Assembly (NCBI GenBank): GCA_036489565.1 | Contig: DASXFN010000020.1 | Location: 392 to 64,391 of the forward strand | DNA: 64,000 bases | Source of the DNA: Terriglobales bacterium | Lineage (GTDB): Bacteria; Acidobacteriota; Terriglobia; Terriglobales; Acidobacteriaceae | Direction of reading: 5' to 3' | In this document: in pieces, positions 1 to 64,000 of the stretch | Numbering within the stretch: the first letter of the stretch is position 1 | Layout of the letters: each line of letters begins with the position of its first letter | Made by a program: the position numbers and the translations under genes | Notes under the pieces: model-generated | What the model was told of the DNA's origin: nothing | What the model saw: only the letters and a program-made list of their open reading frames with translations | Database searches by the model: none

Positions 1-476
1 CGAACAATCCTTCCCCGGGTGGGGACGGCTCAGACGGGAGCGACGGCTCAAATGGTGGAGATGGCGGCGATGGAGGAGACGCGCCTGCTGTGCAGATTCG
101 GGTGGCTCTTCGGGCAGGGAGTCATCCGCTGCTTCAGGTGAGTGTGGCACCATCAGTCGGCCACAAAAAACTATTCCTCGTTGATCCGCAGGGAGGCTCT
201 CTTACGGTACTCGCAAATGGAGGTGAGGGTGGCTCAGGAGGACGCGGAGGCAGCGGCGGTCGGGGCGGATCGGGAGGCACCGGATCTCCCAATGGAAACG
301 ACGGACGCAGCGGTTCGGATGGACGGAGCGGCTCCGATGGATCGTCGGGGCGCGGTGGAAGCATCACGGTGACTTACGATCCGCAGGCGAAGCCTTACCT
401 CGCGGTGATTCACTTGTCGAACACCTACGGGCCGCAGCCCGTCTTTGTGGAAGAACAGGTAGGACCGATCTGGTAA
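1..476 (+). CDS. Gly/Ser/Asp-rich repeat protein, C-terminal fragment (5' end outside window)
   Basis: The frame of listed ORF 90..476 stays open back to nt 3 (NNPSPGGDGSDGSDGSNGGDGGDGGD...), so the gene starts upstream of the window. There are G-rich low-complexity blocks (GGEGGSGGRGGSGGRGGSGGTGSPNGNDGRSGSDGRSGSDGSSGRGG) next to ordinary sequence. No family recognised. Confidence 0.5.
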   Translation, partial: NNPSPGGDGSDGSDGSNGGDGGDGGDAPAVQIRVALRAGSHPLLQVSVAPSVGHKKLFLVDPQGGSLTVLANGGEGGSGGRGGSGGRGGSGGTGSPNGNDGRSGSDGRSGSDGSSGRGGSITVTYDPQAKPYLAVIHLSNTYGPQPVFVEEQVGPIW

Positions 477-491
477 GTCGGAGTGTGAATC

Positions 492-959
492 TCAGCTTTG
501 CAGTGCGGGTCGCTTATAAACGTCGGGATTGTGACGCTCCATAAAACGTTCCGGTGAACCCAACGGCTTGAATCCAAATTGCGCGTAAATGCCGTGAGCA
601 TCTTTAGTGCCCAGCACCCATCGCCGCAGGCCTTGAAGATCGGGATGCTCGACGATGCACCGCATGAGCCACTTCGAAAGTCCTTTGCCGCGAAATGCTT
701 CCAGCACGAACACATCGGCAAGATAGGCAAACGTCGCGTAATCGGAAATAACTCGCGCGAAGCCAGCTTGCTGATCATTCCCGTAAATTCCGAAACATAA
801 AGAATTCTCAATCGAGCGAGCCAATACGTCGCGTGAAATTCCGGTAGCCCAATAGGAATGCGTGAGGAATTCGTGGATTACGTCCAGATTGAGGCGGCTC
901 TTGTCGGTGGTGATGACGAACTCGCCGCGCTTTTGCTCGTAATGTGATTGAGAGCGCAT
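492..959 (-). CDS. GNAT family N-acetyltransferase
   Basis: 155 aa. The acetyl-CoA binding core FVLEAFRGKGLSKWLM (R/Q-x-x-G-x-G/A type motif) and overall size fit the GNAT fold. Confidence 0.8.
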   Translation of the reverse strand: MRSQSHYEQKRGEFVITTDKSRLNLDVIHEFLTHSYWATGISRDVLARSIENSLCFGIYGNDQQAGFARVISDYATFAYLADVFVLEAFRGKGLSKWLMRCIVEHPDLQGLRRWVLGTKDAHGIYAQFGFKPLGSPERFMERHNPDVYKRPALQS

Positions 960-1007
960 TCCAATCTCACTTTTCTTCGCAACCGTTGAAAGAGGGAATA
1001 CTTTCCA

Positions 1008-1763
1008 TCACTTTCCAAACATTGGGTAGTGGCTTGCCGCCGCCATGAAGAACAATAGTGGAAGCGATAGGCAGGCGTTGATCCGCGAGCAGAGAAAAGA
1101 CATCCGCGCCATGCGCGAAGCTTTCTCCGGCACTGGCGTTCCGTTTTCCGCACTGTCTTTCGTCCACAAAATAATCCGCTTCTGAATGCGCCAGATGACG
1201 CCCCACACGTTCAGGAGCATGACCCAGCCCAATCCGCCTCCGATTCCTATCGAGAGAAGGCGATTGCTCTCCCATCCGTGGTCGTTCAGGCTTAAGAATA
1301 GCCATGCTGCTGCGATCACAATGACGGCAACAAGCGGCCCCAGTACCCATCCATTGTTGAGAACGCCTTTGCCGGGAATCAATAAAGCATAGAGAAGCGC
1401 CCAAACCACGGTCCAGATGAGAAAAAAGCTGCTCATGGCCATGCCGCTGGAGGCTTGCGCATTGTGCGCGTCGGCAGCCACAATGTTGCCCCAGTACGCG
1501 AGGCCCATGAGTACAGTCACGACGGCGGCCCAGCGGAACCACCACAACGCGCGCGACATGAGCGCGGGAAAAACTTTGCCTTTGGTGGCGGAATCCAGTT
1601 GGCTCATCAACGGGACATTGACGAGAGTAAAAAAATACAGCAATCCGAGCCATGTGATGCCCGCCAAAAAATGGATCCAGCGGACCAGCATCAAAAAATT
1701 GGTATTGAAATCGGTGGGCGGGTGGAATCCGGAGCTGAAAAGTACGGCAGCGTAATGCATCAA
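1008..1763 (-). CDS. Polytopic membrane protein, Urate_ox_N / PuuD-N-terminal-like family
   Basis: 251 aa with several hydrophobic helices. The RWIHFLAGITWLGLLYFF segment resembles the conserved start of the Urate_ox_N membrane domain. The family call is from memory only. Confidence 0.6.
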   Translation of the reverse strand: MMHYAAVLFSSGFHPPTDFNTNFLMLVRWIHFLAGITWLGLLYFFTLVNVPLMSQLDSATKGKVFPALMSRALWWFRWAAVVTVLMGLAYWGNIVAADAHNAQASSGMAMSSFFLIWTVVWALLYALLIPGKGVLNNGWVLGPLVAVIVIAAAWLFLSLNDHGWESNRLLSIGIGGGLGWVMLLNVWGVIWRIQKRIILWTKDSAENGTPVPEKASRMARMSFLCSRINACLSLPLLFFMAAASHYPMFGK

Positions 1764-1959
1764 GTTCCTCCCAATTTTTTCGGTGTGCCGTCGCGGAATT
1801 GTTAGAGCGTTCGATTTTACATCAAGAATGCGACGGGCCGGTTTTTGCGAGATGAATTGCCATTCCGATTAAAAAGCTATTGGGCTTATTCTCGACTTTC
1901 CTGTTGCTGTGCCTCACAATGGCTAACGCCGTTGTCGTAACGCAAGATAATTGATCGTA

Positions 1960-3261
1960 ATGAAACGCCTTTATCCCGCCATCGCGATATTGTTCTTGCT
2001 GCTGACGCTCCCCAGCTTAAGCAGCGGATATTCCGTCCTTACTCACGAAGAAGTTGTGGACCTGCTGTGGAAGGACCAGATACAGCCACTGTTGTTGAAG
2101 CGGTATCCGCATGCCACGCCGGATGAGTTGCGCCAGGCCCACGCCTTTGCCTACGGCGGCTGCGTGATTCAGGACATGGGATATTACCCTTTCGGCAGCA
2201 AGTATTTCAGCGATCTTGTGCACTACGTGCGTAGCGGTGATTTCGTTGAGGCACTGCTGCATGACGCTTCGGACCTCAATGAGTATGCTTTCGCGCTGGG
2301 ATCGCTGGCGCATTATGCTTCCGACATCTCGGGTCATCCCACAATCAATCGCGTCGTGGCCATCGAATTTCCCAAATTGCGAAAGAAATATGGTGACCAA
2401 GTTACCTATGAGGATGATCCTAAGGCCCATATCCGCACGGAATTCGGTTTTGATATGGAGCAGGTGGCCAAAAACCGTTACACCTCGGACCGCTATCATG
2501 ACTTTATTGGATTTGAAGTTGCCAGGCCTCTATTAGAGCGGGCTTTCGTTGATACCTACGATGTGAAACTGGACGACGTGTTCGGCGATCCGGACCTGGC
2601 GATTGGCAGCTACCGCCGCAGCGTGAGCGTGTGGATTCCGGCGATGACGCGCATCGCGCTATTGTCAGAGCGCAAAGAACTCGTTAAGGACACCCCCAGC
2701 TTCGACAAGAAAAAGTTTCTCTACTATCTTTCCCGCAAGCAATATGAGCACGAGTGGGGGACGAAATACCGCAAGCCTGGAGTCGGGACGCGAATTCTGG
2801 CATTTCTTCTCAGGATTCTTCCGAAGGTGGGCCCGTTGAGCGCTACGAAGTTTGAAATTCCCACGCAGCAGACCGAAGACATGTACATCAAGAGCGTCAA
2901 CCTGACGGTCGAGAATTATTCCGCACTGTTGCGGCAAGTGAGCGGTGCGTCTTTCGATTTTCCCGACCGCGATCTGGATACAGGCCACGATACTCAGGCG
3001 GGCGAATATCATCTTGCGGATAAAACCTACGCTCGGTTGGTGGATGATCTCTCCAAAAAGGCTTCGGGGCCGGTGTCCGCCGATCTGCGAAAGTCGGTGC
3101 TTGATTTCTATGCTGACCCAAAAGGGCCGGTGGCCACGCAAAAGAAGAAAAAGGATTGGGAAAAGCTGCAAGCGGAATTGTCTAAACTAAAAGCACACAC
3201 GATGAGCCCGTCGTCTTCCTCCGCCGCAAAGCCGTCCGCCGCCAGTCCCGCGACACAATAG
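1960..3261 (+). CDS. Zinc-dependent phospholipase C-like family protein (secreted)
   Basis: Signal peptide (MKRLYPAIAILFLLLTLPSLSSG) followed by YSVLTHEEV and HYASDISGHP His-containing motifs typical of this family. ATG 1960 preferred over TTG 1951. Confidence 0.65.
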   Translation: MKRLYPAIAILFLLLTLPSLSSGYSVLTHEEVVDLLWKDQIQPLLLKRYPHATPDELRQAHAFAYGGCVIQDMGYYPFGSKYFSDLVHYVRSGDFVEALLHDASDLNEYAFALGSLAHYASDISGHPTINRVVAIEFPKLRKKYGDQVTYEDDPKAHIRTEFGFDMEQVAKNRYTSDRYHDFIGFEVARPLLERAFVDTYDVKLDDVFGDPDLAIGSYRRSVSVWIPAMTRIALLSERKELVKDTPSFDKKKFLYYLSRKQYEHEWGTKYRKPGVGTRILAFLLRILPKVGPLSATKFEIPTQQTEDMYIKSVNLTVENYSALLRQVSGASFDFPDRDLDTGHDTQAGEYHLADKTYARLVDDLSKKASGPVSADLRKSVLDFYADPKGPVATQKKKKDWEKLQAELSKLKAHTMSPSSSSAAKPSAASPATQ

Positions 3262-3328
3262 CTGCGCAAATCAAAACGCTATCCTGTACACTGTCTGGTT
3301 CTTGCCGCACCAGGAGGATCTCGCCCGC

Positions 3329-4120
3329 ATGAGTGCTCCGCAGACGCCCACCGTCGAAGACAAGTTTTTCCACGCCAAAATCACCAAGCGCGCCGATTTC
3401 GCCTCTGACCTGTGGATGATCCGGGTGAACGTGGGCGCGGATTTTAAATTCACTCCCGGGCAATATGCGACGCTCGGCGTGCAGACTCCAGACAAGAGGA
3501 TCGAGCGCGCCTACTCCATCGTGTCTTCTCCCTACGAAAACGAAGTGGAATTTTTCTTCGAGCTGGTGCCGGAAGGCGAGCTGACGCCAAAGTTGTATGC
3601 GCTTCAGGTAGGTGACGAAGTGTTAATGCGAAAGTCTCCCAAGGGCCTGTTCACGCTGGACAAAAAGAGCGGCCATACGAACCACTTTTTGGTTTGCACG
3701 GTCACCGGGCTCGCCCCATTTGTGAGCTTCGTCCGCACCATGCACAAGGACTGGAAGGAGGGACGCTTTGGCGGCGAACACAAACTTTTTATCGTCAATG
3801 GCGCCAGCCGCTCATGGGAATTTGGATATCAGGAAGAGCTGGCAAAATTCGCCAACGAAATCCCGTGGCTAAAGTATGTGCCGACCGTCAGCCGTCCCTG
3901 GGAAGACGCCAACTGGAAGGGCGAGACCGGGCGTGTGGATGAACTACTGCGCAAATATGCCGACATGTGGGGCATGGCGGGCGACAATACGACCGCCTAT
4001 TTATGCGGACATCCGGACATGATCGAAAACGGAAAGGGAATTTTAAAGCGCGCGGGTTTCGTGAAGGAATCGATGAGGGAAGAGGTTTACTGGATCCCGC
4101 CCAAGGAGCACGGTAAATAA
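3329..4120 (+). CDS. fpr: Ferredoxin-NADP(+) reductase (bacterial Fpr type)
   Basis: R-x-Y-S FAD motif (RAYSIVSSP), NADP-binding VTGLAPFVSF, size about 263 aa. ATG 3329 follows AGGAGG at 3312-3317; the listed ORF begins at TTG 3302. Confidence 0.85.
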   Translation: MSAPQTPTVEDKFFHAKITKRADFASDLWMIRVNVGADFKFTPGQYATLGVQTPDKRIERAYSIVSSPYENEVEFFFELVPEGELTPKLYALQVGDEVLMRKSPKGLFTLDKKSGHTNHFLVCTVTGLAPFVSFVRTMHKDWKEGRFGGEHKLFIVNGASRSWEFGYQEELAKFANEIPWLKYVPTVSRPWEDANWKGETGRVDELLRKYADMWGMAGDNTTAYLCGHPDMIENGKGILKRAGFVKESMREEVYWIPPKEHGK

Positions 4121-4148
4121 TCGGCGGACTGTTCTTTTCGAAGGCTGC

Positions 4149-4439
4149 CTACTTCCAGGAATCCTGGGTGCGAATTACGTCATCGTTGCCATTCGTGATT
4201 TCGACCAAGACCTCGTTTTCTTCCGGAAAGTCACCCTGCTGCAAGAGTTGCTGCGTCCACTGATTAAGCGGGGCATCGAAAATTTCATCGTATTGTGAAA
4301 ATCCATTCACGAGAATTCGGGCGCCGGTAATGGTTTCTTTGTCACCAGCCTTCGCGGAAACAGAAATGTCCCAGCCTGCAAGTGGATTACGCGCGTGAGT
4401 TACGGTTGTTTGCATCAGGCCTCGCAAAAATCTGTTCAA
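4149..4439 (-). CDS. Hypothetical small protein, downstream of the TetR gene on the same strand
   Basis: 96-aa ORF 15 nt after the TetR stop. No motif recognised. Confidence 0.45.
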   Translation of the reverse strand: MNRFLRGLMQTTVTHARNPLAGWDISVSAKAGDKETITGARILVNGFSQYDEIFDAPLNQWTQQLLQQGDFPEENEVLVEITNGNDDVIRTQDSWK

Positions 4440-4453
4440 TGGTATTTAGCCAG

Positions 4454-5041
4454 CTACTGGAAGGCCCCGCCAAAGAATATTTCCGTGTACTGCTTGGCCA
4501 GGTTGTCTGCCTGCAGCATCCCGTCTGGCTTATACCACTGGTAAATCCAATTGATCATTCCCAGCAATGCGAAAGCCGCAGCCCGTGGAGCGACGTTTCC
4601 CTTTGCTTGCCGCACCCGTTGCACTTCGGCGACCAGGTTCTCAACAAAGTGGATGTAATCTTTTTTGCGCGAATTGATTTTTTTGCGCAGCGCCGGCGGC
4701 AGCGGATGGTTCTCGTGCAGCATCACCGTGATTTCCCGATCGGTGGCGCTAAGGACGACGCCGATGTGCAGGCGAATCAAAGTCCGCAGGCGCTCTTCCG
4801 GATCAGCAATGCCGCGCGCGGCATTCACCACGCGCTCCTGGGTGATAGTCATGGCGTGGTCCATGAGGTTAAACAGGATTTCGTCTTTGCTCTGGAAGTG
4901 GTGGTAGAGGCCGCCCTTGCTTAGTTTGAGAGCGGCAGCCACATCGTTCATGGAAGTGGCGTCGTAGCCCTGTTGTTGAAAAAGGCGCGCGGCGGTGCGC
5001 AGGATTTCCTGGCGGGAGTCGGTAAGTGTCTCGCGAATCAT
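4454..5041 (-). CDS. TetR/AcrR family transcriptional regulator
   Basis: N-terminal HTH (ILRTAARLFQQQGYDATSMNDVAAALKLSKGGLYHHFQSKDEIL). Internal ATG at 5041 gives the normal ~195 aa length; the listed ORF extends to 5278 with non-protein-like sequence. Confidence 0.85.
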   Translation of the reverse strand: MIRETLTDSRQEILRTAARLFQQQGYDATSMNDVAAALKLSKGGLYHHFQSKDEILFNLMDHAMTITQERVVNAARGIADPEERLRTLIRLHIGVVLSATDREITVMLHENHPLPPALRKKINSRKKDYIHFVENLVAEVQRVRQAKGNVAPRAAAFALLGMINWIYQWYKPDGMLQADNLAKQYTEIFFGGAFQ

Positions 5042-5295
5042 GAATGGGACAGAATATACAGAGCTGGCGAAGAATGCCAACTTGCAGACTCCGATCCGGA
5101 TATCCGGAACCCGGGAGTGGCAAAAAGCTGTCAATTCGGGCTTTATGTGCCGAAATCCTTTTGGACGAATCTTTGGGGAACTGAAACCGCAATGTTGACG
5201 TATAACATTTAGGCATATGGCGGGATGTTGCGAAATCCGAGTGGAACTATTGGATTCGCGTTGCCGATTACTGAACACGCGTCCTTAGGAGGACC

Positions 5296-5790
5296 ATGTC
5301 CAATCTGACTAGAATGATTTGCCTTCTTGGAGTATTCGCGCTTCCTGCTTTTGCCGCTCCCAAGGCGAACGCCACCCATTCGGGCGACGATTCCATTGTG
5401 ATTGTGTTTAAAGACGGGCATCAGCAGAGCTTCTCCATGGCTGATATTGCCCGCATCGAATTCAGCACGCCCGCTTCAACCGCTTCCGCCCCGGTGGGCA
5501 TCAACCGCTTTCTCGGCAGGTGGACCGTGGGCGAGGGCAGTGGCATGAACAACAACTTCACCATCACTTTAAAACGGAATGGTGCGGCGGAAAAATCCAT
5601 TGGCTCTACTCACGGAACCTGGATGATCATTGACGGCGAGGCGCGGATCACATGGGATGACGGATGGCGCGACGTGATCCGGAAAGTCGGGGAGAAATAC
5701 GAAAAAGTGGCGCACTCTCCCGGCACCTCATTCGTGGACCAATCAAACAACATCACCGACGCGCGCAGAGAAGATGCGGGCCCGATCTAA
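5296..5790 (+). CDS. Secreted hypothetical protein
   Basis: Signal peptide MSNLTRMICLLGVFALPAFAAP. 164 aa, no recognised domain. Confidence 0.6.
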   Translation: MSNLTRMICLLGVFALPAFAAPKANATHSGDDSIVIVFKDGHQQSFSMADIARIEFSTPASTASAPVGINRFLGRWTVGEGSGMNNNFTITLKRNGAAEKSIGSTHGTWMIIDGEARITWDDGWRDVIRKVGEKYEKVAHSPGTSFVDQSNNITDARREDAGPI

Positions 5791-5873
5791 ACTCGGCCGC
5801 TTCTTAGTCACTTTCGGCCTCGATGTAGCTTTTGCGAACGGTTAAAATATGGCATCGCCGCATCCAACATTTC

Positions 5874-7016
5874 ATGAACACGCGGCGCCTTGTCATGCCT
5901 TCGATCGGACGACCTAAGCCGGCATTCTCGTTCAGCCTTGTCTTGCTAATGTGCTTGATCCTGCCGTCCGCATTTGCGCAGCAGACAAATGAGAAGACTA
6001 AACAGTTCCAGATGGACGGTGGTAACCAGTATTACTCTTCCTGGTTGGATCAGGATGCCCGTTGGATTATCACTGACGGCGAGCGCGCCGCATTTCATAC
6101 GTTAAAGAACGACGAAGAGCGCGATCACTTTATTGAAGCATTCTGGACGCGCCGGAACCCAACGCCAAGCGCGTTAAAAAATGCATTTGAAGACGAGCAC
6201 TATCGAAGGCTTGTCTATGCTAATGAGCATTTCGCTGGTACGGATGTTCCCGGATGGCAAACGGACCGAGGCCGGATTTACATTGTCTATGGCCCGCCCG
6301 ACGAAATCGAGCCCTTCCCGGCAGGCAAAGTTGCGAATCCACCGCTAGCAGACAATATCAATACTGCATTTCCTAAAGAGATATGGTTTTATCGGTCTAT
6401 TCCTGAGATTGGTCAGAACGTGAAAATCGGATTCGTGGACACATGCATGTGCGACGATTTTCGAATGACGGTCGATCCGCTTATGAAGGCCGGGCTTCTA
6501 CGGGCGCCCTGTGGAGATAGAAGTTACCCGAATGCGGCGGCGACAGCGCAAGACCATACGCGCATTTTAGTTAATATCAACGTTCTGGAATCTCCACCCA
6601 TCACCAAATTCCAAGATCTCGAGGAAGTCGTTCTCCATAAGTTCAACTACAATCTGTTGCCATTCGAGGTTGCGACAACATTCCAGAAAGTGACCGATGC
6701 CACATCGCTTGCTCATATCGCGATAACGGTAAATGAGGGCAATGTGAAATTCATGGACAATGGGACGCAGTTAACGGGCAGGTTGAATATGTTCGGACGA
6801 ATCGTCAACATAGGAGGCCAAATCGTGGACGACTTCGAGGGCGACCTCGAGGTGAAGCAACCGCACGAACAACTTTCGGATTTGGCAAATCATTCCGCTG
6901 CCTTGAAAAATGTAATTCCTCTGCGACCGGGTTTCTATCGACTAGAGATCGCGGTGAAAGATGTAAACGGAGACAAAATCGGAACATGGGCCCAGGGCAT
7001 CAGGGTACCTGATTAG
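5874..7016 (+). CDS. GWxTD domain-containing protein
   Basis: PGWQTDRGRIYIVYGPPDEIE matches the GWxTD signature. A signal-like hydrophobic N-terminus precedes it. Start at ATG 5874 or 5895. Confidence 0.8.
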   Translation: MNTRRLVMPSIGRPKPAFSFSLVLLMCLILPSAFAQQTNEKTKQFQMDGGNQYYSSWLDQDARWIITDGERAAFHTLKNDEERDHFIEAFWTRRNPTPSALKNAFEDEHYRRLVYANEHFAGTDVPGWQTDRGRIYIVYGPPDEIEPFPAGKVANPPLADNINTAFPKEIWFYRSIPEIGQNVKIGFVDTCMCDDFRMTVDPLMKAGLLRAPCGDRSYPNAAATAQDHTRILVNINVLESPPITKFQDLEEVVLHKFNYNLLPFEVATTFQKVTDATSLAHIAITVNEGNVKFMDNGTQLTGRLNMFGRIVNIGGQIVDDFEGDLEVKQPHEQLSDLANHSAALKNVIPLRPGFYRLEIAVKDVNGDKIGTWAQGIRVPD

Positions 7017-7031
7017 AATTCGTGTGACTTG

Positions 7032-8207
7032 TCAGGGTGCCTTAACAGCCACCAACTGCGTGAACGAGGGGATTGTCGCGCCTGCCACAAAGGGGCTCTG
7101 GCTAAGCGGCGTAAGTGCTCCGGTGGAAGAATCGATATTGAATCCCGTGATGGCACCGTCACTTGACAAAGGATTTGCCACATAAAGAAATTTTCCTAAT
7201 GGATCAATAGCTAGCGCATCAACTGGCGCCCCAACTGAGAACGGAGATCCGGGCATGGCAGTCAATGCACCCGTGGTTGTATCAACGTCATATCCCGATA
7301 TAGTTCGATCTCCTAAATCAGCAACGTAAAGAAATCTTCCTGCCGCGTCCGTTGCCATATTGAAAGGATCCAAACCAGCAGAGAATGGGGAATTTGGAAC
7401 GGCAGTAAGATTGCCGGTAGTTTCGTCAATACTCCATTCTTCAATTTGATTATCAATAAACGAGTTCCTGAAAAGAAATTGCCCCGCAACCAGCAAATGC
7501 GTTCCGAACGGATTTGAGTTTAGTGTCGTAGAGAACGGAGAGTTTGCCAAAGCAGTCAAATCGCCGGATGCGGAATCGAGCGTAAAACCAGAGACTTGGT
7601 TTGTGGAATTATCCAAATTGTCGGCGTACATGAACTTACCGGACGAATCCAATACCATCTCAAAAGGCTCGTCATTATCAGGGAAAGGAGAGCCAGTGAT
7701 TGGTGCTAGCGCTCCAGTTTGACCATCGACTGTAAATATTGCGAAGCCGGGGATACTGGTTTGACAAAGGAATTTTCCCGTAGAGTCCGTTACTATTCCT
7801 CCCGCGAGGCCTGGAAAGGGAAGCGTCCCCGCTGAAAAAGGCGATCCGCTCGCAGCGGTTAATTCACCATTGCTTGCATTGATGGAAAAAACGTCGACTT
7901 CATTATCCGGCACGTCATCGACATAAAGAAATTTCGCGCCGGGGTCAATCGCCATTGTTTTCGTGATCACATTGGTGTTCACCGGTCCGGGAGTTGGAGG
8001 CAGAGCCGTTAACGATCCGTCGGAAGAATTGATCGCAAAGCTTAAAATCTGGTTCACGCCGGAGGCGTAAAGGAACTCTGGCTGCGTGCTAGGAGAAGGA
8101 GAAGATGGCGTGGGAGTAGCTGACGGCGAGGAACCGCATCCCAGGAAGGTGCCTAGAAGTGGTAAGAGAATGCAAAGTACAAGAGCACTGCGAAGTCTTA
8201 TGAGCAT
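7032..8207 (-). CDS. Lipoprotein, lactonase-like 7-bladed beta-propeller family
   Basis: Lipobox LLGTFLGC. About seven repeats of the pattern G.L(T/A)...GSPF....P....D..GKFLYV. Start ATG 8207 preferred over 8246. Confidence 0.7.
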   Translation of the reverse strand: MLIRLRSALVLCILLPLLGTFLGCGSSPSATPTPSSPSPSTQPEFLYASGVNQILSFAINSSDGSLTALPPTPGPVNTNVITKTMAIDPGAKFLYVDDVPDNEVDVFSINASNGELTAASGSPFSAGTLPFPGLAGGIVTDSTGKFLCQTSIPGFAIFTVDGQTGALAPITGSPFPDNDEPFEMVLDSSGKFMYADNLDNSTNQVSGFTLDSASGDLTALANSPFSTTLNSNPFGTHLLVAGQFLFRNSFIDNQIEEWSIDETTGNLTAVPNSPFSAGLDPFNMATDAAGRFLYVADLGDRTISGYDVDTTTGALTAMPGSPFSVGAPVDALAIDPLGKFLYVANPLSSDGAITGFNIDSSTGALTPLSQSPFVAGATIPSFTQLVAVKAP

Positions 8208-8295
8208 TTGCGCACCATGATTGGCTGGCATTTTACCCGGTTTCACAGCAAATCGTTTGACTAAAAAGCGGCGAAGGCTCTAAGATTAACTACTG

Positions 8296-8309
8296 ACCGA
8301 CCGGTCGGT
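8296..8309. promoter_or_regulatory. Perfect 14-bp palindrome ACCGACCGGTCGGT in a divergent promoter region
   Basis: Read directly. Lies between the divergently transcribed lipoprotein gene and ilvC, so it is not a terminator position. Confidence 0.3.
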
Positions 8310-8421
8310 TGCTAGACAGCCGTAGCTAAACCCTTTATCCATATAGTGCACATAAAATTCAGGATTTCAGTGCTATCTAACCAGGGCGGCCCATACAGCT
8401 TCCCATCCCATCGGAGGAAAA

Positions 8422-9435
8422 GTGGCAGCAACTATTTTTTATGAAAGCGACGCCAATCCTGGCGCGTTGAAGGACAAGACTATTGCAGTGCTCGGATATG
8501 GCAGCCAGGGGCACGCCCAGGCGCAGAACCTGCGCGACAGCGGATACAAGGTGATTGTAGGGCTAGATCCCGGCCGCAAAAGCGCTGCGCAGGCGAAAGC
8601 TGACGGCATGGAAGTGCTGCCCCCAGCGGAAGCGGCCAAGCGTGCCGATTGGATTCACATTCTTACCCCGGACGAAACCCAGGGAGATTTTTTTGAAAAG
8701 CAAGTGAAGCCGCACCTCACAAAAGGCAAAGTCCTTAGCTTTTCGCATGGCTTCAGCATCCATTTCAAAACCATCGTTCCTCCGAAAGACGTGGACGTGG
8801 TCATGATCGCACCCAAAGGGCCGGGGCATTTGGTCCGCCGCGTGTACACCGAAGGGCGCGGAGTGCCGGCGCTGGTGGCCATCTTTCAGGACGCGAGTGG
8901 CAAGGCATTGGAGTTGGCGCTTTCTTTCGCTTACGGAATTGGCGCGACCCGCGCCGGAGTTTTGCAGACTTCGTTCCGCGAAGAGACGGAAAGCGATCTG
9001 TTCGGCGAGCAGACGGTCCTTTGCGGCGGCCTGACTTCGCTGATCAAAAAAGGATTCGAAACACTGGTAGAGGCTGGCTACGCGCCGGAGATTGCCTACT
9101 TCGAATGTCTGCATGAAGTGAAGCTGATTGTGGACTTGATTTACGAAGGCGGACTCGCGCGCATGCGGTATTCGATTTCCAACACCGCCGAGTATGGAGA
9201 CCTGACTCGCGGCGAGCGTGTGGTTGGAGACACCACGCGCCAGGCGATGAAGGAAACTCTTCGCCAGATCCAAAGCGGAGAATTTGCTCGTGAATGGATT
9301 GAAGAAAACAAGAAAGGCTGCCCGAACTTCAACGCGCTGCGGGAGAAAGAGAAGCAGCATCCGATTGAAGTCGTGGGAGAACAACTTCGCGGAATGATGT
9401 CATGGCTGCCCGGCGGAAAAAAAGCCAGCGCGTAG
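8422..9435 (+). CDS. ilvC: Ketol-acid reductoisomerase
   Basis: Class I KARI sequence throughout ([32 protein letters not shown]). GTG start. Confidence 0.97.
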
Positions 9436-9455
9436 TTGGATTTAATTCTTAAAAT

Positions 9456-9558
9456 TGTCATCCCGAGCGACGATATGAGCTTCTGCAAAGAAGCTCATGT
9501 TTAGTCGAGGGGCCTTGCGTTTATCAAAAGCAGATTCCTCGCTTCGCTCGGAATGACA
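9456..9558. repeat. MITE-like inverted-repeat element, copy 1 (termini TGTCATCCCGAGCGA / TCGCTCGGAATGACA)
   Basis: 15-nt terminal inverted repeats, internal 10-bp hairpin ATGAGCTTCT-gcaa-AGAAGCTCAT and a GTCGAGGGGCCTTGCG box. Same family as 48836, 54989 and 56679. Confidence 0.75.
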
Positions 9559-9611
9559 AGTTCTTAATGAATAACTAGACGTGGTAAGTTTCATTTTCTG
9601 AAAGATATTTT

Positions 9612-11282
9612 ATGGACCTAAAACACCGCAGCCGCAACATCACCGATGGACGCGATCAGGCCCCGGCGCGCGCCATGTTCAAAGCAATCGGATTTTCTGA
9701 CAGCGACCTGGCCAAGCCCATCATCGGCATCGCCAACACCTGGATCGAAACCATGCCCTGCAACTTTCATCTGCGCCGTTTATCGGCCAAGGTAAAGGAA
9801 GGGATTCGCGCGGCCGGCGGCACGCCGATGGAATTTAACACCATCGCGATTTCCGACGGCGAAACCATGGGCACCGAAGGCATGCGGGCTTCGCTTGTGA
9901 GCCGTGAGGTCATCGCGGATTCCATTGAACTGGTTTGCCGCGGGCAGTTGTTCGATGCGGTCGTTTGTGTTGTGGGCTGCGATAAGACCATTCCTGCCGC
10001 TGGCATGGCTCTTGCGCGCATGAACCTGCCAGGTTTGGTTCTGTACGGAGGGACGATTGCTCCGGGAAAATTTCGCGGCAAAGACATCACCATTCAAGAT
10101 GTGTTTGAAGCAGTGGGCGCGAATGCCGCTGGCAAAATGAGCGATGCTGATCTGCTGGAAGTTGAAAACAACGCTTGCCCGAATGCCGGCGCATGCGGCG
10201 GCCAATACACCGCGAACACCATGTCCACGGTAATGGAACTCATTGGGCTCTCGCCGATGGGCTTTAACAGCGTTCCCGCCATGGAAGCTCGCAAAGATGA
10301 AATCGCATTCCGCTGCGGCGAGGTAGTGATGAATGCCCTCAAAAAGGGAATTCGTCCGCGAGATATCCTGACGCGCAAGGCATTTGAAAATGCAATTGCT
10401 GGCGTCGCCACCACCGGCGGTTCCACCAACGCGGTGCTGCATTTGCTGGCAATCTCTCGCGAAGCCGAACTTCCATTGCAGATTGATGACTTCCAAAAGG
10501 TCAGCGAGCGCACGCCTCTGCTTTGCGACCTGAAACCTTCAGGACGTTTCGTTGCCACCGACGTAGATAAAGCCGGAGGCATTCCCGTCATCGCCAAGCG
10601 TTTGCTCGACGGCAAACATGTGGACGGTTCCACGCTTACTGTAACGGGGAAAACTTTCGCGGAAGAAGCGAATGCGGCGAAGGAAACTTCCGGTCAGGAA
10701 GTGATCGCGCCTCTCGACCGTCCTCTAAAGAAAACCGGCGGTCTGGTCATCCTCCGTGGCAATCTTGCGCCGGATGGCTGCGTGGCGAAGATCAGTAGCC
10801 ATGAACGCTTGTCGCATCGCGGCCCCGCGCGAGTGTTCGAATCGGAAGAAGAAGCGATGGCTGCGGTTACGGGAAAGAAAATTAAAGCCGGTGACGTAGT
10901 CGTGATTCGCAACGAAGGCCCCAAGGGTGGCCCCGGCATGCGCGAAATGCTGAGCGTCACCGGTGCGATTGTTGGCGAAGGTTTGGGTTCTTCTGTTGCG
11001 CTGATGACCGATGGCCGTTTCAGCGGTGCCACTCACGGCTTGATGATGGGCCACGTCGCGCCAGAAGCAGCACTCGGCGGGCCGATTGCTGCCGTCAAAG
11101 AAGGCGACACCATCAATATTGACGTCAATAAACGCGTAGTTGACGTAGAAATCAGCAAAGAAGAAATGGATAAACGGCTGAAAGAATGGAAACCCAAGCC
11201 GCCGCGTTACACGACCGGAGTTTTTGCGAAGTATGCGGCGCTGGTGGCATCGGCGGGCGAAGGGGCGATTACGAAGGCTTGA
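9612..11282 (+). CDS. ilvD: Dihydroxy-acid dehydratase
   Basis: 556 aa with IlvD/Edd family sequence ([22 protein letters not shown]). Confidence 0.97.
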
Positions 11283-11355
11283 GTAGGTTGCTAAACGAGC
11301 CGCCGGGTCGGAGACCCGGCGCTACGCGGGCATCATCGCTATGCGAATCAATTAA

Positions 11356-11385
11356 TGGAGCGACGGGCGTGCTCGCCGTCAATAT
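11356..11385. repeat. Short dispersed hairpin repeat (TGGAGCGACGGGCGTGCTCGCCGTCAATAT), second copy at 63918
   Basis: Near-identical 30-mer at 63918-63948. Both are intergenic. Confidence 0.6.
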
Positions 11386-11392
11386 CCCGGTG

Positions 11393-12491
11393 CTAATTGC
11401 CATCCCGACGCATTTTCAGGTAGGCGGTGATAAACGGCTGAAGGTCGCCGTCAATCACGCGGTCCACGTCGCCGACTTCAGTTTTTGTGCGATGGTCTTT
11501 GATCATGCGGTAAGGCTGTAAGACGTAAGAACGAATCTGCGATCCGAAATCTATGTCCAGCTTTGAGTCTTCAATTTTCTTGGTGGCCTCGCGCTTCTTC
11601 TCCATCTCATATTCGTAGAGCTTCGAACGCAGCATCTTCATGGCGCGTTCGCGATTCTTATGTTGCGAGCGCTCATTTTGGCAACTGGCTACGAGTCCGG
11701 TGGGAATGTGAGTGATGCGCACCGCCGAGTCGGTCGTGTTCACGTGCTGGCCACCCTTGCCACCAGAGCGATAGGTATCGGTGCGAATGTCCTCGGGCTT
11801 AATGACGACTTCAATGCTGTCATCAATTTCCGGAGAAACATAAACGCTGGCAAACGACGTATGGCGGCGCTTGGCCTGGTCGAAGGGAGAAATGCGAACC
11901 AGCCGATGCACGCCAATTTCGCTAGCTAGCAAACCGTAGGCATATTCTCCGTTTACGGCAAAGGTCACGGATTTCACTCCCGCCTCTTCGCCCGGTTGGT
12001 AATCATAAACAACAGTCTGGAAGTCGCGCTGCTCGGCCCATCGCAAATACATCCGCAGCAACATGTCAGCCCAATCCTGTGACTCCGTTCCACCCGCGCC
12101 GGGATGGATGGTGACGATGGCATTGAGGCGGTCATTCTGCCCGGAAAGTAAACTCTGCGTCTCCAGCTTTTCCACCAACGCCCGCAGCGCATCGAGCTCG
12201 CGGCGCAAATCGGCGTCCACGTTTTCGCCCTCGCGGGCCAGGTCGAAGTAAGCGGAAATATCGTCGCCGCGGCGCACCAAATCGGCCTCAGTGGCCAACA
12301 CATCTTCCAGGCGCTTTTTCTCGCGCATCACTTGCTGGGATTTTTGTGGATTGGACCACAGATTCGGGTCCGCGGCCTGTTTTTCAACTTCGGTTAGCTG
12401 CTCACGGCTCTTGCCGGCGTCAAAGATACTCCCGAAGGTCGTGGACTTTGTTCTTCAGTACCGCGTATTCCTGCTCGAATTCTCCGACCAT
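11393..12491 (-). CDS. prfB: Peptide chain release factor 2, requires programmed +1 frameshift at 12419-12425
   Basis: Listed ORF 11393..12331 has the SPF and GGQ motifs (RISPFD, SGGKGGQHVNTTDS). The short upstream frame ATG 12491 ... CTT TGA C encodes MVGEFEQEYAVLKNKVHDLREYL-stop, and the +1 frame continues DAGKSREQLTEVEKQAADPNLWSNPQKSQQVMREKK into the long ORF. Confidence 0.95.
12419..12425 (-). other. RF2 autoregulatory +1 frameshift site CTT TGA C, with upstream SD-like GGGAG
   Basis: The minus strand reads CGG GAG TAT CTT TGA C. This is the same heptamer as E. coli prfB. Confidence 0.9.
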
Positions 12492-12496
12492 GGCGG

Positions 12497-14092
12497 CTAG
12501 GATTTCCTCTTTTTTAAGAATGGAAGGCGCATGAACAGCGCCACTAGAGAAATTATCGCACAGAGATAAGCGAACCAGTCACCGTGCCGGGTGTAGAAAG
12601 TAGTTTCACGGGAGAGCGCATACTGCGCCTGCAAAGCGGTGCGCGCTTTTCTTGGGGCGCTGGCCACGATTCGTCCGTAGGGATCAACCGACGCGGTCAC
12701 GCCGGTGTTGGTGTCGAGCAATAGCCAGCGAGCGTTCTCCACGGCGCGCATGCGCGACTGCTTCAAATGTTGCGCGTAGGCGCCGCTGTCGCCATACCAG
12801 CCGTCATTGGAAAGGTTCACAAAAACCTGTGCTCCGTTTTTCGCAAACTGGCGGACTTCATCCGGGAAAATCGATTCGTAGCATATGAAAACGCCCAGGC
12901 CAGTTCCATCCGCTTGCAAGGGCTCGCGGGAACTGCCAGAAGAGAAGTCGCCGACCGCTTGTGTCAAGCCTCCGGCAAAGGAGAAAATGCGTTTGAAGGG
13001 AACGTATTCGCCGAATGGGACCAGGTGAACTTTGTCATAGCGGGCGGTCCACTCTCCGGTGGGACTCACAAGCGATGCGGAATTGAACAACGTCTGCCCT
13101 GGCTTTCCTTCGTCGTAAACGGTGACATCGCCGGCCAGCACCCAGCTCCCGGTTTGGCGGGCGATGTTGCTTAAAGCGTCGCGAAATCGAGCGTCATCTT
13201 CATAAAAAGGCGCGGGGGATTCGGGCCAGACGACGAGATTTGATTGCTTCGCGGGGCTTGCGCCGGGTGCGCTGAGGTTGGGTTCACTTAGCTTGGTTAG
13301 TTCCCGCAGCGTTGTCTGAAAGTATTCGCGGGTCCAGTCGCGTTCATCAATTGCGGGAATATTCGACTGCACCAGTGTAGCGGTATGGTCGGCAGGAAAC
13401 TCCGGCGCGCTTACCAGGCTGCCCGCCTGCAAAACTATGGCCGCGCCAATAGCCGCTACAAACAGCGAGGTCCTTTTTTCGCGACGCACCAGCAAAGCTG
13501 CGGCCAATGCCGCGTTTACCACCAGAATCTCGAACGATAAGCCGTACACTCCGGTGAAGCTGGCAATCCGCGAGAGGGGAATATTGTCCACCTGCGAAAT
13601 TCCCAGAAGGTTCCAGGGAAATCCGGTAATGCGGGTGCGGGCCAGTTCCACCGCAACCCAAACTGGAGGAGCCAGCAGCAAAGCATTGCGGCTGAAGGAA
13701 CTATTGTCCGCTAGAAGGCTGATCACCAAACCGAATAACCCGTGGTAAAGGGCCAGATAGAGGCAAAACAAGATGAGGACGCCGACCGCAGCGGCCACGC
13801 TCAGTCCGCCATACTGGTGCATGGTGCTGTAAATCCAGTAGCAAGTGCCCGCATACCAGAGGATTCCGCAAACGTAAGCCAGCAGAAAGGCCTGTAGCGG
13901 GCGCGCTGGCAACAGCTTCACGCCTTCGGTGAATTGCAAAGTATTCGGACGGCGGCCCCGCAAGAGAGCGATTAGTAGAGGCGCAAGCGCGATCCAGCCC
14001 AGAAAATACAGATTGGGAAGAGGGAAAATCAGAATTTGGAGAATGGCTGAGATGAAAATCAGTATCCAGGCGTTTTGATGAATCTTTCCCAC
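12497..14092 (-). CDS. lnt: Apolipoprotein N-acyltransferase
   Basis: Multi-TM N-terminus plus C-terminal CN-hydrolase domain (VVWPES, VFICYESIFPDEVR). GTG start. The stop lies 5 nt before the prfB start. Confidence 0.92.
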   Translation of the reverse strand: MGKIHQNAWILIFISAILQILIFPLPNLYFLGWIALAPLLIALLRGRRPNTLQFTEGVKLLPARPLQAFLLAYVCGILWYAGTCYWIYSTMHQYGGLSVAAAVGVLILFCLYLALYHGLFGLVISLLADNSSFSRNALLLAPPVWVAVELARTRITGFPWNLLGISQVDNIPLSRIASFTGVYGLSFEILVVNAALAAALLVRREKRTSLFVAAIGAAIVLQAGSLVSAPEFPADHTATLVQSNIPAIDERDWTREYFQTTLRELTKLSEPNLSAPGASPAKQSNLVVWPESPAPFYEDDARFRDALSNIARQTGSWVLAGDVTVYDEGKPGQTLFNSASLVSPTGEWTARYDKVHLVPFGEYVPFKRIFSFAGGLTQAVGDFSSGSSREPLQADGTGLGVFICYESIFPDEVRQFAKNGAQVFVNLSNDGWYGDSGAYAQHLKQSRMRAVENARWLLLDTNTGVTASVDPYGRIVASAPRKARTALQAQYALSRETTFYTRHGDWFAYLCAIISLVALFMRLPFLKKRKS

Positions 14093-14377
14093 GCGGTAAG
14101 CATAACAAATTCATCTCTTGGACTGACCCACCGCACCGATCGTGGTCAAAACGTATTGCCTCTATTAATTTTTCCAACTATGCGGAACTCGGGCTATCGG
14201 CTAAGATTGCCAAGCGATGGCAATTGTGGCTACTATAAGCGTTCGTTTGCGCAGAATGCTGTTCGCCCCAGGAGTCATTGGAGCGGCGGTGATCCTATTT
14301 TTAAGCGCCATTGAAGACCTTAAAACTCAATTGCCATCAGGCAGATCCGCCTTTCACGAGACCACCTAACCAACCGA

Positions 14378-16774
14378 ATGGCTAGCCCCTTTCAACCTGG
14401 TTCATCCACATCAGACCGCGTGCGCATTGTCGTTGCCACGTCGGTCATGCTCACTTTCATTTCATACTGGCGAGCCGCCGCCATTGTGCTCAATGACCTG
14501 GGCTCGTCCGCGTTTTATGCGGCGGGTATCGCGGAACAGGCAGTAGGGAAGTCCGCGCCCTGGTTCATTGTCGGGGTCATGCTGTTTTCCTTCACGGTGC
14601 GGGCGGTTTACGTGGAAAGCTGCTCGATGTTTGTGCGCGGCGGTGTTTACAAAGTCGTCAAAGAAGCGCTGGGTGGGACCCTGGCAAAGGTCAGCGTTTC
14701 GGCGCTGATGTTCGACTACATTCTGACGGGGCCTATTTCCGGAGTTTCCGCCGGGCAGTACATCGCGGGACTCATCAATTCCATTCTGCAGACCGCGGAA
14801 GTCCACGGTTGGGTACCGCGTGCGTTGCATATGATGACGCACGGCACGCCGCACGTGAATGAGAATTGGACGTCCGTGGTGTTCGCGCTTGCCGTGACTG
14901 TCTACTTTTGGTGGGAAAACACCAAGGGCATTCAAGAGTCGAGTGAAAAGGCGCTTCGCGTCATGCAGATCACCACAGTGATGGTGATCATTCTTCTGGC
15001 GTGGTCGGCGCTCACTCTTTTCAAGCAAGGCTACCAGACGGTTCCGTTCCCCACGCCCGGGAATCTCCACTTCAGCAAGGAAGCGCTGGGTTTCTTGAAG
15101 CATACGGACCTGGCCTCCAACCTGGCGCGGAAGTTCGGCCTGCTGGGAATTTTGATTGCTTTCGGCCATTCGGTATTGGCCATGAGCGGCGAGGAATCAT
15201 TGGCCCAGGTCAACCGCGAGTTGGCCCATCCCAAACTGAAGAACCTGAAGCGGGCAGCCATCATCATCGCAATTTACAGTTTCATGTTTACCGGCCTGAC
15301 CGCGCTGCTGTTTGTGATGATCATTCCTGACGCGGTGCGTGTGCCGATCTACAAGGACAATTTAATCGCTGGCCTGGCGATGTACATGTGGGGCCCGCAA
15401 TTGCTCCGGCTGGTCTTCCGCGCGTTCGTGGTCGTCGTGGGATTTCTTATCCTTTCCGGCGCGGTGAATACGGCCATCATCGGCTCCAATGGCGTTCTAA
15501 ACCGCGTTTCGGAAGATGGTGTTCTTAGCGACTGGTTCCGACACCCTCACAAGCGCTTCGGCACAAGCTACCGGATCATCAACATGGTGGTTATCCTCCA
15601 ATTGATCACCATCCTGTGGAGCAAGGGCGATGTGTACCTGTTGGGCGAAGCCTATGCCTTCGGAGTGATCTGGAGTTTTACCTTCAATGCCCTGGCCATG
15701 CTGGTTTTGCGCTTCAAGTACAAGGGCGAGCGCGGCTGGAAGGTGCCTCCCAACATCACTATCGGAAAGACGGAAATTCCGATTGGTCTCGCTTCTGTAT
15801 TTCTGGTTTTATTCGCCACCGCGATCGTGAACCTTTTCACGAAGTCGGTGGCCACCATCGCCGGAGTTGCTTTCGCGGGGTCATTTTTCCTGATCTTCAC
15901 GATCTCCGAAAAAGTGAATCACCGTAAGCATGCGCAGGCCCAACTGGAGATGAGGGAACACTTCCAGTTGCAGCAGAGCGCCACGGTGGATCGGGAAGAG
16001 ATCGGGATACGTCCTGGCAACGTGCTGATCACGGCCCGCGATTACAACACGCTCAACCATCTGAAATGGGCGCTGCAACGGATTGATACAAAAGATCAGG
16101 ACATTGTGGTGATGTCGGCCCGCGTGAGTCCGTTTGGCGCGGCAGCTTACGATCTTTCGACCGAACAGATTTTCAGCGATTACGAGCAGCGCCTCTTCAC
16201 GCGCGCGGTTTCGGTGGCGGAAAGTTCAGGGAAAAAGATTTCCTTGCTGGTGGTCCCAGCGCGCGACGTGTGGTCGGCGATTGTGCAGACGGCGAACAAT
16301 CTGGAATCTTCCGCCGTGGTTACGGGAGTCTCCGGCAAAATGACGACCCAGGAGCAGGCTTTCGAATTGGGCCGCGCATGGGAGAGCGCCCCGGACCCGA
16401 AGCGTCAATTCGTGGTGCAGATTGTATATCCAAATTTGCAGGTGGATACGTATCGGATTGGACCGCATACGCCCTCCATGAAGACCGAAGACGTGCATCT
16501 GGTGCATCGGCTGTGGCTGAATATTACGCATGAAACCGGGCTGGGCAAACTGCACCACCACGATATTCTTACCGAAGCGCTTACCAGGTTTGCCCGCGAC
16601 TATGCTGGACATGAGCACGATCAAATCGTGCAGGATCTGCGCCGCGCTGCTGGGATTACCGAGAAAAATGCCGAGCCGGTCAAAACGCAATCTTTGCCGC
16701 CTGCGCCGGGCGATAGTCGTTCTAGTCGCGCCGAAGAGGACAATCCCACGGATCCTTCTGGAGGAAATTCCTAA
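14378..16774 (+). CDS. APC-superfamily (amino acid/polyamine) permease fused to a C-terminal cytoplasmic USP-like domain
   Basis: 798 aa. About 12 TM helices in the first ~520 aa, then a soluble alpha/beta region (DIVVMSARV..., LLVVPARDVWSAIVQTA). Confidence 0.8.
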   Translation: MASPFQPGSSTSDRVRIVVATSVMLTFISYWRAAAIVLNDLGSSAFYAAGIAEQAVGKSAPWFIVGVMLFSFTVRAVYVESCSMFVRGGVYKVVKEALGGTLAKVSVSALMFDYILTGPISGVSAGQYIAGLINSILQTAEVHGWVPRALHMMTHGTPHVNENWTSVVFALAVTVYFWWENTKGIQESSEKALRVMQITTVMVIILLAWSALTLFKQGYQTVPFPTPGNLHFSKEALGFLKHTDLASNLARKFGLLGILIAFGHSVLAMSGEESLAQVNRELAHPKLKNLKRAAIIIAIYSFMFTGLTALLFVMIIPDAVRVPIYKDNLIAGLAMYMWGPQLLRLVFRAFVVVVGFLILSGAVNTAIIGSNGVLNRVSEDGVLSDWFRHPHKRFGTSYRIINMVVILQLITILWSKGDVYLLGEAYAFGVIWSFTFNALAMLVLRFKYKGERGWKVPPNITIGKTEIPIGLASVFLVLFATAIVNLFTKSVATIAGVAFAGSFFLIFTISEKVNHRKHAQAQLEMREHFQLQQSATVDREEIGIRPGNVLITARDYNTLNHLKWALQRIDTKDQDIVVMSARVSPFGAAAYDLSTEQIFSDYEQRLFTRAVSVAESSGKKISLLVVPARDVWSAIVQTANNLESSAVVTGVSGKMTTQEQAFELGRAWESAPDPKRQFVVQIVYPNLQVDTYRIGPHTPSMKTEDVHLVHRLWLNITHETGLGKLHHHDILTEALTRFARDYAGHEHDQIVQDLRRAAGITEKNAEPVKTQSLPPAPGDSRSSRAEEDNPTDPSGGNS

Positions 16775-16845
16775 ACTTTCAACTGCGGCGATTCGCGCCG
16801 TGACTTTTACAAAGCAGCTCCCGTTGATTGGTTCCGTTTAGCCAC

Positions 16846-17841
16846 TTAACCACGCCGCGCGAATCGCGCCACAGCCGCTAGTTGCTTCAGATATTCCCTG
16901 AGCGGGCGTGCGGGTGTTCCCCAAAAAGCTTCACCTTTGCCGCGCAGAACTTTTCCGGGCAGCACTCCGCCCTGGCCTCCGAGCATTACGCCTTCTTGAA
17001 TGCGTGCGCCTTCGCCAATACCCACTTGGCCTCCCAGCAGAACATTTTTTTCCAGAGTGACGCTGCCTGAGAGTCCAGTTTGCGCTGCGACGACGACATC
17101 TTCGCCGATCTGGCAGTTGTGGCCGATATGCACCAAGTTGTCAATCTTCGCGCCGCGCGCGACGCGCGTGACCTCCAGCGCGCCCCGATCAATGGTTGAG
17201 TTGGCTCCGATCTCGACGTCGTCGGCAATCTCCAGCCGTCCAATCTGCGGGAACTTTTCATAGTGGCCGGTGGCTTTGTCGCGGACATATCCGAACCCAT
17301 CGCTGCCCAGCACGGCGCCAGCGTGCACGATCACGTGGTTCCCGAGCGTTGTTCCCGAATAGATCGTCACATTGGGATAAATCTCGCAGTCCTGCCCGAT
17401 TGCTACTCCGGCGCCAACCACGCAGCCAGCGGCGATGCGCGTGCCACTTCCGATCTGGACGCCCGGCCCTATCACGGCGCGGGCGGCAATCGCTACGTCC
17501 GCCGCGAGCTTTGCCGAAGGATCTACCGTCGCGGATTCGTGAATGCCGGCAGTCGCGTCAGGGCGAGGGTAAAGTAGCCGGGCCGCGCGTGCGAAAGCCA
17601 GTTTGGGATGTTTCGCTATCAGCAATGGCTTGGAGGAAGTTGTGTCTGCGGCAAAATCGCCTGCCAGTATTGCCGCGGCCGGTGACGCGAACGCGGCCCG
17701 CAGATGTTTTTCATTTTCCACGAAAACCAAATCCCGCGGCGACGCGGATTGCAAGCTGGCGATTCCCGAGACCATGACTCCGCCATCTCCTGCCACTTGC
17801 GCCCGCACGAATTCCGCAATCTCTTTTACGGAGACTTTCAT
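16846..17841 (-). CDS. lpxD: UDP-3-O-acylglucosamine N-acyltransferase
   Basis: 331 aa with N-terminal LpxD domain and long left-handed hexapeptide repeat region (IGANSTIDRGA..., VHIGHNCQIGEDV). Confidence 0.93.
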   Translation of the reverse strand: MKVSVKEIAEFVRAQVAGDGGVMVSGIASLQSASPRDLVFVENEKHLRAAFASPAAAILAGDFAADTTSSKPLLIAKHPKLAFARAARLLYPRPDATAGIHESATVDPSAKLAADVAIAARAVIGPGVQIGSGTRIAAGCVVGAGVAIGQDCEIYPNVTIYSGTTLGNHVIVHAGAVLGSDGFGYVRDKATGHYEKFPQIGRLEIADDVEIGANSTIDRGALEVTRVARGAKIDNLVHIGHNCQIGEDVVVAAQTGLSGSVTLEKNVLLGGQVGIGEGARIQEGVMLGGQGGVLPGKVLRGKGEAFWGTPARPLREYLKQLAAVARFARRG

Positions 17842-17900
17842 GGTTATAGGTTTTATACGTTTGTGATCGGAAAGAAAAGCAGCAAGGCTAGAATACGAAA

Positions 17901-18044
17901 ATGGAGCGAAAGGTATTCTGGATGTGTTTTACGGTCCTCGGCGTGATCGCGGATCTTACCTTAGGAATCTGGTGGGGCCTTGCGGCAACCATTCCCATCG
18001 TGTACGTAAGTTGGTGGGTCGCCTACCGGAGCGATTGGTTCTAA
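17901..18044 (+). CDS. Possible 47-aa membrane peptide (below the ORF-track cutoff)
   Basis: ATG 17901 to TAA 18042-18044 gives MERKVFWMCFTVLGVIADLTLGIWWGLAATIPIVYVSWWVAYRSDWF, which looks like two Trp-rich hydrophobic segments. No clear SD. Confidence 0.3.
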   Translation: MERKVFWMCFTVLGVIADLTLGIWWGLAATIPIVYVSWWVAYRSDWF

Positions 18045-18056
18045 CAGATTATCTTT

Positions 18057-18980
18057 TCAATACAGCGGGGGCGACCCTTCGGGCCTGGTCTTCCATCGGC
18101 GGTGCACCCACAGCCACTGTTCAGGATAACGCCGTACGTAATCCTCAATAATTTTCGTAAAGATTTGCGTGTTGGCCGTGATGTCTGCTTCGTTATTGTC
18201 GCTGCGGATTAAAGCGACGGCGGGATCGAAGCGCAGCCGATACTTTCTGAGCGCAGGGTCCCAGATGGTGAATCCCGGCACCACTGCGGCCCCCGTGCGC
18301 AACGCAATGCGAGCCAGACCGCTGGCCGTGCAGGCGGGAATATTGAAAAAGTTCACGAATATGCCCTGCGGCGGGGTCATGTTGGTGTCCATCAGGATGC
18401 CCACCACTTCTCCTTTGTTCATGGCCGAAAGCAAACCGCGGACGAAATCGCTTTTATCCACTACGGTATTGCCATGCATTGTCCGGTAACGGCGGACTAG
18501 AGCGTCCAGGTAAATGTTATCCAGCGGACGGGTCACAATGTGCATGGGATGACCGTGCATGGAGTGGGCGAAGGCGGAAAGCTCCCATCCGCCAAAATGC
18601 GCAGTCAGGAAGAGAACGCCTTTTCCCTGCGCCACGGCTTGCTCGTAGTTCTCGAATCCGTCGTACACAATCACGTTATTCAAATTCTGCAGCGTGTATT
18701 TGGGGAAGCGGCAAACCTCTGCCAATTGCCGTCCTAACGAGGTGAATTCTCCGCGCAGGATGCGCGCACGCTCCGCGCGGCTCTTTTCCGGGAAGGCCAG
18801 TTTCAGGTTGCGCATCCCGACATGCCGCAGGTGGGCATGCAGAAGATAAATCGTTTGTCCGAGCGAAATGCCAATGGCCCGCGCCAGCGGGCGCGGAAGC
18901 AGCCCGAGAATGGTGATAAACGGCCAGACCAGCGCGTATTCGAGTCGCTGCCGCATTAAGGGGAAGCGTGACGGTACCAT
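18057..18980 (-). CDS. Lipid A biosynthesis (Kdo2-lipid IVA) acyltransferase, LpxL/HtrB family
   Basis: 307 aa. Family sequence (LTAHFGGWE H-x4-E-like motif) and position next to lpxD. Confidence 0.85.
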   Translation of the reverse strand: MVPSRFPLMRQRLEYALVWPFITILGLLPRPLARAIGISLGQTIYLLHAHLRHVGMRNLKLAFPEKSRAERARILRGEFTSLGRQLAEVCRFPKYTLQNLNNVIVYDGFENYEQAVAQGKGVLFLTAHFGGWELSAFAHSMHGHPMHIVTRPLDNIYLDALVRRYRTMHGNTVVDKSDFVRGLLSAMNKGEVVGILMDTNMTPPQGIFVNFFNIPACTASGLARIALRTGAAVVPGFTIWDPALRKYRLRFDPAVALIRSDNNEADITANTQIFTKIIEDYVRRYPEQWLWVHRRWKTRPEGSPPLY

Positions 18981-19087
18981 TCACGGAAAATCAATGTCAA
19001 ACGGTCCAGCTCTTTAAAAGTAAACAAGTAAAAGCAAACAAGGCGCGATTTTGGCCGCGCCTTGTCACAATTTCTCCAAATCCAGGA

Positions 19088-19777
19088 TTATCTTGTCCCT
19101 GCCGCCTTGGCCCATTTCGCGAGGGTGCTCAAGAACGGATAAGACGCTTGCGGCGCTTCCATCCCTCCGGTCAAGGATGTTTTGAACGGCACTACATTGC
19201 CGTAGAATTCCTGCGTGCTGTCCTTGTCTTCGTTGATGACCGCCCCGTTCAGGGCAAGACCGGCGAAAACACCGCGGGCGCGGGAATAAGAGAGTACCTG
19301 TGCGCGCATCTTCCAGTCCGTATCGGCGGCGGCATGCCGTCCGACCGGCCCGGCGGCCACACTGGCATCCGCACCCAGCTTGAATTTGGAAGAAAGCAAG
19401 TTGTCCATGCCCTCGCGGTTCATGATGAGCATGACTAAATCAATTGCTTGGCCGCCGATTTGCAATCCAAAACTGCCGCCCTTGATGGCGAAAAATGCAG
19501 GCGCGCTCCAGCCTTTGGCAGTGCGGCAGCTGGCGACGCCGCGTCCGTAACGCGCGCCGATGACAAATCCGCCATTCAACATCGAGGGTACAACTGCGAC
19601 GCACTCTGCGGAGCTTAGTACTTCCGCTGGAATTCCTGTGTCGGGAGCGGACTGGATCTGGTCGAGGACTTTTGAGGCGGCATCCACACGCTGTGCCGCT
19701 TTGGTGCCACTTCCGTCGGCTGCCCAGGCCATCGCTGCCAGACAAAACACTACCCCTGCCACGTAAAGCTTTCTCAT
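19088..19777 (-). CDS. SYLF (Ysc84-like, DUF500) lipid-binding domain protein, secreted
   Basis: Signal peptide MRKLYVAGVVFCLAAMAWA. SYLF-like core (GGSFGLQIGG..., YSRARGVFAGLALNGAVI). ATG 19777 follows AGGAGA. Confidence 0.8.
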   Translation of the reverse strand: MRKLYVAGVVFCLAAMAWAADGSGTKAAQRVDAASKVLDQIQSAPDTGIPAEVLSSAECVAVVPSMLNGGFVIGARYGRGVASCRTAKGWSAPAFFAIKGGSFGLQIGGQAIDLVMLIMNREGMDNLLSSKFKLGADASVAAGPVGRHAAADTDWKMRAQVLSYSRARGVFAGLALNGAVINEDKDSTQEFYGNVVPFKTSLTGGMEAPQASYPFLSTLAKWAKAAGTR

Positions 19778-20126
19778 GGACTTCTCCTGGTTGAATCTTT
19801 GGATCAAAATTGTATGTAGCTGATTGTAAGAGATTCGCGAGTGAAAAAAATGGTTATCCGAAGTATCTTTGAAGAGGTTGTTGACTGATTTGGGGACAAA
19901 AAATTCGGGGCTGGTAGCGGCGACCCTAAATCTCCACTTCCAACCCCGTCTCCCAGGTTCTGTGGTAGGTGATGCGAGTATGCGTCAAGCGATATTGGGC
20001 CACAAGATTACCTAGGTCATTGTCCAGAAGTAATGCCGGAGATTCAGAGGGTTAAGTTTCGCGGAAAAAAGGAATGCGTAATAAAAAAATGCGTCCGCCG
20101 TGGGATTCTTGTGGGCAGCCGCAAAG

Positions 20127-20801
20127 TTATCGCGCGGTGACCAGCGAATGCGTAATGGCATGAACGGAAAGCGCGATGCGGTTTTGCACGCCGACCTTTC
20201 GCATCAGTTTGGCGACGTGCGCCTTTACGGTGCGCTCTTCAATGCCGAGCACGCTGCCAATCTCTTTATTGGAGCGGCCCACAACCAGCATTTCCAAAAC
20301 TTCTTTTTCGCGGTCGGTGAAAGTGACGCGGCCGGCGGGGAAGATTCGTCCCGGCGCGGAGGTCACGCGTTCAATAAAAGTAGAAAGCACGTGTCGAGGA
20401 GCCCAAACTGAGCCTTGATTGACAATGCGGATAGCCTGCACAAATTCCTGCGGCGAGGCTGCCTCGTCCACATAGCCTTTGGCCCCGGCGGCGATTGCCT
20501 TCAAAATGGTTTCTTCGTCCACGCCGGAACCTGTCACAATAATTCGCAGGTCGGGACGCGAGGCCTTCAGGCTGGCCATAAGGTCGAACAGATTTTGTCC
20601 CGCGCGATTACCGAGCAGGATAAGGTCGGTATTCTGCAAGGTGCTGATGTCCGCCATGGTAGCGGAGATCAATTCAAAATCCGACTCCGTATCAAACAAC
20701 GCCCGGAAGCCAACGAAGCGCAGCGGATCGCTTTCCACCACGGCAATACGGATTGGCTCTTTCTTAGACGGAGCGGCTTTCATCGCAGTTGCAGCCTTCA
20801 T
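20127..20801 (-). CDS. Response regulator, NarL/LuxR family (REC + HTH_LuxR)
   Basis: REC domain (IRIAVVESDP...DLILL) and C-terminal LuxR HTH (FTDREKEVLEMLVVGRSNKEIGSVLGIEERTVKAHV). No kinase gene adjacent. Confidence 0.9.
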   Translation of the reverse strand: MKAATAMKAAPSKKEPIRIAVVESDPLRFVGFRALFDTESDFELISATMADISTLQNTDLILLGNRAGQNLFDLMASLKASRPDLRIIVTGSGVDEETILKAIAAGAKGYVDEAASPQEFVQAIRIVNQGSVWAPRHVLSTFIERVTSAPGRIFPAGRVTFTDREKEVLEMLVVGRSNKEIGSVLGIEERTVKAHVAKLMRKVGVQNRIALSVHAITHSLVTAR

Positions 20802-20897
20802 ATGCTCTCCTGCACAGGGAAACTCGATCTAGAATAACCAGAACATCCCCGCGAGGGAAGAATCGGTAATACATTGGGATTACGGCGGTAACATGGG

Positions 20898-21365
20898 TTG
20901 CATCCAAATAAACCGAGGTTTAAACGCGTGAAACTCAGATTCCGAACGGTTTTTCAGGGTTGTGTCCTGCTATTGGCGGGTGTGGTTATGGCTGCGGCGC
21001 AAACGGCGGGGACGCCCTATCAGCCGAAGTTCCCCGGCGATCCCGCCCATTCCGACTCCGAGGCCCTGGCCTTGGGCTATATGCGCACCGTGCTGCGGGC
21101 CCAGAGACAGTATGAGAAGAAAAACGGGCACTATGCCACCTCCTTGATGAACCTTGTTCATACCGGCTCCTTCACCCGGCGGATGGTCGATCCTAATCGC
21201 GGCGACTATACGGCCTCATTCCGCTCGCACAAAGAGGGATTCGAACTGACCATGACCCCCACCCAGGTGGACGCCAACCATCGTTCGTTCTATGCCGACG
21301 AGGACGGTAAGATTCACGCAAACGACCAAGGCGCTGCTGACGAGCATTCGCCGGAGGTAAAATAG
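20898..21365 (+). CDS. Secreted hypothetical protein (pilin-core-like helix)
   Basis: Signal-like N-terminus. ALALGYMRTVLRAQRQYEKKNGHYATSLMNL resembles the alpha1-C region of type IV pilin-like proteins but lacks a prepilin leader. Confidence 0.5.
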   Translation: MHPNKPRFKRVKLRFRTVFQGCVLLLAGVVMAAAQTAGTPYQPKFPGDPAHSDSEALALGYMRTVLRAQRQYEKKNGHYATSLMNLVHTGSFTRRMVDPNRGDYTASFRSHKEGFELTMTPTQVDANHRSFYADEDGKIHANDQGAADEHSPEVK

Positions 21366-21425
21366 AAGCAATAAATCAATGGCGCGACTTAGCTCGGCGG
21401 ATGTTCGCTTTCCATAAGCTGATTG

Positions 21426-22142
21426 TTAAGTTCCCTGGCCCGCTTTCACTTCAACCGCTTTCCCGCTGCTATAGGTCACCGAGACCGGCTTGCCTCCATT
21501 GGCGTAGTACATCGTTCCATTGTCAGCGTCTCCGGAACCTTCGGAGCTTCCCATTCCCAACGCAAATGACACTTGCAGTTCGTTCATTCCGGGCTTGGCT
21601 TCATGCTTATCAATCGCAGCCCACACGTCCGTGAGCCAATCTTTGTAGAGTTCATGCGGATCTTGAATAAAGAGCATGTCGTTGGAATAGAAACGGTAGT
21701 CGCCGTGTTTGACCGCGCCGATGGGAAATGAATACGTCCGCCCATCCTGTTGAAAAAGGGCCATGATCTGATGCTCGTCGGGATGTCCGGGCGAAGCGTC
21801 GAGCACCACTTTCTTGACGTCGATTTTCTGGATTGGCCCCAGCGTGCCCTTCATGTGCGAAAAATCTGATCGTCGCAGCACATCGCTGTAAGGATAAAAC
21901 GCGATGCTGTAGCCCAGCTTCACCCATACCGGTTGCTTGGCGAGTTGTTGCGCGGACTTCAAATCGTAGGGATAAAGTTTTTTAGGAACGACGTAATAGT
22001 CAGGATTGAGAGGCGGCGCCTGCTTCTGCACCTGCTCCGACTCAGCTTTTCTTTCATGCAGAATGTATGCGGTACGAGCGGCGGCCACCGCGATGGCAAT
22101 GGCCAGAAAAATCTGAATTTTCTTTCGGGCGTCGGCTTCCAT
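21426..22142 (-). CDS. Membrane-anchored hypothetical protein
   Basis: One N-terminal TM (IQIFLAIAIAVAAARTAYIL), about 238 aa, no motif recognised. Confidence 0.55.
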   Translation of the reverse strand: MEADARKKIQIFLAIAIAVAAARTAYILHERKAESEQVQKQAPPLNPDYYVVPKKLYPYDLKSAQQLAKQPVWVKLGYSIAFYPYSDVLRRSDFSHMKGTLGPIQKIDVKKVVLDASPGHPDEHQIMALFQQDGRTYSFPIGAVKHGDYRFYSNDMLFIQDPHELYKDWLTDVWAAIDKHEAKPGMNELQVSFALGMGSSEGSGDADNGTMYYANGGKPVSVTYSSGKAVEVKAGQGT

Positions 22143-22314
22143 GGTTCCGTTCCTTGATCGCTTATGACTGCGCAAGCGCGGACTATATTACCGTGCTCAA
22201 CCTACGGAATGAACCGTTTAGAAATGAAAGTTTTGAGATCCAGCTGGAAGACTTTGGCGTGTGCAGTAGGGAACTAGTCGAAAGGTAGCCGTCGGCCAAG
22301 CCGGATACGCTCGT

Positions 22315-22632
22315 TCATCCCGCCAGAAAACGATACCAAGAGGACGCTGAAGTTTCTTTCATGTCGGATATCCGCTCGCCCACTCTGGAGGCTACGTCAA
22401 GGAGTGTGGCTCCCTGGTCCACATATTCGTGGAAGTTGTTGCGGATATCGCGAAACTTCTCGGGATATTCCGAAGCCAGAGTGGCCAGCCCGATGCCTGC
22501 GCAGACCAGTCCTGCGGGCCGTTTCCCGCGCAACAAAAGCAATGCGCCAACACCGACACTCCCCGCGATCAAGGCATGCTTCCAGTTCTCCATGTCTTTT
22601 TTCTCCTGTGGGCTTTTTGCTGGCCCAGGCAC
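22315..22632 (-). CDS. Small membrane protein, hypothetical
   Basis: 105 aa with two short hydrophobic segments (ALIAGSVGVGALLLL, LVCAGIGLATLA). Confidence 0.5.
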   Translation of the reverse strand: MPGPAKSPQEKKDMENWKHALIAGSVGVGALLLLRGKRPAGLVCAGIGLATLASEYPEKFRDIRNNFHEYVDQGATLLDVASRVGERISDMKETSASSWYRFLAG

Positions 22633-22767
22633 AAATTATTGCCCGCTAAATCATGCGGCAAACACTAAGATGCTGAAAGTCTTCCCTGAGATTTACATCC
22701 TGAACGCAACTAACACCCGCGAAATGTTTTATTCTGAGACCCGTCCTAATAATCTTGAAGGAGTTCC

Positions 22768-22938
22768 ATGAGCAAAACGCCTGAGTCCAGCCCGCAGCAG
22801 AAAACGCCGGCCGTTTTTTACTGCCCCACCTGCGCCGCGGAGGTTTCCGATCCCCTGACCTGCGGGGATTGCTCTGCTGTCATTTGCCGGCGGTGTGGCA
22901 TGCCCCTGGAGTCCGCCGACGAACTAGGAATGGGCTGA
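22768..22938 (+). CDS. 56-aa zinc-ribbon protein (below the ORF-track cutoff)
   Basis: ATG 22768 preceded by GAAGGAG. Sequence MSKTPESSPQQKTPAVFYCPTCAAEVSDPLTCGDCSAVICRRCGMPLESADELGMG has three CxxC pairs. Confidence 0.5.
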   Translation: MSKTPESSPQQKTPAVFYCPTCAAEVSDPLTCGDCSAVICRRCGMPLESADELGMG

Positions 22939-23067
22939 ACCGGCCCCAGGTATTCACGCTTGCGGTCTGCCCGTGCTCTCTGCAAAAGGTTACTTTGGTT
23001 TCCTCTCATTCGTGGAAGGGCGTGTCCTCTTTGGGCCAAAGTCATACTCTTGTAGTATTACCGTCAC

Positions 23068-23937
23068 ATGAACACGGGTTCCGTGAAGAATACCGCCATC
23101 CTGTTAGTGACTTGCCCGGATCGTAAGGGTCTGGTGGCTGCCATTGCCGACTTTGTTCTGCAGCACAACGGCAATATTCTGCATGCGGACGAGCATGGGG
23201 ATCCGGAATCGCGTTTATTTCTGATGCGAGTGGAGTTTGACCCGTCGGAGTTTGATATTGATCTGTCTGAGTTTGCCCGCCATTTTTCCCCAATTGCGGA
23301 CAAACTTGGCATGAATTGGAGACTGGCGCAGTCCAACTACCGGCCGAAAATGACGATCCTGGTTTCAAAATACGATCATTGCCTGGTGGACTTGCTTTAC
23401 CGGCATAAGAGCGGAGAGTTGCGGTGCGATATTCCACTGATCATTTCCAACCATCCGGATACCAAACCGATCGCCGATTTTTACCAGATACCATTCTTTT
23501 TCGTTCCCGTACCCGACGATGACAAGCAAGGGGCCGAACAGAAAATTCTGGCCCTGCTCAAACAGAACAACATTGATTTCGTGGTCCTGGCGCGCTACAT
23601 GCAAATTCTTTCCGATCAATTCGTGGCCCAGTATCCGAGTCGCGTGATTAATATTCATCACTCGTTTTTACCTGCGTTTGTGGGCGCAAAGCCCTATCAC
23701 CAGGCATCTGCGCGAGGCGTGAAGTTGATTGGCGCTACCAGCCACTATGTCACCGAGGTCCTGGACGACGGCCCCATCATCGAGCAGGATGTAGTGCGAA
23801 TTTCCCACCGCGACACGGTGGACGATCTGGTGCAAAAAGGCCGCGACCTGGAAAAAGTAGTGCTTTCGCGCGCCGTGCGCTGGCACGTTGAAAACCGAAT
23901 TTTGTTGTATGGAAAAAGAACGGTTGTGTTCGACTAA
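23068..23937 (+). CDS. purU: Formyltetrahydrofolate deformylase
   Basis: N-terminal ACT domain (ILLVTCPDRKGLVAAIADFV) plus formyltransferase core (INIHHSFLPAFVGAKPYHQA). Confidence 0.95.
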   Translation: MNTGSVKNTAILLVTCPDRKGLVAAIADFVLQHNGNILHADEHGDPESRLFLMRVEFDPSEFDIDLSEFARHFSPIADKLGMNWRLAQSNYRPKMTILVSKYDHCLVDLLYRHKSGELRCDIPLIISNHPDTKPIADFYQIPFFFVPVPDDDKQGAEQKILALLKQNNIDFVVLARYMQILSDQFVAQYPSRVINIHHSFLPAFVGAKPYHQASARGVKLIGATSHYVTEVLDDGPIIEQDVVRISHRDTVDDLVQKGRDLEKVVLSRAVRWHVENRILLYGKRTVVFD

Positions 23938-24124
23938 ATGCTGCGTCAATCCAATGCGAATGACGTTCCTAAAGGCGGCGGATTTGCCTTCGAAGAACGC
24001 TTGCGATGTTGGTACATGACCCGACGAGAGGCTTGTGCGCGGCACAACATTAGGTTTTACTTAGATTTGCGGCTTCCCGTCCCAATGCACGCTGGGCGGA
24101 AAGTTACGCTTGAGGGGTTAATGC

Positions 24125-25639
24125 GTGGGTGAGGATCCGAAGTGGGAACTCGCCATTCTAGCGACTGTACAGGGCTTCTATGAAAAGCTCCTGCAGGAAT
24201 CGGTAGAAGGCGAAGTTCCAATTCCATCAGGGCTGGAAACTGTCTCGCTGCAAAGCGACGACACGGACGTCAACCAGACCCTGACCAAAATGCGTCGCTG
24301 GTTGCGCCTGCTTGATATGGCGATTACCCCCGCCATGTTGCGCCGCGCCCTCACGCTTGATACCGATCCCGAAATCGCCGAAGCGCTGCTGCGATATTTC
24401 TCGCGTCGTAAGGAACTGGGTGCCGTAAACCGCGACAAAACCGATCTGGTGGCCACCTTTCTCTACACGCATCCTCGCGTTCCCGGGCAATGGGAGCGGA
24501 GAGGCTATGGACTGGACGGCTCCCTGCCTTTGTCCCCCTTTGAAATCGCGCTGCTGGAAATCCTCGCCGATTCCGAAGCGCCATCGCTTCCGGAAGACCA
24601 TCTGCAACTGCTGCGCAGGTTCGACCCGCTGTGTGAAGAAGCCGAGACTTTTCGCGACTTGAACACGCTGATGGAATCGGGAATCATTTCCCGGGTGCGC
24701 GATCTCAAGCAGGCTTTTGAGCTTTCGTTTTACCATCCCGGCGTGCTGGCCACGATTGCGCCCTACAACGCGGCCTTCGGAAAGAAGTTCGATGAACTTT
24801 TCCGCAAGGCGGCCACGGAAATTAAGAACTTCGCCGAAGCCTTGCAGGAGCAGGGCGGAAGCATCCTGGGCAATGTGGACGGCATTGACGTGACCGTCGA
24901 ACACGTTGCCAGCTTGAAAGAAAACGAATTGCTGAAGATTGACTACGGCCAGGCGCTCGACAAATTCACTCGCGTGTCCCGGCTGAAGAAGGCCCTGGAG
25001 CGCAGGCCGCCTATTCGCCGCGTCGCGCGTCCTACACCCGCCCCGGTGCCGGTCAAGCCCCGCCCCGTGGCGCCTAGAACGCTTACGTGGGAGCCGCCCG
25101 CGGTGGACGTGCCCGCCATGCGCGCCAATGTGACGCCACAGCAGGTTTCCGGCGAAGAAACCAAGCTGCTTAAAATTGAGGAATCCATCCGGATTTTTGT
25201 GCGCGTGGCCGATCCAAAATTCCGACAGGTCGTGCCCATGCGCTTCTTCAATCTGATGCTCACCCCCGCTGAAGCCGACGCTTACTGCGCCGACTATCTC
25301 GAAGAAAAAAGCTTGCGTGCGGGAGTTTCAAGGGTGCTGCTGCGGTTGGTGGCAATTGGAGCGCGCATCAATACCGAACTGGAGGAGCTGAAGCGCTGCG
25401 GAAATTCACCTTCATTGTGGAAGATGCACTCCGATTCATTGATTGTGTTACTGGAAATCGCCCGCAGCGTGGGCGAGAGCGCGGGAAGAGTGGCCAACCT
25501 CGCCGCGCAGCAGGACCAGACCGCGCAATCGGAAGCCATCCAGTCATCGCTTAAGAGATTGCGCGATTCCAGCGACTTGGCCGCCAACACGCTTTCCCGC
25601 TCCCTCGAACAGAAAACCGTGGCCACCGGCGCAATCTAA
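24125..25639 (+). CDS. Large hypothetical protein with central Pro-rich linker
   Basis: 504 aa, alpha-helical-looking halves joined by RPPIRRVARPTPAPVPVKPRPVAPR. No motif recognised. Start uncertain (non-ATG in track). Confidence 0.55.
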   Translation: MGEDPKWELAILATVQGFYEKLLQESVEGEVPIPSGLETVSLQSDDTDVNQTLTKMRRWLRLLDMAITPAMLRRALTLDTDPEIAEALLRYFSRRKELGAVNRDKTDLVATFLYTHPRVPGQWERRGYGLDGSLPLSPFEIALLEILADSEAPSLPEDHLQLLRRFDPLCEEAETFRDLNTLMESGIISRVRDLKQAFELSFYHPGVLATIAPYNAAFGKKFDELFRKAATEIKNFAEALQEQGGSILGNVDGIDVTVEHVASLKENELLKIDYGQALDKFTRVSRLKKALERRPPIRRVARPTPAPVPVKPRPVAPRTLTWEPPAVDVPAMRANVTPQQVSGEETKLLKIEESIRIFVRVADPKFRQVVPMRFFNLMLTPAEADAYCADYLEEKSLRAGVSRVLLRLVAIGARINTELEELKRCGNSPSLWKMHSDSLIVLLEIARSVGESAGRVANLAAQQDQTAQSEAIQSSLKRLRDSSDLAANTLSRSLEQKTVATGAI

Positions 25640-25669
25640 AACGAACCCGTCATTCCCCGCCGTGTAACT

Positions 25670-26659
25670 CTAACCTCCAATATGGACCATGGTTCGGGAC
25701 GCGGGTACGAAGTCCGCTTCGCCAATGTGGTGGCGTTCTTCTTTTTTTTGGATCACGTCGCAAATGAAACTCGACAGCTCCAGGTCGGATGCGCCCCTTG
25801 CCATCAATTCATGCAGGTCGTGGTCCCACACGGAAAACAAGCAGGTACGAATTTTTCCATCGGAGGTAATGCGGATGCGGCTGCAATGGCCGCAAAACGG
25901 ATGCGAGACGGGCGCGATAATTCCAATCTCGCCAATGCCGTCGTCAAAGCGATAGCGCCGTGCCGTTTCGCTGCGCTCATGGGGAATTTCCACCAAAGCC
26001 CGGTACTCACTCATGCGAGCGATAATTTCTTCTAACCTCACGACAGTATCGGGGGCCCAGACGCGGTCTTCTTCCAGGGGCATGAACTCAATAAAGCGGA
26101 GAACCACGCCTTCTTCCCGGGCAAACATGCCAAAGGGAATAATTTGGTCTTCGTTGAATCCGCGCATTAGAACGCAATTCACTTTGAGTGGCCACAATCC
26201 CGCACGGCGCGCGGCGCGAACTCCCGCTAACACCTTGTCGTAACCGCCGGGCACTCGCGTAATGCGGGAGAAGCGGTCGGGATCCACGGCGTCCATGCTG
26301 ACGGTGACGCGCTGCAGGCCTGCATCTTTGAGCGGCTGCGCCATTTCTGCCAGAAGATGACCGTTCGTAGTCAGAGCGAGATCCAGGGGATTGCCATCCA
26401 CATTCCGCAACTGCGCCAACTCATGGACGAACTCGATTAACCCTTTGCGCAGCAGCGGTTCGCCGCCGGTAATGCGGATCTTGCGGATTCCCATCGCGGT
26501 CAAGATGCGCGCCATTCGCAGATAGTCAGAGAAGGGAAGATCGCCATACAGCGCGCCTTCGTTTCCCGTGCGGCAATAGACGCACTTGTAGTTGCAGCGG
26601 TCGGTGACGGAAATCCGCAGATCGGTGATGGCGCGGCCGAATTTGTCGGTAAGAAGCAT
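25670..26659 (-). CDS. moaA: GTP 3',8-cyclase (molybdenum cofactor biosynthesis protein A)
   Basis: Radical SAM CNYKCVYC cluster motif, C-terminal CxxCxxxR-type motif (FCGHCSRIRITSDGKIRTCLF). ATG 26659 gives MLLTDKFGRAITDLRISVTDRC. Confidence 0.93.
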   Translation of the reverse strand: MLLTDKFGRAITDLRISVTDRCNYKCVYCRTGNEGALYGDLPFSDYLRMARILTAMGIRKIRITGGEPLLRKGLIEFVHELAQLRNVDGNPLDLALTTNGHLLAEMAQPLKDAGLQRVTVSMDAVDPDRFSRITRVPGGYDKVLAGVRAARRAGLWPLKVNCVLMRGFNEDQIIPFGMFAREEGVVLRFIEFMPLEEDRVWAPDTVVRLEEIIARMSEYRALVEIPHERSETARRYRFDDGIGEIGIIAPVSHPFCGHCSRIRITSDGKIRTCLFSVWDHDLHELMARGASDLELSSFICDVIQKKEERHHIGEADFVPASRTMVHIGG

Positions 26660-27063
26660 ACGGCAGTTGGGTTTAGCACTTGGGATTCGGCTTATTGCGG
26701 AGTTGGCCAAATGCCAACAGCCCAATGCCAAATGCAAGAACTCATTATAGAAGGGACGAGATCAAGATACGCGGTGAGTATCAGCGCTTGCGGAAGCGGA
26801 AGAAGGCGCGGATATGGCGTTCTTCGGTGGCCACGGCCAGATCGAGCAAAGCAAAAGCGAGTACAACGCCCGCAACGGAAACGACTACTACTCCCATACT
26901 GACTCCAAATCGTGCAGATCAACCAAAGTTAACGCTGTTTTATCGCCTGTTCAAGATCACTAAGGTACTGAGTGAATACCTCTTCAGAGGCGCTTGCGGC
27001 GGGCAAATGCCCTTATTCCCCGGCTAAGCGCAGGGTCCCTGCCTCTGCTAAAGTGTTCTCGCC

Positions 27064-28116
27064 ATGAAACCGATTCGCAGCTTTGCCAGTGACAACAATG
27101 CCAGCGTCCATCCGGAAATTCTCAAGGCCATGACCGCCGCAAATCATGGTCATGCCGTCGGCTACGGAGATGATCCCTGCACGGAAGCGGCGCTGGCCAG
27201 GTTTCGCGAGCATTTCGGCGATGACGCCAAGGTGTTCGTCGTCTTCAACGGCACGGCGGCAAATTGCCTGGGCCTGCAAGCCCTCACTCATTCGTACGAT
27301 GCGGTCATCTGCGCGGAAGGCGCCCATATTTATGTGGACGAATGCGGCGCTCCGGAGCGGCTTACCGGATGCAAGCTCATTCCGATTCCTGCGCCCGAAG
27401 GCAAGTTAACGGTGGAAGCCGTAAGCCGTGTCTATCACGGAATCGGCGACCAGCACCACGTGCAGCCGCGCGTGATTTCCATTACCCAGGCCACCGAAGT
27501 AGGAACGGTTTACCAGCCGGAGGAGGTCAGGGCGCTTGCCCGCTTCGCCCACGAACGGAAAATGTTCCTGCACATGGACGGAGCGCGCATTGCCAATGCC
27601 GCGGTGAGTTCCGGACTGACGCTTCGCCAGGCCACGCGCGACCTGGGCGTGGATGTACTCTCCTTTGGCGGAACCAAGAACGGGGCCATGGGTGCCGAAG
27701 CGGTGGTCTTTTTTGATCAGAAGCTCGAATATGGGGAAGATGCGGCCCGCGACTTCCGCTTCCTCCGTAAACAAGGGATGCAGCTCTCTTCAAAAATGCG
27801 CTTCCTCTCGGCCCAATTGAGCGCTCTGCTGACCGATGATTTGTGGCGAAGAAATGCCCAGCACTCCAATGCGATGGCCAAGTTGCTGGAACAGGAGTTG
27901 CGTAAGATTCCCGCTGTTAAAACCGTGTACCCGGTCGAAGCCAACGGCGTGTTCGCGCAGATTCCCAAAGCCGCCATCGCCCGCATCCAGGAGCGCTATT
28001 TCTTTTATGTTTGGAATGAGGAAGAATCTGTGGTGCGCTGGATGTGCTCGTTTGATACCACAGAGGAAGATGTGAAAGCCTTTACCATGTTTGTCCGCGA
28101 AGTGGTCGCAAGCTGA
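27064..28116 (+). CDS. ltaE: Low-specificity L-threonine aldolase (PLP-dependent beta-eliminating lyase family)
   Basis: 350 aa. FASDNNASVHPEI..., PLP lysine region SFGGTKNGA. Confidence 0.85.
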   Translation: MKPIRSFASDNNASVHPEILKAMTAANHGHAVGYGDDPCTEAALARFREHFGDDAKVFVVFNGTAANCLGLQALTHSYDAVICAEGAHIYVDECGAPERLTGCKLIPIPAPEGKLTVEAVSRVYHGIGDQHHVQPRVISITQATEVGTVYQPEEVRALARFAHERKMFLHMDGARIANAAVSSGLTLRQATRDLGVDVLSFGGTKNGAMGAEAVVFFDQKLEYGEDAARDFRFLRKQGMQLSSKMRFLSAQLSALLTDDLWRRNAQHSNAMAKLLEQELRKIPAVKTVYPVEANGVFAQIPKAAIARIQERYFFYVWNEEESVVRWMCSFDTTEEDVKAFTMFVREVVAS

Positions 28117-28248
28117 GGATTCATCGGCATGCGCCCGCCTGTTGCTGCGAAAGTAGCTTGATTTTTCTCCGTGGTTTTACTAAAGTGGCGCTTCCCTGGC
28201 AATCCGGACGGGAATCGTAAAATTTACTACTGACGGCGGGAGAACATC

Positions 28249-28656
28249 GTGAAAATAGCTGTAAAAGTATTCGCGGCCCTTTCTGTGGGCTTGCTCCTGC
28301 TGAACCTTCTCGGCTGTGCCGACGAACATAAGCTGCTCTCGATTGATGTCAGTCCACAAAACACCACCATCACCGGCGCGGGCTTGAATCTTCAATTCAC
28401 GGCCATCGGGCATTATGTGCATCCGCTGGAAGACAAGGACATCACCAGCACCGTGGTTTGGGCGTCTTCGACCGATCAGATTATTAGCTTTGCAACTCCC
28501 AGCCAGCCCGGATTGGCGACCTCGGGACTCGGTTGCGGAACGAACCTGCAAATTTCAGCAAGTGTATACAAGGATCCCGCTAAACCCTCGAATGGAAGCG
28601 TGATTTCCGGGATTGCTACGGTCAACGTTCAGCAGCCGGGAACCACCTGTCCTTAA
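28249..28656 (+). CDS. Lipoprotein with bacterial Ig-like (Big_2-like) domain
   Basis: Lipobox LLNLLGC. LSIDVSPQNTTITGAGLNLQFTAIG...VVWASS pattern of Big_2 domains. Confidence 0.65.
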   Translation: MKIAVKVFAALSVGLLLLNLLGCADEHKLLSIDVSPQNTTITGAGLNLQFTAIGHYVHPLEDKDITSTVVWASSTDQIISFATPSQPGLATSGLGCGTNLQISASVYKDPAKPSNGSVISGIATVNVQQPGTTCP

Positions 28657-28674
28657 AGCGCGCAACGTCAGAGA

Positions 28675-28845
28675 TCATTCCTCCGCTAGTAAATCTTTGA
28701 GCGTCTTGTGCTTCTCCGCGGCTTCCTTTTTCTTTTTCGGATTAGGGATGACCTGGCCAGCAGGAGGCGCTCCAATCCGCTCGCGCGCCAACGCCTTGAC
28801 CGCTTCGACCGCTCGGAATCTCTTTACTTTCCGTCTTTTGGGCAT
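28675..28845 (-). CDS. 56-aa highly basic protein (below the ORF-track cutoff)
   Basis: ATG 28845 preceded by AAGGAAG. Sequence MPKRRKVKRFRAVEAVKALARERIGAPPAGQVIPNPKKKKEAAEKHKTLKDLLAEE. TGA at 28675-28677. Confidence 0.4.
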   Translation of the reverse strand: MPKRRKVKRFRAVEAVKALARERIGAPPAGQVIPNPKKKKEAAEKHKTLKDLLAEE

Positions 28846-28936
28846 TCTTCCTTATCTTGCCATAGCTACAACGCTGCAAGAAGTGCAATAATTTACCAAG
28901 CCAGTGAACTACAGCCTGGCAGCGGAAGGTCAGCTT

Positions 28937-29212
28937 ATGGAAGAACGTGAATTTTTCGATGAGCGGCCGGAGAAAAAGCCGGCTTCTTTGAATTGTCCCC
29001 ATTGCCACCAATCCGCTGAATATGAAGTTACATGGCTGGTCCGCTCCAAAAAACGGCAGCTTCCCCCCCGGGCCGACGAGCGTGACCGCGCGCGTTTCGC
29101 CAAGGCACGCTCTTACATGCTGCGCAGGGACGACCTGATGGTGTGCAAGAACATGCGCTGCCGAAAGCGCTTTGATATTTCCGGGGTGCAATCGGTAGTT
29201 TTCACCGAGTAG
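28937..29212 (+). CDS. Zinc-ribbon hypothetical protein
   Basis: 91 aa from ATG 28937 (GGAAGG upstream). CPHC ... CKNMRC cysteine pairs. Confidence 0.55.
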   Translation: MEEREFFDERPEKKPASLNCPHCHQSAEYEVTWLVRSKKRQLPPRADERDRARFAKARSYMLRRDDLMVCKNMRCRKRFDISGVQSVVFTE

Positions 29213-29573
29213 TTACTCGCAGCATCCCGCTATTCCAATCGTGCGGTAATCAGTGGTAATCGGGTATCACTGCGCATGAAAAGACAGCAACCATCCTGCT
29301 GCTTCGCCCATCTGACCTTTGTAGAGGCTGACGATGTTTCCCGACACCAATTTCGAAGCAAAACCGCAGGTCACTCCCAGCGAGACGATTTTTTCCGACC
29401 CCGAGTTTTTGGAATCTCCATTTGACCGCTGGCTCCATCTCGCCGAGGTCATCATCGAGAAGCACAAAAATCCAAAAAACCCACAGCCGTCATCGGGCCA
29501 GGTTTAAATTCATTTTTAATCCCAATTCACGAAACGGTATTCAAAATAGATAAAGCCGTTTAGAATACTTCCC

Positions 29574-29816
29574 ATGATTGGAAAACAACTGCTGCGCATG
29601 GAAGAAGCTGGCATGGTGGAAAGTCAGCGCAAAGGGCTGTTCATCATGACTCTGGGCAAAGTGTTGCTCGGGTTCGACGGCATCCTATTGGCATTCGTGT
29701 ATGTAGGGATTCGCGGCGGCTCTTACATGTACGCCTGGTGGGTAGCTGGGCAGGGTTTGCTGGGCCTTACCCTGCTGGCGATCGGTTCGAGAAAGCGCGG
29801 TAGCCTTAGCGAATAG
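29574..29816 (+). CDS. Small membrane protein, hypothetical
   Basis: 80 aa with two hydrophobic helices. Confidence 0.45.
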   Translation: MIGKQLLRMEEAGMVESQRKGLFIMTLGKVLLGFDGILLAFVYVGIRGGSYMYAWWVAGQGLLGLTLLAIGSRKRGSLSE

Positions 29817-30003
29817 CTGGCCGCCCCGGGCAGCTTTGTTGGCCGCACGGTCTTTCCTTGTATTCTGTGGGTATATTCCGCGTAAATCAAAAATCGAATC
29901 TTTGGCAGCTTACGTGGCATCTTTAATTTCGTCTAAGTTTTCATTTTCCAGCAAGATATTCCTGGATGGCCTATGCCATCCAGGCGCACGCTAGTTTATT
30001 GGA

Positions 30004-31122
30004 ATGAGGGCAACACTCTTGGAACCTCTGCGCGAACGATTTGCAAAGTTGTTTTTACTGGCAGCGCTCTCCGGGCTGATAACCGCCGTGAGTTGCGGGG
30101 GCGGCGAAGCTAAAGCCGGAGCGCAGGGTCCCATGCAGGCTTTCCCGGTGAAGGTGGAAATCGCCAAACTGGCCCCCGTACACGACACAACGGAATATGT
30201 GGCGACGTTGAAGTCCCGCGATTCTGCGGTCATCATGCCTGAGGTGGATGGACGCGTCACCCAGATTTCCGTGCACTCCGGGGAACATGTTGCCGCCGGC
30301 GCTCCGCTCATGCAGATTGATCCCAGCAAGCAGGAAGCAACGGTCAACAGCCAGGAAAGCGCGCTGGCCGCCCAGCAGGCAAATCTTGAATACGCGAAGC
30401 AGCAGTACACGCGCACCAGCGGATTGTTTACGGCGGGCGTCGTCAGCAAGCAGGAGATGGACCAGGCGAAGTCAGGCCTGGACGCAGCCCAGGCCCAGTT
30501 GAGCTCTCTTCAGGCGCAACTCAAAGAGCAGCAAGTCGAACTCCATTATTATCGGGTCAACGCACCTACCAATGGAATTGTTGGCGACATTCCCGTTCGC
30601 GTCGGCGACCGCGTCACCAGTTCCACGCAACTTACCACCGTGGACAAGCCGGGCAGCCTGGAAGCTTACATTTATGTGCCGGTGGAACGCGCTCCGGAGT
30701 TGAAACCGGGATTGCACGTGCAAATTGTGGATAAGGACGGAAAGCCGCTCGCCGACAGCCGAATCACCTTTATTTCTCCACAGGTGGACAACACGACGCA
30801 AACGGTGTTGGCCAAAGCCAGCATTGCCAACAGCAATGACAAGCTACGCAACGCACAATTCATTCGCGCGCGCATCGTGTGGGGAACGAGCAACCAGCCG
30901 CTGGTCCCGGTGCTTGCGGTTTCGCGCCTGGGCGGACAATACTTTGCGTTCGTCGCACAGCCAAAGGGCGAATCCTATATTGCGCACCAGCAGCCGGTCA
31001 GTGTAGGCCAGATGGACGGCAACAATTACGTCGTGCTCGATGGCATTAAGCCCGGCGACAAAGTGATTGTTTCGGGCACACAGTTCCTGGTGGAAGGAAT
31101 GCCGGTGGCCCCGCAGAGTTAG
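30004..31122 (+). CDS. RND efflux periplasmic adaptor subunit (HlyD/MFP family), lipoprotein
   Basis: Lipobox TAVSCGG, a lipoyl/alpha-hairpin/beta-barrel order (coiled-coil QAQLSSLQAQLKEQQVEL), directly upstream of the RND pump. Confidence 0.92.
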   Translation: MRATLLEPLRERFAKLFLLAALSGLITAVSCGGGEAKAGAQGPMQAFPVKVEIAKLAPVHDTTEYVATLKSRDSAVIMPEVDGRVTQISVHSGEHVAAGAPLMQIDPSKQEATVNSQESALAAQQANLEYAKQQYTRTSGLFTAGVVSKQEMDQAKSGLDAAQAQLSSLQAQLKEQQVELHYYRVNAPTNGIVGDIPVRVGDRVTSSTQLTTVDKPGSLEAYIYVPVERAPELKPGLHVQIVDKDGKPLADSRITFISPQVDNTTQTVLAKASIANSNDKLRNAQFIRARIVWGTSNQPLVPVLAVSRLGGQYFAFVAQPKGESYIAHQQPVSVGQMDGNNYVVLDGIKPGDKVIVSGTQFLVEGMPVAPQS

Positions 31123-31198
31123 TCGGTCCACGCCAATTCGCAGTTAAGTTCCTGATTCTCAGTTCCAGTTTCTTGCTGTCAATTTACGGACTCATTGC

Positions 31199-34100
31199 AT
31201 GTTTGTTGATTTTTTCATCCGAAGACCGGTGTTCGCCACTGTTTGCGCCCTCATGATTATTCTTGCGGGCGCGGTCGTTATTCCCAGCCTGCCCATCGCG
31301 CAATTTCCCACTCTTGCGCCGCCCCAAATTTCCGTCAGCAGCTTTTACGTGGGCGCGAGTGCGGAAACCGTAGAGACCGCGGTCACCATTCCTCTGGAAG
31401 AGCAGATCAACGGCGCGGAGGGAATGAAGTACATCGAGTCCGAAAGCGGCAATGATGGCAGCAGCACCATCACCGCGACCTTTGATTTGAACCGCGACCC
31501 GGACCTCGCGGCTGTAGACATCCAGAACCGCGCCAGCATTGCCGAAGGCGTGTTGCCGGCGTCGGTGAAGACTACGGGCGTGACGGTCACGAAAGCGTCC
31601 AATAATTTTGTTTTTGGCGCGGCGGTTTATTCTCCTGACAAGCGCTATGACACGTTGTTCATGAGTAATTATCTGGACGTGTATGTCATAGATGCAATCA
31701 AGCGCGTCCCTGGAGTCGCCAACGTAGTCATCTTTGGCGAGCGCAAATATTCCATGCGCTTGTGGCTGGATCCGGGCCGCATGGCAAGCCGCGGCCTTAC
31801 CGCCAGTGACGTTGTCAGCGCCCTGCAAGAGCAGAATGTGGAGATCGCAGCGGGCCAGGTCGGCCAGCCGCCAGTACAAGCGGGCCAATCATTTCAGATC
31901 AGCGTGCGGGCCATTGGCAGGCTCAGCGAACCCGCGCAGTTCAACAACATTATCCTCAAGACCAATGCGGATGGCACGCTCGTGCGTTTGCAGGACGTGG
32001 GCCACTCCGAGTTGGGCGCGGAAGATTACGGCTCTGGCCTGGAATACAACGGACACGATGCTGTCGGCATAGGAATCACGCAGCTTTCCAATGCCAATGC
32101 CCTCGAAGTGGACCGCCTCGCTCTGCAAGAATTGGATAAGCTTTCCAAGCATTTTCCGCCGGGAATGGTTTACGAGAACGCGTTCGACACCACGGAAGCC
32201 GTTGGCGAATCCATCAAAGACGTGTTGAGCACGCTGATCGAAGCCATCATCCTGGTGATCCTGGTCATCTTTCTTTTTCTGGAAGATTGGCGCAGTACCA
32301 TCATTCCCGCCGTTACCATTCCCGTCTCATTGATTGGAACGTTTGCGTTCATCAAGTTGCTGGGATTTTCCATCAATACTCTGACGCTGTTCGGCATTAC
32401 GCTGGCCACCGGCCTGGTTGTGGACGACGCAATTGTCGTGATTGAAAATATTGAGCGCCATATTCAGGAAGGCGAGACAAACGCCCGCAAAGCTTCCTCG
32501 GCGGCAATGAAGGAAGTGACCGGAGCGGTCATCGCGACTTCATTGGTGCTGGTTGCGGTGTTTGTTCCCGTGGCGTTTTTCCCCGGCACCACTGGTATTC
32601 TCTTCCGCCAATTCGCGTTGACGATTGCATTTTCCATTGCCATCTCCGCTTTCAACGCATTGACCCTTACCCCTTCGCTTTCCGCTCTGCTGCTGGGGCG
32701 TGTTCACGGGGAAAAAGGCTGGTTCTTCAAAGGCGTTGATAAAGTTATTTCCGCCATCACGCACGGCTATGAGAGCGCGTTGCGCGGCTTTCTGAAGCTG
32801 CGCCTGATCGCGGTCATACTTTTCTTCCTGGGCCTGGGAGTGACCTACTTCGTTTTCCAAAAAGTTCCCAAAGGATTTGTGCCCAATGAAGACCTGGGCT
32901 ATTTCATCATCGCCGTCCAGGCACCCCCCGGCGCTTCGCTTGAATACACGAAGAACATCGGCGAACAAGCGGCGCTGGTGTTAAGGAAGATCCCTGAGAT
33001 CAGAAACATATTTTTCATCCGTGGCTTCAGTTTGAGCGGCTCCGCTCCCAACCGGGGAATTATCTTTGCCACGCTCCAGCCTTATTCGCAACGCAAAGGC
33101 GAGGAGCATACCGCGGATTCTGTCGTGCAACGTGTGCGGGGCCCCTTGCTGGGAATTTCCGGAGCGCTGGTATTACCTTTTCCTCCTCCCGCGGTACAAG
33201 GTTTGGGAAGCTTCGGCGGTTTTCAGTATGAATTGCAGGACCAGGGAGGCCATAGCCTGGAAGAACTGGCGCAGGTCACGCAGAAGCTGACGCTCGCTGG
33301 CAACCAATTGCCTGACAAATCGCTGACCGGGCTCTATAGCAGCTACACGGCAAACGACCCTCAATTTCTGGTCACGATTGATCGCGAGAAGGCCAAGAGC
33401 CTGCATGTGCCGCTGCAGCAGATTACAGACACTCTGGGCGTTTACATGGGATCTTCCTACGTGAACGATTTTGATTTCAACAATCGTTCGTACCGCGTGT
33501 ACGTACAAGCCGACCAGCAATTCCGCGCGACCGCCAAGGATATTGGCCAATATTATGTGCGCTCCGACAGTGGAGCGATGATTCCTCTGGACAATCTGAT
33601 TGCGGTCTCGCAGACCACTACGCCGCAGGTCATCAGCCACTACAATCTGTTTCGCTCCGCGGAAATTGACGGCTCAGCCGCGCCCGGCTTTAGCTCCGGA
33701 CAGGCCATTCAGACCATGGATGACTTGAGCAAAAAAGTACTGCCGCCAGGCTTCAACTATGAGTGGACGGGCCTGTCGCTGGAAGAATTAGCTTCTGGCA
33801 CGACTTCAATCATTCTGTTCGGCTTGGGCACACTGGTGATTTATCTCACGCTGTCGGCGCAGTATGAAAGCTTTGTGCTGCCGTTCATCGTATTGCTGGC
33901 GGTTCCCATGGCCATGTTGGGCGCGCTCTCCGCGCAGTGGATCCGGGGCCTGGAAAATGATGTGTACTGCCAAATTGGATTGGTCATGCTCATTGGCCTT
34001 GCCAGCAAAAATGCCATTCTGATCGTGGAGTTCGCGGAACAGCTTCGCGGACGGGGAATGTCGCTGCTTGAGGCGGCGGTGATGTCGGCAAGAATCCGTC

Positions 34101-34327
34101 TGCGCCCCATCCTGATGACTTCATTCGCATTCATCCTGGGTGTTTTGCCGCTGGTATTGGCGACGGGCGCTGGCGAAAAAGGCCGCCACTCCGTGGGCAC
34201 TACGGTATTTGGCGGTATGATCATGTCCACCGTGCTGAACCTGTTTTTTATCCCCGTGCTTTATTTGATAATTGAGGGATGGCGCGAAAAGGGCGGCACG
34301 CACGTGAATCGGGAACAGGAAATTTAA
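31199..34327 (+). CDS. RND efflux permease, AcrB/HAE1-like
   Basis: 1042 aa, MFVDFFIRRPVFATV start and 12-TM/2 large loops architecture. No outer membrane factor gene adjacent. Confidence 0.95.
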   Translation: MFVDFFIRRPVFATVCALMIILAGAVVIPSLPIAQFPTLAPPQISVSSFYVGASAETVETAVTIPLEEQINGAEGMKYIESESGNDGSSTITATFDLNRDPDLAAVDIQNRASIAEGVLPASVKTTGVTVTKASNNFVFGAAVYSPDKRYDTLFMSNYLDVYVIDAIKRVPGVANVVIFGERKYSMRLWLDPGRMASRGLTASDVVSALQEQNVEIAAGQVGQPPVQAGQSFQISVRAIGRLSEPAQFNNIILKTNADGTLVRLQDVGHSELGAEDYGSGLEYNGHDAVGIGITQLSNANALEVDRLALQELDKLSKHFPPGMVYENAFDTTEAVGESIKDVLSTLIEAIILVILVIFLFLEDWRSTIIPAVTIPVSLIGTFAFIKLLGFSINTLTLFGITLATGLVVDDAIVVIENIERHIQEGETNARKASSAAMKEVTGAVIATSLVLVAVFVPVAFFPGTTGILFRQFALTIAFSIAISAFNALTLTPSLSALLLGRVHGEKGWFFKGVDKVISAITHGYESALRGFLKLRLIAVILFFLGLGVTYFVFQKVPKGFVPNEDLGYFIIAVQAPPGASLEYTKNIGEQAALVLRKIPEIRNIFFIRGFSLSGSAPNRGIIFATLQPYSQRKGEEHTADSVVQRVRGPLLGISGALVLPFPPPAVQGLGSFGGFQYELQDQGGHSLEELAQVTQKLTLAGNQLPDKSLTGLYSSYTANDPQFLVTIDREKAKSLHVPLQQITDTLGVYMGSSYVNDFDFNNRSYRVYVQADQQFRATAKDIGQYYVRSDSGAMIPLDNLIAVSQTTTPQVISHYNLFRSAEIDGSAAPGFSSGQAIQTMDDLSKKVLPPGFNYEWTGLSLEELASGTTSIILFGLGTLVIYLTLSAQYESFVLPFIVLLAVPMAMLGALSAQWIRGLENDVYCQIGLVMLIGLASKNAILIVEFAEQLRGRGMSLLEAAVMSARIRLRPILMTSFAFILGVLPLVLATGAGEKGRHSVGTTVFGGMIMSTVLNLFFIPVLYLIIEGWREKGGTHVNREQEI

Positions 34328-34329
34328 GC

Positions 34330-35478
34330 ATGCGCCGCCAGAGAAAAATTCTTTGGCTGGCTTTCTGCGCGGTTTCCTTTATTATCTCTGCGACTGCGAC
34401 GTCGCGAGCAGCCCTTCATCCCAACGCGGCGCACCCCAATCCAAGCGAAAAAACCTGGCACTTCGCGGTCTCTGGCGATTCCCGTAACTGCGGAGATGTA
34501 GTGATGCCCGCAATCGCCGCAGGAGTAAAACACGACGAAGCGGCCTTCTACTGGCATTTGGGCGACCTGCGTTGGATCGTGGACATGGACCAGGACTTCC
34601 GGCAACTCTCCGAAATGCAGGGCAAGCGCCTTTCCGTCATGGATTACCCGTCGTATCTCCGCACAGCTTGGGATGATTTCGTTCAAAGCCAGATCAAGGC
34701 CTTCGGAGATATGCCTTTTTACGTTGGAATCGGGAACCACGAATTGTATTTTCCGAAAACACGTTCTGATTTCGTCACGCAATTTACTCCCTGGCTCGAT
34801 ACCCCGGAGCTGCGTGCGCAGCGCCTCAAAGACGATCCCAATGACCATGCCGTGAAGACTTACTACCACTGGGTCCGCGACGGCATTGATTTCATCAATC
34901 TCGACAACGCGTCCAAGGAAGAATTTGACGCTACCCAGTTGGAATGGCTTGAGTCCATTTTGAAGCGCGATGAGGCGGACCCCGCGATCCACACCATCGT
35001 TGTCGGCATGCATGAAGCTTTGCCGGAGAGCATTTCCGCCGACCACAGCATGAACATGTGGCCGCGCGGCGTCCAGACCGGTTTGCAGGTGTATCACGAT
35101 CTGCTCAAGGCCCAGAACGACGCGAAAAAGAAAGTTTATGTGCTTGCCAGCCACTCCCATTACTTCATGGATGGAACCTATCAAACGGAATATTGGAAGA
35201 AGCATGGCGGAGTTCTTCCCGGCTGGATCATCGGAACAGCAGGCGCGGAGCGCTATCCGTTGCCGCCCGGCGTCGAAAATGCCAATGCAGCCAAGCAATA
35301 CATCTACGGATATCTGCTGGCAACGGTGAACCCGCCTCACGAACCGGTAGGCACCATCCGCTTTGAATTCAAGCAATTGGATGAGAACACCATTCCCGCG
35401 GAGACGGTAACGCGTTTCTCCGCACCATTCGTACATCAATGTTTCACCGGCAACCGGCGCCAGACGCAGGTTCACTAG
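34330..35478 (+). CDS. Secreted metallophosphoesterase
   Basis: Signal peptide from ATG 34330. Calcineurin-like motifs GDSRNCGD, GDL, GNHE, GMHE, SHSH. Confidence 0.8.
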   Translation: MRRQRKILWLAFCAVSFIISATATSRAALHPNAAHPNPSEKTWHFAVSGDSRNCGDVVMPAIAAGVKHDEAAFYWHLGDLRWIVDMDQDFRQLSEMQGKRLSVMDYPSYLRTAWDDFVQSQIKAFGDMPFYVGIGNHELYFPKTRSDFVTQFTPWLDTPELRAQRLKDDPNDHAVKTYYHWVRDGIDFINLDNASKEEFDATQLEWLESILKRDEADPAIHTIVVGMHEALPESISADHSMNMWPRGVQTGLQVYHDLLKAQNDAKKKVYVLASHSHYFMDGTYQTEYWKKHGGVLPGWIIGTAGAERYPLPPGVENANAAKQYIYGYLLATVNPPHEPVGTIRFEFKQLDENTIPAETVTRFSAPFVHQCFTGNRRQTQVH

Positions 35479-35541
35479 CGCTTCGGGTTTGCCGTGTAAC
35501 CCCTTTCACGGATACACTTTAGGTTCTTAGGAGACAGCCCC

Positions 35542-36636
35542 ATGTTAGTTGTCATGAAAGCTCACGCTACGCCCGAAGAAGTGCGCGCCGTCTGTCAAAA
35601 AATCGAGTCCATCGGCTATCGCGCCCACACCATTCCCGGAGCGGAGCGGACTGCCATCGGCGTTACCGGAAATAAAGGCGAGATCGAGCCCGGCACCCTG
35701 GACGAGATGCCCGGTGTGCAGGAAGTCATTAAGGTCACCAAGCCTTACAAGTTGGTCAGCCGCGATTGCAAGCAGGAAAACACGGTCATCACCTTCCCCG
35801 GTACCGATGCTACCTTTGGCGGCAAAGGGCTTGCCATCATTGCCGGGCCTTGTTCCATTGAGAGCCGGGAGCAGGCTTTTATCATCGCCGAGAAGGTGCA
35901 TGCCGCGGGCGCGCAATTTTTCCGAGGAGGCGCTTACAAGCCGCGCACCTCTCCCTATTCCTTCCAGGGCATGGAGGAAGAAGGCCTTCGCATTATGGCG
36001 GAGATCCGTGACCGCTTTGGCCTGAAGATCGTCACCGAAGCCATTGACCACGAATCGCTGGCGCTGGTGGAGGAGTACGCCGACGTTATCCAGATCGGCG
36101 CTCGTAACATGCAGAATTTTTCGCTGCTCAAGCGCGCCGGACGTTCGCGCAAACCGGTGCTGCTAAAGCGCGGCATGGCGGCCACTTTGGAAGAATTTTT
36201 GATGGCTGCTGAATACGTAATGAGTGAAGGGAACTACAACGTCGCGCTCTGCGAACGCGGCGTCCGCACCTTTGCCGACCACACGCGGAACACGCTCGAC
36301 TTAAGCATCGTCCCCGCCGTGCAGCGCTTGAGCCATCTTCCCATTCTCGTCGATCCCAGCCATGGCACCGGCAAGCGCAACAAAGTTACTCCGCTTTCCC
36401 GCGCCGCTGTGGCGGTAGGCGCCGACGGCCTGATTATCGAGGTCCATCACGATCCCGATAAAGCGCTCTCCGATGGCATGCAGTCGCTCTATCCAGAGCA
36501 ATTTGAAGAGTTGATGACCCAGGTGCGCCAAATCGCTCCGGTGGTGGGCAGGACCGTTCCGGCGATCGGTGTCCATGCTCCGGCCGGTTCCATTGCCGCG
36601 AAGACCACGGCACCGCATTTGGAACGGGCTCTGTAA
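35542..36636 (+). CDS. 3-deoxy-7-phosphoheptulonate (DAHP) synthase, type I-beta with N-terminal ferredoxin-like regulatory domain
   Basis: MLVVMK...EEV...I N-terminal domain, then the KDOPS/DAHPS I-beta core ([25 protein letters not shown]). Confidence 0.92.
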
Positions 36637-36810
36637 GAGGCTGTTAAGAAATTCTAAACGCGGACAACTCATCGCTGGTTTAGCTTCCGAGCTGCCGACG
36701 ATTCTGAAAGTTGATGGCGATAAGCGCGTTTATGAGGACTTAACTCATCTCGTGTCGCTTGCAAGAGCCGATAGCGCGCTATCACGGTCGTCGCTCTTTC
36801 ACCACCTGTG

Positions 36811-36870
36811 CCGTTTCGTCTCTTCTTCGTCAGGTGGAGCGGTACGGACCGTCATTCCACTGTTTATCCT
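36811..36870. repeat. 60-bp dispersed repeat, copy A
   Basis: CCGTTTCGTCTCTTCTTCGTCAGGTGGAGCGGTACGGACCGTCATTCCACTGTTTATCCT. It is nearly identical to 37648-37707 with a few mismatches. The core recurs at 42252-42272. Confidence 0.8.
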
Positions 36871-36885
36871 CTGGAGAAAAAAATT

Positions 36886-37302
36886 ATGAGCAAGGCGATT
36901 GAAACTCTGCAAGCCGCACAGAAACGCGCCATGGCGGGCCGCCCCAAGGTAGGAGGCTTTCCGTACCTGGCAGAGACTCTTCGACGCGCAGGGGTGAAGC
37001 GCAATCTGTGGAGCCTTCCATCGTGCCAGAGCTTGTATCTAACAAACGAAGGCCCGGTTGTCATGCAGGGTGCGCCGTTGGTGTCGGGCGCAGCCGATGT
37101 GCCCAGGTTTGACCGGGAATCCCTCATACGAGCGCTGCGAACCGATCAGGCAGGCAAGAGCACTTTCCCGGAGTTCTTGCTGGCGTCGTGGCATGCAGGA
37201 GTTGTTCGTTACGATGTCGACTTCGACGCGCGCACAGTCACGTACTACGGATGCAACGAAGAGGAGTATGTCGAAGGATATCCTGCTGTAAACGTGGATT
37301 AG
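36886..37302 (+). CDS. DUF1398 family protein
   Basis: 138 aa from ATG 36886. The ...STFPEFLLASWHAGVVRYDVDF... pattern recalls DUF1398 (YbcV-like). Family call is from memory. Confidence 0.6.
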   Translation: MSKAIETLQAAQKRAMAGRPKVGGFPYLAETLRRAGVKRNLWSLPSCQSLYLTNEGPVVMQGAPLVSGAADVPRFDRESLIRALRTDQAGKSTFPEFLLASWHAGVVRYDVDFDARTVTYYGCNEEEYVEGYPAVNVD

Positions 37303-37437
37303 TTGTTCGGCGGGTGGCCCAGCCTTTCGTTTTTTTTGCGAAGGTTGGGGATGTTCATCCGTCACAGCGAAGGGTGTTTTTTTATCCTAGGGGGCTGCCC
37401 CATCTTTTCTTGAAACTTCATGATGCGGCTATCCCGT

Positions 37438-37469
37438 CCTTGTCCCTGCATTTCTCAGCAGGGACAGGG
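37438..37469. repeat. REP-like hairpin 1 (CCTTGTCCCTGC-N8-GCAGGGACAGGG)
   Basis: 12-bp stem read directly. Related to the hairpin at 37579. Confidence 0.7.
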
Positions 37470-37578
37470 CGGGAATTTTGATCTTGGGGTTGAAGCCGCG
37501 GATGAACCTCAAGCGATTTTCTCTTCCGCCCCGTCCCCATATACAGAAATGGGAAGAACGAAAGGAAGTCTAAACCCC

Positions 37579-37614
37579 CACCCTGTCCCTGCAAAGATCG
37601 CAGGGACAAGGGTG
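37579..37614. repeat. REP-like hairpin 2 (CACCCTGTCCCTGC-N7-GCAGGGACAAGGGTG)
   Basis: Same GTCCCTGC/GCAGGGAC core as hairpin 1. Confidence 0.7.
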
Positions 37615-37647
37615 CGGCAACCTTCTAAAGTAAGGGTGGGCCAGCCC

Positions 37648-37707
37648 CCGTTTCGTCTCTTCTTCGTCAGGTGGAGCGGTACGAACCGCCATCCCACTGT
37701 TTATCTT
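37648..37707. repeat. 60-bp dispersed repeat, copy B
   Basis: Direct repeat of 36811-36870. Confidence 0.8.
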
Positions 37708-37964
37708 GGGTCCTATGTTGAGTACGTGCAGAAGCTTGGACATGAGGCGCCTGGGATCTATTCGTAGGGCTGTGTGCAAACGGGGTACGTCCCGTCTGTC
37801 CCCGTATTTTCCCCCGTATTTTCCAGCTTTCTTTCGGTTTACATCATTGCAATTCGCAAAGTTGGGATTAGCCCTAGGAGTGATCGACAGCCATTTCTAG
37901 TGCTATAGAATAAAAAATTACAAAGTAGCTATCAGCAAGTTTAAACTTATTCGGACTTGCCGAA

Positions 37965-39155
37965 ATGATGCCCAAACTCAACAAAAAGAGTAATGCAAAG
38001 TCAAGTGCTGCGGGAGTGCCCTCCCTGAGCATCTTTTCTGGTGCAGGAGGTCTCGACCTTGGATTGCACTTGGCGGGGGGAAGATCGCTTGCCTGTATTG
38101 AGTTTGATACAGATTGTATCGCAACGCTTAAAGCCAACCGTGTTTTCGGTAAAACAGCATTAATGGAACGCGATATTAGGGAGGTAGGTGCGGCAGAGCT
38201 TCTTGCAGTAACCGGCAGTAAAAAAAGAGAGGTGGCACTCCTGATAGGTGGCCCACCTTGCCAACCATTTTCTAAAGCTGCATATTGGACTTCCACTGGT
38301 GAAGAAGCAAGAAGGCGTGAGTCGCTACCTGGACGTATAAAGCGGACGGCAGAACCGAAATCGTATAAGAGACGCGTATTCAATCCCAGCATTGATCCTC
38401 GGTCAGAGATGATCAATGAATACCTGCGCATTCTAGCGGGGGTGCAACCCTCGGGTTTCGTATTTGAAAATGTAATGAGCATACGTCACCCTTCAAGTAA
38501 ACCTCTGTTTGAAGCTTTTTTGGTTGCTGTCAAAGAGCTCGGATATGCCGTCACGGTGTCCGAATTGAATGCAGCTGAGTTCGGCGTTCCCCAACTCCGC
38601 AAGAGAGTATTTGTTACTGGTTTGCGCGGCAAGATTTCTCCTGCCCCTCCTTTGCCAACACATTCGTTGAATAACGAACGTTCCAGAAACCTGTGGAAAG
38701 CCGTGTCCGTGGAGTCTCCGCTAGAGGCGTTCGCAGGGAAGAAATATTTTGAGAAAGAGGAAGTTATCGCAGGTAGATACGCGGAGCATCTCAAGGAAAT
38801 CCCTCCTGGATGGAACTACAAAGCATTATCCTCTTGGGCCGGACATCCGGAACCGTCATTTGAGGCAGAGACCCGTTTTTGGCACTTCCTGCTAAAGTTG
38901 CACCCTGAAAAGCCTTCTTGGACAATTGCAGCCAGCCCGGGCCCATGGACTGGCCCATTTCACTGGAAAACGCGCCGATTACGAATACCAGAATTGGCAG
39001 CACTACAAGCCTTCCCTAAGGACTACATATTTTCGGGGGTACGCCGTAGCGTACAGCGGCAGATCGGCAATGCAGTTCCTCCGCTTCTCGCCCAAAGAGT
39101 AATCGAGACCGTGCTTGGGCCCATCGAAGGAAGGAATCTAAGTGGCAATGCTTAG
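37965..39155 (+). CDS. DNA (cytosine-5)-methyltransferase, paralog 1
   Basis: Motif I SIFSGAGGLDLG, motif IV GGPPCQPFS (38247-38273), motif VI FENV, motif VIII QLRKRVFVTG, motif X QIGNAVPP. Confidence 0.93.
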   Translation: MMPKLNKKSNAKSSAAGVPSLSIFSGAGGLDLGLHLAGGRSLACIEFDTDCIATLKANRVFGKTALMERDIREVGAAELLAVTGSKKREVALLIGGPPCQPFSKAAYWTSTGEEARRRESLPGRIKRTAEPKSYKRRVFNPSIDPRSEMINEYLRILAGVQPSGFVFENVMSIRHPSSKPLFEAFLVAVKELGYAVTVSELNAAEFGVPQLRKRVFVTGLRGKISPAPPLPTHSLNNERSRNLWKAVSVESPLEAFAGKKYFEKEEVIAGRYAEHLKEIPPGWNYKALSSWAGHPEPSFEAETRFWHFLLKLHPEKPSWTIAASPGPWTGPFHWKTRRLRIPELAALQAFPKDYIFSGVRRSVQRQIGNAVPPLLAQRVIETVLGPIEGRNLSGNA

Positions 39156-40281
39156 TTCCGTGAGCCTCTTTTCCGGATGCGGTGGCCTCGACCTAGGCTT
39201 GCAATGGGCGGGTTTTCAAGCAAAAGCATGCGTTGAAATGAGCGCAGATGCGTGTGCTTCTCTCCGTGCAAACTATCTTGGGAACCACGTAATACATGAT
39301 CGTATTGAAAATGTGTCTTCGGAGTGCTTGCTGCAAGTCGCTCAAGTCCAACCCGGAGAATTAGATCTTTTATCAGGTGGTCCGCCCTGTCCGCCGTACT
39401 CAAAATCTCGGTTCTATCGCAAAGAGAAACCTCGTGCCTTGGACGACCCAACTTCCGACACCCTAGTAAATTACCTGCGAGTTCTTCGAGATTTGCGCCC
39501 ACGAGCCTTTTTGCTTGAGAACGTTGCAGGAATGGCTTTTAAAGTTCATGCACCAGCCTTGAATCTGATCCTTCGTACGGCAGAGGAGTTGGGATACAAC
39601 GTCACTTATCGCGTGGTAAACGCAGCAGATTATGGGGTCGCTCAAATGCGAGAACGACTGCTGATCGTCGGTATGCGTTCGGAATATGAGTTCCAATTTC
39701 CCGAAGAGACACACGGAGAAACTACCGAACAACTAACACTTACTGGTAAGCGGCCGTGGATAACAGCGGGCGAAGTCCTCAATGATCAGGATACGCTTGA
39801 AAATGCAGATGACACAGGGCACTTTGCGGGTGGGCAATTCCACTCGCTTCTCGAACAGATACCCCCTGGCGACAACTACTTGTTCTTCACGGCTAAGCGA
39901 GGGCATCCATATCCTCAATTCGAGTGGCGGAAGAGATATTGGTCTTTTCTCTTGAAATTATCTCCAGATTTGCCGTCGTGGACCATCCAAGCAAGACGGT
40001 CAAACAACATGGGCCCATTCCATTGGCGAAATCGTATTCTTCGGATCGAAGAAATTAAACGTCTGCAATCATTCCCAGATTCGTTTGCGCTCGAGGGAAA
40101 CATTGAGTCAGCATGGCGACAAATTGGAAATGCTGTACCACCAAAGCTGGCACATGCCGTCGGGCTAAGCATTCGCGAGGCTCTTCTTTCGCAGGAGGAG
40201 CTATTAGTGCAACTCGCAGCATCTTCTAGAAAGGTCGGCATTGATGGAGAGCATAGAGAAGCGACTGCCATTCGCGGGTGA
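39142..40281 (+). CDS. DNA (cytosine-5)-methyltransferase, paralog 2 (variant motif IV)
   Basis: Motif I SLFSGCGGLDLG, motif IV GGPPCPPYS (39376-39402), LENV, QMRERLLIVG, QIGNAVPP. Overlaps paralog 1 by 14 nt. Confidence 0.9.
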   Translation: MAMLSSVSLFSGCGGLDLGLQWAGFQAKACVEMSADACASLRANYLGNHVIHDRIENVSSECLLQVAQVQPGELDLLSGGPPCPPYSKSRFYRKEKPRALDDPTSDTLVNYLRVLRDLRPRAFLLENVAGMAFKVHAPALNLILRTAEELGYNVTYRVVNAADYGVAQMRERLLIVGMRSEYEFQFPEETHGETTEQLTLTGKRPWITAGEVLNDQDTLENADDTGHFAGGQFHSLLEQIPPGDNYLFFTAKRGHPYPQFEWRKRYWSFLLKLSPDLPSWTIQARRSNNMGPFHWRNRILRIEEIKRLQSFPDSFALEGNIESAWRQIGNAVPPKLAHAVGLSIREALLSQEELLVQLAASSRKVGIDGEHREATAIRG

Positions 40282-41659
40282 ATTTTCTCCAGGACAAGTT
40301 GATCTACGTCGCGTCTTAGAACTCGCATCACAATCTGATTCCGAGAAGTCATTTGCGGAAGCAGTGCGCACTGAATATTTCGCTGACTCTTGCGAGTCCT
40401 ACAAAGGGGAAAAACGTCACATTCAGCAAACCAAACGAGCGAAGAATGTTCTTCTCGGAATGCGTGCATATAGGCTTTTGGACAGTGGATTTTTACTAAC
40501 TCCGATTGGTTCGGAACTGCTTCGCTTAGATAAGCGCTCAGCTTACCGTCACTTTGCAGCGCATATCATTACAGAAGTGCACGGTCAAAACGTTTTAGGC
40601 GCAGTCGATCGGTTATATACAAAAGGCGACAGGGTTGGGAAAGCGAGCATTAGCCTGGAATTGCGGCGTTCTGGATACATCATGCCAACCGCAACAACAG
40701 CTCATCTGATATTACTGAAGTGGCTTCGAGAAGCTGGCTTGTTCCTCAAGGATAAATCGTACGAATTGAACCGTACAGTTCTTAGCGAAATACTTGGAAC
40801 AACTCAAACTATCTTGACGGACTTGGATGGCCTATCACATAACGAACGAATATTCCTTCTTGCTTTAACAAAATTGATCACAGATGAAACCAAAAGCTTA
40901 AAGGTTTCGGACGTAATGGAATATGCTCAGAATCTCCTAAACTTAAAAGTACGAGAGGATCAATGGCGCTCTAAACTTCTCGATCCGCTAAGTAAAGCAG
41001 GCTGGATTGCCCTTGAATCTGGTACTAGTGGTAGAGGCGCGAAATCAGGAAGAGTGACGCCAACAGAGGTATTTAAGAGTCAGTACCTAGCACCGCTTTT
41101 ACAACAGCAAGAATCCGAGATGCCACAAGAACTAAGGAAAGGGCTAAATCGGTCGTTCGACAAAATCTTAGCTGAGATGGCCTCAGAAGATACATATATT
41201 AAAGGCACCGCGTTAGAGCATCTTGCTGGAAGAATCACCCAACTGCTTGATTTGAAACCCAAACATCTGCGTTTAAGGTCTTCGATGACAGGTGGTACGG
41301 AGGTGGATCTGATTGCTGAGTCTACGCGGCTCATCTTTAGTCGATGGCAAGTACAATGTAAAAATACTAAAACTTTGGCGGCAGATGATGTTGCGAAAGA
41401 AGTGGGTATCGCAGTCAGTTTGCGGTCACAGGTAATTCTTATGGTCACGACGGGACGTGCTGGTAAGGTGGTTTATCAGTATGGTCGTAAAATTAATGAA
41501 ACAACTGCAATGCAAGTAATTGTTCTTGATGGTAAAGACCTGCAAGAAGTTGCGAAAGACTCGTCTGCTGCTGGTGTTACACTCACGAAAATTTTGGACA
41601 GCAGAGCCGAGCAAGTCATGCAGCATAAAGCCGTGCAGCTTAATCTTCCCGAATATTAG
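40244..41659 (+). CDS. Restriction endonuclease-like protein: unassigned ~330-aa N-terminal region + C-terminal Mrr_cat-type PD-(D/E)xK domain
   Basis: The C-terminus reads GTALEHLAGRI...GGTEVDLIAES...RWQVQCKNTK...VILMVTTGR...VIVLDGKDLQEV, matching the D...(E/Q)xK pattern of Mrr_cat (PF04471-like). Overlaps MTase 2 by 38 nt. Confidence 0.75.
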   Translation: MESIEKRLPFAGEFSPGQVDLRRVLELASQSDSEKSFAEAVRTEYFADSCESYKGEKRHIQQTKRAKNVLLGMRAYRLLDSGFLLTPIGSELLRLDKRSAYRHFAAHIITEVHGQNVLGAVDRLYTKGDRVGKASISLELRRSGYIMPTATTAHLILLKWLREAGLFLKDKSYELNRTVLSEILGTTQTILTDLDGLSHNERIFLLALTKLITDETKSLKVSDVMEYAQNLLNLKVREDQWRSKLLDPLSKAGWIALESGTSGRGAKSGRVTPTEVFKSQYLAPLLQQQESEMPQELRKGLNRSFDKILAEMASEDTYIKGTALEHLAGRITQLLDLKPKHLRLRSSMTGGTEVDLIAESTRLIFSRWQVQCKNTKTLAADDVAKEVGIAVSLRSQVILMVTTGRAGKVVYQYGRKINETTAMQVIVLDGKDLQEVAKDSSAAGVTLTKILDSRAEQVMQHKAVQLNLPEY

Positions 41660-41741
41660 AGACGTTCCAGACACGTTATCAGGGCAAACTGGGGATAGAC
41701 GGAACCTTCCCCCGTGCCGCCTCGCTAACCTTGGCGGGTGG

Positions 41742-41770
41742 CCCACACAACGCGGTTTTCGTTGTGTGGG
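41742..41770. terminator. 11-bp stem hairpin between convergent nuclease and brnA genes (no U-tract)
   Basis: CCCACACAACG-cggtttt-CGTTGTGTGGG read directly. A second hairpin lies at 41822-41853 (CCCACTCAA-N14-TTGAGTGGG). Confidence 0.3.
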
Positions 41771-41860
41771 GAATTAAAAGCTTCCTTCCGCGCTTTCTTA
41801 GATCGACTCGATCATTTTCAGCCCACTCAATCCCGGTTTTGAGCTTGAGTGGGATTCGCA

Positions 41861-42193
41861 CTATTTCTCCATCATTCTTTTCTTGCCCTCCGTCATCACC
41901 CTCCGCAGGATCCGGTTGATGCGCGTCTGGTAGCCCGGCCCTTTGGACTTAAGCCAGTCCACCACCTCGCAATCCACGCGCAGGGAGATTCTTTGCTTCC
42001 GCGGACGGCTCCATCGCGACTCCGCTCCCGCATCCTCCTCCGCCAGCCGCAACAACTCATCTTTTACAGACGATCCTCCCCCGGCCCCACGCCCCGCCGA
42101 CGCACGCAGCCGCGCGATTTTCCCTCTCCGCAAGCGAGTCGTCCGCAACCCTGTCTTTTTCTTCTGTGTTTTCCCACGTTTAGCTGTCATCAC
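41861..42193 (-). CDS. brnA: BrnA-family antitoxin (CopG/RHH-like), apparently orphan
   Basis: C-terminus ISLRVDCEVVDWLKSKGPGYQTRINRILRRVM matches the BrnA_antitoxin signature (..lRld.dvl.wfk..G.GYQTRIN..LR.y.). Confidence 0.75.
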   Translation of the reverse strand: MMTAKRGKTQKKKTGLRTTRLRRGKIARLRASAGRGAGGGSSVKDELLRLAEEDAGAESRWSRPRKQRISLRVDCEVVDWLKSKGPGYQTRINRILRRVMTEGKKRMMEK

Positions 42194-42413
42194 ATTATTG
42201 TATAGCTCTGACCGTCATGACGATGTGTTCCCCAAGGAACACTTTCGCAGCCGCCTCTTCTTCGTAAGGTGGACTAGCCTCGGCGAGGAAGTCTCTTTGC
42301 CGAGGCCTGGGATCCAAGTGGTTCACGGAACGGTTCCACACTAATGCGCTCGCAGCGCACTTCCAGCACGGTCAGGTATTCTGTACCGCCCGGCGCTCAC
42401 CCTTGATCTCAGC

Positions 42414-43919
42414 TTATTGAATAGTCACCGGAATCTGCACCGAAGCATCCGGCGCCGGCGGGTTCGCGGCGCTGGTGTTGGTTTCGGAATAGGCATTTAC
42501 CGTAATCTGGTAGGTTCCGGGCGCAGTTCCCGCGCTGCTTCCTCCTCCTCCTCCGCTTCCCCCGCCGTTGGCTGCCGCACCGGCTCCGCCGCAGCCCACC
42601 AATAAAATTATTCCCAGAGTGCAAACGGAAATTACCGAGCGTTTCCAACGTTTTGTTGGTCCCGACGGGAATACAGTCCCGAATATTCCGAGCAGCAGAA
42701 AAGAAGCCAAACTGGAGATCAGGCCTCCACTTGCGTCAGACTTCCGTTTCATGAATGCGGAAGCGAAATTTTGCGGGTTGGTGGTCGTGGTCAATATGAC
42801 CGTCGCCGTTGCCGTGGAGCTGGCGATGAAATTGACGGTGTACTTGCTGAGCGGATCTGCGGTGGCAATCGCGCAACTGGCTTTGGGAGCGTTGGTGGAG
42901 CAGTCCAAATAAACTCTGCCATCAGCGGCCACGCCGCTAAGGTTTACCGTGGTTGTGTTTCCACTGGTCGCGCCCGCCTTCACTGTGATCGCGTTCGGCG
43001 TTCCTAAATTTGGCGGCGCAGCGGCGGAAGCCTGATAGTAGCGAACGTAATCCACCAACATAGGCGCGGGACTCGGTGTGTTGCTGTCGGGAGGTCCCGG
43101 CCAGCTTCCCGTGCCTCCTACCGCCAGGTTCAGAAGCAAATAGAAGGGATGATTGAAGTCCCACGACTGGCTGGCAGAAATGTCGTTGGCTGTGCGCACC
43201 TCAAAAACGTTGGCAGGGTCATCCACATAAAACTGCACCATGTAAGGCGACCAGATCCCGCCGTAGATGTGGAATGAGGTCACGTCGCTGTGAGTAAAAG
43301 TAAAGATTCCACTCAAACCATTTCCCGCGCAGTAGCAATCTCCGAACGCTTTTCCGCCGTGAAGAGTGGAACTGATTTTCGTGGGGCCCAAGTTCCCCGG
43401 CGGCGAGGGAACGTTCTCCATGAAATCAATTTCACCAGAACTCGGCCAGCCCACGCTGGAGATGTTGGTTCCTAATGCCCAGAACGCCGGCCAAAGGCCA
43501 GCTCCCGCGGGCAGCTTCATATTGGCTTCGATTCTTCCATAGGTAAATGACTGCTTTCCGCTGGTGATCATGCGGGTGGACGTCCAGCTATTGCTTTCGG
43601 CTGCGGTGCCGGAGCCCACGCGAATGGCCTGAATCACGAGATGACCCTTGCCGTCCATGAAGACATTTGAATGATTCGTGCATGGAGGGTGATTGCTGGG
43701 ATATCCCGGAGGGCCGCAATAGAACTCAAGCTCGTTATTCACCTTGAGATTGCCGTATTCAAACCCCCAGTTGCTGCTGTCAGGGAAGGTATTGGCGGCG
43801 CCATTGAATTCGTCGCTCCAGCGAAGGTTCCAGGTTTGCGCAGTTATCAGAGAAGGGGAAAATATTGTGCACAATATCAGCAGTAAAAGCTGCAAAATGC
43901 GGGGCGCGCGGAGATCCAT
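42414..43919 (-). CDS. Glycoside hydrolase family 16 (beta-glucanase/laminarinase-like) with Ig-like region and unusual hydrophobic/Gly-rich C-terminal tail
   Basis: Signal peptide. WSDEFNG and the catalytic GEIDFMEN (E-x-D-x-x-E) motif. Tail described in findings. Confidence 0.88.
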   Translation of the reverse strand: MDLRAPRILQLLLLILCTIFSPSLITAQTWNLRWSDEFNGAANTFPDSSNWGFEYGNLKVNNELEFYCGPPGYPSNHPPCTNHSNVFMDGKGHLVIQAIRVGSGTAAESNSWTSTRMITSGKQSFTYGRIEANMKLPAGAGLWPAFWALGTNISSVGWPSSGEIDFMENVPSPPGNLGPTKISSTLHGGKAFGDCYCAGNGLSGIFTFTHSDVTSFHIYGGIWSPYMVQFYVDDPANVFEVRTANDISASQSWDFNHPFYLLLNLAVGGTGSWPGPPDSNTPSPAPMLVDYVRYYQASAAAPPNLGTPNAITVKAGATSGNTTTVNLSGVAADGRVYLDCSTNAPKASCAIATADPLSKYTVNFIASSTATATVILTTTTNPQNFASAFMKRKSDASGGLISSLASFLLLGIFGTVFPSGPTKRWKRSVISVCTLGIILLVGCGGAGAAANGGGSGGGGGSSAGTAPGTYQITVNAYSETNTSAANPPAPDASVQIPVTIQ

Positions 43920-44102
43920 AAAAAATATCCCCCTTTTTTACAGAATGTTAGCAGTTCAGTAAAGGCTTTGTGATATCAAAGCAGACGGCGCGAAGGCTTT
44001 GCTGCCTTGAGATTTTAAGCATCCAATGCACTAATGTGCCCCTATTCAGCCCGATTTTGTAGCATCCTATAAGAACCCGCTGTAGGCAAGGATTTCGCAG
44101 GG

Positions 44103-44678
44103 ATGACGGATCGTCGGCGAGCGAATGGAAGCCCGTTGTTTTTGTCGGGAGTGCGAACGGCGCTCGTGATCACGCTCGTTTTGTTGCTCAAAGGGCCCGT
44201 GCCGCAGGCTGAGTTGCACTGGGAAACAGATCAACGCGAGCAACTGCACGTAAGGATCGTGGCCCTGGCGACATCGTTTCCGCGCTCCAGCGTTTTTACC
44301 ACCGACGAAGTCTTCATCGCGGAAATGCAAATCAGCCATGATGAATCGAGGCTGGTGAAACTGGTCTATGCCTTTCTTCCTTATCAGCCCCGCCTTTCCG
44401 AATATGGGTTGGATTATTCCCTGGTCCACGAACTGGGCGCATTGCGCGACCCAAGCTGTGACGAAAGCCTACGGCAATTGATGACGGTGCGAAAAATGGA
44501 TGGCAACGAAGTGACCGAACAGGCCGCAGATTTGAAGTATTCCGTGGATTCGCCCGTGCTTGACGTGAAACACGAACGAGGAATTCTTCACTGCTACCGC
44601 ACCACGCCCGAGTTGTATGCGAAGGCGGTGCATGATCCGGTGCAGCGACCGCAATTCAGCCTGAAACTGCGGCGCTAA
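44103..44678 (+). CDS. Secreted hypothetical protein
   Basis: 191 aa with an N-terminal hydrophobic segment. No motif recognised. Preferred over the antisense ORF 44067..44429. Confidence 0.5.
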   Translation: MTDRRRANGSPLFLSGVRTALVITLVLLLKGPVPQAELHWETDQREQLHVRIVALATSFPRSSVFTTDEVFIAEMQISHDESRLVKLVYAFLPYQPRLSEYGLDYSLVHELGALRDPSCDESLRQLMTVRKMDGNEVTEQAADLKYSVDSPVLDVKHERGILHCYRTTPELYAKAVHDPVQRPQFSLKLRR

Positions 44679-44694
44679 CAGCTATTGCTGAGAG

Positions 44695-45147
44695 TTATTG
44701 CTGAGCCCGGCAGGCAGTGCAGTACCCGCCAATTTCCAGCCGTGAAACCATAATTTTGAAGCGGCAATCTTTTTCCACCTGCTGCTTTAAATTTTCAAAA
44801 ATATCGCTGACAAATTCCATGATTTTCCCGCAACGCAGGCACGCCATATGGATGTGGTCGCGGTTCACCTTGCGCTCGTAGTAGTGGCCTTCGCCGTGGA
44901 TGTGCATCAGGTCCAACTCGTCAATCAGTCCATTGCGCTTCAATAATTTAAGCGTGCGATACACGGTGCTGCGATCCACGGAGGGGTCGATCTTTTTGGC
45001 CTTGCGCAGAATTTGCGCGGCGTCGAGATGTTTGCTGGCGGTTTCCATGACCTGCAGAATGGCGCGTCGCTGCTGGGTCATGCGAATTCCGCGCTCGGAA
45101 AAATGCGCCTGCAGGCGGCCTGGGATTTCAGTCTGGGGAAGCGGCAT
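44695..45147 (-). CDS. Fur family transcriptional regulator
   Basis: 150 aa from ATG 45147 (GAAGGAGAA upstream). Winged-helix (RSTVYRTLKLLKRNGLI), HGEGH, two CxxC pairs (CLRCG, CTAC). Confidence 0.88.
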   Translation of the reverse strand: MPLPQTEIPGRLQAHFSERGIRMTQQRRAILQVMETASKHLDAAQILRKAKKIDPSVDRSTVYRTLKLLKRNGLIDELDLMHIHGEGHYYERKVNRDHIHMACLRCGKIMEFVSDIFENLKQQVEKDCRFKIMVSRLEIGGYCTACRAQQ

Positions 45148-45255
45148 AATTTCTCCTTCGTGTACCGTTGCAACTGGTCGCAAATACGCTGCGACGATAT
45201 TATTGGCGGCGCATTGACAGCAGCGCCCATTCACGCGAAACTAAGAATCGTTAGT

Positions 45256-45415
45256 TAGTTGCGAACGGGTCGCAACTCTTTCCTGAAACATCCCCGAGAC
45301 AATTCTTCGGGTGTATTTTTGCATTACCAGATGCGACTGGATTGCAATAAGCTGCACGATTAGTTGCGACCGAATTGCAAATAGGCTTGCCATCTAGTTG
45401 CGACCGGGTTGCAAC
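45256..45415. promoter_or_regulatory. Array of four related dyad sites (TAGTTGCGAnCGnnTyGCAAC) in the fur-like / receptor intergenic region
   Basis: 45256-45276 TAGTTGCGAACGGGTCGCAAC (8-bp perfect arms). 45332-45346 degenerate. 45361-45380 TAGTTGCGACCGAATTGCAA. 45395-45415 TAGTTGCGACCGGGTTGCAAC. Confidence 0.5.
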
Positions 45416-45544
45416 AATGAAAAGTTTAAATTAAAATCCGCGCTTTGTCTATTGGCGTTTCCGTTGAAAACGCTGTCCGGGCCGGGAAATTAGCCTGACG
45501 TTAACAAACACATTGAATACTGCTTGGGGAGAGAACATCAGGAA

Positions 45545-48082
45545 ATGAGTCAGTCAAGAATCAAGATCAAGACGAAGGCCAGGAATAAGAGCGGCAAGAA
45601 CAACTGCAAACCGCGCGGACCCATGTACTGGATGGCTGTCGGGACGCTCGCCGCTTATACCAGCTTCGGAAGCAAAGCGGTTACCAAGGCGTTCGCGCAG
45701 CAGGGGCGCCACGGCAACCCTAGCAGCGTCTCTTCGGGACAAGCCCAAAGCCTGACGGTACGCCGCTTTGATCTTGCGCCAGGTCCGCTCTCCACGGTCC
45801 TTGCTGGCTTCGAGAAATGTGCCCCGATTAAAGTCATCGTGCCGAATGACGCCATGAACGACCTCACTTCGCCGGGCGTAAGCGGCCTGTACACGCCTGA
45901 ATCCGCGTTGCGAAAGCTTCTGAACGGAACCGGCATCAGCTATCACTTCACCGTTCCGGGAACGGCAATCCTGGAAATTGAGAAGGTGTCCGCGGTTGTG
46001 GAGGTGACCTCCACGACCTTGCAAGACACCCTGCCGAAATTGACCCAGCCCCTGATGGACACTCCGCAGTCCATTGATGTAGTGCCGCAGCATATTATTC
46101 AGGACCAGGGCGCAACCACCTTGCGCGACGCTCTGCGCAACGTCGCCGGCATCAGCCTGGCGGCAGGCGAAGGCGGCGCGCAGGGAGACAGCCTCACCAT
46201 CCGCGGTTTCACTGCGCGTAACGATCTCTTTGTGGACGGCATGCGCGACTTTGGCAGCTATTACCGCGATCCTTTCGATACGCAGGAGGTTGCGGTTCTA
46301 CAAGGGCCGTCATCGGTCACTTTTGGTCGAGGGTCCACGGGTGGGGTGGTGAACCAGGAAACCAAGACTCCCGGACTGGACAATTTTGTTACCGGTGATG
46401 TTGACTTCGGAACCGATAAAACCAAGCGCATTACCACGGACATTAACAAACCTCTGCCATCGCTGGGAACGGGCGCTGCCTTCCGCCTTAATCTCATGGG
46501 CCAGGATTCAGGAGTCGCAGGGCGCGACGTCGCCGAAAGCCGCCGCGTTGGAGTTGCGCCATCCCTGGCCTTTGGCTTGGGCACCCCCACGCGCTGGACA
46601 CTCAGCTATCTTCACCAGTGGGCGGACGACACGCCGGACTACGGCATTCCGTGGCTTTTCAATGGACCCGCGCCGGTTGAACGAAATAACTACTACGGCT
46701 TCGAGCACGGGAATTATTTAAAGACCAACGTACAAATCGGCACCGCCAAGTTCGAGCACGACTTCAGCCCCAGCGTGACCTTCCGCAACCAGGCGCGTTA
46801 CGCGCACTATAACCGCGACCTGCGCATCACCGAGGCACAAGTCACAGGAACATTTGACGGAGTTGCGCTGGGCACGTCCACGCCGCTCGACGACATCGTC
46901 GCCAACCGCCATGAAATCGCGGCTACCAGCCTGGAAACCTATCTTGACGATCAAGCGGATGTCAGCTTCCGCTTCCATACTGGTTTTCTGCGGCACAACC
47001 TGGTGACGGGCGTTGAAGCGGGAAGGGAAACTTCCGCGCCGGTGCGGCCTACCTATGTGACCTGCACGCCCACGCTTTTGACCAATTGCACTCCGTTCAC
47101 CAGCCTGGCTGATCCAGACCCGAGCCAGCCCTTTCAGGGGACGATTTCCTCTACGTCGGTTACTCACGTGGATGCCCTGAGTGCCGGTGCCTATGTCTTG
47201 GATACGGTAAGGATCGGCGAGAAGTGGGAGGTGACCGGTGGCGCGCGAATTGACTGGTTCGATGCCCGCTTTAATCAATTCACTACGCCCGTTCCCGCTA
47301 CGCCTCCGCCGGGCCCGCAACCTCCCTTTACACAGGTGGTCACAAAGCCGAGCTGGCGTGGAGCCTTGGTTTACAAACCAGCGCAGAATGGCAGCATTTA
47401 TTTTGACTACGGAACTTCATTCAATCCTTCCGCCGAATCGCTGTCGTTGAGTGCCAGCACGGCGCAGGTTGCGCCGGAGGCGAATCGCACCTTTGAGGTC
47501 GGCACCAAGTGGGATCTCTTTGCCCGCAGGTTTTCACTGCGGAGTTCTGTATTCACCACGCAGAAGACCAATGCTCGCGAAACCGATCCAACCAACTCGC
47601 TGTTGACTGTCCTCTCAGGAACGCAGCAAGTGAATGGGTTGGAAGTGCAGGCCTCCGGCCATTTGACCAGCCGTTGGGAGATCCTTTCGAGCTATGCCTA
47701 TCTCGATAGCAAAGTGGTCAACTCACAATTCTTTCCGGCATCTGTGGGGGCGCAATTGGCCAATGTTCCACGAAACACATACAGCGTCTGGAGCAACTAC
47801 GACCTGCCCTGGAGGCTGGGTGTGGGAGGCGGCGCTGACTTCGTGGACAGCCGCACGGCCAGTTCCACCGTGCCCTTCGATCCCGTTACCGGGTTGGTGA
47901 AGCAAGTGCCCGGCTACTGGGTGTTCAACGCGATGGTGAAGCGGCCTTTGACCGAGCGTCTGGAGTTGCACGCCAATATTTACAACCTGGCCGACAAGTA
48001 CTACTACGACCAGATTCATCCCGCGCACATTATTCCCGGCGCGGCGCGTTCGGCGCTTATTGGGCTGGACTACAAATTCTGA
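45545..48082 (+). CDS. TonB-dependent receptor (siderophore-type) with N-terminal STN-like signalling extension
   Basis: Signal peptide, STN-like segment (RRFDLAPGPLSTVLAGF...LLNGTGISYHF), plug (DTPQSIDVVPQ, TIRGF), 22-strand barrel ending ...GLDYKF. Confidence 0.9.
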   Translation: MSQSRIKIKTKARNKSGKNNCKPRGPMYWMAVGTLAAYTSFGSKAVTKAFAQQGRHGNPSSVSSGQAQSLTVRRFDLAPGPLSTVLAGFEKCAPIKVIVPNDAMNDLTSPGVSGLYTPESALRKLLNGTGISYHFTVPGTAILEIEKVSAVVEVTSTTLQDTLPKLTQPLMDTPQSIDVVPQHIIQDQGATTLRDALRNVAGISLAAGEGGAQGDSLTIRGFTARNDLFVDGMRDFGSYYRDPFDTQEVAVLQGPSSVTFGRGSTGGVVNQETKTPGLDNFVTGDVDFGTDKTKRITTDINKPLPSLGTGAAFRLNLMGQDSGVAGRDVAESRRVGVAPSLAFGLGTPTRWTLSYLHQWADDTPDYGIPWLFNGPAPVERNNYYGFEHGNYLKTNVQIGTAKFEHDFSPSVTFRNQARYAHYNRDLRITEAQVTGTFDGVALGTSTPLDDIVANRHEIAATSLETYLDDQADVSFRFHTGFLRHNLVTGVEAGRETSAPVRPTYVTCTPTLLTNCTPFTSLADPDPSQPFQGTISSTSVTHVDALSAGAYVLDTVRIGEKWEVTGGARIDWFDARFNQFTTPVPATPPPGPQPPFTQVVTKPSWRGALVYKPAQNGSIYFDYGTSFNPSAESLSLSASTAQVAPEANRTFEVGTKWDLFARRFSLRSSVFTTQKTNARETDPTNSLLTVLSGTQQVNGLEVQASGHLTSRWEILSSYAYLDSKVVNSQFFPASVGAQLANVPRNTYSVWSNYDLPWRLGVGGGADFVDSRTASSTVPFDPVTGLVKQVPGYWVFNAMVKRPLTERLELHANIYNLADKYYYDQIHPAHIIPGAARSALIGLDYKF

Positions 48083-48103
48083 TTAAGAAGGGAAGCACAG
48101 CAA

Positions 48104-48787
48104 GTGTTATTGCCTATACCGGATGTATTGACATCGGAACAAGTCGCGGACGCGCGGCAGCTCTTCGACAAAACGGATTGGGTGGACGGCCGCGTGACTG
48201 CCGGCCACCAGTCCGCCCGCACCAAAGACAACATGCAGCTTCCGGAGAGCAGCCCCGCCGCGAAGCAACTGGGGGAGATGATCCTGGGAGCATTGGGTCA
48301 GAATGCGCTGTTTATCTCCGCCGCGCTGCCCGCCCGCGTGTTTCCGCCGCTGTTTAACCGCTACCAGGGCGGGCAATCCTTCGGCACGCATGTGGACAAT
48401 GCCATCCGGCAAGTCACCGGTACGGGCCATAGGATCCGCACCGATCTTTCCGCCACGCTGTTCTTTTCGCAGCCCGATGAATATGACGGCGGTGAACTGG
48501 TCGTCGAAGATACCTATGGGCTGCATAACGTGAAGCTTCCCGCGGGGCATTTGATTCTTTATCCCGCGACTAGCCTGCATCACGTGACGCCTGTCACGCG
48601 CGGGGCGCGCATCTGTTCATTTTTCTGGATTCAGAGCATGGTGCGCGACGATGGCGAACGCACATTGCTGTTCGATCTCGATATGGCGATCCAGAAGTTG
48701 AACACAGAGCGAGGCAGCGAAAACCCCTCGGCGGTGCAGTTCACCGGCGTGTATCACAATCTTCTTCGCCGCTGGGTGGAGATATGA
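48104..48787 (+). CDS. Fe(II)/2-oxoglutarate-dependent oxygenase, PiuC/YbiX (PKHD-type hydroxylase) family
   Basis: [14 protein letters not shown] start and H-x-D...H triad region (GTHVDNA ... [11 protein letters not shown]) typical of PiuC. Follows a TonB-dependent receptor gene, as piuC often does. Confidence 0.85.
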
Positions 48788-48835
48788 TTTCTTTCCATTG
48801 CCCATTAACAAAAATGGGGCATGATTTAAAAAACA

Positions 48836-48984
48836 TGTCATCCTGACGTTGAGCGAAGCGAAGACGGAGGGACCTTAAGACGGCCAGCCACTTCTTGCGC
48901 AATCGGCAGGGACATGATTCCCGATGGCAGCGCATATCATTTGATCCGACGTAAGGTCCCTCGCAAAAGCTGCTCGGGATGACA
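48836..48984. repeat. MITE-like inverted-repeat element, copy 2
   Basis: Termini TGTCATCCTGA...GAGCGAAGCGAAGACGGAGGGACCTTA / TAAGGTCCCTCGCAAAAGCTGCTCGGGATGACA. Confidence 0.75.
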
Positions 48985-49141
48985 TCATCTTCAGAATTAG
49001 AATTGCAAAGTGGATAATTTTCAGATGCAAAGTCGATGATGGTCCGTTTGCAAACAGATCCACTACCCTCAGTTCCCGCTCCTTGCCAACCCATTGATCA
49101 GATGGTTCCTCCTGCTACAATGCCAACTCTTACAAGCACAT

Positions 49142-49168
49142 TGAACTCCTGTGGATACAACAACGTAT
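49142..49168 (+). promoter_or_regulatory. Candidate ECF-type promoter (TGAAC-N17-CGTAT) upstream of the sigma factor gene
   Basis: Resembles the AAC / CGT pattern of ECF (SigW/SigE-like) autoregulated promoters. Lies about 85 nt upstream of GTG 49253. Confidence 0.3.
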
Positions 49169-49252
49169 ATAGTCTGTGATGTTAGGCCGGAAGGCATAAA
49201 ATCAGTATTCCCGCCACGGCGCTAGAAATTTAAGAGTCCCGGAGAGTGCGGC

Positions 49253-49852
49253 GTGGAAGACGCCCAGGTTGTTGCCATCCTAGTTCGACGCTGCGTTGCC
49301 GGGGACGCTGCCGCCTGGGAAGAAATCGTACAGCGATACCATCGCCGGATTTACAACATCTGTTACCGCTTCTGCGGTTCCTCCGACGATGCTCAGGACC
49401 TTACCCAGGAAGTTTTCATAAAAATGTACCGCACCTTGAATTCCTACGACTCCACGCGTGGCGCCTTCATGACCTGGGTAACCACCGTAACGCGCAACCT
49501 GCTCGTGGATAATTTCCGCAAGGGAAAGCACGACAGGCTTACCGATTCCATTGATACTGTCTCCTCGGAGCATGAAGACGCCATGCCCCTGAGCGACCAG
49601 ATTGAGGATCAGGGGCCGAAACCCGATGCCCGGGTGCAGAGCCGCGAAACTCGCGATACCGTGCATCTGGCGCTGCAAAAGCTCTCCCCGGAGCTCCGCG
49701 AGGCAGTGATTTTAAGGGACTTACAGGACATGGATTACAGGGAAATTGCCACAACACTTAACGTTCCGGAGGGTACCGTGAAATCCAGGATCAACCGGGG
49801 ACGCGTGGAACTTGCACGCCTTCTCCAACGTACATATAGGCAGGTGATGTGA
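49253..49852 (+). CDS. ECF (group 4) RNA polymerase sigma-70 family factor
   Basis: Region 2 (IYNICYRFCGSSDDAQDLTQEVFIKMYR) and region 4 (LRDLQDMDYREIATTLNVPEGTVKSRINRGR). Confidence 0.93.
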   Translation: MEDAQVVAILVRRCVAGDAAAWEEIVQRYHRRIYNICYRFCGSSDDAQDLTQEVFIKMYRTLNSYDSTRGAFMTWVTTVTRNLLVDNFRKGKHDRLTDSIDTVSSEHEDAMPLSDQIEDQGPKPDARVQSRETRDTVHLALQKLSPELREAVILRDLQDMDYREIATTLNVPEGTVKSRINRGRVELARLLQRTYRQVM

Positions 49853-50583
49853 TGCCAGGCGAAACCAACAAAGCGATACGGTGCAGCGAGTTCGAGACCC
49901 TGCTCAGTGATGTAGTCGAGAATCGGGTCACGGGCAAAGCGCTGGAAATTTTCAACGCCCACGCCGCTTCATGCGCCACCTGCAAGCCGTTGCTTGCGGA
50001 AGCGCAAGAAGGGCACCGTTGGTTAAAATCACTGGCGGAGGCGGAACCTCCGGGGAACCTGGTGCGCAATATTTTGGCGGCCACCTCTGGCGTGCAGCCA
50101 TCCCGCGCAGCCGCACGCAGGCCGCAAGCGTCATGGTTGGAATGGGTGCAGGCCTCCGTTGTGGCTCCGGCCATGGCGATTGTGAAGCAGCCGAGGTTCG
50201 CAATGTCATTCGGCATGGCATTCTTCTCCCTCTCCGTAGGGTTGAATGTTGCCGGAGTAAAAGTAAGCGACGTGCGGCACGTGGACCTTCGGCCAAGCGC
50301 CGTGCGGCATACTTACTATGAGACGTCAGGCAAAATCTCCAAATATTACGAGAATTTGCGCTTCGTTTATGAGATGGAATCGAGGCTGCGCGAGTTGAAA
50401 CGCGTCACGCGACCTGAACCGCAAGCACCTGAACAACAGAAAGACCGGAAGAACAACACCAGTGGACAACCCGATCAAAAACAAGAACGCAACTACAGTC
50501 AGCAGGGAGATCAGCCTATTCTGGCATCCTTTCCGCAGGCTATTCCTGTAGTGCCGGTGACCACATGCAGGAGGTTTGTATGA
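49852..50583 (+). CDS. Anti-sigma factor, zf-HC2 type, single TM
   Basis: H-x3-C-x2-C (HAASCATC) in the N-terminal domain, one TM (FAMSFGMAFFSLSVGLNVAGV). The start overlaps the sigma stop (TGATG). Confidence 0.8.
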   Translation: MPGETNKAIRCSEFETLLSDVVENRVTGKALEIFNAHAASCATCKPLLAEAQEGHRWLKSLAEAEPPGNLVRNILAATSGVQPSRAAARRPQASWLEWVQASVVAPAMAIVKQPRFAMSFGMAFFSLSVGLNVAGVKVSDVRHVDLRPSAVRHTYYETSGKISKYYENLRFVYEMESRLRELKRVTRPEPQAPEQQKDRKNNTSGQPDQKQERNYSQQGDQPILASFPQAIPVVPVTTCRRFV

Positions 50584-51590
50584 ATTGCGTTAACCATCCG
50601 GATTTATCCGCGGCGCACTACTGCCGCACGTGCGGCAAGCCTTTATGTTCTGCTTGCAGCCGCGATGTTATGGGAGTGATTTATTGCGAACAATGCCTGG
50701 CGGAGCGGATGCAGGGAACGCCGCCCGCGCCGGCGCAACCGCCAAGCCCTGGATACGTGCCACCCGCGGCTGGATTTGTTCCAGCGGCTGGCACGTATGT
50801 TCCGCCGGCCGGAGGCGTGGCGCAAGCGGGTTTCATGGGAGGTCCGAATCCCGCACTGGCAGGGTTGTTGTCGGCCATTTTTCCCTTCGGCGTCGGCGCG
50901 GTTTACTGCGGCCAATATATGAAGGGCCTGGTGCACCTGGGGATATTTGTATTCCTGATTGTTGCCGAAAGCAGCAACGTGCCCTGGTTTATCCACATGA
51001 TTCTGGGGATTTCCATTGCGTTCTTTTACGTTTACCAGATCGTGGACTCAGTCCGTACCGCGCATGCCGTGATCGCCGGACAGCCCGCCCCTGATCCTTT
51101 TGGCTTTGGGACGGCCTTCGGGCCGATCCAAAGAAGCGACGGCGCGAAAATGCCGACAGGCGCTATCGTCCTGATCGTTCTGGGCGCGCTGTTTCTTCTC
51201 AATACCGCGCTGCAATTCGATCTTGACCGCGTCTGGCCGCTGTTCCTCATAGCTCTGGGCTTCTGGATGTTCGCGCGAAGCTGGGGCCTGATTCCTTCGC
51301 AGTCGCGCGGCTGCCAGTGCGAACGCTGCAAAGCGCGGAACATGACTGGCCCCGCGATGTTAATGACGGTCGGCGTTCTGTGGCTGCTGTCTGACATGGG
51401 AAGTTTGGATTGGGGGCATAGCTGGCCGATTATTTTGATCGTGCTTGGCCTGGTCAAGATCCTGCAGGGAAATGCCTCTCGGTCGGGACATGCGGAGTTG
51501 CCGAACTCGCCTGTGGGGCCCGTGCCGCCGATAAATCCCCCAGTTTCGGTAGAACCTCCAAAACCGCCGAGTGAGGTGTCGAATGGCTAG
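50580..51590 (+). CDS. B-box zinc-finger membrane protein with TM2-like and LiaF-N/DUF5668-like helices
   Basis: CVNHPD...HYCRTCGKPLCSACS...YCEQC B-box, Pro-rich linker, then repeated WP(L/I)(F/I)LI.LG helices. ATGA overlap with the anti-sigma stop. Confidence 0.7.
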   Translation: MNCVNHPDLSAAHYCRTCGKPLCSACSRDVMGVIYCEQCLAERMQGTPPAPAQPPSPGYVPPAAGFVPAAGTYVPPAGGVAQAGFMGGPNPALAGLLSAIFPFGVGAVYCGQYMKGLVHLGIFVFLIVAESSNVPWFIHMILGISIAFFYVYQIVDSVRTAHAVIAGQPAPDPFGFGTAFGPIQRSDGAKMPTGAIVLIVLGALFLLNTALQFDLDRVWPLFLIALGFWMFARSWGLIPSQSRGCQCERCKARNMTGPAMLMTVGVLWLLSDMGSLDWGHSWPIILIVLGLVKILQGNASRSGHAELPNSPVGPVPPINPPVSVEPPKPPSEVSNG

Positions 51591-53067
51591 CACACCGCAA
51601 ATGCCTCAGACGCCGTCGCAGGTTCCTCCCCCTTACCGCCATCAGCATCCGCGATCCGTCACCGGGCCGATTGTGCTGATCGTGATTGGCGTCCTGTTCC
51701 TGCTGGAGAAGATGGGAGTTCTGCACTGGGGCAACTTGGGATATCTGTTCGCGCACTACTGGCCCTTGCTGTTGATCTTTTTCGGGCTGGTCAAATTGAT
51801 TGAGCATATGGCCGCGCAACGCAGCGGCGGTTCGGCATCAGGTTTAGGCGTAGGCGGGGCCATTTTGGTTGTAGCCATTATTTTTTGGGGATTGGTTGCT
51901 TCTCAAGCGACGCACGTGGATTGGAACGCGCTCCGTGATCAGTTTCAGGTTGACGATAATGACTTCCCGTTTTTCGGCCACAAATATAGCTATGAAGATC
52001 AGCTGGCGCAGGCATTTCCTCCCGGAGGAAATCTACACGTAACCGACAATCGTGGCGCGGTGAATATTACGGTTTCAGACGACAATCAAATTCACGTGGC
52101 CGTGCATAAAAGGCTGAATGCCGATAGCCAGGAATCCGCGGATAAATGGAATGCGGGAAGCCCCCCGCAAATTACAGTTTCCGGCCAGAACGTCACCGTC
52201 AACGCAAATACGCAGGGCGCGGGTGACCACGGTGTAACCAGCGATCTTGATATCAGCATTCCAAGAAAAGCTTCCGTTGTGGTTTCCGCGGAGCACGGCG
52301 ACGCCTCGGTTTTGGGCCGCGACGGTGACGTGAACATTTCGGCCAAGCATGGCGACGTTGCTGTTACTGACATCAACGGCAATGTGCGACTTGATTTGCA
52401 GGACAGTTCCGCGCATATTGCGAAAATCTCCTCCGACGTAAGCGTGCAAGGCAAAGCGCAGGATGTGTCCCTGGAAGACATAAAGGGAACAGTGACGCTC
52501 GACGGCGACTTTATGGAAAGCCTGCGGCTTGCCCGGCTTGCCAAGCCCATGAACTTTAAGTCGGCGCGCACTCAAATTGATTTCACAAGGCTCGACGGCG
52601 ACTTAGACCTCGACTCCGGCGATTTGCGCGTGACCAATGTCGTTGGGCCGGTCCACGTCTCCACCAAGTTCAAGGACATTGGATTGATTGGCGTCACCGG
52701 GGACGTGCGATTGCGCAACGAGAACGGCGCGGTTGAGATCCAGATGACGAAAATGGGCAGCATGGATGTTGAAAACCAGAATGCCGATATCCAGATTGGC
52801 GTTCCTCCCAAGGCTGCATTTCAACTCGATGCCCGCTCTCATGGCGGAGAAATTGACTCAGATTTCCATACTCTTAATATCCAGAATGGAGATGAGCAAT
52901 CCACGGCCGCCGGCAGCGTAGGCAGCGGGGGCCCGCATATGCTGATCAACAACCAGCACGGCAGCATTGAGATTCGCCAGGGAGCCATTGAAGCCGATGT
53001 GCCTACCGTTCCTAAACCGCCCGGCGCTCCGAACGCTCCAGAACCGCCGACGGTCACGGATAATTAA
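51583..53067 (+). CDS. DUF4097-like (putative adhesin beta-repeat) protein with N-terminal DUF5668-like TM helices
   Basis: Two TM helices (GPIVLIVIGVLFLL, YWPLLLIFFGLVKLI), then repeated G(D/N)V.V....G.V.L units. Overlaps the previous gene by 8 nt. Confidence 0.7.
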   Translation: MASTPQMPQTPSQVPPPYRHQHPRSVTGPIVLIVIGVLFLLEKMGVLHWGNLGYLFAHYWPLLLIFFGLVKLIEHMAAQRSGGSASGLGVGGAILVVAIIFWGLVASQATHVDWNALRDQFQVDDNDFPFFGHKYSYEDQLAQAFPPGGNLHVTDNRGAVNITVSDDNQIHVAVHKRLNADSQESADKWNAGSPPQITVSGQNVTVNANTQGAGDHGVTSDLDISIPRKASVVVSAEHGDASVLGRDGDVNISAKHGDVAVTDINGNVRLDLQDSSAHIAKISSDVSVQGKAQDVSLEDIKGTVTLDGDFMESLRLARLAKPMNFKSARTQIDFTRLDGDLDLDSGDLRVTNVVGPVHVSTKFKDIGLIGVTGDVRLRNENGAVEIQMTKMGSMDVENQNADIQIGVPPKAAFQLDARSHGGEIDSDFHTLNIQNGDEQSTAAGSVGSGGPHMLINNQHGSIEIRQGAIEADVPTVPKPPGAPNAPEPPTVTDN

Positions 53068-53286
53068 TAGAAAATACGGAAGTTAGACCTTCATGGTCGT
53101 TGCGTAATTACTCTTCTCTCAGCCCTTTTGAAGAGTTTCCCCAATTGATTTCGGATAGGGCTTCCAGCCGCGCCGCCCAAGGCTTAATACAGACGGGCTT
53201 CAGCCCCTGAGGCACCGGAAGCTTGTTCCTTCTGATTCATTCTGAGATGGTTCATTTAGAGAGAGCTTCTAGTAAAATACCTGCTT

Positions 53287-54423
53287 ATGCTTCGTGTTGG
53301 ATTCATTGGGTGGAGAGGGATGGTCGGCAGCGTCCTCATGCAGCGCATGCGTGAGGAAAGCGACTTTGCTGGTCTCGATCCTGTCTTTTTCTCGACTTCA
53401 AACGCCGGCGGGGCTGCGCCCAAAGAGGCTGCTGGCGCGCCGTTGAAGAACGCGTCAGACCTGAAGGAACTCGCCAAGTGCGATGTGCTCATCAGTTGCC
53501 AGGGCGGCGAGTACACCACGGAAGTTTACGGCCCGCTGCGTAAAAATGGCTGGCAGGGATATTGGATTGATGCCGCCTCCACGCTCCGTATGGAAAAAGA
53601 TGCGGTCATTGTTCTCGACCCGGTCAATGGAGACGTGATTGAGCGTGGTCTTGCTTCAGGCGTTCGCAGTTTTATCGGCGGGAACTGTACCGTCAGCCTG
53701 ATGCTGATGGCTTGCGCTGGTTTGTTCAAAGCTGGCCTCGTCGAATGGATGAGTTGTATGACGTATCAGGCGGCCTCAGGCGCAGGCGCGGCTAAAATGC
53801 TGGAACTGGTCAAGCAGATGAGTGCGTTGGTTGATCCCGTTCGAAAAAATCCTTCGGAGAATGCGCTGGAAGTAGATCGCATGGTGATTGAAGCGCAGCG
53901 GGCTCCTTCACTGCCGACCGGCGAAATTGGCGCGCCTTTGGCGGGCAGCCTTATTGCCTGGATTGACAAAGAAATGCCCGGCGGCCAGAGCAAAGAAGAA
54001 TGGAAGGGCATGGCCGAGACCAACAAGATCATGGGCCTGAACCCTGCGGTGCCGGTGGATGGCATCTGCGTGCGCGTTGGTTCCATGCGCTGCCACAGTC
54101 AGGGGCTGACGATTAAATTAAAAAAAGATGTTCCGCTCGACGAGATCGAACAGATTATCGCCAGCAACAACGATTGGGTTCGCGTTGTACCGAACAATAA
54201 AGACGCGACTGTGCGCGATCTCACGCCGACTGCCGTTTCCGGCAAGCTGCATGTTCCCATCGGACGCCTGCACAAATTAAAAATGGGTCCGGAGTATCTC
54301 GGAGCATTTACTGTAGGCGATCAGTTGCTTTGGGGCGCGGCCGAACCGCTGCGGAGAATGCTGAACATTGTGCGGGAGCATGTAGGAGAACCGCAATTGG
54401 CAACGGCGCAGACACGTTCGTGA
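53287..54423 (+). CDS. asd: Aspartate-semialdehyde dehydrogenase
   Basis: VGFIGWRGMVGSVLMQRM N-terminus as in E. coli Asd. Active-site region GGNCTVSLMLM. Confidence 0.95.
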   Translation: MLRVGFIGWRGMVGSVLMQRMREESDFAGLDPVFFSTSNAGGAAPKEAAGAPLKNASDLKELAKCDVLISCQGGEYTTEVYGPLRKNGWQGYWIDAASTLRMEKDAVIVLDPVNGDVIERGLASGVRSFIGGNCTVSLMLMACAGLFKAGLVEWMSCMTYQAASGAGAAKMLELVKQMSALVDPVRKNPSENALEVDRMVIEAQRAPSLPTGEIGAPLAGSLIAWIDKEMPGGQSKEEWKGMAETNKIMGLNPAVPVDGICVRVGSMRCHSQGLTIKLKKDVPLDEIEQIIASNNDWVRVVPNNKDATVRDLTPTAVSGKLHVPIGRLHKLKMGPEYLGAFTVGDQLLWGAAEPLRRMLNIVREHVGEPQLATAQTRS

Positions 54424-54445
54424 TCCGGTCAAATATTCAACGCAA

Positions 54446-54958
54446 ATGATCCGCCCCTACAAAGGCATTTCACCCACCATCCCTGCGTCCTGCTACATTG
54501 ACGACTCCGCGCAGATCATCGGCGATGTCGTCCTCGGTGAGCACTCCAGCGTCTGGATGAATGCCGTTGTCCGCGGCGACGTGTACGCCATCCGCATTGG
54601 ATCAAGCACGAACATTCAGGACAATTGTGTTTTGCATGGAATGAAGGAACAATACGGCGTCACGCTGGGCGATTACGTGACCGTAGGCCATTCCGTGAAT
54701 CTGCACGGATGCACCATCCAAGACCGCTGCCTGATCGGTATGGGCTCCATCATTTTGAATGGCGCGAAGATCGGCGCGGGCTCGATCATTGCCGCAGGAA
54801 CTTTGATCCCCGAACAAACCGTCGTTGAACCGGGATCGTTGTGGATGGGCTCTCCGGGAAAATTCCGCCGCAAGCTGAATGAAAAAGACCAGGAAAGCAT
54901 CCTGCGCTATGCCAATAATTATTTGGGATATAAAGATTCGTACCTGCGGGAACGCTGA
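54446..54958 (+). CDS. Gamma-class carbonic anhydrase family protein (hexapeptide repeat, YrdA/PaaY-like)
   Basis: 170 aa with left-handed beta-helix repeats and VGHSVNLHGC His ligands. Confidence 0.88.
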   Translation: MIRPYKGISPTIPASCYIDDSAQIIGDVVLGEHSSVWMNAVVRGDVYAIRIGSSTNIQDNCVLHGMKEQYGVTLGDYVTVGHSVNLHGCTIQDRCLIGMGSIILNGAKIGAGSIIAAGTLIPEQTVVEPGSLWMGSPGKFRRKLNEKDQESILRYANNYLGYKDSYLRER

Positions 54959-54988
54959 ATCCACAATGCATCTGTTACCCTAAACAAT

Positions 54989-55157
54989 TGTCATCCTGAG
55001 CGAAGCAATGTTTCCGCGAAGCGCGAAACACTGCGCAGTCGAAGGATCCCTATCAGCTGATATATGTAAATGCAGGTTAGGAGCATTTTTGTCGGTAGGG
55101 ATTCTTCGACTTCACAATTCATTCGCAAGCGAATGAATTATTACGCTCAGAATGACA
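54989..55157. repeat. MITE-like inverted-repeat element, copy 3
   Basis: Termini TGTCATCCTGAGCGAAG / ACGCTCAGAATGACA. Internal GTCGAAGGATCC box and 10-bp hairpin ATTCATTCGC-aa-GCGAATGAAT. Confidence 0.8.
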
Positions 55158-55173
55158 AGAAATAGACTCATCC

Positions 55174-56613
55174 ATGAAGAAAATTACTCCTCGATCTGAA
55201 GATTTTGCCGCCTGGTATCAGGATGTCGTGCTGCAAGGCGACATGGCCGAGCCCGCTGAAGTGGTGAAGGGCTGCATGGTCATCAAGCCCAACGGCTATG
55301 CCATTTGGGAGCTCTTGCAGCGCGAGCTTGATGACCGCTTCAAAGCAACCGGCCACGAGAACGCTTATTTCCCGTTGCTCATTCCGCAAAGCTTTTTGAA
55401 AAAAGAAGCGGAGCATGTAGAAGGTTTCTCGCCGGAACTCGCGGTTGTGACCATCGCCGGCGGCAAGCAGCTTGAAGAGCCGTACGTGATTCGGCCCACG
55501 TCGGAAACGATCATCGGTCACTTCTTTGCCAAGTGGATTCATAGCTATCGCGATCTGCCTGTGCTCATTAATCAATGGGCAAACGTTATTCGATGGGAGC
55601 TGCGTACACGCATGTTCCTGCGCACCACCGAATTTCTCTGGCAGGAAGGCCACACCGCCCACGCCTCGCACGAAGAGGCGCTCGAAGAAACGCTGCGCAT
55701 GTTGGACGTTTACGCCGACGTTGCCGAGAATGTAATGGCCATGCCAGTAGTGAAAGGCATGAAGACGCTGGCAGAAAAGTTTGCCGGGGCCGTCCGTTCC
55801 TATTCGATTGAAGCCATGATGCAGAATGGACTCGCGCTGCAAGCTGGCACCAGCCACGATCTCGGGCAGAATTTCGGCAAGGCCTTCGATGTGCAGTTCC
55901 AAACCAAAGAAGGCAAGCTCGATTACGTTTGGCAAACAAGCTGGGGGGTGAGCACGCGTCTTATCGGCGGATTGATCATGACGCACTCCGACGACAAAGG
56001 GTTAGTGCTGCCTCCGAAGCTCGCCCCGAAAAAAGTCGTGCTGGTGCCCATCTTCCGCAAGGAAGAGGAACGCGCATTGGTCATGGAAGCGGCTGCGAAA
56101 ATTGCCAAAGAAGTCGGCGCTCACGTGGATGCCCGCGAGAGCGAAACTCCTGGCTCGAAATTCTTCCACTGGGAGCAGCGCGGTGTTCCGGTTGTGCTGG
56201 AACTTGGCCCTCGAGACGTGGCCAGCGGAAATATTGTGATCAAGCGCCGCGACACTGGTACGAAAGAAATTATTCCGCAGGCGGAAGTAGTGGGGAAGGT
56301 GAAGGCCACACTCGAAGTCATGCAGAAAGATTTATATGCCAAAGCCAAGCAGCGTTTGAAAGACAATACCGTGCTGGCAAATTCCATCGAGGAAGTGGAA
56401 GCCATTTTAAGCAACGAAGTCACGGCGGAAAAAGGCGGCGGCAAATTTGTGATGGCGCATTTGAAAGATGATCCGAAAAACGATGCGCGAATCAAAGAGT
56501 TCAAAGCCAGCGTGCGCAATATTCCCGCGGTCGATGAATTCGACGGCCCCGGCAAATGTATTTTGACGGGAGAGCAGGTGGATCGGCGCGTTTGCATCGC
56601 GAAAGCATATTAA
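55174..56613 (+). CDS. proS: Proline--tRNA ligase (archaeal/eukaryote-like short type)
   Basis: 479 aa. FAAWYQDVV...[15 protein letters not shown]-terminus and class II motifs ([14 protein letters not shown]). C-terminal Zn-type domain ending ...IAKAY. Confidence 0.95.
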
Positions 56614-56678
56614 GCGCTGGTTATCCTACTTCTTCGCAAAGCATATTATCTGTTAACGAATGTGCACCGAAAAAGATT

Positions 56679-56870
56679 TGTCATCCTGAGCGAAGTCGAA
56701 GGACCTTGCGTTGGTTTGGGAGCTTGTATGCTGTGGCGAGTAGTTTCAGTGGTGGATTTATCGTCCAGAAACTTCCGCGACAGTCCGTGGTGGTCTTAGA
56801 GGAACACAAGATCCTTCGACTGCGCAAATTCATTCGCAAAGCGAATGAATTTACTTCGCTCAGGATGACA
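56679..56870. repeat. MITE-like inverted-repeat element, copy 4
   Basis: Termini TGTCATCCTGAGCGAAG / CTTCGCTCAGGATGACA, GTCGAAGGACCTTGCG box, hairpin AAATTCATTCGC-aaa-GCGAATGAATTT. Confidence 0.8.
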
Positions 56871-56923
56871 AGGTTTTAAGGTTTGCCAAGAACTGACAAC
56901 CGGCCACCGGGAACTGACTACTA

Positions 56924-58537
56924 ATGATCAAAGCTGTCCGAGGAACGCGCGATCTTCTCCCGCCGGAAACGGTGCTGTGGAACCACGTCGAAAGCGTGGT
57001 GCGCGACGTGTTCCGCGCTTACAACTTCCAGGAAATTCGCACGCCAATTTTCGAGAAAACTGAACTCTTCTCACGAGGCGTCGGCGAAGAAACAGACATC
57101 GTCTCGAAAGAGATGTACACGTGGGAAGATGGCATCTATCCTGCAGATTACGCTGTCCACAAAGAATGGATGGTTGGAAAATTCCCAAGCATAACGCAGT
57201 TCCAAAAAATAGACCCCGAAGCTGCGCAGCAGTGGCGGAGGGGCACTCAGGGGCCCGTTCTGTTCCTGGAACTCAACGGCACGCGTACAGTGGTCAAATT
57301 CAAATACGCCCCGACCATTGCGGATCTACTAGAACTGAAGAATGCCCGTACTAATTGGAAGCCTTCGGCGCCGCCCGAGGCATCCCTTCTCTTAGTGGTG
57401 TATGCGGGTACAACACCGGACGCAGTCACGGAACGAGCTGCAAAGGAAGACATTCAGATCGAAGAATTGACTATAGAAGATTTTCAACGTCCTCAATTCC
57501 TTGCCCTGCGTCCGGAAAACACCGCCGGCGTTGTACGCGCCTACATCGAACACAAGCTCGGAGATCGTGGCCTCAACAAGCTTTATTACATCGGCCCACA
57601 GTTTCGCCGCGAGCGTCCGCAGAAGGGACGCTATCGCCAGTTCTACCAGATCGGCGCCGAAGTTATTGGCCCTGCGACTTCGGGAAGCGAATCCCCTGCG
57701 CGCGATGCCGAACTTTTGGAAATGCTGGCTACACTGCTCGACCGGTTGGGCATCAAAAACTGGAACTTGCAACTGAATTCCGTGGGATCGTCGGCCGATC
57801 GTGCGAAGTACAACGAAGTTCTGCGCCAGGCGCTCGAGCCAGTGAAAGACAAAATGTGCGGCGACTGCCAGCGGCGCGCCGTCACCAATCCGCTGCGCGT
57901 GCTGGACTGCAAAGTTTCTGAAGATCAGCCGATCATCGAAACATTGCCGCGCATTTTTGACTACCTCGACGACGCAAGCAAAAAACATTTCGAAGAGGTG
58001 ACGGCGATTTTAGAGAGTGTCGGCGTCCCTTTTGAGATTAATCATCGCCTGGTACGCGGCCTCGACTATTACACGCGCACGGCTTTTGAGTTCACGCACG
58101 GGGCGCTTGGAGCGCAGAACGCCATCCTTGGCGGCGGACGTTATGACGGCCTTGCTGAATTATTGGGAAGCCCGCAACCCGCTCCTGGCATTGGTTTTGC
58201 CATCGGCGAAGACCGCCTGGTGATGGCGTTGCAGGAAGCCGCTGGGGATGTGCAATTAAAGCCGGATGTTTATATCGCGCCGCTCGGTGCCGGCATGAAT
58301 CGCGAGGCTGCCAAACTCGCCCGCGAGCTTCGTCGCGCCAATATCATTGCGGAACTCGGCGACGAGAGCTTCCGCCTGAAAAAATCTTTCGAGACTGCGG
58401 ACAAAATAGGCGCGCGCTTCATCTTGATTGTCGGGGAAAATGAGGTAAAAGCCGACACTTTCGCCCTTAAGAACCTAAAGAGCGGCGAACAGGTCTCCGT
58501 CCCACGCGCCGAACTTGGCCAGCGCATTCATTTATAA
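56924..58537 (+). CDS. hisS: Histidine--tRNA ligase carrying an insertion of about 115 aa after motif 1
   Basis: Canonical HisRS blocks (RGTRDLLP, DIVSKEMYTWED, LRPENTAGVVRAY, RYRQFYQIGAEVIG, GGGRYDGL). It is 537 aa versus roughly 420-430 aa for the typical enzyme. Confidence 0.93.
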   Translation: MIKAVRGTRDLLPPETVLWNHVESVVRDVFRAYNFQEIRTPIFEKTELFSRGVGEETDIVSKEMYTWEDGIYPADYAVHKEWMVGKFPSITQFQKIDPEAAQQWRRGTQGPVLFLELNGTRTVVKFKYAPTIADLLELKNARTNWKPSAPPEASLLLVVYAGTTPDAVTERAAKEDIQIEELTIEDFQRPQFLALRPENTAGVVRAYIEHKLGDRGLNKLYYIGPQFRRERPQKGRYRQFYQIGAEVIGPATSGSESPARDAELLEMLATLLDRLGIKNWNLQLNSVGSSADRAKYNEVLRQALEPVKDKMCGDCQRRAVTNPLRVLDCKVSEDQPIIETLPRIFDYLDDASKKHFEEVTAILESVGVPFEINHRLVRGLDYYTRTAFEFTHGALGAQNAILGGGRYDGLAELLGSPQPAPGIGFAIGEDRLVMALQEAAGDVQLKPDVYIAPLGAGMNREAAKLARELRRANIIAELGDESFRLKKSFETADKIGARFILIVGENEVKADTFALKNLKSGEQVSVPRAELGQRIHL

Positions 58538-58582
58538 TTCTCAATTCGGCTTTTCGCCGTATTTTCCACTGAAAGGCACAAC

Positions 58583-60448
58583 TTGCTCGACTTCTTAGGC
58601 GACTTACAACGTACTCACAAGTGCGGAGCTTTGCGGTCCTCCGACTCCGGCAAAAAAGCCGTGCTCATGGGATGGGTGAACCGCCGCCGCGATCTTGGCA
58701 GCATTATTTTTATTGACCTGCGCGACCGCACCGGCGTCACTCAGGTAGTAGTAAATCGCGAGTTGAATGCCGCTGCGCACGATAAAGCCAGCTCCCTGCG
58801 CAACGAGTACGTCATCGCCGTCATCGGCACCGTGAAGCAGCGCGACGCCAACACGTTCAACAAAAATATTCCCACGGGTGAGGTTGAACTCGTTGTGGAC
58901 GAGTTGCGCATTCTCAACGAATCCAAGCAGCCGCCATTTTTGCCCAGCGAAACCGTCCTGCCCAATGAAGAGATGCGCTTGAAGTATCGTTACATTGACC
59001 TGCGCCGTGATGCCATGCAGTACAACATCGAAATGCGGCACAAAGTAACGAAGGCGATTCGCGACTATCTCTCAGCGGAAGGGTTCTTTGAAATCGAAAC
59101 GCCTTTTATGACTCGCTCCACGCCCGAAGGCGCAAGGGATTATCTCGTGCCCAGCCGCGTGCAGCCGGGGAATTTCTACGCCCTTCCGCAGTCGCCGCAG
59201 TTGTTCAAGCAGATACTGATGATCTCCGGCTTCGACCGATATTTCCAGATCGCGCGCTGCTTCCGTGATGAAGACTTGCGCGCTGACCGGCAGCCGGAAT
59301 TTACGCAAATTGATCTGGAAATGTCGTACCCACAATTGCAGATCGTTTACGACGTGGTCGAAGGGTTCGTCTCAGCTGCCTTCAAAGTTGCCGGGCACGA
59401 GATTAAAAGCAACTTCACCCGCATGAGCTATGACCAGGCGGTCCGATTGTATGGTAACGACAAGCCGGATATGCGCCTGCCCGCCATGGTGGACATTCGC
59501 GAGGCGCTCACGCCGGAAGAACTCGAAGAGCTGGCGGCAAAATTCAAGATCAGAAAAGAATTTCCCATCCAGCTCATTCGCATTCCGAAAGCTGGAGACA
59601 TTTCCGGTACCGAGCGCCGCACGATTGGAACTTACGCCGCCTATCAGCATGTGCAGGGACCGTCGTTTGTGCAGTTGATGACTGACCCCAAGCGCTTCGC
59701 GAAGGATTATCCGGCGATCTCGGAAAAAGTTCTGGCCTTCGCCAAGGTCGAAGCCGACGATCTGTGGCTTTTCGCTGCGGCATTGCATCGTCCGGAATCT
59801 CCGACGGTGATGGACCAGAGCATTCAACACTTCTGCGAGAAGTGCGGCTTTTTGCGTCTCGATCTCGCGCAAAAATATGCCGAAAAGCATGGCTTATTCA
59901 AAAAGACCGGTGATCCCGCAACGGATTTTCGTTTTCTTTGGGTCACGGATTTTCCCATGTTCGAATGGGACAAAGCCGAAAAGCGCTGGAACCCCGCGCA
60001 CCATCCGTTTACTTCCTTGCACGAAGAGGATATGGCCAAGCTCGAGGCCAACATTGACTCCGTGCACGATCCGAAATCGCCGCTGGGAGAGATACGCGCG
60101 CTGGCCTATGACGTTGTGCTCAACGGGACTGAGCTCGGCTCAGGCTCCATCCGTATTCATCGCCAGGACATCCAGAAGAAAATCTTCCAGGCCCTTGGCA
60201 TGGGCGATGAAGAAGCCCGCGCGCGCTTTGGATTCTTCCTTGAAGCGCTTGAATACGGCACGCCGCCACACGGAGGCATCGCCCTTGGTCTGGACCGCAT
60301 TGTGATGATCCTTGCCGGCGCCGATAGCCTGCGCGAAGTGATCCCATTCCCCAAGACCGCCCGCGCCGTGGACTTAATGGTGGACGCACCTACTCCAGTG
60401 GGCGAGAAGCAGTTGAAGGAACTGGGGATACAGATAAAGGCGCAATAG
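58583..60448 (+). CDS. aspS: Aspartate--tRNA ligase (bacterial type with GAD insertion domain)
   Basis: OB-fold N-terminus, class II motifs (FQIARCFRDEDLRADRQPEFTQID, GSGSIRIH, GGIALGLDR). TTG start in the track. Confidence 0.95.
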   Translation: MLDFLGDLQRTHKCGALRSSDSGKKAVLMGWVNRRRDLGSIIFIDLRDRTGVTQVVVNRELNAAAHDKASSLRNEYVIAVIGTVKQRDANTFNKNIPTGEVELVVDELRILNESKQPPFLPSETVLPNEEMRLKYRYIDLRRDAMQYNIEMRHKVTKAIRDYLSAEGFFEIETPFMTRSTPEGARDYLVPSRVQPGNFYALPQSPQLFKQILMISGFDRYFQIARCFRDEDLRADRQPEFTQIDLEMSYPQLQIVYDVVEGFVSAAFKVAGHEIKSNFTRMSYDQAVRLYGNDKPDMRLPAMVDIREALTPEELEELAAKFKIRKEFPIQLIRIPKAGDISGTERRTIGTYAAYQHVQGPSFVQLMTDPKRFAKDYPAISEKVLAFAKVEADDLWLFAAALHRPESPTVMDQSIQHFCEKCGFLRLDLAQKYAEKHGLFKKTGDPATDFRFLWVTDFPMFEWDKAEKRWNPAHHPFTSLHEEDMAKLEANIDSVHDPKSPLGEIRALAYDVVLNGTELGSGSIRIHRQDIQKKIFQALGMGDEEARARFGFFLEALEYGTPPHGGIALGLDRIVMILAGADSLREVIPFPKTARAVDLMVDAPTPVGEKQLKELGIQIKAQ

Positions 60449-61112
60449 GCTCTTCACTCCGCAACCAGCTCATCAAGTATGTTGCAGTCACGGCCCCTGC
60501 AACTTGCGTCCCAATGAATCCCGGTACGTCCAGCGGGCGAATGCCTGCGAAGCTGTCCGTAATGGACCGCGCCAGCGTCACCGCCGGATTCGCGAACGAA
60601 GTCGAAGCCGTAAACCAGTATGCCGCGGTGATGTAACAACCCACCGCAACTGGAACCGCAAGGGCGGAATTGATCCGCACGCATCCCCAGATTGCGCAAA
60701 GCAGTCCGAAGGTCGCCACAAACTCGCTGACCAGTTGCGGAAAGCCCGAGCGTTGATGCTGGGAGAGCGCATACCAATGCTGCGCGAACATCGTATGTGC
60801 CAATAGTGTTCCGAGTATGCCTCCAGCGAACTGTGCAGCTGCATAATAAAGAACCTCGTACCACGGCAAAAACTTTTTAAGTCCCATCGCCAGGCTGACG
60901 GCAGGATTCAGATGGGCGCCGGAAATCGGACTAAACGTCAGGATCAGCGCCACGAGTGCGGCTCCCGTGGCAATCGTGTTTGCCAGCAAGGCGATGGCAA
61001 CGTTTCCGCCTGCGAGCCGCTCTCCCATAATGCCCGAGCCGACCACGGCGGCCACGAGGAATGCCGTACCAAGAAACTCCGCCACTACTCGTGTTCGTAG
61101 ACGAAATTTCAT
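60390..61112 (-). CDS. MIP family channel (aquaglyceroporin-like), last gene of the ars operon
   Basis: Two NPA boxes (GAHLNPAVSLA, SFANPAVTLAR), 6 TM. ATGA overlap with the arsC stop. Confidence 0.9.
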   Translation of the reverse strand: MKFRLRTRVVAEFLGTAFLVAAVVGSGIMGERLAGGNVAIALLANTIATGAALVALILTFSPISGAHLNPAVSLAMGLKKFLPWYEVLYYAAAQFAGGILGTLLAHTMFAQHWYALSQHQRSGFPQLVSEFVATFGLLCAIWGCVRINSALAVPVAVGCYITAAYWFTASTSFANPAVTLARSITDSFAGIRPLDVPGFIGTQVAGAVTATYLMSWLRSEEPIAPLSVSPVPSTASRPLE

Positions 61113-61600
61113 TGGCGGCCGATGTTGTCAATTTCTCTTTTGATCGCGAGGCTGTCCAGAGAAACAAACGGCAGATTGAGAAACAGGCGGATTCTGCGGT
61201 CCAGCATAAAGAAAGCGTCGCGGTAGGCCTTAGCAATCTGCTCCTTGCTTCCTTGTGCTGCTGCTGGATCGGGGACGCCCCAGTGGGCCGTCATTGGTTG
61301 ATCCGGCCAGAAAGGGCAAACCTCTTTCGCGGCGTTGTCACAAACGGTAAAAACAAAATCGAGCTTAGGGGCGTCCGGTTTCGCAAACTCGTCCCAGCTC
61401 TTGCTTCGAAGGCCATTGATCGAGATGCTTGAAACTTCAAGCTGACGCAAGGCTTCGGGCCGGATCGCGCCAGAAGGATGGCTACCAGCGCTATAGGCGG
61501 TAAAGAACGGGCCGCTTTTTTGATTCATGATGGCCTCAGCCATAATGGAACGGGCAGAGTTTCCGGTGCATAAAAACAAAACGTTGTAATGGTGTGGCAT
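61109..61600 (-). CDS. arsC: Arsenate reductase, LMW-PTPase (thioredoxin-coupled) type
   Basis: P-loop LFLCTGNSARSIMAE (C-x5-R-S). 163 aa from ATG 61600. Confidence 0.9.
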   Translation of the reverse strand: MPHHYNVLFLCTGNSARSIMAEAIMNQKSGPFFTAYSAGSHPSGAIRPEALRQLEVSSISINGLRSKSWDEFAKPDAPKLDFVFTVCDNAAKEVCPFWPDQPMTAHWGVPDPAAAQGSKEQIAKAYRDAFFMLDRRIRLFLNLPFVSLDSLAIKREIDNIGRQ

Positions 61601-61611
61601 TGAGATTCTCC

Positions 61612-62058
61612 TCAGTTGCAGCAGCCGGGAGCGCAACAGGAAGCGGGTTCCTCAACCGTCTTCTCCGGCAAGTTGTCCTGCAGCACCACAAATGCCTCCC
61701 ACTCGTTCCCATCAGGGTCGCGAACCCAGGTTTTGTCCTGCGTGGCATAGCAACAGTCGGTCTGCATTTCGTCGCGGGTAAACAAACCCGCGTCGGCCCA
61801 CTTCTGGCGTATAGCCAGGACGTCCTCTGTGGAGGAAAGTTGAATGCCCATGTGGGAGAGTGCTCCGGCATCTGTGAACCTCACTTCATTGAGCGTGAAG
61901 TTCAGAGGAGGGTTCTGCACATCGAATTTGGCGTATCCCTTACGTACTTTGCTTGGCTCAATGCCGAACAGCTTGCGATAAAACTGGGTGCTGTTCTCAA
62001 CATTGCTCACATTTATGGACAGATGTGCTTTCAACGCAATTACTGATTTGTTCGGCAT
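61612..62058 (-). CDS. arsI: ArsI/CadI family VOC (glyoxalase-fold) protein, candidate C-As lyase
   Basis: 148 aa from ATG 62058 (AAGGAG upstream). Vicinal Cys pair in TDCCYATQDKTWVRDPDGNEWEAF and a Cys-rich tail SCCAPGCCN. Confidence 0.65.
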   Translation of the reverse strand: MPNKSVIALKAHLSINVSNVENSTQFYRKLFGIEPSKVRKGYAKFDVQNPPLNFTLNEVRFTDAGALSHMGIQLSSTEDVLAIRQKWADAGLFTRDEMQTDCCYATQDKTWVRDPDGNEWEAFVVLQDNLPEKTVEEPASCCAPGCCN

Positions 62059-62088
62059 GGGTACGCTCCTTCGATATCCGTTAATCAC

Positions 62089-62104
62089 ATTCGCTAATGC
62101 GAAT
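62089..62104. promoter_or_regulatory. Dyad ATTCGC-taat-GCGAAT in the arsR / arsI divergent promoter region
   Basis: Read directly. A candidate ArsR operator by position only. Confidence 0.3.
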
Positions 62105-62170
62105 ATGTAAAAGATATAGGTGCCCAACGTATTCGTCAAGACGCATTTGTTTTGATACGATTCAGGTGAG

Positions 62171-62563
62171 ATGAAGCCTGAATATCCATTAGCGCGATTG
62201 TTTGGCGCTTTCGCTGACCCAACCCGGCTCCGGCTCATCAACCTGATGGCCGAACAGGAAATTTGTGTCTGTTATTTCGTGCAAGTCATTGATGCGCCCC
62301 AGCCTAAGATCTCCCGTCACCTTGCTTATCTGCGGAAGGCTGGCATTGTCGCCACGCGGCGCGAAGGGAAGTGGATGCACTACCGGCTAGTCATGCCCGG
62401 CGATCCCCACGCCGCCATCGTGAAAGCCACCCTTGCTTCTTTGAAACAAGACAAAGAATTACAGCGTGACCTGTTGCGGCTGACCAAAGCATGTTGCGGG
62501 TCTAAGAGCCTGGTGGAACTGCTTGGGGCGCCATTACCTCGGAGCCAGTCCCTCAATAACTAG
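62171..62563 (+). CDS. arsR: ArsR/SmtB family metalloregulator
   Basis: FADPTRLRLINLM, metal site ICVCYF (C-x-C), HTH ISRHLAYLRKAGIV. Divergent from the ars operon. Confidence 0.9.
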   Translation: MKPEYPLARLFGAFADPTRLRLINLMAEQEICVCYFVQVIDAPQPKISRHLAYLRKAGIVATRREGKWMHYRLVMPGDPHAAIVKATLASLKQDKELQRDLLRLTKACCGSKSLVELLGAPLPRSQSLNN

Positions 62564-62670
62564 TTTCACTCAGTTCTTTTTCATACACAGATAAATGCCG
62601 CTTCTAGAGTCTTCCCCTTATATCGGGGTTCAGAATCAAGCAGTAGAATAACTAGGTTGCAGGGGGGCTC

Positions 62671-62925
62671 ATGCCTGATACCACATTGAATGGCACCGTC
62701 GAGAAAATTATCAAACCGGCACATCCAGAGGAAACTGAGAAGGCGCAAATTACGGTGGAAGGCGCCGATCACCTTTACCGCGAATTGCGTATCGAGAACA
62801 TTCTCAAGGATGAGCAGGGCAATGAAGTCAGTCTGAAGCCGGGTGCGGAAGTAGAAGTAACGGTGGAAGCCGATCGCAATGGCACGGTGCCGAAGGCGGC
62901 CTCCAAAAACTCATCAGGCTGCTGA
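62671..62925 (+). CDS. Hypothetical small protein
   Basis: 84-aa acidic ORF, no motif. Confidence 0.4.
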   Translation: MPDTTLNGTVEKIIKPAHPEETEKAQITVEGADHLYRELRIENILKDEQGNEVSLKPGAEVEVTVEADRNGTVPKAASKNSSGC

Positions 62926-63105
62926 GTTAGATTTTGTAATGTCGTGAGCAAGCTTTAGCGATAGTATCTTCCTTGAGAAGTCTCCCTTCTCATATTTCTG
63001 CCATTTCCCACAACAGCTATTGTTCGGCGTCCATGCCATTTCCCAAAGTTAGCTGTCTAGCTTGACTGACTATTAAACACCCCTGTTATTCTCTGTATCA
63101 AACGT

Positions 63106-63447
63106 ATGCAAATGATCCCTTGTCCGAAGTGCGGTATCCAAGCAGAGGCAACGATGGTTGCTGAAGAAAGTTTCGTTGGTATTCCAGATCAAAAAGTTAA
63201 ATTTGCGTCACGTTGGTTCAGAGTGGAATGTTCTGGATGCGGTTCATTTCTCCACCTTCTCAAAGTAGGGCATCACGGGACACAAGCCGAAAGGAAAATG
63301 AAGACTTTGTTTCCTAAGACTGAATGGAAACGTTTGCGGGCTGCCCTAGATGACGGGGAGCGGAGATTATTCAATGAAACTTTAGAAGGTAAACGAATGG
63401 CCGAAGCAGGAGAGGTAAAGCATTGGGTCGACATACTGAAAGGATGA
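63106..63447 (+). CDS. Zinc-ribbon hypothetical protein
   Basis: CPKCG ... CSGCG pairs. AT-richer segment. Confidence 0.45.
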   Translation: MQMIPCPKCGIQAEATMVAEESFVGIPDQKVKFASRWFRVECSGCGSFLHLLKVGHHGTQAERKMKTLFPKTEWKRLRAALDDGERRLFNETLEGKRMAEAGEVKHWVDILKG

Positions 63448-63668
63448 TTATGGGAACTGTGCAATTCGTTTTGATATTTCTCGGATTGTTGAAAGAGTGG
63501 GTGAATTGGGAAAATTCCCGATTGGCCTTGAGGGAATGCGAAGCTGACTTAGCGGACAGCCAGTCTCAAATTGCCTTCTGGAAATCTCTTGGTGTAATGT
63601 TCGGAATCATTCTGATATTACTATTTTGTAAGTTCGATTTCGTGCCTCGCGGATCATTGAACGCTTAG
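63444..63668 (+). CDS. Small membrane protein, translationally coupled to 63106..63447
   Basis: ATGA start/stop overlap at 63444-63447. Two hydrophobic helices. Confidence 0.4.
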   Translation: MIMGTVQFVLIFLGLLKEWVNWENSRLALRECEADLADSQSQIAFWKSLGVMFGIILILLFCKFDFVPRGSLNA

Positions 63669-63777
63669 TTTACGAATTCGATGCGCCGTATATTGAACCA
63701 AGGACCTAGACCTAACTGATATGTCTTTCAAGCGGTATGAAAAAGTTGAAAAAAGGAAATACCGCGAAGGTTGAAAT

Positions 63778-63854
63778 TGGGGTGGGAGACGGGAATTGAA
63801 CCCGCAACGTCCGGAGCCACAGTCCGGTGCTCTACCGATTGAGCTACTCCCACC
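63778..63854 (-). tRNA. tRNA-His (anticodon GTG) with encoded G-1 and CCA
   Basis: The reverse complement reads G-GTGGGAG-TA-GCTC-AATCGGTA-GAGC-A-CCGGA-CTGTGGC-TCCGG-ACGTT-GCGGG-TTCAATT-CCCGT-CTCCCAC-C-CCA. This folds as a cloverleaf with anticodon GTG, and the extra 5' G pairs with discriminator C. Confidence 0.92.
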
Positions 63855-63917
63855 GCGTCTCTCGATTATAGCAATGGAAAGCTGGGAGCGTCTCAGCCCG
63901 CAAGTGCAAATTCGATA

Positions 63918-63948
63918 GTGGAGCGACGGGCGTCCTCGCCCGTCATAT
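63918..63948. repeat. Short dispersed hairpin repeat, second copy of 11356-11385
   Basis: GTGGAGCGACGGGCGTCCTCGCCCGTCATAT with 8-bp stem GACGGGCG/CGCCCGTC. Confidence 0.6.
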
Positions 63949-64000
63949 CAATAAATTCGAATCGGGAGTAAAAAGTAAAGAACTACCGCCCTACGCCGAC

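Follow-up and report, generated by a model that had tools for sequence, protein, structure and literature searches.

Do two cytosine-5 methylase genes and a nuclease gene with overlapping ends form one system, and what kind of system would it be, given that the nuclease begins with a long region that matches no named domain? I analyzed these genes in a DNA stretch of 64,000 nucleotides, which is called the window throughout. In summary, M1, M2, and R very probably make up a Type II restriction-modification cassette that is self-contained and was acquired by horizontal transfer.

A three-gene cassette in a foreign island

As claimed in the first-pass annotation, three ORFs with overlapping ends lie on the + strand. 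M1 (37965-39155) encodes a cytosine-5 DNA methyltransferase of 396 aa. M2 (39142-40281) encodes 379 aa from a GTG start, with an alternative ATG at 39148. R, the nuclease ORF (40241/40244-41659), encodes 471 aa counted from the ATG at 40244. The overlaps are 14 nt between M1 and M2 and 38 nt between M2 and R. Shine-Dalgarno-like purine-rich stretches lie 5-10 nt upstream of both internal starts (M2 and R), and the M2 start is preceded by a GAAGGAAGGAA stretch. A consensus scan gave a promoter-like site, TCGACA-16-TAGAAT (37884..37911, + strand, 10/12 matches), about 55 nt upstream of M1. It is a weak candidate, as such sites are no more numerous in the region than in shuffles.

The cassette is carried by a compositional island (37706..41700), which is supported by its outlying G+C and tetranucleotide composition and by the extent of similarity to its closest relative, L002. 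The lower G+C had been judged by eye, and the computed values bear it out: 47.9% in the island and 54.8% elsewhere. Windows of the same size elsewhere (n = 261) have a mean G+C of 54.8% (sd 1.4, minimum 51.1), so that the island lies 4.9 sd below them. With 47.9% G+C, the description "AT-rich" therefore holds only relatively. The GC3 values of M1, M2, and R are 46, 45, and 40%, respectively, against 63-70% for the flanking genes. The tetranucleotide distance of the island is 0.301, about 10 sd above that of the rest of the window (0.151 ± 0.015).

The similarity to L002 is confined to 38034-41652 by blastn and to 37983-41653 by tblastx, and the flanks are unrelated. The cassette is mobile, since nothing beyond the three genes is shared with this closest relative. 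Foreign composition together with this cassette-only similarity sustains the earlier proposal of a horizontally acquired module. I looked for an empty insertion site in 80 metagenome loci having relatives of the flanking DAHP synthase (53-90% identity), and none of them keeps another window gene beside it. A tblastn search with R gave only two plasmid records, annotated as "restriction endonuclease", and no phage record.

The neighbors of the operon are genes for a DAHP synthase, a DUF1398 protein, BrnA, and a secreted 501-aa protein. BrnA (41861-42193, - strand; PF14384, E 5e-16) is the orphan antitoxin seen earlier. Also in keeping with the first-pass annotation, no functionally related gene, controller protein, integrase, or transposase was found beside the operon. 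A 58-nt repeat is present at 36811-36868 and 37648-37705 (95% identical), and its 22-nt core occurs again at 42252-42273, making three copies in the window where none is expected. The 58-nt repeat and the stretch upstream of brnA were considered as remnants of a BrnT toxin gene; their translated fragments have no Pfam match, and this idea was set aside as a guess.

Two old methylase lineages

M1 matches PF00145 with an E-value of 5.4e-48 (164.5 bits, cut-off 22) and TIGR00675 with 141.8 bits (cut-off 100.65). M2 matches PF00145 with an E-value of 2.5e-55 (188.6 bits, same cut-off) and TIGR00675 with 165.5 bits. As had been noticed at first reading, both proteins have the motifs of m5C methyltransferases; an alignment of 16 orthologues shows motifs I, IV, VI, VIII, IX, and X. 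Motif IV of M1 is GGPPCQPFS, followed by a basic insertion of about 26 residues, and that of M2 is a variant, GGPPCPPYS, which is kept in all M2 orthologues. Judging from their sequences, M1 and M2 are thus intact cytosine-5 methyltransferases (PF00145, motif IV Pro-Cys).

Are they products of a tandem duplication, as was suggested? M1 and M2 are 37% identical across 372 residues, including the target-recognition part. Identity is 44-81% within the M1-type group and 56-80% within the M2-type group, and only 34-40% between the groups. In nine related cassettes from different lineages, M1 orthologues hold the first position and M2 orthologues the second. The two separate orthologue groups and the conserved gene order mark M1 and M2 as old paralogues, inherited as a unit and not duplicated locally. 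The likeness noted through the normally variable part is real in that YW.FLLKL, PSWTI, and GPFHW are shared, but these belong to a scaffold common to both lineages, inside which lineage-specific residues lie. One apparent exception among the relatives, L083, seemed to have broken methylases beside an intact nuclease; this is a gene-calling artefact, since the L083 DNA is identical to that of L082.

A two-part nuclease

Residues 317-471 of R (41192..41659, + strand) form an Mrr_cat PD-(D/E)xK nuclease domain with a long C-terminal helix (440-466). The PF04471 match covers residues 320-435 with 25.4 bits (cut-off 21). The score barely exceeds the Pfam cut-off, which was counted against the assignment. 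Across 46 homologues, E325, E353-V-D355, and Q371-C-K373 do not vary, and the PD-(D/E)xK module reported at first reading indeed retains its predicted catalytic E325, D355, Q371, and K373. Foldseek gave weak fold matches of this domain to RPB5, EndoMS, and Cap4 nuclease-type folds. The conserved residues show R to be an intact two-part nuclease whose predicted PD-(D/E)xK site is complete.

The N-terminal region (residues 1-316; 40244..41191, + strand) is specific to the family of R. It is predicted to consist of tandem winged-helix-like modules and is presumed to recognize DNA. It was said to match nothing, and this holds insofar as the approximately 316 residues have no Pfam or PDB match; it is not peculiar to this locus, though, being the constant half of a large family. 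The family was found in 451 species genomes of bacteria and archaea and falls into 303 clusters at 50% identity, whose representatives are almost all 450-510 aa in length, with the constant region at the N terminus.

AlphaFold modeled the N-terminal region with a pLDDT of 87.6 when modeled alone and 90.8 within full-length R, and the model resembles tandem winged-helix modules. Searches of PDB chain sequences with R alone and with a 46-sequence profile gave nothing at E ≤ 10. In Foldseek searches against the PDB, neither the full-length nor the N-terminal model had a match at E ≤ 1e-3, so that no fold family can be named; the weak matches, all with E > 1e-3 and TM-scores of 0.2-0.3, include winged-helix domains, PaqCI, Nt.BspD6I, and EcoT38I. 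A Pfam scan (E ≤ 10) of the N-terminal regions of 20 homologues touched DUF6293_C, a winged-helix family, weakly in 7/20. R's own N-terminal region matched no Pfam family, neither Mrr_N nor another known N-terminal family. In the literature, I found no characterized member of the nuclease family, no CAGCTG or m4C system with such a nuclease, and no biochemistry or methylome of a member.

Methylase partners across the nuclease family

The proposed association of R with methyltransferase genes extends through its family. Homologues of R are linked to such genes in 78 of 80 related loci from species genomes, and the other two loci end at contig ends. In 72 loci, the partner is an adjacent PF01555 methylase. 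Three loci have two m5C methylases, one has a fused double m5C methylase (L006, a Romboutsia relative), and two have a large multi-domain methylase. The nuclease gene often overlaps the gene of its partner methylase. Moreover, one family member, P0184, is a natural methylase-nuclease fusion in which a PF01555 domain is followed by the N-region and Mrr_cat.

The PF01555 partners resemble M.PvuII (PDB 1BOO) closely, with an E-value of 2e-127 for the profile and 9e-107 for a single member (residues 9-293); the identity read off the printed alignment is roughly 60%. M.PvuII is an N4-cytosine methylase for CAGCTG. Thus, 72/80 relatives of R are partnered by close homologues of M.PvuII; the window lacks one. 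R.PvuII, a small homodimer, has neither the size nor the layout of the 471-aa R. The window cassette also differs from the PvuII system in having no controller protein.

The M1-M2-R genes occur in the same order in L002, L003, L081, L082, and L164-L167, and partly in L001. The nucleases of these ten cassettes, including that of the window, are monophyletic (neighbor joining, 50/50 bootstraps), and the nuclease clade co-varies with the methylase type. The window clade has exchanged a single M.PvuII-like N4-cytosine methylase for two m5C methylases. This exchange coincides with the divergence of one recognition module. The residues P9, F14, S15, N68, Y76, I108, W160, and G185 are invariant across both family branches, while residues 113-196 of R form the most divergent segment between the clades; identity in the second N-terminal module falls to 26% between the M1-M2-R clade and the main branch.

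Related cassettes often encode Vsr or an HhH-GPD glycosylase, which usually accompany m5C methylation. Neither these nor any further defence gene was found adjoining the operon in the window, and the lack of Vsr and glycosylase was counted against the reading of the system.

An asymmetric or a palindromic site?

The Type II features present are two methylases with intact motifs, a separate nuclease with an intact active site, and an adjacency conserved across genomes. The idea of a restriction-modification module put forward earlier is well founded on the methylases, the catalytic residues of the nuclease, and the conserved methylase linkage. The Type II system probably has an asymmetric site and is organized like BpuJI or HgaI.

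HgaI, like other Type IIS systems with two m5C methylases, consists of two separate m5C methylases, one for each strand of the asymmetric site, and one nuclease. The window resembles it in having two separate m5C methylases and one nuclease. BpuJI may be compared more closely. This Bacillus pumilus system (site CCCGT, GenBank EF409421) has a nuclease of about 54 kDa and two m5C methylases; about 300 N-terminal residues bind the site, and a minimal C-terminal PD-(D/E)xK domain of about 170 residues cuts (PMC1874659). The same paper describes the usual Type IIS system as one nuclease gene with two methylase genes, one for each strand (PMC1874659). The window shares with BpuJI both the gene content, one nuclease and two m5C methylases, and the layout of an N-terminal recognition part and a C-terminal PD-(D/E)xK domain. 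The catalytic positions are nearly equal, D348 and E367-x-K369 in BpuJI and D355 and Q371-x-K373 in R. The gene orders differ, since in BpuJI the methylase genes lie on either side of the nuclease gene (PMC1874659) and the window has M1-M2-R.

A likeness of the R N-terminus to the BpuJI N-terminal domain was not found in PDB sequences (E ≤ 10, protein and profile). The domain (PDB 2VLA) was not among the best 50 Foldseek matches of the full-length or the N-terminal model, and there was no BpuJI Pfam match at E ≤ 10. FokI, PaqCI, and SdaI have a similar modular layout of winged-helix/HTH recognition and PD-(D/E)xK cleavage; the fold matches are only weak and lend no support to membership of R in their family.

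Indirect pointers to Type IIS-type asymmetry are the two conserved methylase lineages, the fused double methylase of L006, and the modular nuclease. The single methylase of the main branch is of a palindrome-specific type, which was counted against the asymmetric reading.

Might the site be palindromic instead, CAGCTG or a relative protected by m5C? In that case, M1 and M2 would be redundant or differ in the cytosines or substrates that they modify, and R would be a Type IIP-like dimer. Two methylases are no proof of an asymmetric site, as some palindromic systems have two. The pairing of the main branch with one M.PvuII-like methylase and the eight N-terminal residues (P9 to G185) invariant in both branches are consistent with a palindromic site. 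However, each of the ten cassettes examined retains both methylase lineages, always in the same order, a sign that neither is dispensable. The Romboutsia relative carries a fused double m5C methylase, and such a fusion is a classic solution for asymmetric sites. The nuclease clade is also distinct, with its divergent second N-terminal module. CAGCTG is the second most under-represented hexamer of the window (7 sites where about 20 are expected), but palindromic hexamers are avoided in general, CTGCAG, AGATCT, and CGATCG to the same degree. An attempt to deduce the site from word avoidance was abandoned for the same reason, the most avoided hexamers all being generic palindromes. A palindromic site is therefore rather unlikely.

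It is far less likely that R is an Mrr-like nuclease of Type IV, dependent on modification, and just happens to have two unrelated solitary methylases as neighbors. The Pfam family of its catalytic domain (PF04471) bears the name of Mrr and shares the conserved E...D...(Q/E)xK, and a winged-helix N-terminus followed by a PD-(D/E)xK domain is the layout of Mrr as well. Mrr, however, has no cognate methylase, whereas the R family is linked to methylases throughout, often with gene overlap, in 78/80 loci of bacteria and archaea. The nuclease clade tracks the methylase type, the family includes a methylase-nuclease fusion, and the N-terminal region differs, with no match to Mrr_N or another known family. 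Least credible of all is that the methylases belong to a larger defence system (Druantia type II or DISARM class 2) or that the locus is a decaying remnant with an inactive nuclease: DruM and DrmMII are among the best PADLOC models, but these matches are generic m5C similarity and MTase_II models are equally good, R has no meaningful PADLOC match, the PADLOC matches are limited to the methylases with no DruE or DrmA/B/C gene found near them, the neighbors are housekeeping or toxin-antitoxin genes, and none of the three ORFs is disrupted or lacks a family-invariant residue.

In a Type II cassette with an asymmetric site, M1 and M2 would each methylate a cytosine in one strand of a short sequence in the host DNA. 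R would read the same sequence via its N-terminal winged-helix modules, and its C-terminal Mrr-type domain would cut unmethylated incoming DNA. Since each R chain has a single active site, breaking both strands would require two chains to meet, as it does for FokI or BpuJI. The last position of R and translational coupling may favor methylation ahead of restriction. The main branch, for which CAGCTG is expected from its M.PvuII-like m4C partners, probably recognizes another sequence. Tentatively, the family may consist of restriction enzymes built modularly as winged-helix arrays, in which module 113-196 of R was replaced or remodeled, retargeting the nuclease from a palindromic m4C site of the CAGCTG type to a new, asymmetric site with two m5C methylases and making R a Type IIS enzyme with a new specificity; this is conceivable, with the balance tilted against it.

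Significance for the host and the family

For the host genome, the module is fairly ordinary mobile defence equipment. Its value for restriction-enzyme specialists lies at the level of the family, as hundreds of genomes encode a nuclease with a confidently modeled N-terminal recognition region for which neither a Pfam family nor a solved homologue was detected. One characterized member per branch could yield a new specificity and show the co-evolution of recognition domain and methylase module. If the retargeting is true, the family would exemplify in nature how specificity is reprogrammed along with the exchange of a methylase module, and could serve as a template for it.

Gene layout and base composition

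Three ORFs on the + strand lie exactly at the positions reported in the first-pass annotation. These are two m5C methylase genes, M1 (37965-39155, 396 aa) and M2 (39142-40281, 379 aa), followed by a nuclease gene, R (40244-41659, 471 aa when counted from an ATG that has a TTG one codon 5′ of it). M1 overlaps with M2 by 14 nt and M2 overlaps with R by 38 nt, while purine-rich ribosome-binding stretches lie directly 5′ of both internal starts (GAAGGAAGGAA for M2 and GAAAGG for R). Thus, the arrangement fits a single translationally coupled operon. A promoter-like candidate (TCGACA-16-TAGAAT) was found about 55 nt 5′ of M1; promoter-like sites are not enriched near the cassette relative to shuffled sequence.

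The lower G+C content noticed earlier proved to be real when computed: it is 47.9% at 37706-41700 versus 54.8 ± 1.4% (minimum 51.1%) in same-size windows elsewhere. The GC3 values of the three genes are 46%, 45%, and 40%, versus 63-70% for flanking genes, and the tetranucleotide distance of the cassette stretch from the remainder of the window is 0.301 (reference, 0.151 ± 0.015). There are two further low-G+C stretches (both about 49%). One, at 60393-62563, carries an arsenic-resistance-like cluster with genes for a MIP channel, an LMWPc ArsC-like phosphatase, a glyoxalase-family protein, and an ArsR regulator; the other, at 5832-8246, encodes a GWxTD-domain protein and a lactonase-type beta-propeller protein.

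Upstream of the island, a 58-nt element occurs twice (36811-36868 and 37648-37705, 95% identical), and a copy of its 22-nt core lies at 42252-42273, downstream of a BrnA antitoxin gene (41861-42193, − strand; PF14384, E 5e-16). The three copies have the same orientation, with none expected by chance, and bracket a DUF1398 gene and the cassette plus brnA. The minus-strand reading of the repeats (...FVPLHLTKKRRNG) recalls the C-terminus of BrnT toxins; a Pfam scan of the repeat fragments gave no match. No intact brnT gene was found upstream of brnA, where a gap of 220 nt (42194-42413) reaches to the end of the next gene. Either brnA is an orphan gene, or it is left over from a toxin-antitoxin pair.

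The two methylases

Both methylases match PF00145 (M1, E 5e-48; M2, E 2.5e-55) and score above the TIGR00675 cut-off. They share 37% identity over 372 residues, and were previously interpreted as a tandem duplication. This was not borne out. Among related cassettes, the methylases in the first position are 44-81% identical to M1 and those in the second position are 56-80% identical to M2, while the two groups share 34-40% identity and separate cleanly in the tree. All M2 orthologues have PCP instead of PCQ in motif IV, and all M1 orthologues have a basic insertion following motif IV. M1 and M2 are an old pair and not the product of a local duplication. The motifs reported as shared by the two proteins are indeed present in both; they belong to a scaffold common to both lineages (IPPG.NY, YW.FLLKL, PSWTI, and GPFHW), inside which each lineage has its own residues, e.g., ASPGPWTGPFHW for M1 and ARRSNNMGPFHW for M2.

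The nuclease

Residues 320-435 of R match the Pfam Mrr_cat domain, a PD-(D/E)xK nuclease, with 25.4 bits (cut-off 21). Across 46 aligned full-length homologues, the catalytic residues are present and invariant (E325, E353-V-D355, and Q371-C-K373). Thus, the PD-(D/E)xK site is intact and under selection. A public protein entry identical to R carries the name "restriction endonuclease", and the C-terminal part of R has weak Foldseek matches to RPB5, EndoMS, and Cap4 nuclease-type folds (none at E ≤ 1e-3).

The N-terminal 316 residues (the N-region) had been described, as a stretch of about 330 residues, as matching nothing that could be named. It is true that no Pfam family covers them in a scan of R, and that a PDB sequence search with R and with the family profile gave no match. 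Their uniqueness was overstated: when 1.84 billion representative proteins were scanned in full, 303 clusters contained the N-region at E ≤ 1e-3. Almost all of these are 450-510 aa long with the N-region at the N-terminus, and thus the N-region invariably comes with the nuclease domain attached. One of two exceptions is P0184 (879 aa), in which a PF01555 methylase is naturally fused to the N-region and Mrr_cat; the other, P0164, is described below.

The AlphaFold models have high confidence, with a pLDDT of 90.8 for full-length R and 87.6 for residues 1-316. The predicted secondary structure has helix-helix-helix-wing units, clearest at about 114-176 and 199-273. The winged-helix family DUF6293_C was weakly touched by 7 of 20 R homologues in a Pfam scan. 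A Foldseek search of the R models reached E ≤ 1e-3 with no structure; matches below that level include winged helices (ORC/Cdc6 WH, the MarR-type SarZ/AbfR/Rot, FOXN1, and F93) and the modular restriction enzymes PaqCI, Nt.BspD6I, and EcoT38I.

Relatives and their methylase partners

A species-genome scan (one genome per species) found R relatives in 451 bacterial and archaeal genomes, and the best 80 loci were examined. An adjacent PF01555 methylase gene is present at 72 of them, mostly directly downstream of the nuclease gene and frequently overlapping it. Two m5C methylase genes lie upstream of the nuclease gene at three loci (L001, partly cut, L002, and L003). A 1316-aa multi-domain methylase is found at two loci, and another two are interrupted by contig ends. 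At the one remaining locus, L006 of Romboutsia, two m5C methylases are fused into a 698-aa protein, whose C-terminal half groups with M2; McrB-like and McrC genes follow. This same-strand block (641-7353: nuclease relative, fused methylase, MTaX1-AAA_5 McrB-like protein, and McrC) may combine Type II and Type IV systems in one composite island.

The PF01555 partners match M.PvuII (PDB 1BOO) with a profile E of 2e-127; a single partner gave E 9e-107 over residues 9-293, with about 60% identity on the printed alignment. Thus, R belongs to a predicted restriction nuclease family whose usual partner is, by homology, a CAGCTG-type N4-cytosine methylase. In this main branch (72 of loci L004-L080), the M.PvuII homologues are paired with a winged-helix plus Mrr_cat nuclease of about 455 aa, not a PvuII-type nuclease, and no controller gene was noticed beside the pairs. 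Possibly, the main branch represents an unrelated nuclease that cuts CAGCTG and is distributed in many phyla.

Among metagenomic homologues at least 40% identical to R, a pair of PF00145 genes precedes the nuclease gene in six further cassettes (L081, L082, and L164-L167). A seventh homologue, P0012, is a truncated 403-aa copy of the nuclease; its neighbourhood contains integrase genes and no methylase gene of PF00145 or PF01555. In a neighbor-joining tree, a single clade (50/50 bootstraps) unites the ten nucleases that accompany two m5C methylases and includes none of the 72 main-branch sequences. Conservation between the two nuclease clades is lowest at residues 113-196, with 26% identity between clades versus 42% and 54% within them (between/within ratio 0.54; the nuclease core and the remaining N-terminal segments have ratios of 0.65-0.73). 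This hints that a specificity change resides in this module.

Mobility and accessory genes

The closest relative is L002, from another acidobacterial metagenome-assembled genome, whose proteins are 77-82% identical. It matches the window solely at 38034-41652 (71% nucleotide identity), and the flanks are unrelated. Related cassettes lie in defence islands or next to recombinase genes. No empty insertion site was found; the DAHP synthase beside the cassette has relatives of up to 90% identity, and none of them lies next to any other gene of the window.

Related cassettes usually carry additional genes. A Vsr mismatch endonuclease gene directly follows the nuclease gene in L001 (1687-2130), L003 (7429-7932), L164 (5408-6211), and L167 (5468-5908), an HhH-GPD glycosylase gene does so in L081 (6406-7113) and L166 (5438-6157), and an MTaX1-HNH_2 gene is present in L165 (721-1698), L166 (6141-7139), and L167 (735-1724). 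None of the three is found anywhere in the window, which thus holds the minimal three-gene version. In L002, an ORF for an 82-aa RHH_3 protein (1565-1813) overlaps the M1 start, and the nuclease homologue P0164 has a ribbon-helix-helix domain at its N-terminus. These recurring domains could have a controller function; none of this kind is present in the window.

Proposed mechanism and alternatives

Two intact m5C methylases and an intact nuclease, with R last in the operon, are established. Every feature testable in silico places the cassette in the Type II R-M class, and the earlier R-M reading was right in outline, the duplication and the overstated N-terminal uniqueness aside. In the most likely mechanism, one strand of an asymmetric site would be protected by M1 and the other by M2, the winged-helix modules of R would read the same site, and two R C-terminal domains would pair to cut both strands. 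Such a mechanism is described for BpuJI, a 53.9-kDa subunit whose N-terminal part of about 35 kDa binds CCCGT as a monomer, whose C-terminal PD-(D/E)xK domain of about 20 kDa (D348, E367-x-K369) is dimeric, and whose system includes two m5C methylases (PMC1874659). According to the same paper, a typical Type IIS system combines a single nuclease with two methylases that serve one strand each. By analogy, the cassette may work like BpuJI or HgaI; membership in the BpuJI family is not supported at the N-domain, which R did not match in PDB-sequence profile, Foldseek, or Pfam scans.

Within the R-M reading, a palindromic site with two redundant methylases is rather unlikely, although the main-branch methylase is of the palindrome type and several N-terminal residues of R are invariant across both branches. 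The most under-represented hexamers of the window are all palindromes (CTGCAG, CAGCTG, AGATCT, CGATCG, and ATCGAT), with seven CAGCTG sites versus about 20 expected; since palindrome avoidance is generic, it was rejected as a pointer to the cassette site. That R is a Type IV Mrr-like enzyme is contradicted by the universal methylase linkage of its family and by the existence of a methylase-nuclease fusion in it. A role as part of Druantia or DISARM was dismissed, since the PADLOC matches to DruM and DrmMII are generic and the remaining components of these systems are absent.

The linkage of R homologues to methyltransferases holds throughout the family, and the type of methylase varies together with the nuclease clade. 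The most useful lead is the family-level swap of the methylase partner, and with it a specificity that may be new.
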